A DNA stretch of 64,000 nucleotides from NCBI GenBank assembly GCA_964450385.1, contig CAYVEC010000010.1, positions 1,722-65,721 of the forward strand. Reading direction: 5' to 3'. The stretch comes from an uncultured Planctomycetales bacterium. Lineage in GTDB: Bacteria; Omnitrophota; Gorgyraeia; Zapsychrales; JANLHA01. Position 1 is the stretch's first letter, and every line of letters begins with the position of its first letter. Below the pieces are notes generated by a model. It had not been told where the DNA came from. It worked only from the letters and a program-made list of their open reading frames with translations, and did not search any database. The translations under genes were made by a program, and so were the position numbers. This document shows, piece after piece, positions 1-64,000 of this stretch.

Positions 1-2
1 AT

Positions 3-3000
3 CCTGCGATGTTGGCCCAGGCGATGGGCCGTCGTACCGCTCAAGATGATATTGAGGACCTGAGCCGGGTCCTGCCTGAGACGCCGCGGGAGGACATCGC
101 CGGGTGTGTTCATGCGATGGATGAGCGTCTTGAGCGGATGGCCGCGCTGAGCGAGGATGACTTTAGAAGGGCGACGGTGATCGATCGATTCCGTTTTCGA
201 AAGACGGAGATCACACATTACCGCATTCCGTATAGCGGTCATGTGACGGCAATCGGATATGGCGATGGCGCTGAGCGGAGGCACACGCTGATCGATTCAG
301 GGATCGGGGTTTATTATGCGCAGATGAGGAGGCTTTTTGCTCGTGACGGGATATCCCCGGCGAACATCGAGCGGATCGTGGCCACGCATTTTGATATGGA
401 TCACAACTCGGCTGCGGGATATTTTCAGGAAGAGGCGAGGTCCACGGGTCGCGAGATACGGATCATCGCGCATCCGAGATGGCGCGAGGTCATCGATAAC
501 CGGCAGCCCCGGTCAGCGGAGAATCAGGCGATCTCCCGCTTGATGGTAAGGCTTTTTGGATATCAGGACCCGGCGTCCGTGGATGAGTTCCCTTCAGCGG
601 CAGGGTCCGTCGAGATCGGGCTCCTGCCTGCGAGGTGTCGCCTTCTGCAGCTCGGGCGTCAACCGATCGTGTGCGGGGATATTGCCTTTAGCGTCCTCGA
701 ATCTTCGACGCATACCGTGGACTATGTCCACCTTGTCGATGCCGTGAGCGGCCTTCATGTCTTTGGCGAGTGTATCCGCCATCCGGTTCAGACCGAGGAG
801 GACCGGTTGTTTTGTAAATGCATGGTGCGGCTTCACCGGGGTGGTGATGTCAATCTCGATGCGGGGCTGTTCAAAGCGCACAATCACGCGTTTAAAACCG
901 ATCCGGGGTTGACTCTGCATCTTTCCGGCCATGATGAGCCGATGATTGACGGTCTTGCCGATGAGGCTTTTTGCGATCGGTGGCAGAGGGTGCCGTCAGA
1001 TTCCGGGATGATCGCTGGAATGACCGGCCTTGTGTGTCCGCCGAGGTATCTTCATGAGACCCAGATCCAATATCCAAGCGGTGTTGCGCGGCTCCGGGTC
1101 GGGCAGCGGGGGTCCGTGATCCCGGAACAGATGGCGATCTATTGTAATTATGTGATCGTCCATGATATTGAGCATCGGTGCGCGGTGGTGATACATACGG
1201 ATATCCGCGCTGAAGGCGACGCCGCGAAGGCCTTGACGCTGGGATTGATGATGCTCGGGCTTGAGCCTCACACGCTTGCCGCGAACCAGCGCTTTCTTCG
1301 GACAGCGATTGCTCGGCCGACTGGCACGGCAACGACTCGGCATTGGTCTGTCGAGACCCAGCATGCGTTTGAGGCGGCGTTCACGATGTTAGAGTTCCCG
1401 AGGCCGGCGATTTCAGTTGATGCGGCCTGGGGAGGGATTTCGATCCGGTATCTTGAAGATACGGCTCTTCTGATCGGGCTGCTCGATTCAGAGACGGCAT
1501 CGGTTGTGCTGTCCGTCGACCCTGAGGGATATTATGGACCCCTTGAGCCGGGGCCTGACTCGGGATCGGACCCCGCGATGTTAACCGGTGCGGCCGAGGC
1601 GATCCTGCTTGAGCCCGAGCAGGGCGAACAGGTGAGGGACCAGGAGCGAGTCGGAGAAGACAAGGGCGGGATGACGTTCGGCCTTGAGATCGAGACCGTT
1701 GAGAGTGATGATGATTATAGTCAGGGGATGCTCGAGACGGTGACGGAACACGACTCGTTAGCGGATGAAGGGCGATATCATCCAGGGCTTCGTCTTGTGC
1801 CGGTTGATGGGCGGCTCGAGACATGGTTTAAAGAGTATCGGACGAGCCCTTCATGGAGCGTCTATGCTCAGGCAGTGACGTGGGCGGCTCTGCGCCGGAA
1901 CGGGCTCGCGCTGAAAGATATTATTTCGGTTCAGGTGAATGTTGGGATGCCGTTCGCGGATCTGCCGGATGAGATCGCGCATAGGATGCTTAGCGACGCG
2001 CGCAAGGCCATGTTTTTTATTGCCGCGGCTTTTGTGAGTGACGATCGGATCGAGACAAAAAAAACATGGAAGGTCGTGGAGAGGTCGCCAAAGCATTGCC
2101 GGTCAATCGGCGGCCGAGCGTTCGTTCGATATGAATATGGTTTTGCTGACGGGATCAATCTCTGCGCGATCCTCATGGCGGTCCAGAGTGCCCACGCGGT
2201 CCTTGGAGCTGTCCATCTTTCCGATCAGGGCCCGATCCGTGATCCCGCGCTCGCGTGTCGCTTCAAGGAGATCTATGCCGAGAGTCTGGCGCCGATCCTA
2301 TCTCGATTCTATTTGCCGTATCAATATAAGAACGCGAGCAGTTTTGAATTCTTGGTGCGGTGGCGGCCTCGTCATCAGCCGGAGATCGCGGATCTTCGCC
2401 GGTCGTTTTTCTTGATTATTCAGGCGGTGAATGAGGCCATGGGGACGCTCGTCCCTTGGGAACGGGTCCGGGCGCTCGATCCGGTCTCGGCATGGGATAC
2501 TGGTTCGTTGGATCAGTCTGTTACGGACATGAGCACAACTGCCGAATGGGTGCCTTCGAATTCTCTGGTGGCCGATCATGGGATGCTGACCCGGCGCGTC
2601 GTGGATCGTCGTATTGCGCGGGCATACGCGGCGGCACAGGGCCGGATCGAGACCGGAGATGAGTGCTCAGAGGCGGTTCAGTTGTCGCGGATCTTTTGGG
2701 GGCATTTTTTGAGGGTTATTCCGAGCGGGCCGGTCACCCGGATCGCGCGCCTCTTGGAACAGACCGAGATCTGTTTTTATATTGTTCCCGGACTGCCCGA
2801 TGCGGGGTATTGGAAGATTGGGCCCGGATCGAACGAAAGATATCGGCTTCAGATCTTTGTTCGTGAGGGGACAAACAAAATGATCGTCGTTGTCCATGAG
2901 ATCGCGGCAGGGATGAGCGCCTTGGCCGGGACGCCGTTTGATCATCGGACGAATAAAGAGATCGGGGAACATTGTTTGAATTGGTTGACATCTGGAGAGA

Positions 3001-6000
3001 TCGATTCGCATCGGTATACCGACCATGCGAGCGGACAGATCCTCGGGACCACGGCGGGATCCGTCGACCTGTCAGCGGAGCAGGTGCGGAGCGAGAGGGC
3101 AGCGGTGGGCGTTTTTTCTAAAATACGGATCGCGTCAGCCGATGTCTCGCCGCTTCAGAGGATGCTCGCCGATGCGGTCGCACGGGCCGTGGTGTGTGAG
3201 GTGCCGGGTCAGGGGACGTTGATTGACGCGAAGGCCGCGGTCAGAACGCGCTATGAGCGCGAGGCTCTTGTCTGTGCCTTGTCGGCGATCGAACAGAGGG
3301 TTTTTTATAACAGCGCCACGATCCGTTACGATTATGTGGTGAGCGGGTTGTGGCGGCAGGCCTTGAATGAAGAGGGCCCGCGGGAGAGAAGCGTTTATCT
3401 CCTCGTGAGCGCTCGAGGGGCGGTGTGCGGGGCGCTTCAGGGATTCATGACCCGCAGTGGGTCGGCGGTCTTGGAAAAATTATTTGTTGAGCCGCAGGGG
3501 AGGAGGACGGGGCAGTTCCTGTTCCGGTGGTATATCACGGAATTGATCCGGCGGGGGGTGCGCCAGCTTATTTTCCATGCCGATGAGAAGATCGATGCGC
3601 GTTCGACACGGCGCGTGCAGGCTTTTTATGAGCGAGAGCTCACGGCCTTAATGGGAGAGGGTGTCATTGCTCGTTGGAGCCCGCCGCTCCCGGAAGACAG
3701 CTGGTACCGGGTTCAATTCCTTGATGATGGACGCGGTCACGATCACGGAATGATGACGGAGGCAGCGTCTTTCTCTTCCTTTGGTCAAGCGACGCGTTCA
3801 GACTGTTATGACAGAGCTGATACGGCGATGTTGGCCTGGCGTCAGCCGGTCGATCTCGCGTCCGGGTCTCCCACGGGGGATTTTTTACGTCGCGTGATTA
3901 AGGACACGGGCCTAACGAAACGCTTGAGCAGAGCGAGATTAAAACATCTTCAGCGCGCGGCGGATTGTATGGACGCGCTTTTGGCCGGCGATCCCGAGAG
4001 ATTTTTAAATGGGAAGGCGCCTCGAAGGACGCGCCTTGAAACGATCGGAGCATCTGACGTTTTGCCGCTCATCACGGCTGTGCGCGGGTTGACAGTGTTT
4101 GGAAAAATGAGCGCGGTCATTGCCGTGGTCCTCCATGATGTGGGATGGGTTCAGAACGGCGTCCCTCATGCTGACGCGGGTGAGGGCGTTGCCGCGGCAC
4201 TCCTTCAACAATGCCTCAGGCCTATTCGCGAGGCTGTGCCGAAGATCGTTTTGGCGCATTCAGATCTGCTGGATTTTTTGAAGGGGCGGCCGATGGTCGA
4301 CGGCCATAATATGTTCATCTCGGACCGGGAGGACCTGATCTCTCCCTGGGTTGACGGCCTCATCGCGCAGGGTTCACTCAAAGAAGAATTGACGGTCCGG
4401 TTCTTGAAAGATATTAAGACGGTGTTGGTGTTGGTTCAGGTGATTGATATGTATTCATCGGAGAGCCGTCTTCTGGCGCCGGATGACGCGCCGGATCATC
4501 TTGCCGCGGCCGATGATGTCTGCCGCCTGCGGGACATCCGTCAGATGGCTGATCGGATCTTTGATCCGGCTGTCGCGCGGCGTGAGCGTCCTGAACCAGC
4601 CGCCGAGCCGACAGTTAAGAATCTGCCGTCACCGCAACCGTCAAGGCCCATCGAGCCGCAGGCGCGGTGTGTGTTACCAACGGAGTTCGCACTTTCCGCC
4701 CCCCAGGGGATCGGCGAGGAGATGGTGGTGGCTCTTTCGCTCGACGGTCAGGGTCGGCTCAGATTTCCATCCGGGATAAAAGACGCATTCCCTAATGGCC
4801 TTCTTCTCGTCGCGTTTCATGAAGAGCAGAGGATCGCGCTGTATCGCCGTGACGAGATCGAGCATATTTTGAGCTCGGTCTTTTCAGAGGGGTGGTTCCT
4901 GAGCAGAGAGGGGCTGCTGGCCCTTGGTTCGATCGGGGCGGTGAGCCAGTATGTCGAGGCCCTTGATCGGCAGGGCCGGTTTACTATTCAGGATTCGATG
5001 GTGAGGGCGCTGAGGCCTCATGATTATGCGTTTGAGATCGTGCGGTATCGTGACCGCCTGTGGCTTCGTCCGGCGCGGGTTCTGACAGAGACCGTTTCGG
5101 ATAAGGGGATGATCGGGAACGAGCGGGTCGGGGAGGCGGTGCCTTATTTTGGGCGCCTTGGATCGCGGCTGCCATCACCGGACGGCGCGATCGATCTGCG
5201 GTTTTTATCTGTGGTATCCCGCTATATTAAGGAAGCCGCTTCCAGGCATGAGATGGTCTTGAACGCGGAGAATGAAAGCGCGGTGACCGCCGTGATCCCG
5301 GCGATGATACGGTTGATCGATATCTATGTTGGGGCGTTGCGGCAGCTGAACGTTTTCTACGAGGGGACATCCTTTTTTGAACGATACACGACGCAGGCCT
5401 TGGCCTTTCGGAATGAGCTGAATGAGTTGCGAGGGCGATTTGACCGCTCTATTTTTGATGGATTCTTAAAGGATGGGAGAAAGAATAAAGACGCTTGTTT
5501 TGTTTTGATTGGCGACATATCTACGGAGCTTCGCGGTATCGTTCAGAACCGGTCTGCGCAGCGTGTCCTGACCGAGCTGTATCGCGCGTTTTTAAAATAC
5601 GCGCTTCTCTTTGAGCATGCCCGGAGTATCTATGTCTCGGGTCTGCGGGACGGGATTATTGACAGCGAGATCGATCTCCTGGCTGCGTGGGAGGGAATAT
5701 GGTACAGCGCGGTCGAGAGGGTCGAGGGTCTTGGATATGAAAATCGTATCCATTATTCGATCGATGAGGAACATACAGCAGCGGATGTGAGGATACGACA
5801 TGCTCCCGTATCGACGATCGAGTTGATGATGCGGGAGCTTTGCAAAAACATCATCAATCATGCTCCAGGGAATCGGGGGATGATCCTGGAAGGCAAGGCC
5901 AGCTTGGCCATTGTGCGGGAAAGAGATCGGCTGCGGTTTTCTATAGCCAGTGATACGGCGCCCTTAAACGAAGGCGAGATCGCTCGCTGGATGGGCGTGG

Positions 6001-9000
6001 GGTATACCTCTCTTGCGAGTAAGGGTTCTTGGCCGCTTCCCGGGGGGTATGGACTTGGGTTGGTGAAAATTAAAGGGCTCGCTGAATTCCTGGGTGGAGA
6101 CTTCACAATCGTGAAAATCGGTGATCGTTCAGTCAGGTTCGACATTCTTCTGCCCAAGGATTGCCTGGCCGGGGCCACGAGCCGTTTGGCGCGCGATCCT
6201 GTGCCCGTCGTGTACGCGGAGGGAGCTCCAGCGTCTACCGATCAGGTCTCGGGTCGGGTCAGGGCCTTGGATTCGCAAAGAAATGCCGACCCGGCGATGG
6301 TAGGTCAGGCTGCCGAGGCTGCCGAGGGCGTTTCTGAAGGAGGCTGTGCGCGCGTTATCCTTCCTGATGGTCAAATAGCGGAGGTCTCATCTTTTTCGGA
6401 ACGGCTTTTTGCAGCGGCTGAACGGGTATGGCCCGGCGGAGGTCTCGGCGACTGTCTTGAGAAGATCGGTGGACGGGCGTACCGGGTGGTGCGCGGCAAG
6501 ACATATTGGATCCTCGGTGATTATATTTTTATTGATGAGACTGTCTGGCCGTCTGTCGCCGAGGCCTGGGCGGAATATCACGATGCCGTCATCGTGGCGC
6601 ATTTTCAGGCGCGCCAAGGTCAGACATTTCCGGATTTTCCCCATGGAGGCTATACACGCCAGGCGATCCTTCTTATGCAGGAACTTCGGGGGCTGTTCCC
6701 GGGTCGGGCCGTGTTGGATGCGGGCGCCGGGGACGGGGTCCTTAGCTTCCTCGCTTCGAGGCTCGGGGCGGCGCGTGTCGTCGGGATTGAATGCGTTACA
6801 GGCAAGGTCGATCGGGCACAGCGGCTTTTATCGTGGAATCGGGGAAGGATCGTATTTTTTCATAAGGACTTCCGTGATCTTCAGGATATTGCGTGCGAAA
6901 TGCCGATCGATGTGGTCGTTGCGAATTTGGGCGTAAACGGCATGAAAGAGACGTACAGCGGTGTGACCGCGAATTGGCATGATGAGATCGCGGCGCGGAT
7001 CCAGCCAGAGGTGTATTGCGCGTTTGGGTTGATGGGGCATGACGTCCGGGCTGTCGAGATGACGCAGAGACGGTTTGAACGTTCGGGATGGCGGCCGGTG
7101 ATGCGGCACGACAGCGTCATGACGGTCATGAATACGAGCGCCCTGATTTTTTCTTTCAGACAGGCTCCCGTGAGGCTGGAATGTTTAAAGAAGGATAATC
7201 CTGATCAAGGGATGCTGGCTCGCGGCTGCAGTGGGGGCCAAGATCTGCGGTTTGACCGGAGAGGTCCCTGGGTGGTCACAATCGATGGCCCGTCGGGGAC
7301 CGGCAAGGGCACAGCTGCTAAACATCTTGCCCGGCGTCTCGGATTCATGCATGTGGACCTCGGCATGTTTTATCGGGCCTTGACCCAGAAGGCCTTGCGC
7401 CGCGGCATCGATGTGAATGACGCGTCCGAGGTCCGCGCGTTGCTGTCTTCAACAAAGGTGTCGTTGAGCCTGAATCTTGGTGAGACGCGGGTGTTGTGTG
7501 ACGGCGAGGATGTGACGGAGCGGATCCGCACGCCTGAGGTGGATCGGGCGGTGCCTGATCTGGCGCGGCATGGCGAGGTCTCGGGGTTTGTCCTATCTGC
7601 GGCACGGGAGATCGGGAAGCATCATAATATCGTGATCGAAGGCCGGAATGCCGGGACAGATATTTTTCCCTCGGCCAGTGGAGGAAAATTTTATTTGGTG
7701 ACAGAGATCCATGAGCGGGCCCGACGCCGGTGGGAAGACTACCGTTGCGAGAGGCCGGGACTTTCCCTGGAGGCGGTTGAGCGTGATTTGATCGAGCGGG
7801 ATCGGAAAGATATGGAACGCGCGGTTGCGCCGCTCCGGCAGGCCCCGGACGCGGTCGTTATTGACAACACGCACCTCGAGTCTCGTGATGTCGTAGATAA
7901 GATGGAGGCCGTTGTCCGGGATATGATGTCTCGGAGACAGCAGGATTCGGCGATGGTCTCAGTTCCGACTCCTGAGCAGTATTCAAGTGATGACGCGATG
8001 AAGAGGATCGATCGTGCTCCCTACGACGGCGCGGAGACGGCGGATCTGGGGTATTGTTCTCTTCCCCTCGATGAGACGCTCATGCGGCTGTTGCCTTCCA
8101 TGACGTTGGGCCAAAGGATCTGCTGGATCCGTCTGGCGCGCGGGATGTATCAGAAAAAGGAGCTCCTCACCGTGGCAGGGATCAGGTCATCGACATACGC
8201 GTACATTGAAAGCCGGCCGGATCCTCCTGAGCCGAAACGGTTGCTCGCGATCGCGCGCGTCCTCAAGGTTGATCCGATCCTTATTCTTGCCGGAAAAGGG
8301 ATGGCTGCGGCGATGGCAGAACTGGATGACGCGACGGCGCTCAAAATGTTGCGGATTCGTCGGGGATGGACGCAGAAGGATCTGGGCGAGGCGCTGATGG
8401 CGGCGGGATTTCCTTTTACTGGGGAGAAACAGGAAAATGTCCGGACCGCGGTTCATTACTGGGAGGAAGGCGCGGTCCCCTCTAGTCGTGAGAAAAGGGA
8501 GATCATTCAACGAGTGCTCGGTTCGTGTGCAATATTTAAGGAGAAGACAGTGGCGGATCAGGCGGTGACGCCGATAACGGAACGCCTTGGCCCGGGTCAA
8601 GGCGATGAGCGGCTCATGATTCCGGCAGACCCGCGATGGAGCCGGTTTATTGATAGTCATCCCGAGGCGACGGATGAGGCGCTCGTCTTCGTGATGAACT
8701 TGTTGATCCGGCATCGGGCGCAAGGATTATCGATTGAGGATGTTCGTCGTCTCCGTTTGGGTCAGGGTCAGCGATCGGTGCGGAGCGAGGCCGAAGGGTT
8801 TTTAAGCCGGGCAGATTTTAAGGTGATGATCGATGGGGTCAGGGGAGCTCCGACACAGGAGGCGCGGCAGCGGGTCCAGACAGGGATCCGGCAGGCCTTG
8901 GGCTCATGGGAGGTTTATCTTCGCCGGAAGTCCGGGGAGATTGAAAAGGCCGAGGATGTTCTGAGCGCACCGGTTGCGTTCGATACCGTCGTTCAGCGAC

Positions 9001-10613
9001 TGGGTGACGATGGGGAGAGCTCGTGGGCCATCAGCCTGATGCTTGATCATTACAGCTATCGTTTTTATCCTGTTGAATGGTATGGGATCCGGATCTTTTT
9101 AAAGCGGCGCCTTGAGAGCGCGGTCGTGGCGCCGACTCTGAAGAGCGTGTTGCCGCCGGTGCTTTTTATGGCGGCGGGACTCGTGGCTGAGAGCCCGATG
9201 GCGTTTGGGGCCGGCGGATGGGTGGCGGCAGGGATGATGGCGTATTCAGCCTGGAGAAAGGTTTCGCGACGGCGAGCGAAGGGCGGGATCTCTCGGTGGT
9301 CGGAGGATGCCTGTGTTTGCTCTGAGCCTCATGTTGAGGCGGTGATGGGCTCTATTTTTGAGGAAGAAATTCAGGGGATTCCTTTTCATACGTCAATGGA
9401 ACACATCGAGTTCTGCGAGTGGCTGGATCGGAGTTCGGAACGGTTGGGGTCGAGACCGCATCTGGTTTATCTCGATAGCCATCATGATGCCGCGCCTTTT
9501 CGATCGCAGCCGAATTCAGCGAATTGGGTCCGGACCCGTCGGGGGCTTTTTTCAAAAGTGGTTTGGTATATCTCGCCGCTGACTATTAGATATTTTATGA
9601 GACGGACAGGCTTGCTGTATCGGGAGGCGCTGGTTCGGCTTCAGGGATATTATCGGGAGTTTGATATCGAGGTGGTGGCCCATGTTCATGGCCTGTCTTC
9701 TTTAGAAGGGCCGACGGTCATGAGTGTGGATATGGATTTTTTTGATTGTGAATTCGGCGGCGTGGGTGGGGTTCCGGTCACGCGTCAGACGCTGCAATTG
9801 GCAGATGGGCAGAGAATTCTTCGTCGGATCATCAGAACGCTGAATCGCGGCAAGGCTCAGATTGTGGGTGTTGATCTGACGTTAACAGGCCGTCCCTTTT
9901 TGTCGATGAAGAGCGCACAGCAATGGCGCGGGATGACGAGAGAGGTTTTTCGTGAGAGCCTCCGCCGAGGGGGCGGCCGGGTGAAGGCCGGAGGAACGGG
10001 ACGGACGGGGTCCTTATTCGGATGGTGTTCGTCGGCGCTGCGGTGGCTTAAGGTGCGGCTGCGTGTTTTTGGAAGGGCCGATCGGATCTTGGAGGGGCAG
10101 ACGCCAGGGGCGTCATGCGAGCAGGCGGCGCCGGCGGCGGTCGGGGTTCGGGGTTCTGTGGTGCGGGTGACTCGCTCATCGGTTCAGGACCCGAATAATA
10201 CGACATGGCGCGGGTATTTTGAAGGAAAACTCTTGATGGAGGAAGGCTCCCGTGACCAGGCCATGTTGGCCCGGTCGGATTACGAGCAAAAATATCTCGA
10301 GCGGTTCTTAAGGCCGGAGGAATATCCGGAGTGGGCGGTATTCAGGACTGCGCTCGTGCGAGACCCGGGCGCGTACCATCCGGTGTGGCGGACGTTGCTC
10401 GATAACGTCGTCGCAGTTGAGATGGCCCTTTATGATGATGGAGGGCAGTACGATTCTGAAAATATTCACACTGTGATCCCCGACGGGATCATCTGGCCGA
10501 CAGATCCTTTGATCCCGATCTCTCGGCCACCCAAGGCCGATATTTTATTCTTTCCTCTGGCCCCTATGGGGTTCTTCAGGTCCCGCCAACGGATCGGTAT
10601 GGCGGTCATCTAA
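3..10613 (+). CDS. giant multidomain protein, 5'-partial (at least 3534 aa inside window; frame open to window edge)
   Basis: Single stop-free frame of 10.6 kb (random expectation at this GC is a stop every ~40 codons). Recognisable motif sets of several protein families occur in series, separated by Pro/acidic linkers. TAA stop at 10611-10613. Codon usage resembles neighbouring genes. Confidence 0.6.
   Translation, partial: [3536 protein letters not shown]
250..950 (+). other. metallo-beta-lactamase-fold-like module of giant ORF
   Basis: TLIDSGIG followed by ATHFDMDHN (a variant of the HxHxDH zinc motif, second His replaced by Asp) and later HLSGHDEP. Motif-level only. Confidence 0.3.
4050..4300 (+). 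other. HD-domain-like phosphohydrolase module of giant ORF
   Basis: [12 protein letters not shown] (HD dyad at nt ~4134-4139) followed by conserved His/Asp (VPHADAGEG ... LAHSDLLD). Confidence 0.3.
5800..6170 (+). other. GHKL/HATPase_c ATPase module of giant ORF
   Basis: N-box [10 protein letters not shown], G1-like [9 protein letters not shown], G2 box [19 protein letters not shown], ending FDILLP. No HisKA/phospho-His box recognisable upstream. Confidence 0.55.
6440..7150 (+). other. PrmA-like class I SAM methyltransferase module of giant ORF
   Basis: Motif I [27 protein letters not shown], downstream IDVVVANLG (PrmA-like VVANI motif), upstream YWILGDY resembling the PrmA N-domain. Confidence 0.5.
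7272..7930 (+). other. cytidylate-kinase (Cmk)-like P-loop kinase module of giant ORF
   Basis: [36 protein letters not shown] (Cmk P-loop plus DTGAMYRA-like box), [10 protein letters not shown] (GRDIGTVVFP-like), [15 protein letters not shown] (LID/ARRR), about 220 aa as in free-standing Cmk. In-frame GTG at 7272 preceded by GGAGAGG 7 nt upstream. Confidence 0.6.
8100..8290 (+). other. HTH_XRE-like module 1 of giant ORF
   Basis: [63 protein letters not shown]: XRE/Cro-C1 type helix-turn-helix pattern. Confidence 0.4.
8340..8530 (+). other. HTH_XRE-like module 2 of giant ORF
   Basis: [23 protein letters not shown] ... [23 protein letters not shown]: second XRE-type HTH (RxxxGxTQxxLA pattern). 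Confidence 0.45.
9135..9250 (+). other. hydrophobic helix pair (possible membrane hairpin) in giant ORF
   Basis: [36 protein letters not shown] followed by a basic stretch [10 protein letters not shown]. Confidence 0.3.
9380..9900 (+). other. arginase/deacetylase-fold-like metal-binding motif pair in giant ORF C-terminus
   Basis: YLDSHHD (matches the DAHxD Mn ligands) and about 80 aa later SVDMDFFD (matches SxDxDxxD). The GGDHS motif is not found, so this is tentative. Confidence 0.25.
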
Positions 10614-10618
10614 TCGTA

Positions 10619-12418
10619 TTATGTTCGTAAAAATTGTTTGTCAAGAAAGGCGGTCGTGAGTTCGACGACGATCGGCCGGCCGTGGGGGCAGGTGAACGGG
10701 TCACGGCAGGCGAGGAGCTGGGTGCGTTGAAATTCAACCTGTTGCGCGCTCATCGGGTCTCCGGACATGACCGAGGCCCGGCAGGCGCGTCGGGCAAGCT
10801 GCTGGTGATCGCATCGGGCGAGGTCCCCGCCGGTGAGGAGTTCATGAACGGCCCATTCTGCGTTGGGGATGAGGGCCGGATGGGTGTGGATCGCGAGGGT
10901 AGTCTCATCAAATTGTGTTGTCGAGAATCCCATAGCCTCGAGCACCGACTGGGATGTGGCCCAGACGACCTTTTCCTGGGGGGTCAATGTTAAGGTAAAC
11001 GGGGTGAGGAGGTGCTGGATCTCGACCCGGCTGTTCTGCATTTGTTCAACGAGGCGTTCAAAGGTGATCCGTTCTTGCGCTGCGTGCTGGTCGACCATGA
11101 GGAGCGAGGTCGCGCTCTCAAAGAAAAGATATTTGTAATGGAAGGCACCGATGAAACGCGACGCGATAAATCGTTCTTTCATGGAGAGGTGGCGGGCCTG
11201 GAGGGCGTGGTCCGCGAAGAGAGAATCAGGGGCGTTTGCCGGATAGGCGTATTCGTTTGTCGCCGGGCGCGCGGTCCAGTCAGTCGGATGTGCGGCACCC
11301 TGCACGGGTTCTTCGGATGAGGGTTCGGTCAGTTCACGATCGAGGAAGCCGGACACCAGACGCCGGATGTTGAGCGGCGGATCCGATGGGGCCGTCGCTG
11401 GGCCGTCGCTGGCCTGCCGGGCGGAACCCCCTTGCATGAGGGACTGTTCCGTCATGCGCCGGAGGGCCTGGCAGAGACCGGCCTCATGATGGATCTTGAC
11501 CTCGCGTTTTGTCGGATGGATGTTCACGTCGATATCGCGGGCCGGGAGATCGAGGTTTAGATAAAAGAACGGATAGTGCCGGGGCGGCAGGATGAGCCGG
11601 TAGACGTTGTTCATGTGGAAACGGATGGCGGCATTCTCGACCGGCCGGCCGTTGATAAAAAGGAATTGGAGGTCGCGTTTGGTGCGGAGGATATTGATGT
11701 CGCCGAGGATAAAGGAGACTGTTGTGCCGAGGACCTCGAATTGTTCCTCGCCTTGGATGAAAAAATCTTTATTGAGGTTGAGGACCTGGCTGACCCGGGC
11801 GGCGGCGTCCGATGACGGCGCGGCATCGATGAGGGTCTTTCCATTATGCGTCACCTTGAACCGCTTTTCGGGAAACAGGAGCGTGTAAGGGATGATGATG
11901 TCCAGGACCTGATTCAGTTCCGCGGCGTCGGATTTTAAGAATTTCCGCCGGGCCGGTGTATTAAAAAAGAGCTCCTGGACCTGGATCTCGGTGCCGGGTG
12001 TCATGCCCAGGGCTTTCACGCCGAGCCGCTCCCCGGCGCGGAGGTGGATCTCGTGTCCGGCGTCATGCTCGCGTGTTCGGCTGCGGAGCGTGATATCCGA
12101 GACTGCGGCGATGCTGTAGAGGGCCTCTCCGCGGAATCCGAGCGACTGGATGTCCCAGAGATCATCGGCCGATTGGATCTTGCTTGTGGAGTGGCGCTGA
12201 AAGATCGTTTCAAGATCGTCGGGATCGATGCCGCTGCCGTTATCACGGATCACGAGGCGCGTTTTTCCGGCCTGCTCGAGCTCGACCTCGATCCGGTCCG
12301 CGCTGGCATCCAGGGCGTTCTCGAGGAGCTCCTTGATCACGGAGGCGGGCCGGTCAACGACCTCTCCGGCCGCGATCTTGCTCACGATATCGGGGGGCAG
12401 GACATGGACGCGTTTCAT
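10619..12418 (-). CDS. mutL: DNA mismatch repair protein MutL (endonuclease-type)
   Basis: 599 aa. N-terminal GHKL motifs (KELLENALDA). C-terminal endonuclease motif DQHAAQERITFE and CPHGRP zinc motif. 4-bp ATGA overlap with mutS. Confidence 0.95.
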   Translation of the reverse strand: MKRVHVLPPDIVSKIAAGEVVDRPASVIKELLENALDASADRIEVELEQAGKTRLVIRDNGSGIDPDDLETIFQRHSTSKIQSADDLWDIQSLGFRGEALYSIAAVSDITLRSRTREHDAGHEIHLRAGERLGVKALGMTPGTEIQVQELFFNTPARRKFLKSDAAELNQVLDIIIPYTLLFPEKRFKVTHNGKTLIDAAPSSDAAARVSQVLNLNKDFFIQGEEQFEVLGTTVSFILGDINILRTKRDLQFLFINGRPVENAAIRFHMNNVYRLILPPRHYPFFYLNLDLPARDIDVNIHPTKREVKIHHEAGLCQALRRMTEQSLMQGGSARQASDGPATAPSDPPLNIRRLVSGFLDRELTEPSSEEPVQGAAHPTDWTARPATNEYAYPANAPDSLFADHALQARHLSMKERFIASRFIGAFHYKYLFFESATSLLMVDQHAAQERITFERLVEQMQNSRVEIQHLLTPFTLTLTPQEKVVWATSQSVLEAMGFSTTQFDETTLAIHTHPALIPNAEWAVHELLTGGDLARCDHQQLARRACRASVMSGDPMSAQQVEFQRTQLLACRDPFTCPHGRPIVVELTTAFLDKQFLRT

Positions 12419-15021
12419 GGTGTCACCGTTTCTGTTTCGATCCTTGTCTTCATCTGATGGAGGACCGACAGGGCCTCGAGCGGGGTCAGGGTATTGATGT
12501 CGATGCCGGCGAGTTCTCGCCGGATCGTCTCCGTCGCGAGGGCCATGTGCTGATGGAATAATTCCAATTGCGGGGAACTCGGAACCGTGGCAGGCGCCGT
12601 GGTGAGGGCCGCGTTCATGTCCTCGTGCGCCTCGAGTTCGCGGAGAACCTCCTGGGCCCGCGCGATGATCGCCTTCGGGATGCCCGCGAGTTGGGCCACG
12701 TAGATACCGTAGGAGTCGTCCGTGCTTCCCGGCACGATCTTATGGAGAAAGACGACCTCGCCGCCCCAGTCTTTGACCGCGACGTGATAATTTTTGATGC
12801 CGGGGATCTCCTGAGCGAGAGCGGTCAGTTCATGAAAATGGGTTGCGAAGAGGACCCGCGCCGGTGTCCGCCCCAGGTGCTCCGCAATCGACCAGGCCAG
12901 GCTGAGCCCGTCAACCGTTGATGTCCCGCGGCCGATCTCGTCGAGGATCACGAGGCTGCGGTCGGAGAGATTGTTCAGGATATCGGCCGTCTCGTTCATT
13001 TCGACCATGAAGGTGCTTTGGCCTTTTGAGATGTCGTCATGGGCGCCGATGCGGGTGAAGATCTTATCCACGACCCCGATATGGGCCGCGTCAGCGGGAA
13101 TGAAACTCCCGATTTGGGCGAGGATGACGAGGATCGCGATCTGGCGGATGTAGGTCGATTTCCCGGCCATGTTCGGGCCGGTCAGGATGACGAGGTGCTG
13201 GTCGCCCTGGTTGAGCCGTGTGTCATTCGGAACGAAGGGCAGGGTGCTGGTGCGTTCGACCACGGGATGACGTCCGGCGGTGATCTCGATCCGGTCATCA
13301 TCCGTGATCTCGGGCGCGGTGTAGCCGGGCTCCTCGGCGAGCCGGCTTAAGGCGTAGAGGGCGTCGATCATGCTCACCTGATGAAAACATTCATGGAGGG
13401 CCGCTGTCTGGCTGAGGATCGTCTGTTGTAATTCTTCGAGCAGGGTCTGCTCGAGGGTGAGGATCTTTTCCTGGGCGGTGAGGATCCTGTCTTCATAGTC
13501 TTTGAGTTCAGCCGTGATAAAGCGTTCCGCGTTGACGAGGGTCTGTTTGCGGATGTAGTCCGCGGGGACCCGCGCGAGATGGGTTCGTGTGACTTCGATA
13601 TAATAGCCGAAGATCCGGTTAAAACCGACCTTGAGCGATCCGATCCCGGTTCGGGCCGCCTCACGCGTCTGGAAATTTTTGAGCCATTCATGCCCATGGG
13701 CCTGAAGCTCTTTGAGGCTGTCGAGTTCCGCGTGGTAGCCGGGGCGGATCACTTTCCCCTCGTGTTTGGTGAGCGGCATCTCGGGATTCATGGCCCGGTC
13801 GAGCAGGGTTCGGAGGTCCGGCAGGTCCGAGACCGAGATCAGCGGCGTGTGCCCGAGGAGGGGGCCGATCGCGGCGGAAAAATCCGGGAGCAGGTTGAGG
13901 GCCGTCCGGATATTAAACACGTCGCGGGCGTTTGTGTAGCCGCAGGAGAGCCGTGAGATGCTTTTTTCAACATCCGGCATGGCGCCGAGAAGTGGGGCCA
14001 GGGCATCCTGGACTGCCGGGGCGTTGAGCAGACACCGGACCGCGGATTGACGCGCGAGAATGTCTTCAGGATTTTTGAGCGGGTGAAAGAACCAAAAGTT
14101 GAGGAGGCGGCGGCCGGACGCGCAGAGGGTCCGGTCGATGGTTTTAAAAACTGTCGTCAGCTCGAGCCCGTAGATTGCGGCGGGTGAAATATAGGCGAAA
14201 TCTCCGTCGGCAAAAAGACAGATCTTATCAATGTGGCGGAGCGGCTGGCGGTTCATTTGCTTCAGATATTCGAGGAGGGCCCCGGCGCTTGCCGTGGCCG
14301 CCGGAAGGTCCTGGACCCCGAACCCTCGGAGATTCGGGAGCCGGAAATGTTCAGAGAGCGCCTTTTGAGCGAGCTCGAGGTTAAAACACCAGTCGTCGTG
14401 CGGGTTAAAGGCGATGTGTTTGGCCTGGATCAGGGGATGCCGCGCGAGCCGGGCGATCCGCTCGTGGTCGCGGGCCGGATACACGCATTCTTGGACCGAG
14501 AGCCGGCTCATGATCTCGAGGCACTGCTCAAGAGACCGATATTCATTCGTCTGGAGCGTGCCGGTTGAGGGATCGATCAGGGCAAGCCCGATCGCGTCCC
14601 CGAGGGGGCAGAGACAGATGATGTAGCGGGCCTCGCTTGAGGATGTATCTAGAAAGGTTCCCGCGGTAATCACCCGGATGACGTCGCGGCGCACAATGCC
14701 CTTGGCGTTTTTGGGGTCTTCGACCTGTTCGCAGATGGCGATCTTTTTTCCGGCCCGGATGAGTTTGGTGATATAGCTGTCTGCGGAATGGTATGGGATC
14801 CCGCACATCGGAACGTGGTTGGCCGTGCCTTTGCCGCGGGAGGTGAGGACTAGGTCCAGGATCCGGCTGGCCACGGCCGCGTCCTCGTAAAACATTTCGT
14901 AGAAGTCGCCGAGGCGGAAGAAGAGAATGCAGTCTTGATACCGGTTTTTGATCTGCCGGTATTGGACCAACATCGGGGTTTCGGGGTCGTGGGGCATACC
15001 GCTATACAGTTCAGGGGTCAA
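12415..15021 (-). CDS. mutS: DNA mismatch repair protein MutS
   Basis: 868 aa. MutS N-terminal mismatch-binding region, Walker A GPNMAGKST, FATHFHELT motif. Confidence 0.95.
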   Translation of the reverse strand: MTPELYSGMPHDPETPMLVQYRQIKNRYQDCILFFRLGDFYEMFYEDAAVASRILDLVLTSRGKGTANHVPMCGIPYHSADSYITKLIRAGKKIAICEQVEDPKNAKGIVRRDVIRVITAGTFLDTSSSEARYIICLCPLGDAIGLALIDPSTGTLQTNEYRSLEQCLEIMSRLSVQECVYPARDHERIARLARHPLIQAKHIAFNPHDDWCFNLELAQKALSEHFRLPNLRGFGVQDLPAATASAGALLEYLKQMNRQPLRHIDKICLFADGDFAYISPAAIYGLELTTVFKTIDRTLCASGRRLLNFWFFHPLKNPEDILARQSAVRCLLNAPAVQDALAPLLGAMPDVEKSISRLSCGYTNARDVFNIRTALNLLPDFSAAIGPLLGHTPLISVSDLPDLRTLLDRAMNPEMPLTKHEGKVIRPGYHAELDSLKELQAHGHEWLKNFQTREAARTGIGSLKVGFNRIFGYYIEVTRTHLARVPADYIRKQTLVNAERFITAELKDYEDRILTAQEKILTLEQTLLEELQQTILSQTAALHECFHQVSMIDALYALSRLAEEPGYTAPEITDDDRIEITAGRHPVVERTSTLPFVPNDTRLNQGDQHLVILTGPNMAGKSTYIRQIAILVILAQIGSFIPADAAHIGVVDKIFTRIGAHDDISKGQSTFMVEMNETADILNNLSDRSLVILDEIGRGTSTVDGLSLAWSIAEHLGRTPARVLFATHFHELTALAQEIPGIKNYHVAVKDWGGEVVFLHKIVPGSTDDSYGIYVAQLAGIPKAIIARAQEVLRELEAHEDMNAALTTAPATVPSSPQLELFHQHMALATETIRRELAGIDINTLTPLEALSVLHQMKTRIETETVTP

Positions 15022-15108
15022 TAGGGTTTTTTAGCACGACCATCATAGCATAAAATGAAAAAAAAGGACAACAGGTGATTTTACTCCGCCAGAAACACCA
15101 TCGATTCG

Positions 15109-15137
15109 TTGACAGCTTTTTATGTGAGGTTTATAAT
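15109..15137 (+). promoter_or_regulatory. sigma70-type promoter, TTGACA-17-TATAAT (perfect consensus)
   Basis: ttgaca at ~15109-15114, 17-nt spacer, tataat at ~15132-15137. 45 nt upstream of the ATG at 15182, in an AT-rich intergenic region. Confidence 0.5.
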
Positions 15138-15181
15138 CAAAGTGTCTTAATATCCGAATACTCTTATCTAAAGGAATATCT

Positions 15182-16837
15182 ATGCGCATCCCCCTGGGTC
15201 GTAAGATTTTGTGGCTGATCATGTTGTGTGTTTTTTTCAGCCTGATGGGCGCGGCGGGTCCGGCTCCGGTCATGGCCAAGGGGAGTATGGTCGCTGGCCA
15301 TTTAGTTCAGGAAGGAATCCAGGCATATAAAGAAGGATACCATCGTGAGGCGATCCACAACTTCAGCAAGGCCCTTCTTGTTGAGCCGGGTCAGGCCGAG
15401 GCCCTTCGGTATCTTCGATTGATGGGGATCCCTGAGGGGATATACGGGACCGGCGAGTCTTCGATGACTATGGAGATGAAATTAGATCAGGCCGTTGTTG
15501 AGTATGAGTCCCGGATCGCGGAGCTCCGTCAGGAAAATGAGCAGCAGCGCTTGGATAAAGAGCGATTGATCGCGGAACAAGAGCAGCTGCAGCAGATCGT
15601 CGCGGCGAAAGAGGAAGAGCATCGTCAGATCTTTGATGATGTTGCCGAGTACAAAGAGGCGGTCGATGGAGAGCTCCGGGACCGCGAGGCGGCGATCGCT
15701 CAGCTCAAGGGAGAGAAGGATAAGCAGGCCGAGGCCGTGGACACCCTGCATCAGCGGCTTAAGGATTCCCGTGAGACGATGGTCGAGCAGGACGCCCTGG
15801 TCATCAAAAAGGAGCAGGAGATCGAGACCCTGAAGGGGGTCTTGTCAGAGAAGGATCAGACGTACCGAAAGGAAGTCGCTGATGTTGTTGAGGTCCTTGC
15901 GGCCACGGACCAGGTCGCCCTTGAGAAGGAAAAGGAAGCGGCCGGACTTCAACGGCGTTATGATCAGGAGACCACGGTGCTCAAAAAAGAGGTCCGCAAT
16001 AAAGAGACGGAACTGATGATCCAGGGTCAGCGGCTTGCCTATACGCAGCAGCAGGCGGTCGCGGCCGAAAAGGCCCTTGTCTCGCGTGACCAGAGGATCC
16101 GCGATCTTGAGGCCCAGGTGACGGGACTTCAGCGTCAGTCTCAGACCCTGTTGAATGATGTCACGGCGCTCAAAGAGGAACAGCGTTTCCGTTTTGCCCA
16201 GGGGGCTCAGCGGGCGGACGAGGCCCTGGTGGCGCGCACGAAGCGGCAGGATGGGCTGATCCGGGAACTGAAGGAGCAGCTCGTGGCGGACCGGCAGCGC
16301 CTTGAACGGTTTGTCCTTTTGGATCAGTCGAATACCGAGGAGGCCTGCGCCTTAAAGACCCGCATTGACGAGATGGCTGCGGACCTTGAGCAGAAGGAAT
16401 ATCAGCTTGTGTTATTGAAGGATGACAATTCGATGCTCGAGACCCGGGTCAACGACGCCCAGGAGCGTCTGCGGACCGTCGAGGCCCTTCTTGAGCAGAA
16501 GGAGGCGGAGATCCTGCGGATGGAGAAGGAGCAGGGGGCGATCATTGTTGAGCTCAAGGATCAGCTGGTCTTATGCAAAAATCAGCTCGACGGTCTTGCC
16601 GCCTCCGGCCAGGCGAGCAGTCCCGAGGCGGTGGTCCTGAGAAAACGCATCGATGAGCTCATGACAGAACTTGAAAAGAAGGAATATCAGCTCTTGTTGT
16701 TGAAGAACGATCATTCGACGATCGATGTTCGGCTCAGGGATGCTCGGGAACGCCTTCGCGCGGTCGAGGCCATGCTCGAGCAGAAGGAATATGAGCTCGA
16801 GCGGATGGAAGGTCAGCGCGGGGCAGGCGCTCCGTAA
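15182..16837 (+). CDS. secreted/membrane-anchored coiled-coil protein with N-terminal TPR-like motif
   Basis: 551 aa. Signal peptide or TM helix (ILWLIMLCVFFSLMGAAGPAPVMA), then a long E/Q/R/L-rich heptad coiled coil. Contains a ~94-aa tandem duplicated unit. Confidence 0.7.
   Translation: MRIPLGRKILWLIMLCVFFSLMGAAGPAPVMAKGSMVAGHLVQEGIQAYKEGYHREAIHNFSKALLVEPGQAEALRYLRLMGIPEGIYGTGESSMTMEMKLDQAVVEYESRIAELRQENEQQRLDKERLIAEQEQLQQIVAAKEEEHRQIFDDVAEYKEAVDGELRDREAAIAQLKGEKDKQAEAVDTLHQRLKDSRETMVEQDALVIKKEQEIETLKGVLSEKDQTYRKEVADVVEVLAATDQVALEKEKEAAGLQRRYDQETTVLKKEVRNKETELMIQGQRLAYTQQQAVAAEKALVSRDQRIRDLEAQVTGLQRQSQTLLNDVTALKEEQRFRFAQGAQRADEALVARTKRQDGLIRELKEQLVADRQRLERFVLLDQSNTEEACALKTRIDEMAADLEQKEYQLVLLKDDNSMLETRVNDAQERLRTVEALLEQKEAEILRMEKEQGAIIVELKDQLVLCKNQLDGLAASGQASSPEAVVLRKRIDELMTELEKKEYQLLLLKNDHSTIDVRLRDARERLRAVEAMLEQKEYELERMEGQRGAGAP
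16252..16822 (+). repeat. diverged tandem duplication (2 x ~282 nt, ~94 aa) inside the coiled-coil gene
   Basis: Unit 1 GLIRELKEQLVADRQRLE...ACALKTRIDEMAADLEQKEYQLVLLKDDNSMLETRVNDAQERLRTVEALLEQKEAEILRMEKEQ. Unit 2 AIIVELKDQLVLCKNQLD...AVVLRKRIDELMTELEKKEYQLLLLKNDHSTIDVRLRDARERLRAVEAMLEQKEYELERMEGQR. Roughly 55-60% identity. Confidence 0.5.
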
Positions 16838-16869
16838 TCGTTGTACCACGATCAGGGAGATACGGTCCG

Positions 16870-17250
16870 ATGGCAAAAAGGATTTTGATTATTGAGGATG
16901 ATCCTGATCTCGTCAAGATCATCGAATATCGTCTCACGAGCCAGGGGTATGAGGTCCTCGTCGCCCGCGACGGGTACGCGGGGCTCATGATGGCCAAACG
17001 CGAGCGGCCGGACCTGATCACCCTGGACCTGAACCTGCCGGAGCTCAACGGGTTCACGGTCTGCAGTATGATCAAGGGCAACCGCTCGTATCGCGACATC
17101 CCGATCATCATGCTCACGGCCCGGGATGGCTTTGCCGATCGCGTCTTTGATGACAAGATGAAGCCCGAATTCTACATGACAAAACCGTTCGAGGTCGACG
17201 ATCTCTTGGCCAAGGTCCATGAGCTGGTTCATGATGATCGGAAAAAATGA
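16870..17250 (+). CDS. single-domain response regulator (CheY-like receiver)
   Basis: 126 aa. ILIIEDDPD, phospho-acceptor context DLITLDLNLPELNGF, IIMLTARD, KPF. No output domain. Confidence 0.85.
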   Translation: MAKRILIIEDDPDLVKIIEYRLTSQGYEVLVARDGYAGLMMAKRERPDLITLDLNLPELNGFTVCSMIKGNRSYRDIPIIMLTARDGFADRVFDDKMKPEFYMTKPFEVDDLLAKVHELVHDDRKK

Positions 17251-17391
17251 AGCCTTCTGATCGAGGCGCGGGCTGGAGGCCTCGGGCGTTCATGATGGTT
17301 CCTTTCGCATTGTTCGCAATTCCCTCATCGGGAAAAATTCGCTGAGTTTCATTTCGTGATTCGATATGGGCACGAGGCATCGAAGGCGCTG

Positions 17392-18813
17392 CTACGGCGA
17401 GGTTCTTTGATCTTCAGCCGCGCGGGAGGGGAGGTTCAGAAGGACGAGGAGCATGACGCCAAGGGGGAAGAAATGGAGGATCATGCGAGAGAGTCCCAGG
17501 TGCGTTGTGACCAAAGCATAATGTTGTGTCAATGAGAAGCCCAGAAAGTGCACTCCAAAGAATCCTACGAGGCTGATGAACAAGGCCCAGGCCTCAGCCT
17601 GGTAGCGGGTCCGCAATATTTTCGGCAATGAGAGCGCGAGCAGAAACCAGATGAGGCTCCAGTTCCAGGACAGGAAGAGGTCCTCGAAAAAATATTGAAG
17701 GACCACAAGCCCGCGGCTGACCGTTGCCCAGGACCAATCGATCAGAAGCGATTGAAGTTCAAAATGACCACAGGCGGTGACGCGTTCGGCCCGCGGGGGG
17801 AACGCAGTCATCTTAAAGACAAGATAGAGCGAGGCGATCCCGAAGCTGACGATAAAAAATCGGATCAGCGAGAATAGTTTTTTACTAAAAGAGATTTCGC
17901 CGTGGTGCATTAACAGGACGAAGAACCCCATCAGGTGCATCATCACATAGCCCACGCCTTCCAATTTGACAAACGAGCAGCAGGCTGAGAAGAGGGCCGC
18001 CAGGACGAGCCAGCCGTGTTCACGCCGGTGATGCCACAGGAAGAGGGAGATGAAGACGGCCGCGTTGTAATATCCCATCATGAGGTCTCGATATCCGTTC
18101 GACGCGTGATTGATCAGGAGGTTCGACGATAACAGAAAGACAACGGCGATGAGACCCCATCGGCGGTTCGTCGTCCCTGAAAAGAAATAATAGAAGAACG
18201 TGATGAGCGATAAGAACATGGGGAAAAAGATGGATTTGATCAGCTGGTCGTCCCAGTGGCCTAAATTCAAGGCCACCCACATTTCTAGCAAAGGGACCTG
18301 GAGCGGGTAGGCCCGAGTCGGGAAATTTTTGACAAACGCGAGGGATTGTTCATGAAAAAGGATCTTCGCGTTGAAGGCATGTGTTGCGATCACGTCCCAT
18401 TTATAGACGGGAATGAAAAAGGTCTCCCAAAAAACGAAAATGATTTGATAGATGATAAAACCCATGAGCGCACAGTCGACGGCTGAGAGAGGGGTCCGGT
18501 GTTCTGTGCGGGGGGTGTTCACTTGACTGTCGGGATGGCGGAGCTTGTACCAGGATGCGATTGTGATGATGAGGGCGACAGGCGCGCTGATCGATCCGAA
18601 TGTATAAGGGATATGGAGGATGCCTAGGATGAGCATGAGTTGGGCAAGCAGGCCGATGCCTAGACCATATCCCATCATCCAGACAACCAAGGAGGGAATC
18701 CGATGCGGCAGCAGCATTCGGATGATAACGACCCCGAAGGCCGCGGGGAGTAAGAGGCTGTTTAATAGGGAGAAGAGGGACATGGTTGTTTTCCTTTGAA
18801 GGCGACGAGGCAT
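17392..18813 (-). CDS. polytopic integral membrane protein (possible GT-C-type glycosyltransferase or polymerase)
   Basis: 473 aa, more than 10 hydrophobic segments rich in aromatic residues. No confident family assignment. Confidence 0.55.
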   Translation of the reverse strand: MPRRLQRKTTMSLFSLLNSLLLPAAFGVVIIRMLLPHRIPSLVVWMMGYGLGIGLLAQLMLILGILHIPYTFGSISAPVALIITIASWYKLRHPDSQVNTPRTEHRTPLSAVDCALMGFIIYQIIFVFWETFFIPVYKWDVIATHAFNAKILFHEQSLAFVKNFPTRAYPLQVPLLEMWVALNLGHWDDQLIKSIFFPMFLSLITFFYYFFSGTTNRRWGLIAVVFLLSSNLLINHASNGYRDLMMGYYNAAVFISLFLWHHRREHGWLVLAALFSACCSFVKLEGVGYVMMHLMGFFVLLMHHGEISFSKKLFSLIRFFIVSFGIASLYLVFKMTAFPPRAERVTACGHFELQSLLIDWSWATVSRGLVVLQYFFEDLFLSWNWSLIWFLLALSLPKILRTRYQAEAWALFISLVGFFGVHFLGFSLTQHYALVTTHLGLSRMILHFFPLGVMLLVLLNLPSRAAEDQRTSP

Positions 18814-19490
18814 GATTCGCCGCAGCTGATCACCTGGGTGAATTCATCCCCGACGGATGCCTCGGGGTTGTCTTTCGGGAAGATGATCAGGGCGTCGATC
18901 GGCTCGGGTTTTCTGATGCCTCTGATATCGATCGGATAGAGAAAGTAGGCCCAGGCCCGGTGGGTGAACATCCCGGGGTCGCGCGTCATATCCATATCGG
19001 TGATCAGTTCTGCCCGGTAGCGGCCGGGGAAGGTGTCAGTGATAAAGCGCGGGAAAAGATACGCGTCTTTAAAAAGATATTTTTGTTTTTCCGGCAGCGA
19101 TTTCTGGGCAAAGACAGAGTACGAATAACGAAAGTCGTCGATCTGGCTGATCAGGTTCAGGGCCGTCATGCTGCCGAAGACGATGATGCCGGCAGAGATG
19201 GCCGCCGGATAGAGCCGGCTCGTGGGTTGATCCTCGAGGCCTCGTCGCCGAATGGCAAGAATGAGGGTGAGCACGCCCCATACAAGGTAGACGGCCCAGA
19301 GAAAATTAAAGGTTCGGATGGTTGGGGCCGGGACAAAGTTGTGCGCCGTGTGCACAAACGAGATGGGTGGCGTCCGTAAGATGGCCGCCATCGGGGTCCC
19401 GGTCCTTACTGAGAGGAAAAAGAGAAAAAGGATGACGGCGAGGAGGATGCTGGCGATAAACACGACGGAAGATTTTGAGGGATGGTTCAT
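18762..19490 (-). CDS. membrane protein, unknown function
   Basis: 242 aa. N-terminal TM helix plus 2 further hydrophobic segments. 52-bp overlap with the downstream membrane-protein ORF start (an alternative start is likely). Confidence 0.5.
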   Translation of the reverse strand: MNHPSKSSVVFIASILLAVILFLFFLSVRTGTPMAAILRTPPISFVHTAHNFVPAPTIRTFNFLWAVYLVWGVLTLILAIRRRGLEDQPTSRLYPAAISAGIIVFGSMTALNLISQIDDFRYSYSVFAQKSLPEKQKYLFKDAYLFPRFITDTFPGRYRAELITDMDMTRDPGMFTHRAWAYFLYPIDIRGIRKPEPIDALIIFPKDNPEASVGDEFTQVISCGESCLVAFKGKQPCPSSPY

Positions 19491-19842
19491 GTTTTTCAGC
19501 GGGCCCTTGAAAATTTAGACATTTTATATATACCATATCGTGTCATGGGGGAGAAACGAAAAGATAGAATTGTGACGGCATGGTGTGGGTGAGCCCGGAG
19601 ATCTAAGCGCGCGTTAAGGGTTTGGTTTGTCTGGTGGGCGTCCTGGGTATGGCGATGATGGAAGGGGTCCTGTTTGAGGGGTATTCGATGAATGAGATGG
19701 GGGATGCGCTGGTTAAGCCGCAGTGGTTAGCTGTCCTGGCATGTCCGCGTGTGTCCCATTGACGAGTTTAAGAAATGGTAGTAGAGTGTCGTCCAATTAA
19801 CTTGAGTGACAATAGGTTATATACACTGAAGGAGAAGACACC

Positions 19843-20787
19843 ATGAAGACGCGTAACGATTTTGTCCGGACCCGGTTGCAGCGGATAAGCATGGGGCTGA
19901 CCGTGCTGACTGTTTTGCTGATGGGCGTTAGCCAGCCGGCCTTCGCCGCTGTGTACGACACGTACCGGAGTTGGAGTTATTATACCGACCGGAATAATAA
20001 TACCACTCAGGATGACCATTTCTGGTCGGATGAGAGCTCGTGGCAGGGCAGCAGCTCTGTTGTTTACAATGAAAATAATTACGCAAAATCTTTGGTTGGA
20101 TTTGAGGGTGTCGGCAGCCTCGGGGCCAAGATCGGAGTCAGCGTTGACGACAGCTTGAATACAGTCTACTCATCGTCTTATTATCGCGATGATGGGTTCC
20201 GGTGCGACGCGACGACATGCGGGGCAGGGATACCGTTAGGGGGCAGCTTTGAAACGCAGCTGCAGCAGGACGGCAGTTTTACTCTAGGCAGCGCGAATTA
20301 TAGTCTTATGTATTACCTCCGCACGCCGTCAATGGCCTACAATTTCCACTTCGCAGTGCAGCAGGGGGAAATGGACCTGGAGCCCTATGGGTGGTTCTCC
20401 TCGGAGAATCTCGTCACCGGCGGGTCTACGGTAAAAGATCTCGGAAGCGACCCGTCGTTTTTTAATCTGGTGTGGGAAGACAATAACAATGACGGGGTTT
20501 ACAATTTCGCCTATGATTTTAGTTTCGTAGGATACACGAATGGTCTGGATCTCGGAGAAGAGTTGAGCGTGTCCGCCTATGCGTACAGATCCGGCGAGGG
20601 ACTTCAATTCGTTGACTCGTACAATTCTTTCCATGCGAACATCACTCCGGATGACGGGGTTTCTTTTTATCGGGGCGGTCAGCTCGCTGTCGGAAGTTCC
20701 GGACCGCAGGCAGTGCCTGAGCCGGCGTCGATGATGCTCGTCGGCGGCGGCCTGGTCGGGATGCTCTTCCGCCGAAGATTTGTTTAA
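19843..20787 (+). CDS. PEP-CTERM sorting-domain secreted protein
   Basis: 314 aa. Signal peptide (LTVLTVLLMGVSQPAFAAV). C-terminal VPEPASMMLVGGGLVGMLFRRRFV is the PEP motif plus TM helix plus Arg cluster. RBS GAAGGAGAAG upstream. Confidence 0.8.
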   Translation: MKTRNDFVRTRLQRISMGLTVLTVLLMGVSQPAFAAVYDTYRSWSYYTDRNNNTTQDDHFWSDESSWQGSSSVVYNENNYAKSLVGFEGVGSLGAKIGVSVDDSLNTVYSSSYYRDDGFRCDATTCGAGIPLGGSFETQLQQDGSFTLGSANYSLMYYLRTPSMAYNFHFAVQQGEMDLEPYGWFSSENLVTGGSTVKDLGSDPSFFNLVWEDNNNDGVYNFAYDFSFVGYTNGLDLGEELSVSAYAYRSGEGLQFVDSYNSFHANITPDDGVSFYRGGQLAVGSSGPQAVPEPASMMLVGGGLVGMLFRRRFV

Positions 20788-20819
20788 TCGATTGACCTCA
20801 AGGGGCACGCGGTGATACG

Positions 20820-20855
20820 GAAGCCCGGTCGTGAGCGACTGGGCTTCTTTATTTG
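20820..20855 (+). terminator. rho-independent terminator after the PEP-CTERM gene
   Basis: GAAGCCCGGTCG-tgag-CGACTGGGCTTC, a 12-bp stem with one G:U, followed by TTTATTTG. Confidence 0.55.
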
Positions 20856-20983
20856 CGTAAATCCCCCCATAGAGCTGGGCTGAATCTCTATCCGACATAA
20901 CCTTTTTACCTCTGACGATGAAAATTTTATTTTGGATCATTTTTTCTGGTATGGGCAGGTGTGACATGATGAATCCTTTTTGT

Positions 20984-22546
20984 TCAGGTTCTATCCAGGC
21001 ACCGGTATTGGATCGCCTCGGCGAGATGCCCTTCGCGGATCTCGGCCGATCCGGCGAGGTCCGCGATGGTGCGAGCCACTTTAAGGATCTTGTCATGGGC
21101 GCGGGCCGAGAGGCCGAGCTGGTCGATCGCGTTTTTTAACAGATGCTGACTCGTCGACGAGAGAGCGCAGTGTTGTCGGATCTGCCGGTGCCGCATGAAG
21201 GCGTTGGCAAAGACAGGGATCTGGTCCTGGGCGAAGCGCTCGTGTTGGATCCGGCGGGCAGCGCAGGTCCGGGCCCGGATGGCGGAGGAGGGTTCTCCCG
21301 GGTCGAGCGACATGAGGTGATCCGTGGGAAGGTGCGCGACCTCGAGGTGAAGGTCGATCCGATCCAGGAGCGGGCCGGAGATCTTCGACATGTAGCGCTG
21401 GATCTGGAGCGGTGAGCAGCCGCATTCGCGGCGGGGGTCAGTGGCGTACCCGCACGGGCAAGGGTTGAGGCTTGCGACGAGCATGCATTGGGAGGGAAAA
21501 CGGATCGTCTTGGTCGCGCGTGAGACCGTAACCCATCCGTCTTCGAGCGGCTGGCGCAGGGCCTCGAGCACCCGGCGGCTGAATTCCGGCAGTTCATCTA
21601 AAAAGAGAATCCCGTGGTGCGCGAGGGTGACCTCACCGGGCTTGGGGTGGGACCCGCCGCCGATGAGCGCGATATCAGAGCTCGTATGATGCGGGGACCG
21701 GAATGGCCGCGCCGTGAGGAGGGCGGTTTGGCTCGGCAGGATCCCAGCCACCGAATGGATCTTCGTGATCTCGAGCGCTTCTTCGAGCGCCATGGGCGGG
21801 AGGATCGACGGGAGGCGCCGGGCCAGCATGGTCTTACCGCTTCCGGGCGGGCCGATCATGAGCACATTGTGTCCGCCCGCGGCAGCGACTTCCAGACCGC
21901 GTTTGATCAACGCTTGCCCGCGGACATCGCTGAAATCCGCGTGGTCAGCCGGGTGGTCGTTGAGAAGGGTTGCGCTGTTGATCGTGAACCGGGTGAGCGT
22001 TGATGGCGAACCTGACAGAAACGCGGCGATCTCTTTAAGATGACGCGCTGGGAAAACCGGGCACCGCCCGGCAATGGCGGCTTCATAGGCATTCTCCTGG
22101 GGCAGGATCACGCCCTCAAAGGCCTTGGCCGGGATGCTGAGGCTGATCGGCAGGGCGCCATGGATCGGCCGAAGGGTCCCATCAAGGGAGAGCTCGCCCA
22201 GAATAATAAATTTTTTAAGGGATTCGGAACAGATCTGTCCGGTTGCCGCGAGATATCCGAGGGCAACGGCAAGGTCATACGAGGCCCCGCTTTTTTTGGT
22301 GTCGGCAGGAGAGAGGTTGATAATGATCCGATTGGAGGCGAATTGAAATCCGCTGTTCTTGATCGCGGCGCGGACACGGTCCTTGCTTTCTTTGACCGCG
22401 TTATCAGGAAGGCCGACGATCGTGATTGATGGAAGTCCTCGCGCCACATCAACTTCAATGCGAACGGGATAGGCCTCGATTCCTTCGATACCGAAACTTA
22501 CAACATGTGAGAGCATAGGGACCCCTAGGTATGAGGGGTGATCCAA
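20984..22546 (-). CDS. comM: YifB/ComM family Mg-chelatase-like AAA+ ATPase
   Basis: N-terminal MLSHVVSFGIEGIEAYPVRIEVDV, Walker A GPPGSGKT, C-terminal MgChl_C-like region. The track start is TTG at 22546. ATG at 22516 (MLSHVV) is the more likely start. Confidence 0.9.
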   Translation of the reverse strand: MDHPSYLGVPMLSHVVSFGIEGIEAYPVRIEVDVARGLPSITIVGLPDNAVKESKDRVRAAIKNSGFQFASNRIIINLSPADTKKSGASYDLAVALGYLAATGQICSESLKKFIILGELSLDGTLRPIHGALPISLSIPAKAFEGVILPQENAYEAAIAGRCPVFPARHLKEIAAFLSGSPSTLTRFTINSATLLNDHPADHADFSDVRGQALIKRGLEVAAAGGHNVLMIGPPGSGKTMLARRLPSILPPMALEEALEITKIHSVAGILPSQTALLTARPFRSPHHTSSDIALIGGGSHPKPGEVTLAHHGILFLDELPEFSRRVLEALRQPLEDGWVTVSRATKTIRFPSQCMLVASLNPCPCGYATDPRRECGCSPLQIQRYMSKISGPLLDRIDLHLEVAHLPTDHLMSLDPGEPSSAIRARTCAARRIQHERFAQDQIPVFANAFMRHRQIRQHCALSSTSQHLLKNAIDQLGLSARAHDKILKVARTIADLAGSAEIREGHLAEAIQYRCLDRT

Positions 22547-22629
22547 TAGAAGGGATGATCGTTGTTTGGGTGGGGATGCCCTGTGGGGGTCAGGTTGTTC
22601 TTTGGGGCAAGCAAATGCCGGAAAACACC

Positions 22630-22658
22630 TTGCTTTTTAAAAGACCCCTATTTATAAT
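22630..22658 (+). promoter_or_regulatory. sigma70-type promoter TTGCTT-17-TATAAT
   Basis: In the AT-rich divergent region between comM and the PAP2 gene. Followed by RBS AAGGAG and a TTG start at 22740. Confidence 0.4.
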
Positions 22659-22739
22659 GTAACGTAACATAAAAAGAATATTAGGTCAAATAGTAGTATT
22701 TTCGTCTCTTCTTGGTGTTTTTTCATAAAGGAGATCCTG

Positions 22740-23180
22740 TTGACCCCTGGGAACAAGGTGTTTGCGATCACGATCGTCACGTGGGCTGTAGCCCAGTTCA
22801 TAAAGGTCATTCTGGGGGTGATCCAGGAAAGGCGTTTTAATTTTCGGTGGTTCATCGGGACCGGGGGCATGCCTTCGAGCCATGCCGCGGGGGTCGCAGC
22901 CCTGGCCACTGCCTGCGGGCTCCAGGAGGGTTTTGATTCGGTGCTTTTTGCTGTGGCAGGGGTTTTTGCCTTGGTCACGATGTTCGACGCCCAGAGCGTC
23001 CGGCGGGCCACGGGACAGCAGGCCGAAATCTTGAACCAGATCATGGATGATATTTATTGGCGCGGAAAAATTGAGGGGGACCGCCTGATCGAACTGATTG
23101 GGCATTCTCCGTTTCAGGTCTTTGTCGGGATGGTGGTCGGCTGCGTGTTGGCGGTTTGGCTTTTTCATATTTGGCAATAA
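22740..23180 (+). CDS. divergent PAP2 family membrane protein (DUF212-like)
   Basis: 146 aa, TTG start. GMPSSHAA motif. 4 hydrophobic helices. Confidence 0.75.
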   Translation: MTPGNKVFAITIVTWAVAQFIKVILGVIQERRFNFRWFIGTGGMPSSHAAGVAALATACGLQEGFDSVLFAVAGVFALVTMFDAQSVRRATGQQAEILNQIMDDIYWRGKIEGDRLIELIGHSPFQVFVGMVVGCVLAVWLFHIWQ

Positions 23181-23208
23181 TAGACAGGCGAGAACAAGGA
23201 GAGTTCAG

Positions 23209-24033
23209 GTGAATCGAAATCTGTTGATGGGGGTGGGCGTTGCCCTGGCAGTCGGTGTCGCGGTCATTGTGGTGAGCCGCGGGGGGAGGGACAGTGGCGC
23301 GGTGACGGTGTCGGCCCCGAAATCTGCCGAGGCGATGAGACTGTATGATCAGGCAAGCAAACTTGCCAAGAGCCGGAAGCCTGTTGAGGCCAAGATGATC
23401 TATCAGGAACTTTTGGAGCAGCATCCCGACGCGGAAAATATTGTTCAGATCCAGCAGGAACTCCATCAGCTGAATATGGACCTCTTGTTCTCGAAGCAGC
23501 AGGTTCCGGAGAAGACCCTGATTCACGCGGTCGAGCCCGGCGACACACTGGGGAAGATTGCCCGACGGTATAATACCACGGTTGAGTTCTTAAAAAAGAG
23601 CAATGACCTGAAGAGCGACACGATTCGTGTTGGCCAGAAGCTCCGCGTCTGGAAAGGCAATTTTAATATTTTTGTCGATAAGTCGCAGAACATCTTGATC
23701 CTGAAAGATGGGGAGGAGATGCTCAAGGTCTACACCGTATCAACGGGAGAGAATAATTCCACGCCGGTCGGGACCTTTACGATCACTTCATTGCTTGAGA
23801 ACCCGGTCTGGTTCAATAGCGGTGTGATCGTGCCTCCGGAGAGTCCGCAGAACGTTCTGGGGACGCGCTGGCTGGGCTTTGAGGAGGCCCCGGGCTATGG
23901 CATTCACGGAACGATCGAGCCTGAGACGATCGGCCGCCAGGTGACGGCGGGCTGTGTCCGGATGCTGAATGATGAGGTTGAAGAACTGTACAGCCTTATT
24001 CCGAGGGGGACGAAGGTTGTTATCGTTGATTAA
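23209..24033 (+). CDS. LysM domain L,D-transpeptidase (YkuD-like)
   Basis: N-terminal TM helix. LysM (DTLGKIARRYNTTVEFLKKSNDLKSDTIRVGQKLRV). Catalytic HG...TAGCVRM motif. In-frame GTG at 23209 preceded by AAGGAGAG. The track ORF extends to 23098 and overlaps the PAP2 gene. Confidence 0.8.
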   Translation: MNRNLLMGVGVALAVGVAVIVVSRGGRDSGAVTVSAPKSAEAMRLYDQASKLAKSRKPVEAKMIYQELLEQHPDAENIVQIQQELHQLNMDLLFSKQQVPEKTLIHAVEPGDTLGKIARRYNTTVEFLKKSNDLKSDTIRVGQKLRVWKGNFNIFVDKSQNILILKDGEEMLKVYTVSTGENNSTPVGTFTITSLLENPVWFNSGVIVPPESPQNVLGTRWLGFEEAPGYGIHGTIEPETIGRQVTAGCVRMLNDEVEELYSLIPRGTKVVIVD

Positions 24034-24080
24034 CTGAGGGCCGCGCTGGACGCCGGCATCGTTATCGAAAGGTCATCTGT

Positions 24081-25067
24081 ATGGAAGTCCTGAATTTTGA
24101 AAAACCGATCGTTGAGCTCGAGGTCAAGATCGATGAGCTTAAGAATTTTGGCACGGAGAAAAATGTAGATCTGTCGTCGGAGATCAAGAAGCTCGAGCAG
24201 AAATTGAAAAAGATGAAGGAGGATGTCTATGGCCGGCTGAGTGACTGGCAGCGGGTCCAGATCGCGAGGCATCCCGCCCGGCCGTACACCCTTGATTATA
24301 TCCATTTGATCACCTCAGAATTTTTGGAGCTCCATGGCGATCGGCTGTTCGCTGATGACGCCGCTCTCATCGGAGGCTTTGCGAAGATCGGGTCGTTCCG
24401 TGTCATGGTCATGGGCCATCAAAAGGGGCGCGACACCAAAGAGAACATCCTGAGGAATTTTGGATGCGCTCATCCCGAGGGGTATCGCAAGGCGATGCGC
24501 CTCATGCAGCTCGCGGAGAAATTTAAGATCCCGGTTGTTGTGTTCATTGATACCCCCGGCGCGTATCCGGGGCTCGGCGCCGAAGAACGCGGTCAGGCGC
24601 AGGCGATCGCGATGAACCTCCGCGATATGGCGGGGATCCGCACGCCCATTATCGCGACTGTTATCGGTGAGGGCGGCAGCGGCGGGGCCTTGGGTGTCGG
24701 GGTCGCGGATCGGGTGTACATGCTCAAGAACGCGTATTATTCGGTCATCTCGCCTGAGGGGTGTGCCTCGATCCTGTGGAGGAACTCTGTCCGCGCCCCG
24801 GATGCGGCGAAGGCGTTAAAGTTGACCGGTGAGGATCTCCTGCGGTTCGGGATCATCGATGGGGTGGTTCCGGAGCCCCTCGGCGGCGCCCACCGCAATC
24901 CTGAGGCGGTCGCCGATGATCTGAAAAAGATTCTGTTGAAGGACCTTGAGGCCCTGACCCGTCTTGATCCGGCCGCGCTCATCGAACGGCGGTATCAAAA
25001 ATTCCGTCAGATCGGCGAGTTTGAACAAAAGGTGGCTGCCAGTGGCGCGGACGCCTCCCTGTCATAA
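24081..25067 (+). CDS. accA: acetyl-CoA carboxylase carboxyltransferase alpha subunit
   Basis: 328 aa. MEVLNFEKPIVELEVKIDELK start, ARHPARPYTLDYI, GGSGGALG motif. Confidence 0.9.
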   Translation: MEVLNFEKPIVELEVKIDELKNFGTEKNVDLSSEIKKLEQKLKKMKEDVYGRLSDWQRVQIARHPARPYTLDYIHLITSEFLELHGDRLFADDAALIGGFAKIGSFRVMVMGHQKGRDTKENILRNFGCAHPEGYRKAMRLMQLAEKFKIPVVVFIDTPGAYPGLGAEERGQAQAIAMNLRDMAGIRTPIIATVIGEGGSGGALGVGVADRVYMLKNAYYSVISPEGCASILWRNSVRAPDAAKALKLTGEDLLRFGIIDGVVPEPLGGAHRNPEAVADDLKKILLKDLEALTRLDPAALIERRYQKFRQIGEFEQKVAASGADASLS

Positions 25068-25113
25068 TCCCGCCGCGCGCGGGGATGCTCCCGGGGGCCG
25101 GCCTGGCAGGCTG

Positions 25114-26160
25114 ATGTTTGATTGTACCCTTCCGATGTTGGCGGCCTATCTTAAAGAGACCGGGCAGCCGTCGTTCCGTGCCCGTCAGATTTTCGAATGG
25201 ATCTATCAGAAGAATGCGATTTCGTTTGATGAGATGACGAACATCCCAGCGGCCTTGCGTGAGCAGCTCGCCGGCGATTTTGAGATGGCGCTTTCGGACC
25301 CTGCGGAGACCTCACGATCGGCTGACGGGGTTGTGAAGTTCCTATATTGCTGCCGGGACGGGGAGCGGATCGAAACCGTTGTGATCCCGACGGACACGCG
25401 GGTCACGGTCTGCGTGTCCACCCAGGCGGGATGCAAATTTGGATGCGGGTTTTGCGCGAGCGGTATCGGCGGCTGGCGGCGTCATTTAACCTCCGGCGAA
25501 ATCATTGCCCAACTGCTGTTGGCCCGGAGGATCACCGGTGTCGATCGGATCAGCCATGTCGTCTTTATGGGGACCGGAGAGCCGCTTGAAAATCTCGAGG
25601 CGGTTCTCCCCGCGATCGAGATCATGAATGATCCGCAGGGGCTCCATATCGCGGCCCGCCGGATCACGATCTCGACATGCGGGATCATTCCCAAGATCAA
25701 GGAGTTCGCCGGCTTCGGCCGTCAGGTGGAGCTCGCGGTCTCGCTGCACGGATTTGATGACCGTTCCCGCGGAGCGCTCATGCCGGTCAATACGGTGTAT
25801 CCCCTAAAAGAGCTTGTGGCTGCCTGCCGTGAGTACACGCGCGGCACGGGTCGGCAGATCACGTTTGAGTATATCGTCATTCCGGGGGTGACCCTCTGTC
25901 CGGAGGCGCCGGCGGCCCTGGCGCGGCTTCTGAGGGGGATCACGTGCAAGATAAATCTCATCGCGTATAACCGGGTGGAGGAGTTTGATTATGATCCTCC
26001 GTCGGAACAAGAGGTGCGGGAATTCTGCCGCCGGCTCAAACAGGCCGGTGTGCACGCCACGGTCCGGGTGTCGCGGGGACAGGGGGTGGCAGGGGCATGC
26101 GGTCAGCTGCGTCATCAGCGGCCGCGGGACGAAAGGGGACGACATGAGACAGGGGCGTAG
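25114..26160 (+). CDS. rlmN: 23S rRNA/tRNA m2A methyltransferase RlmN (radical SAM)
   Basis: FRARQIFEWIYQK, radical-SAM cysteine cluster CKFGCGFCASG. ATG at 25114. The track ORF starts further upstream, overlapping accA. Confidence 0.9.
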   Translation: MFDCTLPMLAAYLKETGQPSFRARQIFEWIYQKNAISFDEMTNIPAALREQLAGDFEMALSDPAETSRSADGVVKFLYCCRDGERIETVVIPTDTRVTVCVSTQAGCKFGCGFCASGIGGWRRHLTSGEIIAQLLLARRITGVDRISHVVFMGTGEPLENLEAVLPAIEIMNDPQGLHIAARRITISTCGIIPKIKEFAGFGRQVELAVSLHGFDDRSRGALMPVNTVYPLKELVAACREYTRGTGRQITFEYIVIPGVTLCPEAPAALARLLRGITCKINLIAYNRVEEFDYDPPSEQEVREFCRRLKQAGVHATVRVSRGQGVAGACGQLRHQRPRDERGRHETGA

Positions 26161-27727
26161 GATTCATTATTGGCTGTTGGGGTCTGCGGCGGTCTTGGTG
26201 TTCGGGCAGACCGTTACCTTTGGGATCTTGCCTGAAGAGATGTCTCTCTTTTTTGAATGGGGCCTGCTCAACAGCCTGACGAATATCCTTAAATTTTTTG
26301 TTCATGTGGTGCCGCCGCCGGTCATTGTTTATGGCTACACGCCTCTTCGAACACTCCTCATGGCGATGATGCGTGTCAATATCGGAGACATGTGGATGCT
26401 GTATCACGCGGCGGCCTTGGTTGTCCATATTGTCGGGGTCATGGCCGTGTATCGGCTGGGCCTGCGGTTTCTTCAGGACAGCCGCCGGGCGTTCTTTGCG
26501 GGTCTTTTATTCGCTGTTCACCCTCTGCATGTCGGGGCCGTCGGCTCGATCGCGGGGTCGTTCGACCTCATCGGTATGACGATGATGATGTGGGCCCTGG
26601 AACGGTATGTCGTCTACCGCCGGGACGGTGTCCGATCGGCCCGCGTGATGATGTATGTCTTATCGGCCGCGGCGATGCTGATCAGCGAGGCGACCCTGAT
26701 GTTCCCATTGATCCTCTTGGTTTATGAGCTCTATCATCCGTATCCTCATCGCCGGCTCCGCGATGTCGTCTATTTTGGGTTGATCGCCGTTGTTTATCTC
26801 GCGCTCCGCCAGACTCTGGCGGTTGCCCCGGCCCTGCCGGTTGTCTCGTGGCCGGGTTCGCTCGTCATGGTGATCGAAGGGGTGTGGATGTTTCTCGGTA
26901 TGATCTCCTCGATGTATATGACACCGAGCCTGGTCTATATCTGGTTTGTGATCTTTTTGTTCCTTGCTGTCATGGCCTATCTGAACCGCCGGGGCGTCCA
27001 TCGGGAAGAGGCCTATATGTTGTCAAATTCTTTTGTCTGGATGACGATCGGCCTGCTTCCGGTCCTCGTGTGTGTCCGGTGGCCGGTGTATCTGTATTCG
27101 CGGTATCTGTATTTTGCGTGCTTTGCCTGGAGTCTTTTTGTTGTCTTGGTTGTGTTTAAAAAAGTTCCTGAGGGAGAATGCGCGATTAAGGCTGACGGCA
27201 TCGTAAGTATTGTCGGGGTGTCGCTTGTGATTGGGCTCTATAGTGTGGCCGCGGTGTATAACCTCGGGTTTTTTAAAAACAGCGTCGCGTTTTATGAGCA
27301 GTTAGTGCGGCTCAATCCGCTGCGCACGGATTTTCATTTGACTCTGGGCGGGCAATATTTGCGTCAGGGCCAGTTCGACCGGGCGATTGCCCAGTATCAG
27401 ACAGCGTCGAAGATCAATCCATCTGATCCGGCGATCTACTTTGCGATGGAGCCGGCCTATCGCAACCAAGAGCGGTGGACTGAGGCTGAGGCGGCGCTTC
27501 AGACGGCGATCGGCCTGCGGCCTGATTTCGCGGAGGCGCATTATAATTTAGCGGTGCTCTACGCGTATTTGGGTAACGAGCCGGGCGTCTCACGCCACCT
27601 CGGTGAGGCGACCCGTCTTTGGACGGCGCAAGGAAAAGTGGTGGAGGCGGCAGAGGCCGAGGATGCCGTGGCCGGGTTTATGATCGAAATTCAAAAGGAA
27701 CGCGAACGGCAACGCGCGAGCGATTGA
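26144..27727 (+). CDS. TMTC-like membrane protein (DUF1736-type FAVHPLHVxAV motif) with C-terminal TPR repeats
   Basis: About 11 TM helices. Motif FAVHPLHVGAVGSIAGSFDLIG. C-terminal TPR repeats (YFAMEPAYRNQERWTEAEAALQTAIGLRPDFAEAHYNLAVLYAY). ATG at 26144 after AAAGGGGA. Confidence 0.7.
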   Translation: MRQGRRIHYWLLGSAAVLVFGQTVTFGILPEEMSLFFEWGLLNSLTNILKFFVHVVPPPVIVYGYTPLRTLLMAMMRVNIGDMWMLYHAAALVVHIVGVMAVYRLGLRFLQDSRRAFFAGLLFAVHPLHVGAVGSIAGSFDLIGMTMMMWALERYVVYRRDGVRSARVMMYVLSAAAMLISEATLMFPLILLVYELYHPYPHRRLRDVVYFGLIAVVYLALRQTLAVAPALPVVSWPGSLVMVIEGVWMFLGMISSMYMTPSLVYIWFVIFLFLAVMAYLNRRGVHREEAYMLSNSFVWMTIGLLPVLVCVRWPVYLYSRYLYFACFAWSLFVVLVVFKKVPEGECAIKADGIVSIVGVSLVIGLYSVAAVYNLGFFKNSVAFYEQLVRLNPLRTDFHLTLGGQYLRQGQFDRAIAQYQTASKINPSDPAIYFAMEPAYRNQERWTEAEAALQTAIGLRPDFAEAHYNLAVLYAYLGNEPGVSRHLGEATRLWTAQGKVVEAAEAEDAVAGFMIEIQKERERQRASD

Positions 27728-27796
27728 TGGGGCTCGGGATCTCGATGAGATTGGGGTGTGTCAAGGAGGCGTGGGATGCCCACTGGTGAAAAAAAG

Positions 27797-27880
27797 TGCT
27801 GGAGGTGGGAGTCGAACCCACGCGTCCGGGAGGACACTGGTTTTTGAGACCAGCGCGTATACCAATTCCGCCACTCCAGC
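27797..27880 (-). tRNA. tRNA-Leu (anticodon CAA), type II with long variable arm, no encoded CCA
   Basis: Reverse complement folds as acceptor GCUGGAG/CUCCAGC, anticodon arm CUGGU-CUCAAAA-ACCAG (U33, CAA, A37), variable arm GUCC-UCCC-GGAC, T arm GUGGG-UUCGACU-CCCAC. Confidence 0.8.
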
Positions 27881-28011
27881 AGGAAGATCGTGTTTTCCGG
27901 ACCGGATCACCTTTCGGTCCTTCATGCGGTTAACGGAAATCATCAAAAGAACAGATATTAATAAACGGCGCCTTCTGTGTCAGGCCGCCGGGCTTTTATT
28001 ATGAGGAAAAG

Positions 28012-28087
28012 TGGTGGAGCCGAAGGGATTCGAACCCACGACCTCTTGAATGCCATTCAAGCACTCTCCCAGCTGAGCTACGGCCCC
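28012..28087 (-). tRNA. tRNA-Ala (anticodon GGC) with G3:U70 identity pair and encoded CCA
   Basis: Reverse complement GGGGCCGUAGCUCAGCUGGGAGAGUGCUUGAAUGGCAUUCAAGAGGUCGUGGGUUCGAAUCCCUUCGGCUCCACCA. Anticodon loop AUGGCAU. One U:U mismatch in the T stem. Confidence 0.75.
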
Positions 28088-28148
28088 ACGATATGCTGAG
28101 ATTGGCAAATTGTATCAGAGGCCATAGTATTTGTCAATTCGTCTTTGA

Positions 28149-28203
28149 TTGTAAACTAAAAAAGCTCAACAAGTTGACAATTAAGGGTCTTCTCGCTATG
28201 ATG
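28149..28203 (+). promoter_or_regulatory. candidate BirA operator (bioO-like imperfect inverted repeat TTGTAAAC-N16-GTTGACAA) overlapping a TTGACA-17-TATGAT promoter
   Basis: Half-sites resemble the E. coli bioO halves TTGTAAACC/GGTTTACAA with similar spacing. The second half-site doubles as the -35 box. Lies immediately upstream of birA. Confidence 0.3.
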
Positions 28204-28224
28204 CGCAAGGAGCCGGGAGGGTGT

Positions 28225-29184
28225 ATGCTCGAGAAGATCATCGAGATGCTACGAAAACAAGAGGGTTTTGTCTCTGGCCAAGAGATGAGCCGTTGTCTCG
28301 GTCTGAGCCGCGCTGCGATCTGGAAATATATTGATGAATTAAGAGGCCTGGGCTATGGTATCACCGCGGTCAAGAACCGGGGGTATTGTCTCGCCGGGAG
28401 CCCGGACGCCTTATTTCCATGGGAAGTGGTCCGCGGCTTGAGTACGAGTTGGCTGGCGCGGGTCTATGAATATTATGATGAGGTCTCGTCCACCATGGAT
28501 ATTGCGGCGGAACGAGCCGGGGCCGGGGCTGTTCACGGCACGGTGATTTGTGCGGATACTCAAACGGTCGGCCGCGGGCGAATGGGCCGGCCCTGGGTTT
28601 CGCCCGCAGGGGCCGGGGTCTACGTCTCGTTGATCCTCCGTCCGGAGATCCCGCTCGTTGATCTGCCTAAAATGACGCTCATGGCCGGGGTCGCCGTCGC
28701 GGAGGCGATCGCTGATGTGTCCGGCCTTGAGCCTGAGATCAAGTGGCCGAATGATCTTCTCGTATCAGGAAAAAAATGCGCGGGGATCCTCACGGAAATG
28801 AGGGCCCAGTCTGAGCGTGTGGATTTTTTTATCATCGGGATTGGCGTGAATGTTCATGGGGCGGAAGCCGGGCTGCCGGCCGGGGCGGTTTCGTTGAGTG
28901 AGGCGAGCGGGCGAACGGTCTCGCGGGTCGTCTTATTTCAGCGGATGATGGCGGCCCTTGAGGGGTGGTACGGGCGCGTCTGTGAGCAGGGGTTTGATGA
29001 GGTCATGGAGACATGGCGGAAAAAGGCTCGTCTCTGGGGCCGGCGGGTCCGGGTGGACACGGGTCAGGGACCGTTTGAGGCCGTGGCGGAAAGCCTTGCC
29101 GGTGATGGGGCCCTTGTGGTTCGATGCGATGACGGGGCCGTGAAAAAGATCTATTCTGGGGATGTGGTGAAGGTGCTTCGTTGA
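28225..29184 (+). CDS. birA: bifunctional biotin-[acetyl-CoA-carboxylase] ligase / biotin operon repressor
   Basis: N-terminal HTH (LSRAAIWKYIDELRGLGYGI), ligase core GRGRMGRPW, KWPNDLL. ATG at 28225 (the track ORF begins at 28093, just downstream of tRNA-Ala). Confidence 0.85.
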   Translation: MLEKIIEMLRKQEGFVSGQEMSRCLGLSRAAIWKYIDELRGLGYGITAVKNRGYCLAGSPDALFPWEVVRGLSTSWLARVYEYYDEVSSTMDIAAERAGAGAVHGTVICADTQTVGRGRMGRPWVSPAGAGVYVSLILRPEIPLVDLPKMTLMAGVAVAEAIADVSGLEPEIKWPNDLLVSGKKCAGILTEMRAQSERVDFFIIGIGVNVHGAEAGLPAGAVSLSEASGRTVSRVVLFQRMMAALEGWYGRVCEQGFDEVMETWRKKARLWGRRVRVDTGQGPFEAVAESLAGDGALVVRCDDGAVKKIYSGDVVKVLR

Positions 29185-29194
29185 GGAGAACGGG

Positions 29195-30031
29195 ATGGCG
29201 GAGATCGAGATCGGGGACATCCGATGGCATTATGTCTGTGAGGGAGAGCGAGGGCCGTGGATGGTCTTTCTTCACGGATGGGGCGCGGACCTTCGGGTCT
29301 GGCGTCAGCAGGTCCGGGCCTTTCAGGGGGAGTATCGCATCGTGTGCGTTGATCTTCCGGGTCATGGCGAGACATCCTGGCAGGCGGTGTCGTTTGAAGA
29401 ACTCGGCCGAGGGGTGTGGGACCTGCTCCGTCGATTAAGCGCGGATCGTGTTCATCTGGTCGGGAGTTCAATGGGCGGGCTGGTCGCGCTCCAGATGTAT
29501 AGCCTGGCTCCGGAACGCGTGGCGTCGTTGGTCCTTACGGGCTCAGCCCCGCGGTTATGCCGGACCACGGGATATCCGTTTGGGCTCGGGGAGCAGAGGG
29601 TGCTTAAGCTCACCGAGGCGCTGAAGAAGAATTATCCGCGATCCGTGGGCCGTTTTTTTGTTTCGCTGTTTAGCCGGGCGGAACGGGAAAGCCTGGTCTA
29701 TCGATGGTTGCGGCGGTTTAAAAGTTCAGAGGGGTTTGCCTCGGTTGAGGTCTTGGCGCATTTCTTTGTTCTTCTTCAGACCGCGGATTTTCGTCCGATG
29801 CTGCCCGCGATTACGGCCCCGGTGCTCGTGATCAACGGGGACCTTGATATTGTCTGCCCGCCGGGAGTGATGGACGTCTTTCGGGCGGGGGTCCCGTCGG
29901 CGCGGTGTGAGATCTTTAAGGACTGCGGACATTTTCCGTTCTTGGTGTATGCGAGGGCGTTCAATGACGCTCTTGAGGTTTTTTTGCGTGATTCGACCGG
30001 AGGATCGGAGGGGTGCGGCGATGGGCGGTGA
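29195..30031 (+). CDS. alpha/beta hydrolase, BioH-like (candidate pimeloyl-ACP methyl ester esterase)
   Basis: FLHGWGADLRVWRQQ...VDLPGHGETS and nucleophile elbow GSSMGG, resembling E. coli BioH. Adjacent to birA. Confidence 0.55.
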   Translation: MAEIEIGDIRWHYVCEGERGPWMVFLHGWGADLRVWRQQVRAFQGEYRIVCVDLPGHGETSWQAVSFEELGRGVWDLLRRLSADRVHLVGSSMGGLVALQMYSLAPERVASLVLTGSAPRLCRTTGYPFGLGEQRVLKLTEALKKNYPRSVGRFFVSLFSRAERESLVYRWLRRFKSSEGFASVEVLAHFFVLLQTADFRPMLPAITAPVLVINGDLDIVCPPGVMDVFRAGVPSARCEIFKDCGHFPFLVYARAFNDALEVFLRDSTGGSEGCGDGR

Positions 30032-31115
30032 GATGGCGGCGGGCCGTATCTGTGTCGCCTTGAGCGGTGGGGTGGACTCGGCGGTGGCGGCCCTTCTTTT
30101 AAAGCAGGCGGGGCATGAGGTTATTGGGGTCACGATGTCGCTCGCGGGGTTTGGAATCGAAACGGAACGCAGAGCGGCATCGGTCGCCGCGGCGCGGGCG
30201 GTTGCAGAATATCTGGAGATCCCTTTTGTGGTCGCGGATGTTGATGAGGCGGCCCGGACCCAGGTGATCGGGAATTTTATTGAGGAGTATACGAGCGGAC
30301 GCACGCCGAATCCCTGTGTTCGCTGTAATACCTGGGTAAAATTTGACGCCTTGTTCAGGCAGGCTGAGGCCTTGGGCGCCGACGGGTTGGCCACAGGACA
30401 TTATGCGCGGATCCTCGGGGACCCGAGTTCCGGATGGGGTCTTTATAAAGCCAAAGATGCCCAGAAGGACCAGTCGTATTTTTTATATGGGATCGCGCGA
30501 GAGCGCTTGGGCCGGATTCGGTTCCCTCTTGGGGACCTCACGAAGGCAGAGGTGCGGGCGATCGCGGCCGAAGCCGGGCTGCCTTCAGCGGATCGGGCCG
30601 AAAGTCAGGACATCTGTTTTGTTCGCGATGGAGGATACCAGGATTTTTTGAGACGGCATGCGGGGGAGGGGGCCTTCCGGCCTGGTCCGTTCTTGGATCA
30701 TAAGGGTCAGCGGGTCGGGGATCACAAAGGGATCGGGCAGTATACGATCGGTCAGCGTGAGGGTCTGGGCCTGGCCTTGGGATATCCGACGTATGTGTAC
30801 GCGATCGACGTGGAACAGAATACGGTTTATGTGGGGCCGCGTGAGCGCCTCGTGACGCGCGGGCTTGTCGCGTCGGGATGCCGGCTGCTTTATGGCGAGT
30901 TGGCCGAGCAGGGGCTGGACGTGGAGGCGTGTATTCGTTATAATGCCAGGGCTGTTCCGGCGCGGGTGCGTCCGGTCAGCGAAGGGGAGGTCGAGGTCGT
31001 TTTTTCGGAGCCTCAGTATGCGGTCACGCCGGGGCAGTCTGTTGTCTTTTATCAGGGCGACCGGCTGTTGGGCGGGGCGGTGATCGAGGCGGCCTTGGGG
31101 AACAGCGAGACGTGA
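30021..31115 (+). CDS. mnmA: tRNA-specific 2-thiouridylase MnmA
   Basis: PP-loop ICVALSGGVDSAV, CVRCN, C-terminal MnmA domain. ATG at 30021 after GGAGGGG. Confidence 0.9.
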   Translation: MGGEMAAGRICVALSGGVDSAVAALLLKQAGHEVIGVTMSLAGFGIETERRAASVAAARAVAEYLEIPFVVADVDEAARTQVIGNFIEEYTSGRTPNPCVRCNTWVKFDALFRQAEALGADGLATGHYARILGDPSSGWGLYKAKDAQKDQSYFLYGIARERLGRIRFPLGDLTKAEVRAIAAEAGLPSADRAESQDICFVRDGGYQDFLRRHAGEGAFRPGPFLDHKGQRVGDHKGIGQYTIGQREGLGLALGYPTYVYAIDVEQNTVYVGPRERLVTRGLVASGCRLLYGELAEQGLDVEACIRYNARAVPARVRPVSEGEVEVVFSEPQYAVTPGQSVVFYQGDRLLGGAVIEAALGNSET

Positions 31116-31134
31116 GGGAGAAAGGAATCGGTCT

Positions 31135-32409
31135 ATGGGGATCGTCGTGCATCAGGAAAATTTGAAGGGGTATATTGACTCAACGGACCTGGAGGGGTTA
31201 GGCTCCCGGGTCGAGGCCGCTCATCGGTCCCTGGAAGCCCGGACAGGCGCCGGCGCCGAATATACGGGGTGGCTGCATCTGCCGTCGTCGATCGATGACG
31301 CCTTCTTGGATGAGCTCGTGATGTTGGGCAAGGAGGTCCGCGCGCAGTCGGATTGTCTCGTGAGCATTGGGATCGGGGGGTCCTATCTGGGGATTCGTTC
31401 GACGATCGAGTTCCTTCGCGATGAGGCGGCTCTTCCTGTCTATTATGCCGGCCATCATATGAGCGCCGATTATATGAACAGCCTCATGCGCGAACTCAAG
31501 GACAAGCGGGTGACCGTTGTTGTGATCTCGAAATCAGGGACAACGACGGAGCCGGCCCTGGCCTTTCGTCTTTTGAAAAAGATGATGGAGGAAAAATACA
31601 GCGCCCCTGAACTCAAGAACCGGATCATCTGCGTGACGGATGCCGCGCGTGGGGCCTTGCGGAAGATCGTGGGGCAGAACGGATACCGGAGTTTTGTGAT
31701 CCCCGACGATGTCGGAGGGCGGTTCTCGGTCCTGACCCCGGTCGGCCTTGTGCCGCTCGCGATCGCGGGCATTGACATCAAGGCCCTGGTGGCCGGGGCG
31801 CGCCGCGGGGAGGCCGAATACGGTGTTGCGGCGTTGGGGAAGAACGCGGCCCATCAGTATGCGGCGGCCCGCTATGGCCTTTTTCAGCAGGGCAAGGTGA
31901 TCGAGGTCCTCTCGTCGTTCTATGACAATATGCTTTATGTCCATGAATGGTGGAAACAGTTATACGGTGAGAGCGAGGGCAAAGACGGGAAGGGGATCTT
32001 TCCGGCCTCAATGGTTCTGTCGACGGATCTTCATTCAATGGGCCAGCTCATGCAGGATGGGGTCCGCAATCTGTTCGAGACCTTTATTGATATTGAAAAG
32101 GTCCGGCACACGGTCCGCATCCCCGATGACCCGCAGAATATCGACGGGTTTAACTGTGTCGCGGGCCGCGATCTGGACTTTGTCAATAAACAGGCCTACA
32201 AGGCGACGGCCCAGGCCCATTATGAGGGCGGGGTTCCGAACATGACGATCGGGATCGGAGAGGCAGATGCGGCGCATTTGGGGCAGTTATATTATTTCTT
32301 CGAGAAGGGTGTCGCTGTTTCTGGATATCTGCTTGGGGTGAATCCCTTTGATCAGCCCGGGGTCGAGGCCTACAAAGCGAAAATGTTTTCCCTGATCGGA
32401 AAAAAATGA
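31135..32409 (+). CDS. pgi: glucose-6-phosphate isomerase (short bacterial/archaeal form)
   Basis: 424 aa. SIGIGGSYLG, ISKSGTTTEP, GGRFSVLTPVGL, GESEGKDGKGI motifs. Confidence 0.85.
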   Translation: MGIVVHQENLKGYIDSTDLEGLGSRVEAAHRSLEARTGAGAEYTGWLHLPSSIDDAFLDELVMLGKEVRAQSDCLVSIGIGGSYLGIRSTIEFLRDEAALPVYYAGHHMSADYMNSLMRELKDKRVTVVVISKSGTTTEPALAFRLLKKMMEEKYSAPELKNRIICVTDAARGALRKIVGQNGYRSFVIPDDVGGRFSVLTPVGLVPLAIAGIDIKALVAGARRGEAEYGVAALGKNAAHQYAAARYGLFQQGKVIEVLSSFYDNMLYVHEWWKQLYGESEGKDGKGIFPASMVLSTDLHSMGQLMQDGVRNLFETFIDIEKVRHTVRIPDDPQNIDGFNCVAGRDLDFVNKQAYKATAQAHYEGGVPNMTIGIGEADAAHLGQLYYFFEKGVAVSGYLLGVNPFDQPGVEAYKAKMFSLIGKK

Positions 32410-32517
32410 TCGCGGTGTTCGCCCTGTGTTTTTTGAATATTGAGACAGCGAGAAAATTTTTTGTGATAGAATACACATCGAGACGGCCGGACATCATAAA
32501 CCTGTCTCGCGTGGAAT

Positions 32518-33009
32518 ATGACACATAAAAAGCTCATCGTTATCGGCCTCACCTGTATTTTCATCGCGTTTATCTGCGTCGTCGGGATCCTCTATGTCCT
32601 CTTGGGCCATCAGCAGGTCGCGGACCAGAAGGTCGAGGAACTTCAAAACCATGTGACCGTCTTGAACAGCGAGAAGGAACAGGCCGAATCGAAGATCCAA
32701 GACCTCGCGGCGATCGCGGGGAAGGAGCTCAATCTGACCGTGGATCCTGATACTGTGGCGGATGAGCTTTCTGGAGACCCCGCTCGTCAGGAAGGCGACC
32801 TCTGGATCGACCGCGCCAACGGCTTGTGGGTCATCACCCTGGGGGCGGCCCACCGGATGCAGGAGGGGCAGCGCCTCGTTGTCTATGACGGCAACAACCG
32901 TCAGGGGGTGGCCGTGGTGGAGAAGGTCCTCGATGTGATTTCGTATGTCCAGCCGCTTGAAGATCCGTCCCTCTATACAAAAGATGTCTATCGTGTCATT
33001 TCGTGGTAG
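32518..33009 (+). CDS. membrane-anchored hypothetical protein with coiled-coil segment
   Basis: 163 aa. N-terminal TM helix (LIVIGLTCIFIAFICVVGILYVLL), then a short coiled coil. Confidence 0.5.
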   Translation: MTHKKLIVIGLTCIFIAFICVVGILYVLLGHQQVADQKVEELQNHVTVLNSEKEQAESKIQDLAAIAGKELNLTVDPDTVADELSGDPARQEGDLWIDRANGLWVITLGAAHRMQEGQRLVVYDGNNRQGVAVVEKVLDVISYVQPLEDPSLYTKDVYRVISW

Positions 33010-33045
33010 CGTTATCGATACCGGTATTCAGGAAAGGAGTAGGAT

Positions 33046-33228
33046 ATGGGCCGCTTAGGATGGGGTGAGATCCTGGTTGTGGCAGTGCTGGTCATTCTTT
33101 TGTTCGGCGCAAAGAATTTGCCTAAGATTTTTAAGGCCTGCGGGGAAGGGATCCGGGAATTCAAGAAGGCGATCAAAGATGGCACGGACGGAGATTCAGG
33201 CGGGTCAGGCGCGGGGAGCGGGATATAA
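33046..33228 (+). CDS. tatA: twin-arginine translocase subunit TatA/E
   Basis: 60 aa. N-terminal TM helix, LLFGAKNLPK, amphipathic helix EGIREFKKAI. RBS AAAGGAG upstream. Confidence 0.8.
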   Translation: MGRLGWGEILVVAVLVILLFGAKNLPKIFKACGEGIREFKKAIKDGTDGDSGGSGAGSGI

Positions 33229-33242
33229 CCCGGGATGGCGCG

Positions 33243-33962
33243 ATGGGTGCGATGCCGAGGCGTTCTTACGGGGATCATTGGGGGGTATTGCAGGGGCGAA
33301 TCGTGATGTCGTTCGCTGCGTGGGTGGCGTGTGCCGTCGCTGTTTATCCGCTGACGGATGAGGTGCTGGGGTTCATGATCCGTCCTGTGGAACGGGTCGT
33401 TTTTCTTTATCCTGCCGAGGCCCTCGTCGTGAGGCTTCGATTGGCCGGATGGCTTGGCGCGGCCTTGGCCCTGCCGGTTGTGATGTATCAGGCATGGTCT
33501 TTTGTCGCTGAGGGGCTTCGGCCTGATGAGCGCAAGAACATTGTTACGTGGACCGCGGCTGGAGTGGCGGCTTTTGCCGTCGGGGCGGTCTTTTCGGCGG
33601 GACTTCTTGTCCCTGCCGGGGTTCGTTTTCTCATGGGGTTCGCGTCTGATCGGTTACAGCCCATGATCACGGTGTCCTCGTATTTTTCGTTCTATTGTTC
33701 CTTCGTTTTTTTTACAGGGATTGTTTTTGAGTTTCCAGTCGTCGCCGGGGGGGTGTCGGCCCTCGGACTCGTTCGAAGCGCTCAGCTGAGGGCGGGCCGG
33801 AAGAGCATGATCGTGCTGATTTTTGTCGTCGCGGCCATCTTCACACCGCCGGACGTTGTTTCTCAGATCATGCTGGCCTTGCCGATGTGGTGCGTTTATG
33901 AGATCGGGATCGTGGTTGCGGCCTCGGTCGAGAGACGGCGCCGTTCAAATGTCGAGGCATGA
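33243..33962 (+). CDS. tatC: twin-arginine translocase subunit TatC
   Basis: 239 aa, 6 TM helices. Conserved TatC motifs (FTGIVFEFPVV, IFTPPDVVSQ). Confidence 0.85.
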   Translation: MGAMPRRSYGDHWGVLQGRIVMSFAAWVACAVAVYPLTDEVLGFMIRPVERVVFLYPAEALVVRLRLAGWLGAALALPVVMYQAWSFVAEGLRPDERKNIVTWTAAGVAAFAVGAVFSAGLLVPAGVRFLMGFASDRLQPMITVSSYFSFYCSFVFFTGIVFEFPVVAGGVSALGLVRSAQLRAGRKSMIVLIFVVAAIFTPPDVVSQIMLALPMWCVYEIGIVVAASVERRRRSNVEA

Positions 33963-34064
33963 CGAAAAGGACGGGGGATTTCAGAAAAAAGTATTTGGAA
34001 AAAAATCAAATCAGGATATAATCATGGTGCACATGGCCATTAAAAGAGATGAGGAGGGATTGTC

Positions 34065-34340
34065 ATGAAAATCGATGATTTGAGGGAGCTCTTAAAGAAT
34101 AAAGAAGTCATCGAGGAAATTAATCGACATCTGTGGATCGAGAGTCAGAAAGCGGGCTACAGTATCGGGATTGAACGGGCAACGGATGAATGGCTGTCGC
34201 TTTATGCCGAGGGATGGATGAAGTATCATATGCCCGAAAAGTTTAAGCAGATGCAGGAGCGCAAGAAGCGCGAGGCGGGGAAAGAGAAAAAGGCGAAGGC
34301 CGCGGTCAAGGCCAAGCCGTCGGAGAAGACAAAGAAGTAA
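34065..34340 (+). CDS. small hypothetical protein with lysine-rich C-terminal tail
   Basis: 91 aa. RBS GAGGAGGGA upstream. Tail KKREAGKEKKAKAAVKAKPSEKTKK. Confidence 0.5.
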   Translation: MKIDDLRELLKNKEVIEEINRHLWIESQKAGYSIGIERATDEWLSLYAEGWMKYHMPEKFKQMQERKKREAGKEKKAKAAVKAKPSEKTKK

Positions 34341-34382
34341 ACGAGCGGTAGGGGTTGATTTAGAAAAGGCGGGTGATGGATA

Positions 34383-36737
34383 TCACCTGCCTTTTTTCTT
34401 TTTTCGGGACGGCAGGTTACGGCGGAAAAACAGGACGATGATGATCGCGGTCGCGGCGGTTGTGGCGAGTCCGAGATAGAATGACAACGGGTGAAACACG
34501 AAGCGCACCGAGTGTCGCCCGGCCGGAAGGAAGACCCCGCGAAGGAGGTGGTCCGCGGGATAGATCTTTTCCCGCCGGCCATTCACATACACCCGCCATT
34601 CTGGGTGATAGGCCTCGCTCAAGATGAGGACGCCGTCATGGTCCATTGAGACCGTGAGGTCAAGCGTATTGGGCGTCTGGCGCGTGATTCGGGCGGATGA
34701 CCCATCGATGAGCGGAGCGGCGTTGAGCCGGTCGATGATCGTCGGATCATCGGGTCCTTCGAGTACGGCGAATCCCCGGAGACGGTCCTGGGCCTGTTCC
34801 AGGAGCTGAAAGGTCCTCATCGGATCTGTGGAGAAGGCGGCCCGGTGAACGATAAACGCCCGGGGCATCGGATGCGGCCGCTCGTAGACCCGGACCTCTC
34901 GGTGATAAACCTGTCGGGCGTATTTGTCCGCCGGATCGAAATGCGGGAACGGCCGGATAAAGGCGTCGGTCGCCGGCAGGATCAGATAATGGACGTTGAG
35001 GAGATCGAGAAAGTTCTCTCGGCGCTGAACCGGGATTGTGCGCAAGGCAGGGGACCGAAAGTCATTTCGAAAATGGTCGCGGATCAAGAGATTGTTAACG
35101 AAATCGACAAAACGCTGCGGCGCCATGCAGAGAAAATATCCGAGATCATCAACGCCATAGGCCGAGCCCGCGTTAGGGTAAAAGGCCCAGTAGTTTCCGT
35201 AGCTCCGTACCGGGACCGGTGAGGTCTTTAATAATTCGATATAAGGGATCTTGGGGAACGAATCATATCTTGTGGGCCGTTCGCGGTGGATATAGGCGAC
35301 AAGCTCGAACCACAGCAGGGCGATCAGGCAGACTGAGGTCACAACGCGGCCTTGTCGACGGGCTAGGGCGATGATCGTCAGCCAGGCGATCAGGATCCCG
35401 GCGGAAAAAATAACGGCTCGGACGCTCAGCTCCACATGTTGTGCCTGACGGTAGATGAAGAGATGTCCGAGTGCGACCGCCATGAGGATGGCGCCGAATC
35501 CCGCTGCCTGCCAGAGGGCGGGTCGGGGTCGAGCCAAAATGGCGCGAACGCCCATGCCGGCCGCGACCGCGATGCTGAAGGCCGCAAACGGCGGGGTATG
35601 GATCGCGTATCGCGGGAGATTGAAGAGAGGAAGGTATCCGATCCAGTTGATGAAGGCGAGCCCATAGGCCTTGCTGATGAGCAGAACCGCCATGGCTATA
35701 AAGAACAGATTGAGGCGGCGTTTGTGATTTTGGAAAAGGGCGACGGCACTGAGCCCGATCGGGAGGATCCCGAGGTAGCCGCCCCACCAGCCCGCGAAGA
35801 CCCATTGGTAGGAGATCGCCTCGCGCTGGAAAAAGTGCGGCAGGGCGAGGGTGATCGCGCGGGCCCGTTGTTCTTCCATCATGAGGCCTGTGCCGCCGGG
35901 ATGGCTGTGCCAGAATTCGGTAAAGAGGTTCCGCAGGAATGGAAAGAGGACCATCGCCGAGAGGCCGATCCCCAGGATATATGCGCTGGCGATGGATAGG
36001 CCGATGCCGCGAGACGCCTGTCTGGCGTCAGGGAGCGCGAGGAAACGGAAGATGAAGAACGCGGCGCCATAGGCGTTCACGAGAAAAATATGTTCAGGAT
36101 GCCCGCCGAAAAAAGTGAGCCCCACCGCGACGCTGACCCACGCGATCGATCGGGGAGACCGTTCGCGGATGAGGCGTTCCAGGGCGATGAGCAGGACCGG
36201 CAGAACGATATCGACATTAACGGTCCAGTATTGGAGCAGGACCATCGGCCCGCTCAGCATAAAGGCGATCGCTGAGGCGACCGACGGGGTTTTGTTAAAG
36301 CCCATTGTCCGCATGAACCAGAACGTCAATATTCCGGCGAGGAGGAGGCGGACGAGGATGAGGATGTCCCAGGCGATGATCGAAGGGAAGAGATACATGA
36401 TCCATGTCAGCGGGTAGAACATCGCGGTCTGGATCATCCCGATGAGAGGGTAGCCGCATGCCTGGTGAGGATTCCAGAGAGGGAGGACGCCTTTCCAGAG
36501 CGAGTTCTTGATGAATTGATAGAGGGGCTCTTCGAGGACCGATGAATCGGTCCCGTTGACCGGGATGAACCGCGGGCGGTTGAATTCCTGACCGTAGACG
36601 CCATACGGCATAGCCTGGGCATTCGCCGTCGAGACCTTGAATGTTTTGTTGAGGAAAACGACGTCAAAGAAGGCAATGGCCAGGAGGACGGCCAGTGCTG
36701 TGGGAATAAACCATTTAGAGCGCAGGAACCTGTTCAT
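34383..36737 (-). CDS. YfhO-like large polytopic membrane protein (GT-C-type, possible glycosyl-carrier-dependent transferase)
   Basis: About 785 aa from the ATG at 36737 (MNRFLRSKWFIPTALAVLLAIAFF). More than 12 TM helices, then a ~250-aa C-terminal soluble domain and a terminal TM helix. Architecture typical of YfhO. The track ORF extends to 36860. Confidence 0.6.
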   Translation of the reverse strand: MNRFLRSKWFIPTALAVLLAIAFFDVVFLNKTFKVSTANAQAMPYGVYGQEFNRPRFIPVNGTDSSVLEEPLYQFIKNSLWKGVLPLWNPHQACGYPLIGMIQTAMFYPLTWIMYLFPSIIAWDILILVRLLLAGILTFWFMRTMGFNKTPSVASAIAFMLSGPMVLLQYWTVNVDIVLPVLLIALERLIRERSPRSIAWVSVAVGLTFFGGHPEHIFLVNAYGAAFFIFRFLALPDARQASRGIGLSIASAYILGIGLSAMVLFPFLRNLFTEFWHSHPGGTGLMMEEQRARAITLALPHFFQREAISYQWVFAGWWGGYLGILPIGLSAVALFQNHKRRLNLFFIAMAVLLISKAYGLAFINWIGYLPLFNLPRYAIHTPPFAAFSIAVAAGMGVRAILARPRPALWQAAGFGAILMAVALGHLFIYRQAQHVELSVRAVIFSAGILIAWLTIIALARRQGRVVTSVCLIALLWFELVAYIHRERPTRYDSFPKIPYIELLKTSPVPVRSYGNYWAFYPNAGSAYGVDDLGYFLCMAPQRFVDFVNNLLIRDHFRNDFRSPALRTIPVQRRENFLDLLNVHYLILPATDAFIRPFPHFDPADKYARQVYHREVRVYERPHPMPRAFIVHRAAFSTDPMRTFQLLEQAQDRLRGFAVLEGPDDPTIIDRLNAAPLIDGSSARITRQTPNTLDLTVSMDHDGVLILSEAYHPEWRVYVNGRREKIYPADHLLRGVFLPAGRHSVRFVFHPLSFYLGLATTAATAIIIVLFFRRNLPSRKKKKGR

Positions 36738-36895
36738 GGCGAGGATTATTGTAGGGGGAATTCGGGGATTGGGCAAGGAAAAAGGGAGGGGGATCTGTGG
36801 TGCCGCCGGCTCCTTGAGGCGCGGCCGAAGGGGCCGGAACGACAAAGCCCCCGGAGGCATCCGAGGGCTTTGTTAGAACTGAGTCGCTGAGAAGC

Positions 36896-37003
36896 TTATC
36901 TTTTTTTTGCGACTTTCTTCTTTGCGACTTTCTTCTTTGCAACTTTTTTCTTCACGACTTTTTTTGCTACTTTCTTCTTAGCAGCTTTCTTCTTGACGAC
37001 CAT
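36896..37003 (-). CDS. 35-aa lysine/alanine/valine-rich basic protein (histone H1/Hc-like)
   Basis: MVVKKKAAKKKVAKKVVKKKVAKKKVAKKKVAKKR. Strong RBS (AAGGAGAGAGG) 4-5 nt upstream of the ATG. Too short for the ORF track. Coordinates +/-2. Confidence 0.45.
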   Translation of the reverse strand: MVVKKKAAKKKVAKKVVKKKVAKKKVAKKKVAKKR

Positions 37004-37198
37004 GGCCTCTCTCCTTTGTTTTTGTTTTTGCCACTTACGATTTAATAATAACACACTGCCCCACCGATGCAAAAATTATTTTATTTTTTTTATATATTTT
37101 TTAATTTTCTTCACATATTATGAAGGTGGAAAAAGAGACGTTGCCCTGTTGCGTTATCTCTAAAATCTCGTCGAGAAATTTAAAAAATAGTACAGATC

Positions 37199-38347
37199 GT
37201 GAAGCGAATGATGCCGGATGGTCATGGATCGATGAGCGGACTTTACATCCACATTCCGTTTTGTCAAAAAAAATGTTTTTATTGTTCCTTTGTTGTTGCC
37301 GTCAACAAAAAAAATTGGATTGATGGGTATCTCGATGCGTTGGCGCGCGAGGCCTCGCGATATCGCGGAAGGCAGTGCGCGACAGTGTATATCGGAGGAG
37401 GCTCGCCATCGTTTTTAAGCGTGGAAGAGTGGGCGCGTCTTGTCATGATCCTTCGTGAGAATTTTTCTTGGGGGCATGGAGCCGAGGTCTCGGTCGAGTG
37501 CAATCCGGAAGACGTCACCCGTGAGAAGGCGCGGGCCTTTGCTGAGGCGGGGGTGACCCGGGTGAGCCTTGGTGCCCAGACCTTTGACGACCGAGCGCTT
37601 GCGGCCCTGGGTCGGTGCCACGACCGGGCGGCCGCACTTCGCGCGGTCGAGACGCTCCGGACGGCGGGTTTTGAGAATATCAACGTGGATCTGATGATCG
37701 ATATTCCCGGCCAGACGCGGGATGGTCTTGACACTGATATCGCGACCCTCCGATCACTTCAGGTGGAGCATGTGTCGTGTTATTCCTTGACGGTTGAGCC
37801 TGGGAGCCGGTTTTTTGTCCAGGGGGGTCAGCAATCTGGAGACGAAGGCGCGCCTTCTCTATATATAAACGCGGTTGAGGGGTTGGAGGCCGCGGGCTGG
37901 CGGCAATATGAGGTGAGTAATTTTTGTCGGCCCGGGTATGAGTCAAGGCATAACCTGAATTATTGGCAGGGAGGGAATTATCTGGGGCTCGGGGTCGGGG
38001 CCCATTCTCATGAGGAGGGGCACCGATGGTGGAATATTGTGCCCACCCGAGAGTACATCGCGGCCCTGCGGGACGGCGCCGCGGTCATTGCGGGTGAGGA
38101 GAGGCTCACGGGTTACGCGCGGCTTTGTGAGGCGGTTGTCTTTGGCCTGCGGATGTGTGACGGGATCGATCTGGCGGGGCTCGGCATGCGTTTTGGGGTG
38201 TCGTTAGCCGGCGATGAGAAGGGAGCGATCGAGCGATTTGTTGAGGAGGGGTTCTTGGCACGGGAGGGCGATCGTGTGCGGACCACGCGCAAGGGCCTTT
38301 TGGTCCTTGATGAGATATCATCATCGCTGGTCTCGGTTGGGTCATAA
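37199..38347 (+). CDS. hemW: radical SAM heme chaperone HemW (HemN-like, oxygen-independent coproporphyrinogen oxidase family)
   Basis: LYIHIPFCQKKCFYCSF radical-SAM CxxxCxxC, GGGSPSFL, HemN C-terminal domain. The start may be ATG 37199 or 37232. Confidence 0.85.
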   Translation: MKRMMPDGHGSMSGLYIHIPFCQKKCFYCSFVVAVNKKNWIDGYLDALAREASRYRGRQCATVYIGGGSPSFLSVEEWARLVMILRENFSWGHGAEVSVECNPEDVTREKARAFAEAGVTRVSLGAQTFDDRALAALGRCHDRAAALRAVETLRTAGFENINVDLMIDIPGQTRDGLDTDIATLRSLQVEHVSCYSLTVEPGSRFFVQGGQQSGDEGAPSLYINAVEGLEAAGWRQYEVSNFCRPGYESRHNLNYWQGGNYLGLGVGAHSHEEGHRWWNIVPTREYIAALRDGAAVIAGEERLTGYARLCEAVVFGLRMCDGIDLAGLGMRFGVSLAGDEKGAIERFVEEGFLAREGDRVRTTRKGLLVLDEISSSLVSVGS

Positions 38348-38363
38348 GAAGGAGCGATGGGAA

Positions 38364-40445
38364 ATGAATACACGGATTGTTTCAAATGTTCTTAACAGTT
38401 TTCACGGCAGAGGGAAAAAGGGCGTATATTTTCTGAGCGTTTTTTTGCTGCTCCTGATGACGGCCGGGGTGACGTTCCATAACAGCATTGATAATCCGTT
38501 TTGTATTGATGACCACGGGTTGATCTTTGCGGACAAGATGCTGCAGTCATGGAAATATTTAAAGTATTATTTTTTTCCAGACGCGCAAGGCTTAGTTGGC
38601 ACATCCCTTAGGGGGTCGTCCTCATATTATCGACCGTTAGCTCATGTTATTCCGGGTATCTGTTCGTGGTTTTTTGAAAAAAATCCGCGTGGGTATCATT
38701 TAATCAACATCATTTTTCTCGCAATGGCAGGGGTCTCGGTCTTTGCCTGTGTGGAGGAATTAACGAAGAAGCGCGGGATCGCCTTGATGGCTTCTGTTCT
38801 GTTCGTGGCGCATCCGATCAATGGATTGATGGTGAATTATATTACGGCGAGCGTCTTTGCGTTCCAGATCATGTTTATGTGCTGGGCTATTATTTTTCTT
38901 TTGAAGTGGGCAGAAGGGGAGGGGTTGGCGGCATTTGTTTTTACGATCATATCAACGATCGGAGCGATATGGTGTCATGAAACAGCCGCGGCCCTTCCTA
39001 TTTATATGTTTGCGGTACTTATGGTTGTTTGCAAATGTCGTTTCATCGAGGCCCTGAAGAGATTATTTCCATTTTTAATTTTTTGGGCGGCCTATGTTTT
39101 ATTCCGAGTTTATGAGGGAAGTCTAGGGGGGAGTGTTTTTGAAAAAATAGGGTGGCATCATATTTCTTTTTTTGAATATTTAGCGACATTTGGGCGACTT
39201 GTTTTCGGCGTCTTGAAAAATTTAGTGTTTTGCCAAGATGTTGTATTGGGTTGGGCGATTATGCCGGTTAAAGGTGGCGTTTTATGGTGGGCCTTGTTTT
39301 TTATGGGATTTTTTCTTGTTGGTATGTTTGTGCTTCTTTATGCATATTTTAAAAAATACGCATGGGGGCTTTGGGTTTTCTGGTTTTATATTGGTTTCTT
39401 TCCTGTTTTTTTAGGATGTTTGATTGAGCCTCAGAGCGGATTTTTGTTTGAACCCCATTGGATGTTTTTTTCATTTTTAGGGTTTTTTGTTTTAATCGCG
39501 ATATTTTTTGAGACCGCTTTTAAACCCAAGGCGATCCGCGTAGGCGCCTTTGTCGCGTTTGTGTTTTATTTGATTGGAATGAGTTGGATTTATAACTGGG
39601 TATGGGGTGATGAGATCAGATACTGTTCGTTTGCTCAGGTTGTGAGCCCGTCAAAAAAGAGTATGAATTTTCATATTGCCCGAAGTTCTGATCAACGTGG
39701 GACCTCGAAATATTCGGAGAATTATTATGTACGGGAATTGACAGGGACATGGCATGATTGGGATGTTTTTAATAATCTCGGGTTGTTGGCCTGGGAACAA
39801 GGGGATTTGGAGAAGGCAGAGGCCTTGTTTCATAGGTCCCAGGATCTCGGCGGCGGAACTATTATCCCGCTAACTAATTTAGGCGCGTTATTTAAGGAAC
39901 GCGGGGACCTTGATAAGGCAATTCATTATTTTGAGCAGGGCATTCAACTTGACGCCTTGGCCTTCGAGGCCCGGCTCGGTGCCGCGGCGTGCTATGAAGA
40001 ACAGGGCAGGATTCGGGAGGCGGAGCGATTGCTTCTTGAAGCGCATGGGATCACCCCTCGGGACGTCGCGGTCTTGAGTGAGCTGACGCACTTTTATCTT
40101 CGTCAAAAGAATCTTGAATTAATGGATGTTTATGCGCGGCAATGGGCGAGGCGGTTGTCCTCGGCAGAGGAGTTGGTGCTCGCCGGGAATGAGCTGGCAG
40201 GGGCCTCGAGTTGGGCTAGCGCTAGGATCTTTTATGAGCGGGCCCTTAAACGGCATCCGAAGGATCCGTTGGTGTATCAGGAGCTCGGCAAGGCGCTTGG
40301 GAATTATGGTCAGTTTGATGCGGCGATCCAGGCTTGGCAGGAGGGAAAGAAGTTCTCACAGGATGACACTGCTTTTGACCAGCTCATTCGTGAGGCCGAC
40401 CGATTAAGGCGCGCGTCTGGGGGTGCGGCATTAAATGTTGAGTGA
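38364..40445 (+). CDS. second TMTC-like membrane protein with C-terminal TPR repeats
   Basis: About 11 TM helices with VAHPINGLMVNYI motif. C-terminal TPR repeats (WDVFNNLGLLAWEQGDLEKAEALFHRS...). ATG at 38364 preceded by AAGGAG. Confidence 0.65.
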   Translation: MNTRIVSNVLNSFHGRGKKGVYFLSVFLLLLMTAGVTFHNSIDNPFCIDDHGLIFADKMLQSWKYLKYYFFPDAQGLVGTSLRGSSSYYRPLAHVIPGICSWFFEKNPRGYHLINIIFLAMAGVSVFACVEELTKKRGIALMASVLFVAHPINGLMVNYITASVFAFQIMFMCWAIIFLLKWAEGEGLAAFVFTIISTIGAIWCHETAAALPIYMFAVLMVVCKCRFIEALKRLFPFLIFWAAYVLFRVYEGSLGGSVFEKIGWHHISFFEYLATFGRLVFGVLKNLVFCQDVVLGWAIMPVKGGVLWWALFFMGFFLVGMFVLLYAYFKKYAWGLWVFWFYIGFFPVFLGCLIEPQSGFLFEPHWMFFSFLGFFVLIAIFFETAFKPKAIRVGAFVAFVFYLIGMSWIYNWVWGDEIRYCSFAQVVSPSKKSMNFHIARSSDQRGTSKYSENYYVRELTGTWHDWDVFNNLGLLAWEQGDLEKAEALFHRSQDLGGGTIIPLTNLGALFKERGDLDKAIHYFEQGIQLDALAFEARLGAAACYEEQGRIREAERLLLEAHGITPRDVAVLSELTHFYLRQKNLELMDVYARQWARRLSSAEELVLAGNELAGASSWASARIFYERALKRHPKDPLVYQELGKALGNYGQFDAAIQAWQEGKKFSQDDTAFDQLIREADRLRRASGGAALNVE

Positions 40446-41525
40446 CAAGGGACGGTCATAAAGCCCCGCGATATGCTCGCTATGCCGGAACAGTTCGGCG
40501 AAGGTCTGCCAGACGAGGTCTCGTGAGGCCGGGGCCAGGGTCAGTTTTTTGATGATGCGGGAGCTTCGGTCGATGCGCGTTCTGATATGCTCGAGGGCAT
40601 AGTCGAGGCTGCCGGCGTTGAGCAGCGCGGTTCGAACGGCCTCAAGGTCGCGGAGCGTAGTGCGCGGCCGGGAGAAATGCCGGAGAAACCGTTCCTGCTC
40701 AGTCTTGTTCAGGGTCCGCGCCGCGTGGCAGACCAAGATGGTCTTTTTTGATTCCGCGATATCGCTCAAGATCGATTTCCCAATATTTTTTTCCGAGTCA
40801 AAGATACCGATAATATCGTCTTGGATCTGGAAGGCCTGGCCAATGAGAAGGCCGAGCTCGGCTAGCAGGGAGGTTTGGTGCGCGCTCGCTCCCGATAAGA
40901 GGGCCCCGATCACGAGCGGGCAGTCAAAGGTGTAGCGTGCCGTCTTTAAGGAGTAATTGAGGAAGACGTCATTTTCTGAGACCTGATCCATGGGGAGGAC
41001 GCCGTTCAGGGTGTCGACGAATTCTCCCATGGCCGTGAAGGCGGCGGTCTGGACGAAATATTTGAGGGCCTGGTTCAGCCGTTTGGGAGGGGCCTCGAAC
41101 GACAAAAAGGCATCGATCGCGAGAGCGTAGACAATGTCTCCCGCGATGATGGCGAGGTCTGTCCCGAGCTTATCCGGTAGCGATGAGGGCGCGATCTTCT
41201 CGAGCATACGGTGCATCGTGGGTTTGTTCCGTCGGAGGTCTGACTGGTCAATGATGTCGTCATGGATCAGCATAAAATTATGGAGGAGCTCGATGCAGAC
41301 CGAGGCGCGGTAGATCGCCTCGGTGAGACGGAGTTCGTTTTTGGAATATCCCTGATACGAGAGGATCAGGAGCAGGGGACGGATACGTTTTCCGGGCCTC
41401 AGCACAAAGTCGCGGATACTTTCAAAAAGGAGAGGGTTGATGGTCTCGAGATGATAGTCGGCGCGCGCCTGGTCCATGAAGGTCTCGAGACTGTGATCGA
41501 TCTGTCGGCGGATTTCCTGTAACAT
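40431..41525 (-). CDS. polyprenyl diphosphate synthase (trans-isoprenyl diphosphate synthase family)
   Basis: FARM LIHDDIIDQSD and SARM FQIQDDIIG aspartate-rich motifs. ATG at 41525 (MLQEIRRQ). The track ORF extends to 41603. Confidence 0.8.
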   Translation of the reverse strand: MLQEIRRQIDHSLETFMDQARADYHLETINPLLFESIRDFVLRPGKRIRPLLLILSYQGYSKNELRLTEAIYRASVCIELLHNFMLIHDDIIDQSDLRRNKPTMHRMLEKIAPSSLPDKLGTDLAIIAGDIVYALAIDAFLSFEAPPKRLNQALKYFVQTAAFTAMGEFVDTLNGVLPMDQVSENDVFLNYSLKTARYTFDCPLVIGALLSGASAHQTSLLAELGLLIGQAFQIQDDIIGIFDSEKNIGKSILSDIAESKKTILVCHAARTLNKTEQERFLRHFSRPRTTLRDLEAVRTALLNAGSLDYALEHIRTRIDRSSRIIKKLTLAPASRDLVWQTFAELFRHSEHIAGLYDRPLSLNI

Positions 41526-41645
41526 AATGCGGGTATCGTAGCATAGAAGAAAAGCGAATTCAATGTTTTTCCGGCGGGGAACGATGAAAGTTGACCCGTT
41601 CAAACGGCTATAGTGTTATAATCGGACATCACAAGGAGGAGGGGT

Positions 41646-42224
41646 ATGAACATATATGGGCGATGGTTGGCGGTTGTCGGATTCGTGGCCGCGGCCGCAG
41701 GGGTCTCTGCGGATACGGTCTATTTAGTGAATGGCGGGACCGTTCAGGGCACGGTCCTTGAGGAGACGCCGTATTCGGTGAAGGTCGAGGCGGCGGGCCG
41801 GACCCGCGTTCTCTACCGCGATCAGATCGACCGGGTGGAACGCGACGGGGCGCCAGCCCCGGAGCGAATTGCGCTGCCGGGGGTGGATCAGGTGCCTGAC
41901 GCTACCCGCGACATGATCCTCGGGATCTTAAGATCGAGCGGGGTCCGGGAGCTTGTTGAACAGCGTTTTTATGAGATGCTCAGCCGTCTCGATGATGCCG
42001 AAAGGACCCGTATGGAGGCCCTTGTCAATGTTGATGAGGTGATGCTCCAGATGGTTCCGGTCTATGCTGCGTATTTCAGCCCGAGCGAGCTGGAAGCCCT
42101 GTCTCAGATGTATCAGTCTGAGGCCTTTCAGAAACACCGTGCCATGATCCCTGAACTTGGAATCCGTTCTGTTGAGGTCTTGGCAGAGTATTTTTCCCGA
42201 AAGATGGGCCCGGACAAGAAATAA
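41646..42224 (+). CDS. secreted hypothetical protein (DUF2059-like C-terminal region)
   Basis: 192 aa. Signal peptide (WLAVVGFVAAAAGVSA), RBS AGGAGGAGG upstream. Confidence 0.5.
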   Translation: MNIYGRWLAVVGFVAAAAGVSADTVYLVNGGTVQGTVLEETPYSVKVEAAGRTRVLYRDQIDRVERDGAPAPERIALPGVDQVPDATRDMILGILRSSGVRELVEQRFYEMLSRLDDAERTRMEALVNVDEVMLQMVPVYAAYFSPSELEALSQMYQSEAFQKHRAMIPELGIRSVEVLAEYFSRKMGPDKK

Positions 42225-42364
42225 AATATTAATTTCTATCATTTTTTAAAAAATATCAACAGATTTTGTTTGATTTTTTTGACAAAAGAAGCCAAACTTG
42301 TTGATTTTAAAAGAGTTATGAATAAATTCCTCTGTTGCCGCCTTTTCCTGTGATAATTTTAATT

Positions 42365-42483
42365 GCACCTAAAAGAAGTTTTTGATATAGTACTGGAGTT
42401 CTTTAACTTAAGAAGGCATCCTATTTAGAGAAGACGGGGGCAGCCCACCTTTAGTATCGACGCAAACCAGAAGGAGCACGAGC
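42365..42483 (+). promoter_or_regulatory. pur-operon promoter TTGCAC-17-TATAGT and ~90-nt leader in a 240-bp AT-rich region
   Basis: ttgcac cctaaaagaagtttttga tatagt at ~42365-42393. The leader contains ACGCAAAC (half of an E. coli-type PurR box) and RBS GAAGGAG. Confidence 0.3.
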
Positions 42484-43779
42484 ATGATTGAACGTTACAC
42501 ATTATCAAAAATGGGGGATATTTGGACCGAGGAGCACAAATTCTCCATTATGCTCAAGATCGAGGTCCTGACCTGTGAGGCAATGTGTAAGCTCGGTAAG
42601 ATCCCGAAAAAGTCGATCGAGGCCATCAAAAAGAACGCGAAATTCGACATTGAGGAGATCAAAGAACTCGAAGAAAAGACCAAACATGACATCGTTGCCT
42701 TCATTAATAATGTCGGCAAGTATATCGGCCCGGACGCCCGGTATCTTCATATGGGGTTGACCTCGTCGGACCTTCTCGACACGACCCTTTCGGTCCAGTG
42801 TGTCGAGGCCTGTGATATCCTTTTGGCGGACGTCAATAAGTTCCTCCTCGCTTTGAAAAAACAATGCAAGAAATATAAGGACACCCCGTGCATCGCGCGG
42901 ACGCATGGGGTCCATGCCGAGCCTACGACGCTCGGGTTAAAACTCGCGACCTGGTATGACGAGATGCAGCGGAATCAGGCGCGTCTTGAGCAGGCCCGCG
43001 AGGGGATCCGTCTGGGTAAGCTCTCGGGGGCGGTGGGGACCTATGCGAACATCGATCCTTACGTCGAGGAATTCGTCTGCGAGAAATTGGGGCTGAAGCC
43101 GGTCAATATCGCGACCCAGATCATCGCCCGGGATATCCACTGTCAGTTCATGGTGACCCTGGCCCTGATCGGCTCGTCGCTCGACCGTTTTGCGACCGAG
43201 GTCCGAGCGCTTCAAAAGACCGAGATCCGCGAGATCGAGGAGCCGTTCTTTAAAGGTCAGGTCGGCTCATCCGCGATGCCGCACAAGAGGAACCCTGTGA
43301 CCTGCGAACGGGTCTCGGGACTCGCGCGGCTTCTGCGCGCGAACGCCCAGGCGGCCTTTGAGAACATCAATCTTTGGCATGAGCGCGATATTAGCCACTC
43401 GTCTGTGGAACGGATCATTATCCCCGACAGTACGCTTGCGCTTCATTATATGTTTAGCAAGTTTACCGGGATCGTTGAGGGCCTGCTCGTGTATCCGAAA
43501 AATATGATCGACAGCCTCACGAAGACCAAGGGTCTGATTTATTCTCAGCGGGTTCTGTTGGAGCTGATGAACAAGGGTCTGACCCGTGAGGATGCTTATG
43601 AGATTATCCAGCGCTGCGCTATGCAGGTCTGGGATGAGAATTCGGATTTTCGCGACGTCCTCCTTCGGGACCGAAAGGTCCGTAAGTATCTGAAAGAGAG
43701 CGAGATCAACACCTGTTTTGATATAAAATATTACACCCGTCATCGCGACCTGATCTTTAAGCGGGTGGGACTTAAATAG
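42484..43779 (+). CDS. purB: adenylosuccinate lyase
   Basis: 431 aa. MIERYTLSKMGDIWTEEHKF, fumarate-lyase signature GSSAMPHKRNP. Confidence 0.95.
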   Translation: MIERYTLSKMGDIWTEEHKFSIMLKIEVLTCEAMCKLGKIPKKSIEAIKKNAKFDIEEIKELEEKTKHDIVAFINNVGKYIGPDARYLHMGLTSSDLLDTTLSVQCVEACDILLADVNKFLLALKKQCKKYKDTPCIARTHGVHAEPTTLGLKLATWYDEMQRNQARLEQAREGIRLGKLSGAVGTYANIDPYVEEFVCEKLGLKPVNIATQIIARDIHCQFMVTLALIGSSLDRFATEVRALQKTEIREIEEPFFKGQVGSSAMPHKRNPVTCERVSGLARLLRANAQAAFENINLWHERDISHSSVERIIIPDSTLALHYMFSKFTGIVEGLLVYPKNMIDSLTKTKGLIYSQRVLLELMNKGLTREDAYEIIQRCAMQVWDENSDFRDVLLRDRKVRKYLKESEINTCFDIKYYTRHRDLIFKRVGLK

Positions 43780-43807
43780 GACGCGGTTTTAAACGAAAGG
43801 CCCGGGG

Positions 43808-44512
43808 ATGCAGAAACGAGATAAGCTTTACGAGGGGAAGGCCAAGATCATTTATGCGACCGATGATCCGACGCTCGTGATCCAATATTTTAAGGATGAT
43901 GCAACGGCGTTTAACGCTAAGAAAAAGGGGACGATCGTGGATAAAGGGATCGTCAACAATTCGATCTCATCCAAGCTCTTTGAATATCTTGGCGCGAATG
44001 GGATCCCGACGCATTTTGTGAAAAAACTGAGCGACCGCGAGATGCTTGTGAAAAAGGTCAAGATCGTGCCGCTCGAGGTGATCGTGCGGAATGTCGCGGC
44101 CGGGACCTTGTGCCGTCTTCTTGGGATCGAAGAAGGCCGCGCCCTTGCGTGCCCGACGTTCGAGTTCTGTTATAAAGAAGACCGGCTGAATGATCCCTTG
44201 ATCAATGAGTCGCACGTGCTGGCGCTCGAGATCGCGACTCAGCACGACGTCGATACCATCAAGGCGATGACGCTGAAGGTCAACGAGTTGCTACGGAGTT
44301 TTTTCAAGGCCCTGAACGTCAATCTGATTGACTTTAAATTGGAGTTCGGGCGTTTTGGCAAGGATATTATTTTGGCTGATGAGATATCTCCCGATACCTG
44401 CCGCCTCTGGGAAATGGGGACGAATCGCAAGATGGACAAGGACCGTTTCCGTCAGGATTTAGGTCAGATCGAAGAGGCTTATCAGGAAATCATGGCAAAA
44501 GTAATCGGTTAG
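43808..44512 (+). CDS. purC: phosphoribosylaminoimidazole-succinocarboxamide synthase
   Basis: 234 aa. LYEGKAKIIY, LIDFKLEFG. Confidence 0.95.
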   Translation: MQKRDKLYEGKAKIIYATDDPTLVIQYFKDDATAFNAKKKGTIVDKGIVNNSISSKLFEYLGANGIPTHFVKKLSDREMLVKKVKIVPLEVIVRNVAAGTLCRLLGIEEGRALACPTFEFCYKEDRLNDPLINESHVLALEIATQHDVDTIKAMTLKVNELLRSFFKALNVNLIDFKLEFGRFGKDIILADEISPDTCRLWEMGTNRKMDKDRFRQDLGQIEEAYQEIMAKVIG

Positions 44513-44606
44513 CACCTCCGTAGGGGTCCGGGCGCGCTGGCAGGGATCATAGGGGTCTCGGTGTTCCTTCTGCCCGGTCTCAGGTGTCGAGTGCACACGA
44601 AAAATT

Positions 44607-47519
44607 ATGTTTTGGCGCATTGAGGTTCGAGAAAAATCCAATTCGTTCGATGCCTTGGGTGAGAGCATCCATAAGGGGATTTTGGATCTCCGGTTGACGT
44701 CTGTTGACCAGGTCCGAGTGGTCCATGTCTATGTCTTAGAGGGCGATATCGTGGCCTCTGAGGTCGAGCGAATTGCTCGGGAGCTCTTGACCGATCCCAT
44801 TTCCCAGGAATTTGTCTCGCGTGAAGGCCAGGCCCCGGCCCGTGCCGATGGAAAAACCGGGTATGATATTATCGAGATCGCGTTTAACCGCGGGGTCATG
44901 GACCCGGTCGAGGGGTCGACCCTTAAGGGGATCGCGGACCTCGGGATCCGTTCGGTCCGCTCGGTCCATACTGCGCGTCAGTATCACGTCTTTGGGCGTC
45001 TCTCCGCAGCGGAACGTCAGCTCATTATTGATAAAGTCCTATCGAACAAATTGATCCAGCATGAGGTCAATCCGACGAGTACGACCTATCAGCCGCGCCC
45101 GGCCGCCGTGGTCAAGCCCGAGGTGCGGGTGGTGTCGGTTGACATCCTCCAGGCCGATGATGCGGCCTTGTTGGAATTGAGCCGAAAGGGGCAGCTCTTT
45201 TTGAATCTTAACGAGATGCGCGCGATCCAAGCGCATTTTCGCGGCCTTGGCCGCAATCCCACGGATTGCGAGCTTGAGACAGTTGCCCAGACGTGGAGCG
45301 AGCACTGCAATCACAAGACCTTTCGGGGAAAGATCCGTTATGAGGAGGTCGGGGACGGCGGGCGGGAGGTCGAGGAGATCGACAGCCTGTTTAAGTCGAC
45401 GATCGCGAAGGCGACCCATGATTTGAACCGCCCCTGGTGTGTCTCGGTCTTCCATGATAACGCCGGGATCATCGAGTTTGACGACGAGCATGATGTCTGT
45501 TTTAAGGTCGAGACGCATAATCATCCCTCGGCCCTGGAACCCTTCGGCGGCGCGAATACCGGCATCGGTGGGGTGCTGCGCGATACGATGGGGACCGGGC
45601 TCGGTGCCAAACCGATCTGTAATACGGATGTTTTTTGTTTCGCCCCGCCGGATTTTCCTCATGAAGAGCTTCCTCCCGGGACGCTTCACCCCAAACGGGT
45701 CATGAAAGGCGTCGTTTCCGGGGTCCGTGATTATGGCAATAAGATGGGGATCCCGACGGTGAATGGGGCGATCCTGTTCGATGAACGTTTTGTCGGGAAT
45801 CCCTTGGTCTATTGTGGGAACATCGGGATCATTCCGCGAGGCAAGGAGAAGAAAAAGGTCGGCCGTGGCGAAAAGATCGTGGCGGTCGGAGGACGGACGG
45901 GGCGGGATGGGATCCATGGGGCCACGTTTTCATCGGGGGAGCTGACGACAGCGTCGGAACAGGAATCGTCCGGGGCCGTTCAGATTGGAGACCCGATCCA
46001 AGAAAAAAAGGTTCTCGATGTTCAGCTTCAGGCCCGGGATGCGGGGCTGTATACCGCGGTGACTGACTGCGGGGCCGGCGGATTTTCGAGCGCGGTGGGT
46101 GAGATGGGCGCGGAATTGGGCGCGCGCGTTGATTTGGATCGGGCGCCGCTCAAGTATCACGGCCTCTCGTATATGGAGATCTGGATCTCGGAATCGCAGG
46201 AGCGCATGGTCTTTTCAGTCCGGCCGGAGCGTGTCGAGGCTTTTTTGTCTCTCTGTGCCAAGGAGAACGTCGAGGCGGTTGTGATCGGGGAATTTACCGG
46301 CACCGGACGGCTCGAACTGTTCTTTCATGATGTGAAGGTCTGCGATCTGGACATGGCATTTTTGCACGACGGGCTCCCGAAGATCACAAAACAGGCGACA
46401 TGGGTTCAGCCGAAAATTCAGGAAGCTCGACCCGATTGTCCCAAGGGGAAAGACCTCACGCCGGCGCTGGTACGGGCGGTGTCGCATTATAACGTCTGTT
46501 CGAAAGAGTGGGTTGTCCGGCAATATGATCATGAGGTGCAGGGCGGGAGCGTGGTGAAACCGTTTGTTGGGGTCCATTGCGACGGCCCGTCGGACGCCGC
46601 TGTGATCGCACCGAAGATGCGTTCGTCGAAAGGGTTTGCCGTCTCGAACGGGATCAATGTTCGCTACGGGATGATCGATCCTTTTTGGATGGCGGCCGGA
46701 TGCGTTGATGAGGCCGTCCGGCAGATCGTGGCCGTGGGAGGCAATCCCTCGAGGATCGCCTTGTTAGATAATTTCTGTTGGGGAAATCCTGACAAACCTG
46801 ATCGTCTTGGCGGCCTGGTCCGCTGCGCCAAGGGATGCTACGAGGCGGCGGTCGCGTATGGGGCGCCGTTCATTTCCGGGAAGGACAGTCTTTATAATGA
46901 ATATGCCGACGGGCAGGAATCGATCGCGATCCCCGGGACGATCCTGATCTCGGCCATCGGGATCATGGAGGATGTTGAGAAGAGTGTCACAATGGATCTC
47001 AAGCGGGCCGGAGACCTTATTTATGTTGTTGGGATGACCCGCGATGAGCTTGGGGGTTCGATCTATTATGATCAGGCGGGGCTGTTAGGGTCCGATGTCC
47101 CGCGTGTTGATTTTGCACAGGGCCGGAAGATTTTTACGGCCTTATTTCAGGCGGTCCAGGGCGGACTTGTTGCCGCGATGCATGATTGTGCCGACGGAGG
47201 CCTCGGCGTAGCGATTGCGGAGATGGCGTTCAGCGGGATGCTCGGCGCCACGCTGCGGTTGGCGGATGTGCCGTTTGAGGGGCGGGAGCGTCGGAATGAT
47301 GTGCTTCTTTTTTCTGAATCGCATTCACGTTTTCTTGTGGAGGTCGCGCCCTCGCACCGCACGGCCTTTGAGCGGCTCGTGTCCGGGGTGCCGTGGGCAG
47401 CTATTGGTGAGGTCTCGGCGACAGGAAAGGTTGTGGTTCAGGGGTGTCATGGAGAGACATGCGTTTCTGTCCCGGCGCAGGATCTGAAAAAGGCATGGCA
47501 GGCGCCGCTAAATTGGTAA
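44607..47519 (+). CDS. purL: phosphoribosylformylglycinamidine synthase, PurS-PurS-PurL fusion
   Basis: 970 aa. Two N-terminal PurS-like beta-alpha-beta modules (aa ~1-75 and ~85-160), then the small-PurL core (LETVAQTWSEHCNHK, GGANTGIGG, two AIRS domains). Confidence 0.9.
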   Translation: MFWRIEVREKSNSFDALGESIHKGILDLRLTSVDQVRVVHVYVLEGDIVASEVERIARELLTDPISQEFVSREGQAPARADGKTGYDIIEIAFNRGVMDPVEGSTLKGIADLGIRSVRSVHTARQYHVFGRLSAAERQLIIDKVLSNKLIQHEVNPTSTTYQPRPAAVVKPEVRVVSVDILQADDAALLELSRKGQLFLNLNEMRAIQAHFRGLGRNPTDCELETVAQTWSEHCNHKTFRGKIRYEEVGDGGREVEEIDSLFKSTIAKATHDLNRPWCVSVFHDNAGIIEFDDEHDVCFKVETHNHPSALEPFGGANTGIGGVLRDTMGTGLGAKPICNTDVFCFAPPDFPHEELPPGTLHPKRVMKGVVSGVRDYGNKMGIPTVNGAILFDERFVGNPLVYCGNIGIIPRGKEKKKVGRGEKIVAVGGRTGRDGIHGATFSSGELTTASEQESSGAVQIGDPIQEKKVLDVQLQARDAGLYTAVTDCGAGGFSSAVGEMGAELGARVDLDRAPLKYHGLSYMEIWISESQERMVFSVRPERVEAFLSLCAKENVEAVVIGEFTGTGRLELFFHDVKVCDLDMAFLHDGLPKITKQATWVQPKIQEARPDCPKGKDLTPALVRAVSHYNVCSKEWVVRQYDHEVQGGSVVKPFVGVHCDGPSDAAVIAPKMRSSKGFAVSNGINVRYGMIDPFWMAAGCVDEAVRQIVAVGGNPSRIALLDNFCWGNPDKPDRLGGLVRCAKGCYEAAVAYGAPFISGKDSLYNEYADGQESIAIPGTILISAIGIMEDVEKSVTMDLKRAGDLIYVVGMTRDELGGSIYYDQAGLLGSDVPRVDFAQGRKIFTALFQAVQGGLVAAMHDCADGGLGVAIAEMAFSGMLGATLRLADVPFEGRERRNDVLLFSESHSRFLVEVAPSHRTAFERLVSGVPWAAIGEVSATGKVVVQGCHGETCVSVPAQDLKKAWQAPLNW

Positions 47520-47540
47520 ACCTCAAGACAGGGGGGCCGG

Positions 47541-48209
47541 ATGGTCAATTCACAGAAGCATATCGCTGATCAATTGAAGTTCGAAGATCCGTGGCGGGTC
47601 TTCCGAATCATGGCGGAATTTGTGAGCGGATTCGATCAGTTCGCGGAGATCACCCAGGCGGTCACGATCTTCGGTTCGGCCCGGACCAGCCCTGATGACG
47701 AGATGTATCGACGGACCGAGGAGACGGCGCGGTTGTTCGTTCAGGAGGGGTACGCGGTCATCACCGGCGGAGGACCTGGGATCATGGAGGCAGGGAACAA
47801 AGGCGCCAAGGAGGCCGGCGGCAAATCCGTGGGGCTCAACATCGATCTGCCTTTTGAACAGAAGCCGAATCCGTATATTACGACCCTGGTGAATTTTCAT
47901 TATTTTTTTATTCGCAAGGTGATGTTCCTTAAATATGCCAAGGCCTTTGTGGTCTTCCCGGGAGGGTTCGGGACGCTCGACGAGCTCTTTGAGTGTATCA
48001 CCCTGGTCCAGACCCGTCGGGTGGAGTCGTGCCCGATTGTGCTCGTTGGCAGTGATTTTTGGAATGGTCTTGTGGACTGGATCCGCGCGCGCGTCTTGGC
48101 CGGGGGAAAGATCTCAGAAAAGGACATGGAGTTGTTCCACGTCGTTGACCGGCCGGAGGACGTGGTCGCGATCGTGAACACGTTTTATTCATTGAGGAAT
48201 GGACGATAA
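47541..48209 (+). CDS. LOG-family (TIGR00730) nucleotide 5'-monophosphate phosphoribohydrolase
   Basis: VTIFGSAR, GGGPGIMEA, PGGFGTLDELFE motifs. Confidence 0.85.
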   Translation: MVNSQKHIADQLKFEDPWRVFRIMAEFVSGFDQFAEITQAVTIFGSARTSPDDEMYRRTEETARLFVQEGYAVITGGGPGIMEAGNKGAKEAGGKSVGLNIDLPFEQKPNPYITTLVNFHYFFIRKVMFLKYAKAFVVFPGGFGTLDELFECITLVQTRRVESCPIVLVGSDFWNGLVDWIRARVLAGGKISEKDMELFHVVDRPEDVVAIVNTFYSLRNGR

Positions 48210-48211
48210 AC

Positions 48212-49021
48212 ATGGGCAAGCGGGTTCGCGTCTTGGTCTTGAGGACCGCGGGGACGAATTGTGATCAGGAGACCGGAGAGGCCTTTCGGTATTTCGGGGC
48301 TGCGCCGGACTATGTCCACGTCAACCGCCTCGTGACCGGCGAGGTGTCCCTCGACGCGTATCAGATCTTGGCGATCCCCGGAGGGTTTACCTATGGGGAT
48401 GATATTATCTCCGGACGGATCTTGGCTAATGAATTGCGTCTTCGGCTCGGCGATGCCCTGAGCCGGTTTATTCGCGAGGGGAAACTTGTGATCGGGATCT
48501 GCAACGGATTTCAGGTGCTGGTTCGTGCCGGGATCCTGCCGGGCGAGACCCGTGAGGGGGCTGTGTGGGGCCCCACGACCCCGCAGACGGCGACGCTCAC
48601 ATATAATGACTCTGCGAAATTCGAGGATCGATGGACCCATCTGAAGGTGACCGGCAGGTCCATCTGGACCAAAGGATTGGATGCGGTCCTTTATATTCCT
48701 GTCGCCCATGCCGAGGGGAAATTTTTGACGGATCCAGCGACCTTGAAAGGGTTGCGCGAGAAGGGTCAGATCGCTTTTTGTTATTGCACTGCCGAGGGAG
48801 AGGCTCCGGCCTATCCGGAGAATCCGAACGGCTCGATTGAGCATATCGCGGGTATTACGGACGCGACCGGCCGGATTTTGGGGATGATGCCGCACCCGGA
48901 ACGGCATTTCCTGAGCCGTCAGCATCCGTCCTGGACCCGCCTGCCCCGACGGGGGGGGCTCGGCGATGGGGCACAAGTTTTTTTGAACGGCGTTGAATAT
49001 GTCCAGAACAACATCCTTTAG
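48212..49021 (+). CDS. purQ: phosphoribosylformylglycinamidine synthase I (glutaminase subunit)
   Basis: 269 aa. Class I glutamine amidotransferase GICNGFQVL, MPHPER. Confidence 0.9.
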   Translation: MGKRVRVLVLRTAGTNCDQETGEAFRYFGAAPDYVHVNRLVTGEVSLDAYQILAIPGGFTYGDDIISGRILANELRLRLGDALSRFIREGKLVIGICNGFQVLVRAGILPGETREGAVWGPTTPQTATLTYNDSAKFEDRWTHLKVTGRSIWTKGLDAVLYIPVAHAEGKFLTDPATLKGLREKGQIAFCYCTAEGEAPAYPENPNGSIEHIAGITDATGRILGMMPHPERHFLSRQHPSWTRLPRRGGLGDGAQVFLNGVEYVQNNIL

Positions 49022-49033
49022 ACGGAGACGGGC

Positions 49034-50038
49034 ATGAAAAAGCTCACCTATAAATTAAGCGGGGTCGATGTCGATGCGGGGAATCATTTTGTGCGTGCGA
49101 TCCAGCCGATCGTCAAAGGGACGTTTTCTCCCGAGGTCATGACAACGTCTGGCGGGTTCGGAGGCCTCTTTGCCTTGGGGCAGAAACAGATGACGGACCC
49201 GGTCCTTGTTTCGTCGACGGACGGTGTCGGGACGAAGCTTCTGATCGCCCAGGCCGCCGGAATCCATGACACGGTTGGGATCGATCTTGTGGCCATGAAT
49301 GTGAATGATATTTTATGCATCGGGGCGCGGCCGTTGTTTTTTCTTGATTATATCGCCTGCGGGAAGCTTCATGAAAAGGTCCTGGTTGAGGTCATGAAGG
49401 GGATCGCCCGCGGCTGCCGCCAGGCCGGATGCAGCCTTATTGGCGGTGAGACGGCCGAGATGCCGGACATGTACAAGAAGGATGAATATGACCTTGCCGG
49501 ATTTACCGTCGGGGTGGTGGAGCGGGCCAAGATGGTCACGGGCGCTGGGATCCGCGAAGGCGATGTTGTCCTTGGCCTGCCGTCGAGCGGGATCCATTCG
49601 AACGGATACAGCCTCGTGCGGAAGGCCTTGTCGCGCGCCCAGCAGCGTGAACGGATCACGACCCTGTTGACGCCGACCCGTATTTATGTGAAGGATGTTC
49701 TGCCGGTTCTTGAGCGGTGCGCGGTGAAGGGGATCGCGCATATTACGGGCGGCGCTTTTTATGAGAAGATGACAAAGATCCTTCCGAAGGGATTGTGTTT
49801 TGAGATCCGTAAAAAGAGCTGGCCTGTCTTAAAGATCTTTCAAGAGATCCAGGCCTTCGGCGGGGTGCCTGAGCATGACATGTATAAGACGTTTAACATG
49901 GGGATCGGGATGATCCTCGTGGCCTCGGCGGACGATGCCGCGCGGATCCGCGAGGTCTGGAAGGCAAGACGGGTGCGGCACTATGTCATCGGTCGCGTTG
50001 TCGCAGACACACGGCATCGGGTTGTGTTTGTTGAATAA
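49034..50038 (+). CDS. purM: phosphoribosylformylglycinamidine cyclo-ligase (AIR synthetase)
   Basis: 334 aa. GGFGGLFAL, DLVAMNVNDIL. Confidence 0.95.
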   Translation: MKKLTYKLSGVDVDAGNHFVRAIQPIVKGTFSPEVMTTSGGFGGLFALGQKQMTDPVLVSSTDGVGTKLLIAQAAGIHDTVGIDLVAMNVNDILCIGARPLFFLDYIACGKLHEKVLVEVMKGIARGCRQAGCSLIGGETAEMPDMYKKDEYDLAGFTVGVVERAKMVTGAGIREGDVVLGLPSSGIHSNGYSLVRKALSRAQQRERITTLLTPTRIYVKDVLPVLERCAVKGIAHITGGAFYEKMTKILPKGLCFEIRKKSWPVLKIFQEIQAFGGVPEHDMYKTFNMGIGMILVASADDAARIREVWKARRVRHYVIGRVVADTRHRVVFVE

Positions 50039-50052
50039 TGAAGGAGAGCAGG

Positions 50053-51336
50053 ATGAGGGTTCTCATTATTGGATCCGGTGGTCGGGAACATGCCTTGGCA
50101 TGGAAGCTCTCGCAGAGCCCTCGATTGACAGAGCTGTATTGCGCGCCGGGGAACGGCGGGATGGCGGGGATCGCTGAGTGTGTGCCGATCAAGGCGGATG
50201 ATATTGCCGCGTTGCTTGCTTTTGCGAAGGAACGGAAGATCGATCTTACTGTGGTCGGGCCTGAGGCGCCTCTTGTGGCCGGGATCGTTGATATCTTTGA
50301 GGAGGCGGGGCTTATGATCTTTGGCCCCAACAGGGCGGCGGCCCAGCTTGAAGGGAGTAAGGTTTTTGCCAAAGAATTCATGCATCGTAACGGGATCCCG
50401 ACGGCATCGTTCATGTCATTTGACACGATTGATGAGGCGCGGGATTTTCTTCAGACCACGCAGTTCCCGCTTGTGATCAAGGCCGACGGTCTTGCCGGGG
50501 GCAAGGGGGTGTTTGTTTGTTTCAGTCTTGATGAGGCCGCGCATGGATTGAATGAGATCGAACAGCATATGCGTGAGGCCGGCCGCCGGATCATTATTGA
50601 AGAATGCCTTCAGGGTGAAGAGGCGTCGATCCTTGCGATTTCGGATGGTGAACGCTACGTTGTCCTCGAGAGTTCTCAAGACCATAAGCGGATTTTTGAC
50701 GATGATTTGGGGCCGAATACCGGCGGGATGGGGGCGTATTCGCCGGCGCCGGTCGTGAATGACCTGATGCTCGCGAAGATCGAATCGCAGGTGATCGAAC
50801 CGACGATCCGGGGGATGTTTTTAGAAAAGATGCCGTTTAAAGGGGTGCTTTATGCGGGCCTGATGATGACGGATGAGGGGCCGTTTGTGCTAGAGTACAA
50901 TGTCCGTTTCGGAGATCCTGAGACGCAGGTCGTGTTGCCGCGACTCAAAAACGACCTTCTTGAGGTTCTCGTCGCGGCGTGCCAGGGACGGATCGGCACG
51001 GTGGACCTGGAATGGGATCCCCGGTCCTGTGTCTCGGTCGTGATGACCGCGGGCGGGTATCCCGGCCGATATGAGACCGGGGCGGAGATCAGTGGGTTGG
51101 GTGCGGTCCGCGGCTCCGACGGGGAAATGGTCTTTCACGCGGGGACGCTCCGAAAGGGGGATGCGATCCTGACCGCCGGCGGGCGGGTGCTGAATATCAC
51201 AGCCTTGGGTGATGGCATCGAAGAGGCCATCCAGCGCGCTTATGGGCTTGTCGAACGGATCTCGTTTGATCATTGTTTTTTCCGGCGGGATATTGGGGCC
51301 AAGGCGGTACGGCGGTTGCATAATGAGGCGCGGTAG
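50053..51336 (+). CDS. purD: phosphoribosylamine--glycine ligase
   Basis: [21 protein letters not shown]-grasp. ATG at 50053 after GAAGGAGAGCAGG. The track ORF starts at 50038. Confidence 0.95.
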
Positions 51337-51353
51337 CACACCAGGAGGGTGAG

Positions 51354-51833
51354 ATGGGAACGACACGTGTAGCGATCATGATGGGGAGTGCATCGGACAT
51401 GCCGACGATGCAGGCGGCGGCGGATGTCTTGAAACAATTCGGCCTTGACGCGGAGGTCAAGGTCTTATCGGCCCACCGGACGCCGAAGGAAACCGCAGCC
51501 TATGCCGAGGGGCTCCGGGAACGCGGGATCGCGGTTGTGATCTGCGGGGCCGGGATGTCGGCGGCCTTGGCGGGTGTCGTTGCTGCGCATACGACGCTCC
51601 CGGTGATCGGCGTTCCGTTAAACGCCTCGGAGCTCAACGGGATGGATGCCCTGCTTTCGACGGTGCAGATGCCGCCCGGGGTTCCGGTGGCATCGGTGGC
51701 GATCGGGAAGCCTGGGGCGAAGAATGCGGCCTTTTTGGCCTTGCGGATATTGGCGGTCCATGACGCGGTGATCGAGAAAAAGCTGCTCGCCTACCGCGAA
51801 GAGGAGCGGGGTAAGATTTTGGGGAATGGATGA
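51354..51833 (+). CDS. purE: N5-carboxyaminoimidazole ribonucleotide mutase
   Basis: 159 aa. [16 protein letters not shown]. Confidence 0.95.
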
Positions 51834-51894
51834 TCCCTGTATTGAGCGCGCAGGCGCGGATATCGGTCATGCGGTGGCCCGAGACGTCGTGACT

Positions 51895-52956
51895 ATGAAG
51901 ACAAAAATCGTTAAAGTCCATGTGGATTTTCCAGAGCGGGCGGCGGTCATTCAGGCGGCCGAGGTTTTACGCCAAGGCGGTTTGGTGGTTTTCCCAACGG
52001 AAACTGTCTATGGTATCGCGGCTGATGCCGCGAATCCAGACGCCCTTGCTCGTCTGAGGCAGGTCAAACGGCGGGCTGAGACCAAGCCGTTCTCGGTCAT
52101 GATCGACCGGAAGGAACGGTTCATCGCGTATACCCCCTATGGTCGAACCGACGTTTATAAGGTGATCGACGCGTACTGGCCGGGTCCGGTGACGGTTGTT
52201 GTGCCGTCCATGGTACCGGGGCAGACGATCGGTATCCGGATCCCGGATCATCGGGCCGCCTTGATGTTGTTAGAGGAATTCGGAGGTCCAGTCGCGGCCC
52301 CGTCAGCGAATATTGAGGGGCGAACGCCGCCGCGGTCTTGTGAGGAAGCGCTGCGGGATCTCGACGGGCTTGTGGATATGGCGATCGATGCTGGTCCGGT
52401 CCGGGAGGGGGCGGCCTCGTCGATTGTTGATTTTACGTTGGGGAAGCCGGTGATGTTGCGAGAGGGCGGGGTCTCGCTTGATGCTATTGAGGCTGTCGCC
52501 TCGAAAAGGACCGTTCTTATGGTCTGCACGGGGAACAGCTGTCGTTCGGTGATGGCCGAATATCTGTTGCGTCATAAGACCGGGGACCGGCCGGATGTCG
52601 AGGTGATCTCGGCTGGGACGAGCGTCTTTGTCACGGCACCGGCGAGCTCCGGGGCCGTCGAGGTCCTGAGACGGCGCGGGATCGATGCCTCGCGGCACCG
52701 TTCTCAGCCGTTATCGCCGGTCGTAGTACGAAAGGCCGATTTGATTTTGGTCATGACCGGGGCGCATCGCGATGCAGTTCTGCGCAGTGCCCCAGAGGTT
52801 CAGCCGCGGGTCTATTTATTGCGGGAGTTCATTGAGGAAAAACCCCAAGGGGTGACCTCGGACATCTCGGACCCGATCGGCCAGGATCGTTTGGCCTATG
52901 AAGAGTGCGCGCAGATCATTGAGCAGGCGGTCGATAAGGTGAAGACGTTACTTTAG
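51895..52956 (+). CDS. fusion of a threonylcarbamoyl-AMP synthase (TsaC/YrdC/YwlC-like) and a low-molecular-weight protein (Tyr/Arg) phosphatase (YwlE-like)
   Basis: N-terminal YrdC domain (GGLVVFPTETVYGIAADA, KRRAETKPFSVMI). C-terminal LMW-PTP (LMVCTGNSCRSVMAEYL P-loop CX5R, DP motif DISDPIG). ATG at 51895. Confidence 0.8.
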   Translation: MKTKIVKVHVDFPERAAVIQAAEVLRQGGLVVFPTETVYGIAADAANPDALARLRQVKRRAETKPFSVMIDRKERFIAYTPYGRTDVYKVIDAYWPGPVTVVVPSMVPGQTIGIRIPDHRAALMLLEEFGGPVAAPSANIEGRTPPRSCEEALRDLDGLVDMAIDAGPVREGAASSIVDFTLGKPVMLREGGVSLDAIEAVASKRTVLMVCTGNSCRSVMAEYLLRHKTGDRPDVEVISAGTSVFVTAPASSGAVEVLRRRGIDASRHRSQPLSPVVVRKADLILVMTGAHRDAVLRSAPEVQPRVYLLREFIEEKPQGVTSDISDPIGQDRLAYEECAQIIEQAVDKVKTLL

Positions 52957-52974
52957 AACCGTGAAGGAGTTGAT

Positions 52975-53433
52975 GTGAAAATTTTTATCGGAGCGGATCA
53001 CCGCGGGGTCGTTTTAAAGGAACGCATTAAGGAGTTGATTGTTGGTCTGGGGCATACCGTCACAGATGTTGGGACAGCGAGCGAGCGGCCGTGTGATTAT
53101 CCGGCGATCGCGTACCGCGTCGCGCGCGCGGTGGCGGCACACCGCAACAGCCGTGGGATCCTCCTGTGCATGAGCGGGATCGGGGTCAGTATCGTCGCGA
53201 ATAAAGTGCCTGGGGCCTATGCGGCCCTGTGTTACAATAAGGAAGTCGCGTTATTATCGCGGCAGCATAATAATGCGAATATCATGGTGCTCGGGTCGAA
53301 ATTCGTGAGCCCTGAGGAGATGGCTGAGATGATCCCGGCCTGGTTGGCTGAGGGGTTTGAGGGCGGCCGGCATGAGCGGCGGGTTCGTCAGATCAAAAGG
53401 ATCGAGCAGCAGCTGCGTCAACGCGAGGGATAG
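52975..53433 (+). CDS. rpiB: ribose-5-phosphate isomerase B
   Basis: 152 aa. MKIFIGADHRG, LLCMSGIGVSIVANK. Confidence 0.9.
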   Translation: MKIFIGADHRGVVLKERIKELIVGLGHTVTDVGTASERPCDYPAIAYRVARAVAAHRNSRGILLCMSGIGVSIVANKVPGAYAALCYNKEVALLSRQHNNANIMVLGSKFVSPEEMAEMIPAWLAEGFEGGRHERRVRQIKRIEQQLRQREG

Positions 53434-53442
53434 GAGAGAATA

Positions 53443-54690
53443 ATGGACCATTTAAGGACGACGGATCCAGAGATCTATGAGGCGATCCATAAGGAGTTGA
53501 TCCGTCAGCAGAATAATATCGAGCTGATCGCTTCGGAAAACATTGTCTCTGAGGCCGTCTTGGAGGCCCAGGGAAGCGTCATGACGAATAAATATGCCGA
53601 GGGGTATCCTCAGCGGCGGTGGTATGGCGGCTGCGGTTTTGTGGATGTCGCCGAGGACCTTGCGATCCAGCGGGCCAAGGAGCTTTTTGGCGCCGAGCAT
53701 GTTAATGTTCAGCCGCATTCAGGGTCGCAGGCCAATAATGCGGTTTATAACGTGGCGATCGCGCCTGGGGACACGATCCTCAGTCTGGATCTCGCCTGCG
53801 GAGGGCATCTAACGCATGGCCATAAAATGAATTTTTCCGGCCGGACGTATCGCGTGGTCCATTATGGCGTGGATGCGACGACCGAGACGTTTGATTATGA
53901 TCAGATTCGCGCCCTGGCCCGTGAGTATCGGCCTCGCCTGATCCTGGCCGGGGCCTCGGCGTATCCACGGACCATCGATTTTGCCGCCTTTCGTTCGATC
54001 TGTGACGAGGTCGGAGCGGTCCTGTTTGTGGACATGGCCCACATTGCCGGTCTCGTCGCCGCGGGTCTTCATCCGAATCCGGTGCCGTATGCCGAATTTG
54101 TGACTACGACGACACACAAGACGCTTCGCGGCCCGCGCGGGGGGATGATTTTGTGCCGGAAGGAATTTGCCAAGGCGATCGACGCCCATGTCTTTCCCGG
54201 GATCCAAGGGGGACCGCTCATGCATGTGATCGCAGCCAAGGCCGTCGCGTTGAAGGAGGCCCTTGGTCCGGAGTTCAAGACCTATCAGGGTCAGGTGGTG
54301 CGCAATGCCAAGGCCATTGCCGCAGCGCTGACAGACCAGGGATTCCGGATCGTTTCGGGAGGGACAGATAATCATTTGCTGATGGTCGACCTGCGTTCTA
54401 AAAAAATCACAGGAAAGGACGCATCGAGCGTCCTGGATGAGGTTCATATCACGGTGAACAAGAATCTGATCCCGTTCGATCCCGAGAGTCCGATGGTGAC
54501 GAGCGGGATCCGTATCGGGACTCCGGCGGTGACGACGCGCGGCATGAAAGAGGGCGAGATGACGAAGATCGCCGCGTGCATCTGTCAGGCGGTCGAACAC
54601 CGGGATGATAAGGCGGCTCTGGAGCGGATCAAGAAGGAGGTCCTAGCCCTCACGTCAGCGTTCCCGATCTATCGCGACCTTCGGATGTAA
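53443..54690 (+). CDS. glyA: serine hydroxymethyltransferase
   Basis: 415 aa. [12 protein letters not shown]-lysine region [14 protein letters not shown]. Confidence 0.95.
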
Positions 54691-54704
54691 CCAAAGGCGT
54701 CAGC

Positions 54705-55184
54705 ATGAAATGCCCGTTTTGCGATTATAAAGAGACCAAGGTGATCGATTCGCGGATCTGCGGCGAGGGCGGATCGATCCGACGCCGTCGAGAGTGTCTC
54801 AAGTGCGCGAAGCGGTTCACGACATACGAGTATGTGGAACAGGTCCCGCTCATGGTCGTCAAGAAAGACGGCCGGCGCCAGGCCTTTGACCGGACAAAGA
54901 TCATTACAGGGCTTGTGAAGGCCTGTGAGAAACGCCCGGTCTCGATTAGCAAGATCGAGGAGATCACGGTCGAGATCGAACGGATCATTCAAAAGCAGTT
55001 CGACCGTGAGGTCGATTCGAGCCTGATCGGTGAAGAGATCATGAAGAAGCTTGCCGGCCTTGATGAGGTCGCCTATGTCCGTTTTGCGAGCGTTTATCGC
55101 CAATTCCGAGATGTGAACCAGTTCATGAACGAGCTGCAGCACATCTTGGAAAAAGAAAAGACAAAAGACCAGAAGAGAAAATAA
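54705..55184 (+). CDS. nrdR: transcriptional repressor NrdR
   Basis: MKCPFCDYKETKVIDSRICGEGGSIRRRRECLKC zinc ribbon plus ATP-cone. Confidence 0.95.
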   Translation: MKCPFCDYKETKVIDSRICGEGGSIRRRRECLKCAKRFTTYEYVEQVPLMVVKKDGRRQAFDRTKIITGLVKACEKRPVSISKIEEITVEIERIIQKQFDREVDSSLIGEEIMKKLAGLDEVAYVRFASVYRQFRDVNQFMNELQHILEKEKTKDQKRK

Positions 55185-55185
55185 G

Positions 55186-55593
55186 ATGATCAGGGTCGAG
55201 CTCAACCGTATCGTCATTGACGAAAAGCGTCAGGATCAATTTATCGTTCTCAAGGAGATCGATGGAGAACGGCGGTTCCCGATCATGATCGGCCTGCTCG
55301 AGGCCTCGAGCATCCGGATGCGCGTATCGGATATCCAGCTGCCGCGGCCGCTCACGCATGACCTTCTGTTATCAACGATTGAAGGGCTGGGCGCCCGATT
55401 GGAATATGTCCTCATCGATGATCTGGTCGACGGGACGTTTTACGCGAAACTCATCATCAAAAACAGCGGCGGACAGGAACAGCGCATTGACGCGCGCCCC
55501 TCTGACGGGATCGCCCTGGCTGTGCGCGCCGGCTCACCGATCTATGTTGCGGAACACGTGTTCCAGCTTGCCGCTATCTCAGGCGCAGAATAA
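55186..55593 (+). CDS. bifunctional nuclease family protein (BFN/DUF151)
   Basis: 135 aa. FPIMIGLLEASSI ... RPLTHDLL ... DARPSDGIALAVR pattern. Confidence 0.7.
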   Translation: MIRVELNRIVIDEKRQDQFIVLKEIDGERRFPIMIGLLEASSIRMRVSDIQLPRPLTHDLLLSTIEGLGARLEYVLIDDLVDGTFYAKLIIKNSGGQEQRIDARPSDGIALAVRAGSPIYVAEHVFQLAAISGAE

Positions 55594-55596
55594 TCC

Positions 55597-57075
55597 ATGG
55601 GAAGGGTCATCGACCATACAGCGTATCTTATGACGATTCGACGGCTTGCGGATCGCCGGGGGGTCTCTGTCTATTTGGTCGGGGGGTTTCTCCGCGACGC
55701 GGTTCTGGGCCGGGCGTCGATGGATATGGATTTTGCCGTGGAACGCCGGGCGGTCGCGTTCGCCCGATCGTTCGCGCGGTCGATCCGCGGGGCCTTTGTC
55801 CTGTTGGATGAGGAACGCGGATGCGCCCGTGTTGTCAAGAAACACGAGGGCCGTATCGCGACGTTTGACTTTGCAGATTTTCGGGCGGCCTCTTTTCGTG
55901 AGGACCTCCGTCATCGTGATTTTACGATCAATACCCTTGCCGTTTGTGTGAATGACCTGACAGCGCCGGAGTCGTTCTTGGATCGGCGCATGGATGGTCG
56001 GGTAGCGCGGGCGGATCTTGAAAACCGCACGATCCGGATGGTGACGGCGTTGGTGTTTCAGGAGGATCCCTTGCGGCTTCTGCGCGCCTTCAGCCTTCGC
56101 GCGCAGCTCGGATTCCGGATCGAGGCAAAAACCCGGCGGCAGATCCGGGCGGATCGGGGTCTCCTGAGACAGGTCTCGCCGGAGCGGGTCCGGGAGGAAT
56201 TCTTTAAGGTCTTGTCGGCCCCGCGTGCGGGCGAGATATTGAAGGCGATGCACAGCCTCGGGCTTCTTGAACAGGTCCTGGTCCAGACCCGGATCATGTT
56301 CGGGGTTCACCAGGGGGGGTATCATCATCTTGATGTCTGGAGGCACTCTCTTGAGAGCGTTGTGACGTGTGATCGGCTGATTCGGGAGGCGGTGAGGGAT
56401 CCTGACATGGCCGCGTATTTGAACGAGCCGGTCGCGGGCGACCGCCGACGGGCCGCGATTCTGCGGCTCGCGTGCCTGCTCCACGATATCGGTAAACCTG
56501 ATACCCGGCGGCGTGAGGGCGAACGGATGTCGTTTCATGGCCACGAGCACGTCGGGGCCAAGATCACGGGATATATTGCGCGGGACCTGCGGCTCTCTCT
56601 GCGGGAGCGCCGGATGCTGGCCGATATGGTTCGAGGGCATCTGAGACCAGGCTATTTATCAAATTTTAAACGGCCGAGCGAACGGGCCTTCTTTCGATAC
56701 TTTAGGGACACTGGCGCAGAGGCGGTGAGCATCGCCCTGCTCGCGCTAGCGGATCAGCGGGCGACCCGCGGACCCATGACAACGGCTGAGGACCAGCGCC
56801 ACCACGAGGCGATCTGCCGTGAGCTGATCGAACGGTATTTTTCCGCTCAGCGGCAGCCGGTGATTCGTCCGCTTATCAATGGACACGATCTGATAACGGC
56901 GTTAAAATTAAAACCGTCGCCGCTTTTTAAAGAGATCCTTTCCGCGGTTGAGGAGGCGCAGGCCCTGGGCCGTGTTCGCGACCGGGAAGGGGCGCTCTGC
57001 CTGGCCAGAGACATCGCCGTGGACCGGAGCTCAGCGACGAACAAAGGACGGGCGGATGCGCGTACAAAACGTTGA
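55597..57075 (+). CDS. cca: CCA tRNA nucleotidyltransferase / poly(A) polymerase family with HD domain
   Basis: YLVGGFLRDAVLGR...DMDFAV polymerase-beta head. C-terminal HD (LLHDIGKP). Confidence 0.85.
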   Translation: MGRVIDHTAYLMTIRRLADRRGVSVYLVGGFLRDAVLGRASMDMDFAVERRAVAFARSFARSIRGAFVLLDEERGCARVVKKHEGRIATFDFADFRAASFREDLRHRDFTINTLAVCVNDLTAPESFLDRRMDGRVARADLENRTIRMVTALVFQEDPLRLLRAFSLRAQLGFRIEAKTRRQIRADRGLLRQVSPERVREEFFKVLSAPRAGEILKAMHSLGLLEQVLVQTRIMFGVHQGGYHHLDVWRHSLESVVTCDRLIREAVRDPDMAAYLNEPVAGDRRRAAILRLACLLHDIGKPDTRRREGERMSFHGHEHVGAKITGYIARDLRLSLRERRMLADMVRGHLRPGYLSNFKRPSERAFFRYFRDTGAEAVSIALLALADQRATRGPMTTAEDQRHHEAICRELIERYFSAQRQPVIRPLINGHDLITALKLKPSPLFKEILSAVEEAQALGRVRDREGALCLARDIAVDRSSATNKGRADARTKR

Positions 57076-57910
57076 TGTTGAGATTATTAAGGGCAACGGT
57101 GAAGGGCTTCGCGTCGATGCCGTGGCCTCAGAGTCGATCGAGAATTTTCCGATCGATCATGGGTATCGCGTCACGGTTCAGCCCGGAGAAAATCATCAGT
57201 ATACTATTATTGCCGAGCTCTCCTTTGCCCATGCGATCGATGATGTCGAGCGGGTCCGTGAGGGATATCGGGCCGTCCTTGAGAAGGCCGCAGAACTGAA
57301 TGTCCAGGCCCTGCTGCTCATTCCGTTCGGTTATGAGAAGGGGGTCATCACACCGGTGGCCTCGGCAAAGGTGCTTGCCCAGGAGCTATTGAAGTTCGTT
57401 CGTTTCGCGCGGCACGCGTTTCGCGTCATCTATATCTGCGTCACGGACATCGATCACTTTGAGACCTTTCAGCAGCATGTGATCGGCTACCTTGTGCACG
57501 TCCAGGATACCCTGGGGATGGGGCCGTACGTGACGGTTGATGCGATCGTCGAAATGCCGAAAGGCCTTGTGATCATTGAACGGACCAATCCTCCGTTCGG
57601 ATGGGCTCTGCCCGGGGGTTTCGTTGATTGTGGAGAAAGCCTTGAGTACGCGGTCGCGCGAGAAGTGAAGGAAGAGACGGGACTGGATTTTGTTGATTTT
57701 TATCAAATGCACACCTTTTCCGGGCCGCAGCGTGACCCTCGTTTCCATACGGTCTCAACGGTCTTTATCGGCAAAGGGGAGGGCGTTCCGAAGGCGGCTG
57801 ACGACGCGCGGGCCCTTCAGGTCGTTGAGTATGATGAGCTGTTAAAACGCGATTATGCCTTTGACCACAAAGAGATCATTATGAAGTATTTAACCCAGCG
57901 TTCGTTATGA
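57056..57910 (+). CDS. Nudix hydrolase with ~165-aa N-terminal domain of unknown function
   Basis: Nudix box GWALPGGFVDCGESLEYAVAREVKEETGL. ATG at 57056 (the track ORF starts at 56948). 20-nt overlap with the cca 3' end. Confidence 0.7.
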   Translation: MRVQNVDVEIIKGNGEGLRVDAVASESIENFPIDHGYRVTVQPGENHQYTIIAELSFAHAIDDVERVREGYRAVLEKAAELNVQALLLIPFGYEKGVITPVASAKVLAQELLKFVRFARHAFRVIYICVTDIDHFETFQQHVIGYLVHVQDTLGMGPYVTVDAIVEMPKGLVIIERTNPPFGWALPGGFVDCGESLEYAVAREVKEETGLDFVDFYQMHTFSGPQRDPRFHTVSTVFIGKGEGVPKAADDARALQVVEYDELLKRDYAFDHKEIIMKYLTQRSL

Positions 57911-57911
57911 G

Positions 57912-58130
57912 ATGAGGTGCCCGATGGAATGTATGAAGGAAAAGAATATCGATCAATGCAACTGCTCGTACGGCGGATGCCCGCGCCACGGGATTTGCTG
58001 CGAGTGCCTGCGGTATCATCGGGCGAAAGGGGCGCTGCCGGCCTGTTATTTTCCCGACGACATTGAGCGCGGATATGACCGGTCGATCGCGAATTTTGTC
58101 CGGGTCTGGCAGGAGCGGAAGCATCTTTAA
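57912..58130 (+). CDS. small Cys-rich protein (9 Cys/72 aa), possible metal-binding
   Basis: MRCPMECMKEKNIDQCNCSYGGCPRHGICCECLRYH... Confidence 0.4.
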   Translation: MRCPMECMKEKNIDQCNCSYGGCPRHGICCECLRYHRAKGALPACYFPDDIERGYDRSIANFVRVWQERKHL

Positions 58131-58152
58131 TAAGGGTGACAAGGAGGGGATC

Positions 58153-58728
58153 ATGAGGATGAGGATCAGATATGGGATGGCGGCGGTAGGGATTATGTGC
58201 CTGACTGCGGTCGCGTCGGCGGAGCCGAATGCTTTGTATGAAGAGCAGCTTTCGAAATATTCCCGGTTCCATGATGAATATCTTGTCGAGCGCCAGCAGG
58301 AACTCGAGCGCCGGCAGGTCGAGAATCAGCGCCTGCGCACCCGGTACGAAGAGCTTGAGAATGAATACGCGGCCCTTCAGGCAGATGCCGGGGCCAAGGA
58401 GGCGAGCATTCAACAGCTTAAAAAACTGAACACTGACCTGCAGCAGGCTTATAAAGAGACGATGGATCAGTGTGCGAGGCTGGAAGCGGATCTGGCCCGC
58501 CAGGAGGAAGAGAATGCCCAGCTGAAACAACGCCTTTTCGAGGGGCACGCGACATTCCGTCAGAAGATGCTGGATTTTTTTCAGCAGGAGGACGAGGTGC
58601 TTCGCGAGCGGATCGTTGAGGATTCGTCTCGTCGGGAAGCGGTTAAGGTTATTATCAATGAGATCGAAGAGGAGTTGAGGTCCCTTGAGGGGGCTGAGGA
58701 GGACACGGACGGCGCGGGGGATCTTTAA
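58153..58728 (+). CDS. secreted coiled-coil protein
   Basis: Signal peptide MRMRIRYGMAAVGIMCLTAVASA after RBS AAGGAGGGGA, then an E/Q/R-rich coiled coil. The track ORF starts at 58063. Confidence 0.55.
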   Translation: MRMRIRYGMAAVGIMCLTAVASAEPNALYEEQLSKYSRFHDEYLVERQQELERRQVENQRLRTRYEELENEYAALQADAGAKEASIQQLKKLNTDLQQAYKETMDQCARLEADLARQEEENAQLKQRLFEGHATFRQKMLDFFQQEDEVLRERIVEDSSRREAVKVIINEIEEELRSLEGAEEDTDGAGDL

Positions 58729-58838
58729 GCGGAAGAAGTTGTGGTGTTGTGATGAGCGCCCTGCCTGACGGCAGGGCGTTTTGTTATTTTTGAACGGGTC
58801 TTTTTGTGGTACGATAGTCCCGCCGAGGGAGGGGGCAA

Positions 58839-59342
58839 ATGACTATCGTTTTGATCGGAATGGCGGGGGTCGGAAAAACGACTGTTGGGCGCGCGTTGGC
58901 ACAGCGCCTCGGCTGCCCTTTTGTGGATACAGATGATCTCATCCGCGGGGAGACTGGCCAGGCCCTCATTGAGATCATTCAGGCGCGCGGTGAGAAGGCA
59001 TTTCTTGATCTTGAGGCCGGAGTGATCTCGCGGATCGACATGAGCCGCTCTGTTATCGTGGCGACGGGCGGGAGCGCTGTTTATTCTGCGACAGCGATGG
59101 CGTATCTGAAGCGCTATGGGACGATTGTCGAGCTTCGCGCCGCGGCGAGTGACATTAGGACATGGATCACCGACATCTCCCATCGGGGGATCATCGGGCT
59201 TGCGGGGAAGACATTGGAAGAGCTCTATGAGGAACGCACAGTTTTATATGCCCGTTATGCGGACCACGTGATCGAGATCCGTCCCGGGATGGGCCTCGAG
59301 GAGGTGGTTTTGATGGTCATGAAGAAGGTGGGCACGGCATGA
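58839..59342 (+). CDS. aroK: shikimate kinase
   Basis: 167 aa. Walker A GMAGVGKTTVGR, DTDDLI. Confidence 0.9.
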   Translation: MTIVLIGMAGVGKTTVGRALAQRLGCPFVDTDDLIRGETGQALIEIIQARGEKAFLDLEAGVISRIDMSRSVIVATGGSAVYSATAMAYLKRYGTIVELRAAASDIRTWITDISHRGIIGLAGKTLEELYEERTVLYARYADHVIEIRPGMGLEEVVLMVMKKVGTA

Positions 59343-60247
59343 GGCAGGCGATCTTAAAAAATTGCATGATTGCTGTTATCCTTCTGTTTGTTATAGGTCA
59401 GGCCTCGGCACATCAAGTTGTGCTGAAGAACGGGGATGCCCTCACGGGAGTTATTGTTTCAGATACCCCGACGTCGATCGTCCTAGAGCATGATGTCTTA
59501 GGTACTGTGACGATTAACCGGGCGTTTGTTGAGAGCTCTGCGTATCATGGAGTCGATTCGCGGGAGGAGGGAGCGTCCGTTGTGCCGCCGCCTCTGTGGG
59601 CGAGGAGCCTTTCGCTGGGCTATGGGCACACCGGAGGGAACACGGTCAAGAGCCGGGGGATGGCGGGCCTGGCGGGATCGCGGGTCACGGATCGTGATGA
59701 GTGGAACCTAAAGGGGTCGATCCATTATGCCTCTTCAGATCAGAAGATGGATTCTCAGAAAAGTTATGGGATGGCCCGGCACGCCTTTTCTTTTGATGAA
59801 CATAAACGATGGTATAATTTTTATAAATCAGAAGCAGATCATGACCGGTTTGGGAATATTGATTATCGGCTTGTGCCTGCGGCCGGGCTCGGGTATTGGG
59901 CCGTGAATCGCGAGACGCATCGATTTAATCTGGAGTGCGCTCTTGGGTATGAGTATACGCGCTATCGTGAGGCGCAGGACAGCTCGCGTTATACCGTCGT
60001 GACGCCCCGTCTCGTTTGGCAGAAACAGATCATGGCCCCGTTCCGTGTCGAGGAGGACCTGACGGTCTATCTGGTGACGGATGATGTGGAACAATACCGC
60101 GCCCGGTCTGAGGCTGCGTTGATCCACCAGGTGAATCAGCAGATATCGTGGCGGTTGAGTCTTGTGAATGAATATAATGCCGCGGTCTCTGCCGAGGCGA
60201 AGAAACACGACTATCGGCTGCTGTATTCTTTGGATTATCAATTCTAA
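59339..60247 (+). CDS. DUF481-family outer-membrane beta-barrel protein
   Basis: Signal peptide, LKNGDALTGVI motif, alternating beta-strand pattern, C-terminal ...YSLDYQF. Confidence 0.6.
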   Translation: MRQAILKNCMIAVILLFVIGQASAHQVVLKNGDALTGVIVSDTPTSIVLEHDVLGTVTINRAFVESSAYHGVDSREEGASVVPPPLWARSLSLGYGHTGGNTVKSRGMAGLAGSRVTDRDEWNLKGSIHYASSDQKMDSQKSYGMARHAFSFDEHKRWYNFYKSEADHDRFGNIDYRLVPAAGLGYWAVNRETHRFNLECALGYEYTRYREAQDSSRYTVVTPRLVWQKQIMAPFRVEEDLTVYLVTDDVEQYRARSEAALIHQVNQQISWRLSLVNEYNAAVSAEAKKHDYRLLYSLDYQF

Positions 60248-60386
60248 AAAAGGGTAGGGCATTCGGTGTCGGGTTCAGATGAGGCGCTCTCACGGAATTT
60301 GATAGGGCATGCGCAAGGCGAGTGGCGTATGCGTGTCGCCGGGTACGCAATATCGCGGTGACGGCGGAAGAAGGGACGGGAACGAC

Positions 60387-61328
60387 GTGGACGATCAATC
60401 ACGGGTGGTCTTTTTAGGCGGGCCGACAGGCGTGGGTAAGACGGCGGTCGGCGTGGCGCTCGCGCGGCGGTTGAATGGCGAGATCGTTTCGTGTGATGCG
60501 ATGCAGGTGTATCGCGGGATCGATATCGCGACAAATAAACCGAGCCCTGAGGAGAGGGCCGTCGCGCACCATGTGATTGACTGTATTGATCCGAATGAAT
60601 CGTTTGATGTTGTTCGTTATCGGGACCTGGCCCTCGCGGCGACCAGCGACATCCTTTCCCGCGGGAAGGTGCCGCTTGTTGTGGGGGGGACGGGGTTATA
60701 CATGAGGGTGCTGCTTGACGGGATCTTCGATCAGGGGCGTGTTCCCGTAGAGGTCCGGCGGGCATTGGAAGAGAAGGGCGCTGCTGACGGCGGCGATGCC
60801 CTGTATCGGGAGCTCGTCGCGGCAGATCCGGTCGCGGCCACGGCCATTCATCCGCATAATGTCAAACGGGTCATCCGGGCCCTTGAGGTCTTTTATGCCA
60901 GGCGGCGGCCGATATCGGAACTTTGGCAGGAGAGAAGCGGGCTTTGGGGACGGCATAAGATTTTCATGTTTGCTCTTACGATGCCGAGGTCAGAGCTTTA
61001 CAATAAGATCAACGAACGGGTCGAGGTCATGGTCCGCCAGGGGCTCGTTGATGAGATCCGGCGGCTGGATGGTTGTTCCCTCAGCCCTACGGCCCAGGCG
61101 ATTATCGGTGTCAAGGAGATCCGCCGGTTCCTGCGGGGTGAGTCGACCCTGGAGGCGGCGGCCGAGGAGATGAAGCGGAATACCCGTCATCTCGCGAAGC
61201 GGCAGTGGACGTGGTTTCGCGCGGAGAAACGGATTGAGTGGATCGAGCGGGGGGGCGCGGACGCGAGCGATCTCGCCGCGTCGAGGATCGCTGAACGGAT
61301 CGAGCGGGGCTCGGAAAGGGGCGCATGA
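60387..61328 (+). CDS. miaA: tRNA dimethylallyltransferase
   Basis: P-loop GPTGVGKT, DAMQVYRGIDIATNKP. In-frame GTG at 60387 (the track ORF starts at 60309). Confidence 0.9.
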   Translation: MDDQSRVVFLGGPTGVGKTAVGVALARRLNGEIVSCDAMQVYRGIDIATNKPSPEERAVAHHVIDCIDPNESFDVVRYRDLALAATSDILSRGKVPLVVGGTGLYMRVLLDGIFDQGRVPVEVRRALEEKGAADGGDALYRELVAADPVAATAIHPHNVKRVIRALEVFYARRRPISELWQERSGLWGRHKIFMFALTMPRSELYNKINERVEVMVRQGLVDEIRRLDGCSLSPTAQAIIGVKEIRRFLRGESTLEAAAEEMKRNTRHLAKRQWTWFRAEKRIEWIERGGADASDLAASRIAERIERGSERGA

Positions 61329-62599
61329 TTATTCAGGGGACGGCCGAACGGGTGATGATCGTTGTGGTGGACACAAAGGGGGCCCATGCCTGGCAGCCGG
61401 ATGAGGTCGCCCAGGAAATGCGAGAGCTCGTGCGGACCTGCGGGGCCGAGACGGTCGAGTCGATGCTCTGCCTTGTCGAGAAATTCTCTCCGTCGCATCT
61501 CATTGGAGAGGGGAAGGTCAACGAGCTGTATGTCCGGTGTATGGCCGGGGATATTGACACGGTGATCTTTAGTCAGGATTTGAAAGGTGTTCAACAGCGG
61601 AATCTAGAGGATGCCCTGAAGGTCAAGGTCATCGACCGGACCCAGCTGATTCTCCATATTTTTGCCCGGCACGCGTCGAGTCTTGAGGGGAAGATGCAGG
61701 TCGAGCTCGCCCAGCTTGAATACACGCTGCCCCGGCTCGCCGGACACGGCCGCGAGATGTCACGGCTCGGCGGCGGGATCGGGACGCTCGGTCCCGGGGA
61801 AACGAAACTCGAGACCGATCGGCGCCGGATCGCCCTGCGGATCGTCCAGCTCAAGAAGCGCCTCAAGGAGGCCGAGGCGAGCCGCGCCCTTAAACGGAAA
61901 AAAAGACACGATCAGGGGATGCCGCTCGTGGCCCTCGTCGGGTATACCAACGCCGGAAAATCCACCCTCCTGAACGCCCTGACGCACGCGGGTCAGGTCA
62001 CGCGCGACGGGTTGTTTACGACCCTTGATTCTCTCGCGCGTCAATACACCCTGCCGAACCGTCAGGCCGTGATCCTTTCGGACACCGTCGGTTTTATTCA
62101 CAAATTACCGCATCATCTTATTGAGGCGTTTAAGGCGACCCTCGAGGAAGTGGCTGAGGCTGATCTCCTGCTTCATGTCTTGGATGTGAGCAATGTGAAT
62201 TTTAGGAATCTGCATGAGGCTGTTCTCGAGGTCCTATCAGACCTGGGTGTTGCAGAGAAGCCGCGGATCACGGTGCTTAATAAGATCGATTGCATCGAGG
62301 ATCGGGGCTGGTTCAAGGCGGTCTATGAGAAGATCGACAATCCGGTCTCGGTATCCGCGAGGACTGGCGAAAATCTTGATGTCGTGGCGCATAAGATCGC
62401 CGAGGATCTCTCGAGCGTCATCGTTGAGGTCGATCTGTATCTTCCGATCACCCGGATGGACCTTATTCACCTGGCCCATCGTCAGGGTCAGGTCCTTTCG
62501 GTCAAATATTACAACGACACGATCAATCTTCGCGCCACTCTGCCCAAACGCGTTGTCGGTGTTTTTGAAAAGGCGCGATGTGCGCCCCCTCAGGAGTGA
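61325..62599 (+). CDS. hflX: GTPase HflX
   Basis: N-terminal HflX domain. G1 GYTNAGKST, G3 DTVGF, G4 NKID. ATGA overlap with miaA. Confidence 0.9.
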   Translation: MIIQGTAERVMIVVVDTKGAHAWQPDEVAQEMRELVRTCGAETVESMLCLVEKFSPSHLIGEGKVNELYVRCMAGDIDTVIFSQDLKGVQQRNLEDALKVKVIDRTQLILHIFARHASSLEGKMQVELAQLEYTLPRLAGHGREMSRLGGGIGTLGPGETKLETDRRRIALRIVQLKKRLKEAEASRALKRKKRHDQGMPLVALVGYTNAGKSTLLNALTHAGQVTRDGLFTTLDSLARQYTLPNRQAVILSDTVGFIHKLPHHLIEAFKATLEEVAEADLLLHVLDVSNVNFRNLHEAVLEVLSDLGVAEKPRITVLNKIDCIEDRGWFKAVYEKIDNPVSVSARTGENLDVVAHKIAEDLSSVIVEVDLYLPITRMDLIHLAHRQGQVLSVKYYNDTINLRATLPKRVVGVFEKARCAPPQE

Positions 62600-63544
62600 T
62601 CAGGCTGAGTCTTCTCGCCGGCTCAGGAGATATTTCTTGACCAGTCGGTTTCGTTCGCGTCGTCGGGTCGTCCATTCCCAACATTGGTCGTCATTCCATA
62701 CGAGATCTCGGACAGGGTCATAGCCCGGCAGGAAGTGCGCGTATCGATTCGTGTAATTCCGCCGGAGGGGAGCGCCATGCCAGAGATGGAAGACTGTCCC
62801 ATGGATATAACTTAAGCGCGCTGTCATCATCCGGCGCGTTTCTTGCCGCCAGGTTTCGGCATGGTGGGTCATGGCTGGACTGAGGTGCTTATAAAAAATA
62901 TAGGGAAGGTCAGGGATCTGTCGTCGGGTGAAGGCACAGGCCATGATGGAGTCGGCGCCGCCGAGCACGGCGCGGTCGTAGAAGCGGATGCGTTCAATAA
63001 ATCGGCGCTGGGCGGCCCACGCGCATCCATGGTATCCGACTATATCTGTTTTATGGCTGGATTCGTAAAAGGCGAATGAATGGTATAGGCGCTGCTGGCT
63101 TGGGGTGCCTGACTGAAAGATTGTGTTGGGACCGAGGAGGATGGCCTGCTCGTAAAGCTGAATGACCGCGTGGCCCGTGAGTTTGTCTTGCGCGTGTTCG
63201 ATCCATCGTTCATTGTCAAAGATAATATCCGAGTCAAGCCAGGCCACATTCGTGCATCGGACCGGGAGATATTCCAGGGCGATGTTGAGGAGGCGTTCTT
63301 TTTGCCACATGAGCGATCGGCTTCGGCGTTGGATGAGGATGTCGGAGTCAGACGGGCTTAATTGAAACGGGTCATCGCCGAAGGCCAGTTCGACAGTTAG
63401 CAGGGGCAGGCCCTGGCGCTGGCTCGCGAGCCGGAAGAGTTGGTAGTTTTGAAGTCGGCTTTCGTAATGACAGGGGTTAAAAAAGGCGGTGATGCCCCAA
63501 AAGGGTGAATCGGTGATCGATGATGTTCGCGACGGTATCATCAT
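62600..63544 (-). CDS. putative GT-A-fold glycosyltransferase (DXD motif; OCH1/Caps_synth-like)
   Basis: 314 aa. VAWLDSDIIF resembles the GG(I/V)YxDxD sugar-nucleotide-binding motif. No TM helices. Confidence 0.4.
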   Translation of the reverse strand: MMIPSRTSSITDSPFWGITAFFNPCHYESRLQNYQLFRLASQRQGLPLLTVELAFGDDPFQLSPSDSDILIQRRSRSLMWQKERLLNIALEYLPVRCTNVAWLDSDIIFDNERWIEHAQDKLTGHAVIQLYEQAILLGPNTIFQSGTPSQQRLYHSFAFYESSHKTDIVGYHGCAWAAQRRFIERIRFYDRAVLGGADSIMACAFTRRQIPDLPYIFYKHLSPAMTHHAETWRQETRRMMTARLSYIHGTVFHLWHGAPLRRNYTNRYAHFLPGYDPVRDLVWNDDQCWEWTTRRRERNRLVKKYLLSRREDSA

Positions 63545-63657
63545 GGGAAAAGAATTTGCCCCATAGGGTTTTATGATGCGTGATGGCTATATCATATGAT
63601 GAGATCGGTTTTTTTTCTAGTTTTTTGTAATGATTTTTGGTTTGACCCGTCTAATGG

Positions 63658-63674
63658 TTAGTTAAACTAACTAA
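63658..63674. promoter_or_regulatory. inverted repeat TTAGTT-N5-AACTAA (candidate operator)
   Basis: 6-bp arms with a 5-nt spacer. 16 bp upstream of the -35 box of the MerR-family gene promoter. Confidence 0.3.
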
Positions 63675-63689
63675 AAAAATTATCAAGGC

Positions 63690-63718
63690 TTGACAAAAAA
63701 ATTATTTCGTGATATATT
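63690..63718 (+). promoter_or_regulatory. sigma70-type promoter TTGACA-17-TATATT
   Basis: ttgaca at 63690-63695, tatatt at 63713-63718. RBS GGAGAAA then the ATG at 63742. Confidence 0.45.
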
Positions 63719-63741
63719 TTTGGTGAACCTGGAGAAAAAGA

Positions 63742-64000
63742 ATGGGGCTAGACGAGATCCAAAAATATGATGTTGAGATCGATCCGCAGGAGCCGGTCTT
63801 TATTATAAGTGTAGTCAGCCGTATGGTTGATATTCCGATTTGGACGTTGCGCAAATTGGATGACATGGGAGTTGTTCAACCGCAGCGGCTAGGTAAGAGT
63901 ACTCGATGTTATTCAAAAGAACAGGTGACATTGTTGAATTATATTCATTATTTGATGGAGGAAAGAAATGTGAATATTAGCGGGATTAAGGTGATCTTGG
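63742..64000 (+). CDS. MerR-family HTH transcriptional regulator, 3'-truncated by window edge
   Basis: MGLDEIQKYDVEIDPQEPVFIISVVSRMVDIPIWTLRKLDDMGVVQPQRLGKSTRCYSKEQV: MerR/HspR-type N-terminal HTH. No stop before the window end. Confidence 0.6.
   Translation, partial: MGLDEIQKYDVEIDPQEPVFIISVVSRMVDIPIWTLRKLDDMGVVQPQRLGKSTRCYSKEQVTLLNYIHYLMEERNVNISGIKVIL

What the first reader, a model, noticed from the sequence alone, without database searches (positions are those of the whole stretch)
3..10613. 10.6-kb stop-free reading frame (at least 3,534 codons, open at the 5' window edge) that concatenates motif sets of at least seven unrelated protein families
At this GC content a random frame meets a stop about every 40 codons, so 3,534 stop-free codons is essentially certain to be translated sequence. 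Ordinary neighbouring genes (mutL, mutS) show the code is standard, so the frame cannot be several genes masked by a recoded stop. The modules appear in this order:
- an MBL-like fold (variant ATHFDMDHN motif)
- an HD-like domain (VLHDVGW)
- a GHKL ATPase (N and G2 boxes)
- a PrmA-like SAM methyltransferase (VLDAGAGDG...VVANLG)
- a full-length-looking cytidylate kinase (GPSGTGKGT, MFYRA, ARRR)
- two XRE helix-turn-helix domains
- a hydrophobic helix pair
- an arginase-like D-x-H-x-D and S-x-D-x-D motif pair
I do not recognise this combination from any described family. Several of the modules act on nucleotides or RNA (MBL, HD, Cmk, PrmA), so a nucleotide- or RNA-modifying mega-enzyme is one speculative reading. 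An uncorrected assembly artefact (a lost frameshift or stop) is another.
Basis: partly seen in the sequence, partly recalled or inferred. Interest (0 to 1): 0.85.

Follow-up and report, generated by a model that had tools for sequence, protein, structure and literature searches.

The report
Tail of an Omnitrophota giant gene
The 10.6-kb stop-free frame is real: it is the last tenth or so of one of the giant, many-enzymes-in-one genes already known from Omnitrophota bacteria, and its protein-sized modules are separated by a short conserved peptide (Asp-x-Ala/Gly-Met-Leu) that may mark where the giant protein is cut into pieces.

Summary
Window 3-10613 (+) is 3,536 sense codons plus a stop, open at the 5' edge. 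It is the best-scoring coding frame in every 600-nt block.

It is not an assembly artefact, and it is not an undescribed kind of protein.
- **Source:** MutS places the contig in Candidatus Omnitrophota.
- **Synteny:** in seven related genomes a giant gene (33,164-38,329 residues where complete) or a large ORF cut by a contig end lies convergent to mutS/mutL, as here.
- **Shared modules:** two modules with no Pfam match recur in other Omnitrophota and Elusimicrobia giants. One has a PafA/Dop/GCL-like ligase fold. The other has a tentative zincin-like fold.
- **Profile searches:** MBL, class I methyltransferase, full-length Cmk and one HTH are supported. GHKL and the second HTH are weak. HD and arginase are unsupported.

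The new point is a junction peptide, D-x-[A/G]-M-[LIVM]. It occurs 10 times against 0.27 expected, 12 sites counting one M-K variant and the window edge, and never in 16,359 aa of neighbouring ORFs. It splits the chain into protein-sized modules.

The same peptide recurs in the giant ORFs of the nearest relatives despite 44-45% GC.

My preferred reading is that these are processing sites of a polyprotein (about 0.45, inferred). Interest is moderate.

The parts
3..10613 (+). Stop-free reading frame: 3,536 codons plus a stop at 10611-10613. It is open at the 5' window edge and is the 3' part of a giant gene.
1..14 (+). Junction peptide at the very window edge: (G)AT CCT GCG ATG TTG = (D)-P-A-M-L. 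The D codon is incomplete.
   Evidence: repeat D17 pairs it with 3820-3836
9..1007 (+). Module 1 (aa 3-335): metallo-beta-lactamase fold. The Pfam match covers aa 91-246.
   Evidence: Lactamase_B, E 2.8e-9
999..1013 (+). Junction D-S-G-M-I
1008..1577 (+). Module 2 (aa 336-525): no family match.
1569..1583 (+). Junction D-P-A-M-L
1578..2582 (+). Module 3 (aa 526-860): carboxylate-amine ligase fold (PafA/Dop/GCL/GS-like). This domain family is seen only in giant proteins. The last 29 residues are predicted disordered.
2574..2588 (+). Junction D-H-G-M-L. The Met is the first aligned residue of the zincin-like domain family.
2583..3749 (+). Module 4 (aa 861-1249). The N-terminal ~160 aa are a tentative zincin-like domain with invariant H965-E966 (H-E-I-A-A), H981 and N984. 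The C-terminal part is unassigned; it looks GNAT-like by eye only.
3741..3755 (+). Junction D-H-G-M-M
3750..3827 (+). 26-aa spacer between two tandem junctions
3819..3833 (+). Junction D-T-A-M-L
3828..5108 (+). Module 5 (aa 1276-1702): unassigned. No profile or PDB sequence match supports either.
5100..5114 (+). Junction D-K-G-M-I
5109..6296 (+). Module 6 (aa 1703-2098): helical N-terminal part plus a GHKL-type ATPase (aa ~1939-2051, weak).
   Evidence: HATPase_c, E 6.3e-5, 23.8 bits against a cut-off of 26.4
6288..6302 (+). Junction D-P-A-M-V
6297..7211 (+). Module 7 (aa 2099-2403): N-terminal domain plus a class I SAM methyltransferase core (aa ~2232-2309).
7203..7217 (+). Junction D-Q-G-M-L
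7212..7952 (+). Module 8 (aa 2404-2650, 247 aa): complete cytidylate kinase. The Pfam match covers aa 2425-2637.
7944..7958 (+). Junction D-S-A-M-V
7953..7997 (+). 15-aa spacer between two tandem junctions
7989..8003 (+). Junction D-D-A-M-K
7998..10262 (+). Module 9 (aa 2666-3420):
- Double XRE-type HTH: HTH_3 at aa 2709-2758, and a second, weak one at about aa 2779-2798.
- An unassigned region.
- A hydrophobic hairpin at about aa 3040-3095.
- A region with the D-x-H-x-D / S-x-D-x-D strings, which match Arginase only weakly.
   Evidence: HTH pair 33% identical to the L004 giant
10254..10268 (+). Junction D-Q-A-M-L
   Evidence: a homologue in L001 aligns across this site without the motif
10263..10610 (+). 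Module 10 (aa 3421-3536): C-terminal unit. Together with aa 3345-3420 it is homologous to the C-terminal part of the 33,383-residue giant protein of L001.
10619..12418 (-). mutL, convergent. Its stop lies 5 nt from the giant frame's stop.
12415..15021 (-). mutS. It was used to place the contig in Omnitrophota and to fetch syntenic loci.

Best explanation
**Identity (shown, about 0.9).** Window 3-10613 is the 3'-terminal 10.6 kb of a giant multi-enzyme gene of a Candidatus Omnitrophota bacterium, cut off by the contig/window edge. The complete gene is probably tens of thousands of codons long, as in relatives.

**Anatomy (shown).** The visible chain consists of ten protein-sized modules (116-755 aa) and two short spacers (26 and 15 aa). 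Each module starts with Met and is preceded by Asp at -3 and Ala or Gly at -1, giving D-x-[A/G]-M-[L/I/V/M]. The modules include a complete Cmk, an MBL fold, a methyltransferase, a GHKL ATPase, HTH domains, a PafA/Dop/GCL-like ligase-fold domain and a possible zincin-like domain.

**Mechanism (inferred, about 0.45).** The giant product is a polyprotein, and the junction peptides are processing sites cut between the small residue and Met/Leu (x-A/G | M-L). The cutting enzyme would be a P1'-directed metallopeptidase. The best candidate is the embedded zincin-like module (aa 861-1020), whose own N-terminus is one of the sites. Cutting would release individual enzymes and regulators, plus two short spacer peptides from the tandem sites.
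For: **Identity**
- Every named MutS relative is Omnitrophota, at up to 64-65% identity.
- A giant gene or a contig-truncated large ORF lies convergent to mutS/mutL in L001 (33,383 aa), L002 (>=1,282 aa), L003 (33,164 aa), L004 (38,329 aa), L005 (1,938 plus >=1,493 aa), L006 (>=5,154 aa) and L007 (>=1,270 aa).
- Our aa 3345-3477 is homologous to the L001 giant, and our aa 2680-2840 to the L004 giant.
- An exhaustive search with aa 526-1702 found 17 relatives, nearly all giant proteins of Omnitrophota or Elusimicrobia MAGs, with the shared modules at different positions.
- The literature describes this class and notes that MAG contigs break such ORFs.

**Motif is real**
- 10 D-x-[AG]-M-[LIVM] sites, against a shuffle mean of 0.27 (maximum 3).
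- 0 sites in 16,359 aa of 42 other ORFs of the window.
- A position matrix separates 11 sites (21-28 bits) from everything else (<=4.9 bits), though the matrix was trained on those same sites.

**Motif sits at module boundaries**
- The sites flank the full-length Cmk at -21 and +13 residues.
- The zincin-like family alignment starts at the junction Met.
- AlphaFold gives pLDDT below 50 for the 29 residues before junction 861, and a confident helix right after junction 526.

**Conservation at the peptide level**
- L006 (45% GC) has T-D-H-A-M-L three times and G-D-Q-A-M-L once: 4 observed against 0.14 expected.
- L007 (44% GC) has D-Q-A-M-L and D-K-A-M-L.
- L005 has D-E-A-M-L.
- Codons differ between sites.

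**Against a start-codon role**
- SD-like upstream sequence occurs at 3/11 junction ATGs, against 19% of other internal Met codons and 16/29 real gene starts.
- L006 has a D-H-A-L-L variant with CTC in place of ATG.

**For a protease**
- Tandem sites 26 and 15 aa apart make sense as signals, not as structure.
- From established knowledge, thermolysin-like zincins select the hydrophobic residue on the C-terminal side of the cut.
- H-E and a downstream His are invariant in the family.
Against: - There is no direct evidence of cleavage.
- No zincin-like module is visible in the parts of the L006 and L007 giants that could be read.
- At junction 3421 a homologue (L001) aligns straight across the site without the motif, so at least that site lies inside a conserved unit.
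- The 3' parts of the giants in L001-L004 lack the motif.
- Module 9 (755 aa) holds several domains with no junction between them, so junctions are not at every domain boundary.
- The true length and the 5' end of the gene are unseen.
Confidence: 0.45

Rival explanations
1. Same giant-gene tail, but the product stays in one piece. It would be a membrane-tethered multi-enzyme scaffold, and D-x-[A/G]-M-L would be a conserved inter-module linker element with another role. Possibilities are a docking or recognition site for a chaperone or export factor, a hinge, or a signature left by the way modules are recruited.
For: - Published descriptions treat these as multi-enzyme polypeptides, with cleavage only speculated.
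- The embedded peptidase is unproven.
- The L001 homologue is continuous across site 3421.
- Other giants use quite different recurring linker peptides, such as S-S-[SPA]-[AVG]. That fits 'linker style' as well as it fits cleavage sites.
Against: - A flexible linker needs no invariant Asp, small residue and Met/Leu.
- The motif is kept across genomes with 44-58% GC using different codons.
- Tandem sites 15-26 aa apart are hard to explain structurally.
- Modules start with a structured helix immediately after Met.
Confidence: 0.35
2. The junction ATGs are internal translation starts, so that downstream parts of the enormous mRNA are also translated independently.
For: - Met is present at every site in the window.
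- The third base of the -1 codon is G in 10 of 12 sites, against 5.7 expected (P about 0.012). That could hint at a nucleotide context.
Against: - There is no Shine-Dalgarno enrichment: 3/11 against 16/29 at real starts.
- There are no stops, so initiation would give nested giant products, not modules.
- L006 has a Leu (CTC) variant.
- Asp at -3 is conserved as an amino acid through both GAT and GAC.
- There is no excess of promoter-like sites.
Confidence: 0.07
3. Polyvalent protein of a phage or conjugative element (Iyer et al. 2017): a many-domain effector delivered with invading DNA and released by an embedded zincin-like peptidase.
For: - Many disparate domains in one chain.
- A possible zincin-like domain.
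- MBL-, MTase- and HTH-type content.
Against: - The chromosomal housekeeping context (mutS, mutL, yifB, accA) is conserved with the giant gene across seven relatives.
- There are no PHROG or PADLOC matches beyond generic ones.
- The likely size (above 30,000 aa) is far beyond the 2-15 domains of polyvalent proteins.
Confidence: 0.03
4. Assembly or annotation artefact: several ordinary genes joined by lost stops or frameshifts, or a chimeric contig.
For: - The giant protein itself is absent from the protein collection although its neighbours are present.
- The contig ends within about 2 kb.
Against: - 3,536 codons with no stop in one frame, with uniform codon usage.
- No intergenic-like gaps.
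- The same convergent giant ORF occurs in independent assemblies from NCBI, ENA and Logan.
- The same junction peptide occurs in independent assemblies.
Confidence: 0.02

Closest known systems
Omnitrophota giant multi-enzyme proteins ('Archaeovorin'-type of West-Roberts et al. 2023; 'class 1 multi-enzyme metabolic clusters' of Nielsen & Lui 2026; type example: the giant protein of Velamenicoccus archaeovorus)
   Same: - Omnitrophota genome.
- One reading frame tiled by many unrelated enzyme families with none dominating. HATPase_c, methyltransferases, peptidase-like and kinase content are typical.
- The frame is broken at a contig end.
- Positional homologues are 33-38 thousand residues long.
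- Modules are shared with other Omnitrophota and Elusimicrobia giants.
   Different: - Only 3,536 residues are visible.
- No SecA-DEAD, C39 or S8 domains and only one hydrophobic hairpin are seen in this part.
- It contains a full-length Cmk.
- It is punctuated by a discrete, conserved junction peptide. The two papers I could search do not report such a peptide, and one states that cleavage points are unknown.
Viral polyproteins (for example picornavirus, flavivirus or nidovirus replicase polyproteins)
   Same: - One long frame of complete functional units.
- A short consensus at unit boundaries, with small residues before the cut.
- Tandem sites giving spacer peptides.
- A candidate embedded protease whose own terminus is a site.
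   Different: - This is a cellular chromosomal gene.
- The module content is unrelated.
- The protease fold is different and unproven.
- Cleavage has not been demonstrated.
Polyvalent proteins of phages and conjugative elements (Iyer, Burroughs, Anand, de Souza, Aravind 2017, PMC5512222)
   Same: - Many biochemically disparate domains in one polypeptide.
- A zincin-like metallopeptidase proposed to release them.
   Different: - No mobile-element context.
- Much larger.
- Conserved chromosomal synteny.
- Metabolic and housekeeping-type modules.
PafA/Dop, glutamate-cysteine ligase and glutamine synthetase (carboxylate-amine ligase superfamily), for module 3
   Different: - No sequence-level match to any Pfam or PDB family.
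- About 280 aa.
- Found only embedded in giant proteins.
- Substrate unknown.
Bacterial (d)CMP kinase Cmk (TIGR00017), including known Cmk fusions (PanC/Cmk, AroA/Cmk, Cmk/Der)
   Same: Full-length match above the equivalog cut-off, with the P-loop and the other motifs present.
   Different: - Embedded between junction peptides deep inside a giant frame, not a stand-alone gene of about 225 aa or a two-enzyme fusion.
- The best relatives are at most 47% identical and all stand-alone.

Membership tests
Omnitrophota giant multi-enzyme proteins | Encoded in a Candidatus Omnitrophota genome | tested here: met
   MutS of the window matches itself on the 66,052-bp NCBI contig. The next hits are 56-65% identical over near-full length. 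All named near-full-length hits are Candidatus Omnitrophota/Omnitrophica, apart from one unattributed 'hydrothermal vent metagenome' record (P0200); one partial hit labelled Bathyarchaeia is probably a binning error.
Omnitrophota giant multi-enzyme proteins | Length of at least 10,000 aa (Nielsen & Lui) or at least 30,000 aa (West-Roberts et al.) | tested here: inconclusive
   Only 3,536 codons are visible and the frame is open at the edge. The contig offers at most about 2 kb more. Positional homologues are 33,383, 33,164 and 38,329 residues.
Omnitrophota giant multi-enzyme proteins | Many distinct domain families tile the polypeptide, none dominating by copy number | tested here: met
   Lactamase_B, HATPase_c, class I MTase, Cytidylate_kin and HTH_3 by profile. 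Ligase fold and zincin-like fold by structure. No internal repeats.
Omnitrophota giant multi-enzyme proteins | Sequence relationship to modules of other giant proteins of the phylum | tested here: met
   17 relatives of aa 526-1702, nearly all 1,050-5,736-aa proteins of Omnitrophota or Elusimicrobia MAGs. Homology to the giants of L001 and L004.
Omnitrophota giant multi-enzyme proteins | Transmembrane segments or a signal peptide (94% of catalogued members) | tested here: inconclusive
   A Kyte-Doolittle scan finds one plausible hairpin at aa ~3040-3095. No dedicated TM predictor was available, and the N-terminus is unseen.
Archaeovorin subtype (West-Roberts et al.) | Divergent SecA DEAD-like domain and C39 or S8 peptidase domains | tested here: not met
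   No such Pfam match in the visible 3,536 aa. They could lie in the unseen part.
Polyprotein with site-specific processing | Recurring short consensus at boundaries between complete functional units | tested here: met
   10-12 D-x-[AG]-M sites against 0.27 expected. They flank Cmk and begin the zincin-like family alignment. They are conserved in L006, L007 and L005.
Polyprotein with site-specific processing | A protease able to cut the sites | tested here: inconclusive
Polyprotein with site-specific processing | Products of cleavage exist | not testable with these tools
   Needs proteomics or expression.
Polyvalent proteins of mobile elements | Located in a phage, prophage or conjugative element | tested here: not met
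   Flanked by mutL, mutS, yifB and accA, with synteny conserved in relatives. Only generic PHROG hits.
(d)CMP kinase, TIGR00017 equivalog | Full-length match above the curated cut-off | tested here: met
   179.3 bits against 135.55; profile positions 3-213 of 217. Pfam positions 1-208 of 211.
(d)CMP kinase, TIGR00017 equivalog | It is the cell's functional Cmk (activity; the only copy) | not testable with these tools
   The rest of the MAG is not available. No other cmk was noticed among the window's ORFs, but they were not all profiled.
Zincin metallopeptidases | HExxH (or an accepted variant) with a third metal ligand | tested here: not met
   The family has invariant H-E-x-x-A, with His 16 residues downstream.
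Carboxylate-amine ligase superfamily (GS/GCL/PafA) | The fold | tested here: met
   No Pfam or NCBIfam hit at E<=10 for aa 1250-1702 or its sub-segment. No PDB sequence match.
   Arginase E 0.054, 13.4 bits against a cut-off of 22; aligned to profile positions 106-252 of 280. No PDB sequence match.

The most novel reading that the evidence does not exclude
A sub-lineage of Omnitrophota encodes its giant genes as true cellular polyproteins. Dozens to hundreds of complete enzymes and regulators, including housekeeping-grade ones such as Cmk, would be translated as one chain and released by cutting at a conserved D-x-A/G | M-L peptide. The cutting enzyme would be an embedded atypical (H-E-x-x-A...H) zincin-like peptidase. 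This would be a virus-like gene-expression strategy used for a large share of a bacterial proteome. Other Omnitrophota would use a different punctuation peptide (S-S-[S/P/A]-[A/V/G]).
Probability: 0.3. Interest if true: 0.85.

Novelty: new member of a known kind. Interest (0 to 1): 0.55.

Why it matters
Giant genes of Omnitrophota are known. Whether their products work as one chain or are cut into many proteins is an open question, and the authors who described them state that no cleavage points are known.

This window, with three relatives, supplies a concrete and statistically solid candidate: a five-residue junction peptide that delimits protein-sized modules. It is conserved across genomes of very different base composition.

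That makes the question directly testable, by looking for neo-termini at D-x-A/G | M-L in metaproteomes or by expressing a two-module segment.

It also has practical consequences:
- Such frames hide complete marker-type enzymes (Cmk here; PfkB, GlpX and Gmk-like modules in relatives). That can distort completeness and contamination estimates and single-domain product names.
- MAG contigs that end inside these genes under-report them.

Tried and rejected
**Searches that gave nothing or failed**
- Both genome-contig scans (N-terminal 525 aa; MutL) returned nothing, because the patterns chosen were rare peptides.
- Exact-protein look-ups of window proteins failed. I could therefore not read the roughly 2 kb of contig outside the window or see how the record annotates the frame.
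- The word-seeded homology search of aa 1-1249 found nothing, not even the protein itself. Only the exhaustive search found relatives.
- The AFDB fold libraries were not available.

**By-eye guesses not confirmed**
- GNAT in module 4 and MraZ-like repeats and HD in module 5 have no Pfam hit at E<=10 and no PDB sequence match.
- The arginase call stays sub-threshold.
- The similarity of the 'YLDSHHD' region to the C-terminus of the L002 giant is not significant.

**Readings considered and rejected**
- Recoded stop codons: there are none in the frame.
- A DNA-level repeat or recombination scar at the junctions: only 17-19-nt similarities explained by the peptide, and no long repeats.
- Internal promoters or terminators: no excess.
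- A defence system or phage origin.
- A dedicated nucleotide- or RNA-modifying mega-enzyme: the modules are heterogeneous and are swapped between relatives.

**Peptidase assignment**
- Foldseek did not corroborate the zincin-like assignment, so I keep it tentative.
Full report
**1.

Translating window 3-10613 (+) gives 3,536 sense codons followed by a single stop. The ORF listing reports the frame from its first ATG as 9..10613. Over the same span the other five frames carry 58-188 stops.

I built a codon log-likelihood score from 27 other ORFs of the window. It is positive in all 18 successive 600-nt blocks (0.13-0.46), and in every block this frame is the best of the six. The score is somewhat lower than for core genes such as mutS (0.61) and similar to that of weaker genes. 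The amino-acid composition is ordinary.

MutL and MutS, convergent with the frame, match their equivalog models over their full lengths in the standard code.

**2. What the modules are.**

| Element | Result |
|---|---|
| MBL fold | Lactamase_B, E 2.8e-9 |
| Class I SAM methyltransferase | PrmA model 32 bits; Rossmann core only |
| Cytidylate kinase | Complete: Pfam E 8e-54; TIGR00017 179 bits against a cut-off of 135.55 |
| First XRE HTH | E 8e-8 |
| GHKL ATPase | Below threshold: 23.8 against 26.4 bits |
| Second HTH | Weak |
| Arginase-like | E 0.054 |
| HD-like | No support |

Two modules without any Pfam match were resolved by other means.

**3. Where it comes from and what it is.**

The window's proteins are singleton clusters from one NCBI contig of 66,052 bp. 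MutS finds itself, and then relatives of 56-65% identity over near-full length. Every named near-full-length one is Candidatus Omnitrophota, apart from one unattributed 'hydrothermal vent metagenome' record.

I used those MutS proteins to fetch loci. In every relative whose contig reaches far enough, a huge gene lies convergent to mutS/mutL.

| Locus | Source | Giant gene or ORF |
|---|---|---|
| L001 | GCA_022711395.1 | 33,383 residues |
| L003 | ERZ27252100 | 33,164 residues |
| L004 | GCA_030688425.1 | 38,329 residues |
| L002 | GCA_964595465.1 | >=1,282 residues, cut by a contig end |
| L006 | Logan SRR29782968 | >=5,154 residues, cut by a contig end |
| L007 | Logan SRR28093593 | >=1,270 residues, cut by a contig end |
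| L005 | ERZ27252253 | 1,938 plus >=1,493 residues |

- The window's aa 3345-3477 is homologous to the C-terminal part of the L001 giant (55 bits).
- Its double-HTH region is 33% identical to part of the L004 giant.

An exhaustive HMMER search with aa 526-1702 found only 17 relatives among 1.84 billion representatives. Nearly all are themselves 1,050-5,736-residue proteins of Omnitrophota or Elusimicrobia MAGs, and the shared modules sit at quite different positions in them.

This is the class described as giant Omnitrophota genes:
- 'Archaeovorins', mosaics of glycosyltransferases, methyltransferases, peptidases, NUDIX, HATPase_c and radical SAM.
- 'Class 1 multi-enzyme metabolic clusters'. 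The same paper observes that short-read MAG contigs break such ORFs at contig ends.

The window therefore shows the last ~3,500 codons of such a gene. Assembly artefact, mobile-element polyvalent protein and defence system are all poor fits.

**4.

Between the modules a short peptide recurs: Asp, any residue, Ala or Gly, Met, then an aliphatic residue.
- There are 10 strict matches, against a shuffle mean of 0.27 (maximum 3).
- There are none in 16,359 aa of 42 other ORFs of the window.
- Adding the site followed by Lys and the one at the window edge ((D)PAML) gives 12 sites.
- A position matrix separates the 11 complete sites (21-28 bits) from the next best position (4.9 bits). The matrix was trained on those sites, so this only shows that there are no intermediates.

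The sites cut the chain into units of 116-755 aa, plus two spacers of 26 and 15 aa made by tandem sites.
- They flank the complete Cmk closely.
- One of them is the first aligned residue of the zincin-like family.
- The 29 residues before site 861 are predicted disordered, while the residues right after site 526 form a confident helix.

The peptide is conserved in the nearest relatives.
- L006 has TDHAML three times and GDQAML once (4 observed against 0.14 expected), plus a DHALL variant.
- L007 has DQAML and DKAML.
- L005 has DEAML.
- Those genomes have 44-50% GC against 58% here, and the codons differ. Selection therefore acts on the peptide.

The 3' parts of the giants in L001-L004 lack it.

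Four other Omnitrophota giants carry a different over-represented peptide, S-S-[S/P/A]-[A/V/G] (3-9 copies against 0.3-0.5 expected). It again lies between domain envelopes. In P0134, for example, a complete PfkB kinase ends at 719, SSPG is at 741, and the ligase-fold domain runs 751-1035.

**5. How it most likely works.**

*Shown:* one frame, protein-sized modules, and a conserved junction peptide at their boundaries.

*Inferred:* the junctions are processing sites of a polyprotein, cut between the small residue and Met/Leu.

Reasons for this reading:
- A strict three-position consensus is what proteases need and linkers do not.
- Tandem sites giving 15-26-residue spacers are typical of processed precursors.
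- Thermolysin-like zincins choose the hydrophobic residue after the scissile bond (established knowledge).
- A zincin-like module with invariant H-E sits in the chain, with a junction as its own N-terminus.

A start-codon role is unlikely.
- There is no Shine-Dalgarno enrichment (3/11, against 16/29 at real starts).
- One relative site has a CTC Leu codon.
- There are no stop codons to end separate products.

Against processing:
- No direct evidence exists.
- The peptidase assignment is weak.
- No such module is visible in the readable parts of L006 and L007.
- The L001 homologue runs straight across site 3421.

I put processing at about 0.45, an uncut scaffold with a functional linker element at about 0.35, and the rest on minor rivals. 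The identity as a giant-gene tail stands at about 0.9.

**6. Novelty and verdict.**

What raises it above the ordinary is the junction peptide. As far as I could search, no cleavage or junction signature has been reported for these proteins, and one of the key papers says cleavage points are unknown. The motif turns the question 'are Omnitrophota giant proteins cut into pieces?' into a direct experiment.

Interest: 0.55.

Noticed in passing
P0131, P0134, P0135, P0136 (Omnitrophota giant proteins found): A different short peptide, S-S-[S/P/A]-[A/V/G], is strongly over-represented: 3, 5, 9 and 9 copies against 0.3-0.5 expected. Examples are SSPG, GASSAV, SSSAA and SSPV. It lies between domain envelopes, and in P0136 it is part of a ~50-aa repeated linker. 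It is absent from the window's frame and from the Elusimicrobia giants.
   Followed up: partly
window 1578-2582 and alignment A1: A ~280-aa domain family has the PafA/Dop/GCL-like ligase fold and invariant E, S, Q, N, G, R, K, K, R, E positions. It has no Pfam or PDB sequence match. It was found only inside giant proteins of Omnitrophota and Elusimicrobia (17 hits in 1.84 billion representatives).
   Followed up: partly
L001-L007 versus window 10619-27727: Gene order around mutS-mutL (accA, LysM-YkuD, DUF212, yifB, response regulator) is conserved across relatives with only 62-65% identical MutS. A giant gene is always convergent to mutS/mutL, while its module content differs almost completely between relatives.
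   Followed up: partly
P0128, P0129, P0131, P0132, P0135, P0136 (names): Public records name these mosaic giants after a single embedded domain: 'PTS sugar transporter subunit IIA', 'protein kinase', 'methyltransferase', 'glycogen phosphorylase', 'TPR protein', 'radical SAM protein'. This is misleading. P0132 is labelled Bacteroidales, possibly a binning error.
   Followed up: no
window 3-10613: The giant protein itself is not in the 15-billion-protein collection: no self-hit. Its neighbours on the same contig are present. It was probably not called or kept as a CDS in the source record.
   Followed up: no
L007 9100-12912 (-) and L006 6680-14700 (-): Other complete small-molecule enzymes are embedded in the relatives' giant frames. 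L007 has two P-loop kinase modules that look guanylate-kinase-like by eye (LYSGPPGGGKGA) and a stretch with the string HFHLQAF. L006 has His_Phos_1 and Ham1-like (ITPase) domains.
   Followed up: partly
window 1-16000: GC skew stays positive (0.07-0.27) on the + strand across the whole stretch, including the part where mutL and mutS are on the - strand. The skew therefore looks replication-related rather than coding-strand-related.
   Followed up: no
window 27796-28087 (-): tRNA-Leu(CAA) and tRNA-Ala(GGC) lie 130 nt apart. They are the only RNA family hits in the window.
   Followed up: no
P0132 aa ~4640-4660 and ~5290-5310: Both copies of the zincin-like domain in this 5,736-aa protein are preceded by the same peptide, DLSADGD[E/K]ALT. 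This resembles the window's ...VADHG-MLTR. The peptide occurs only at those two places in that protein.
   Followed up: partly
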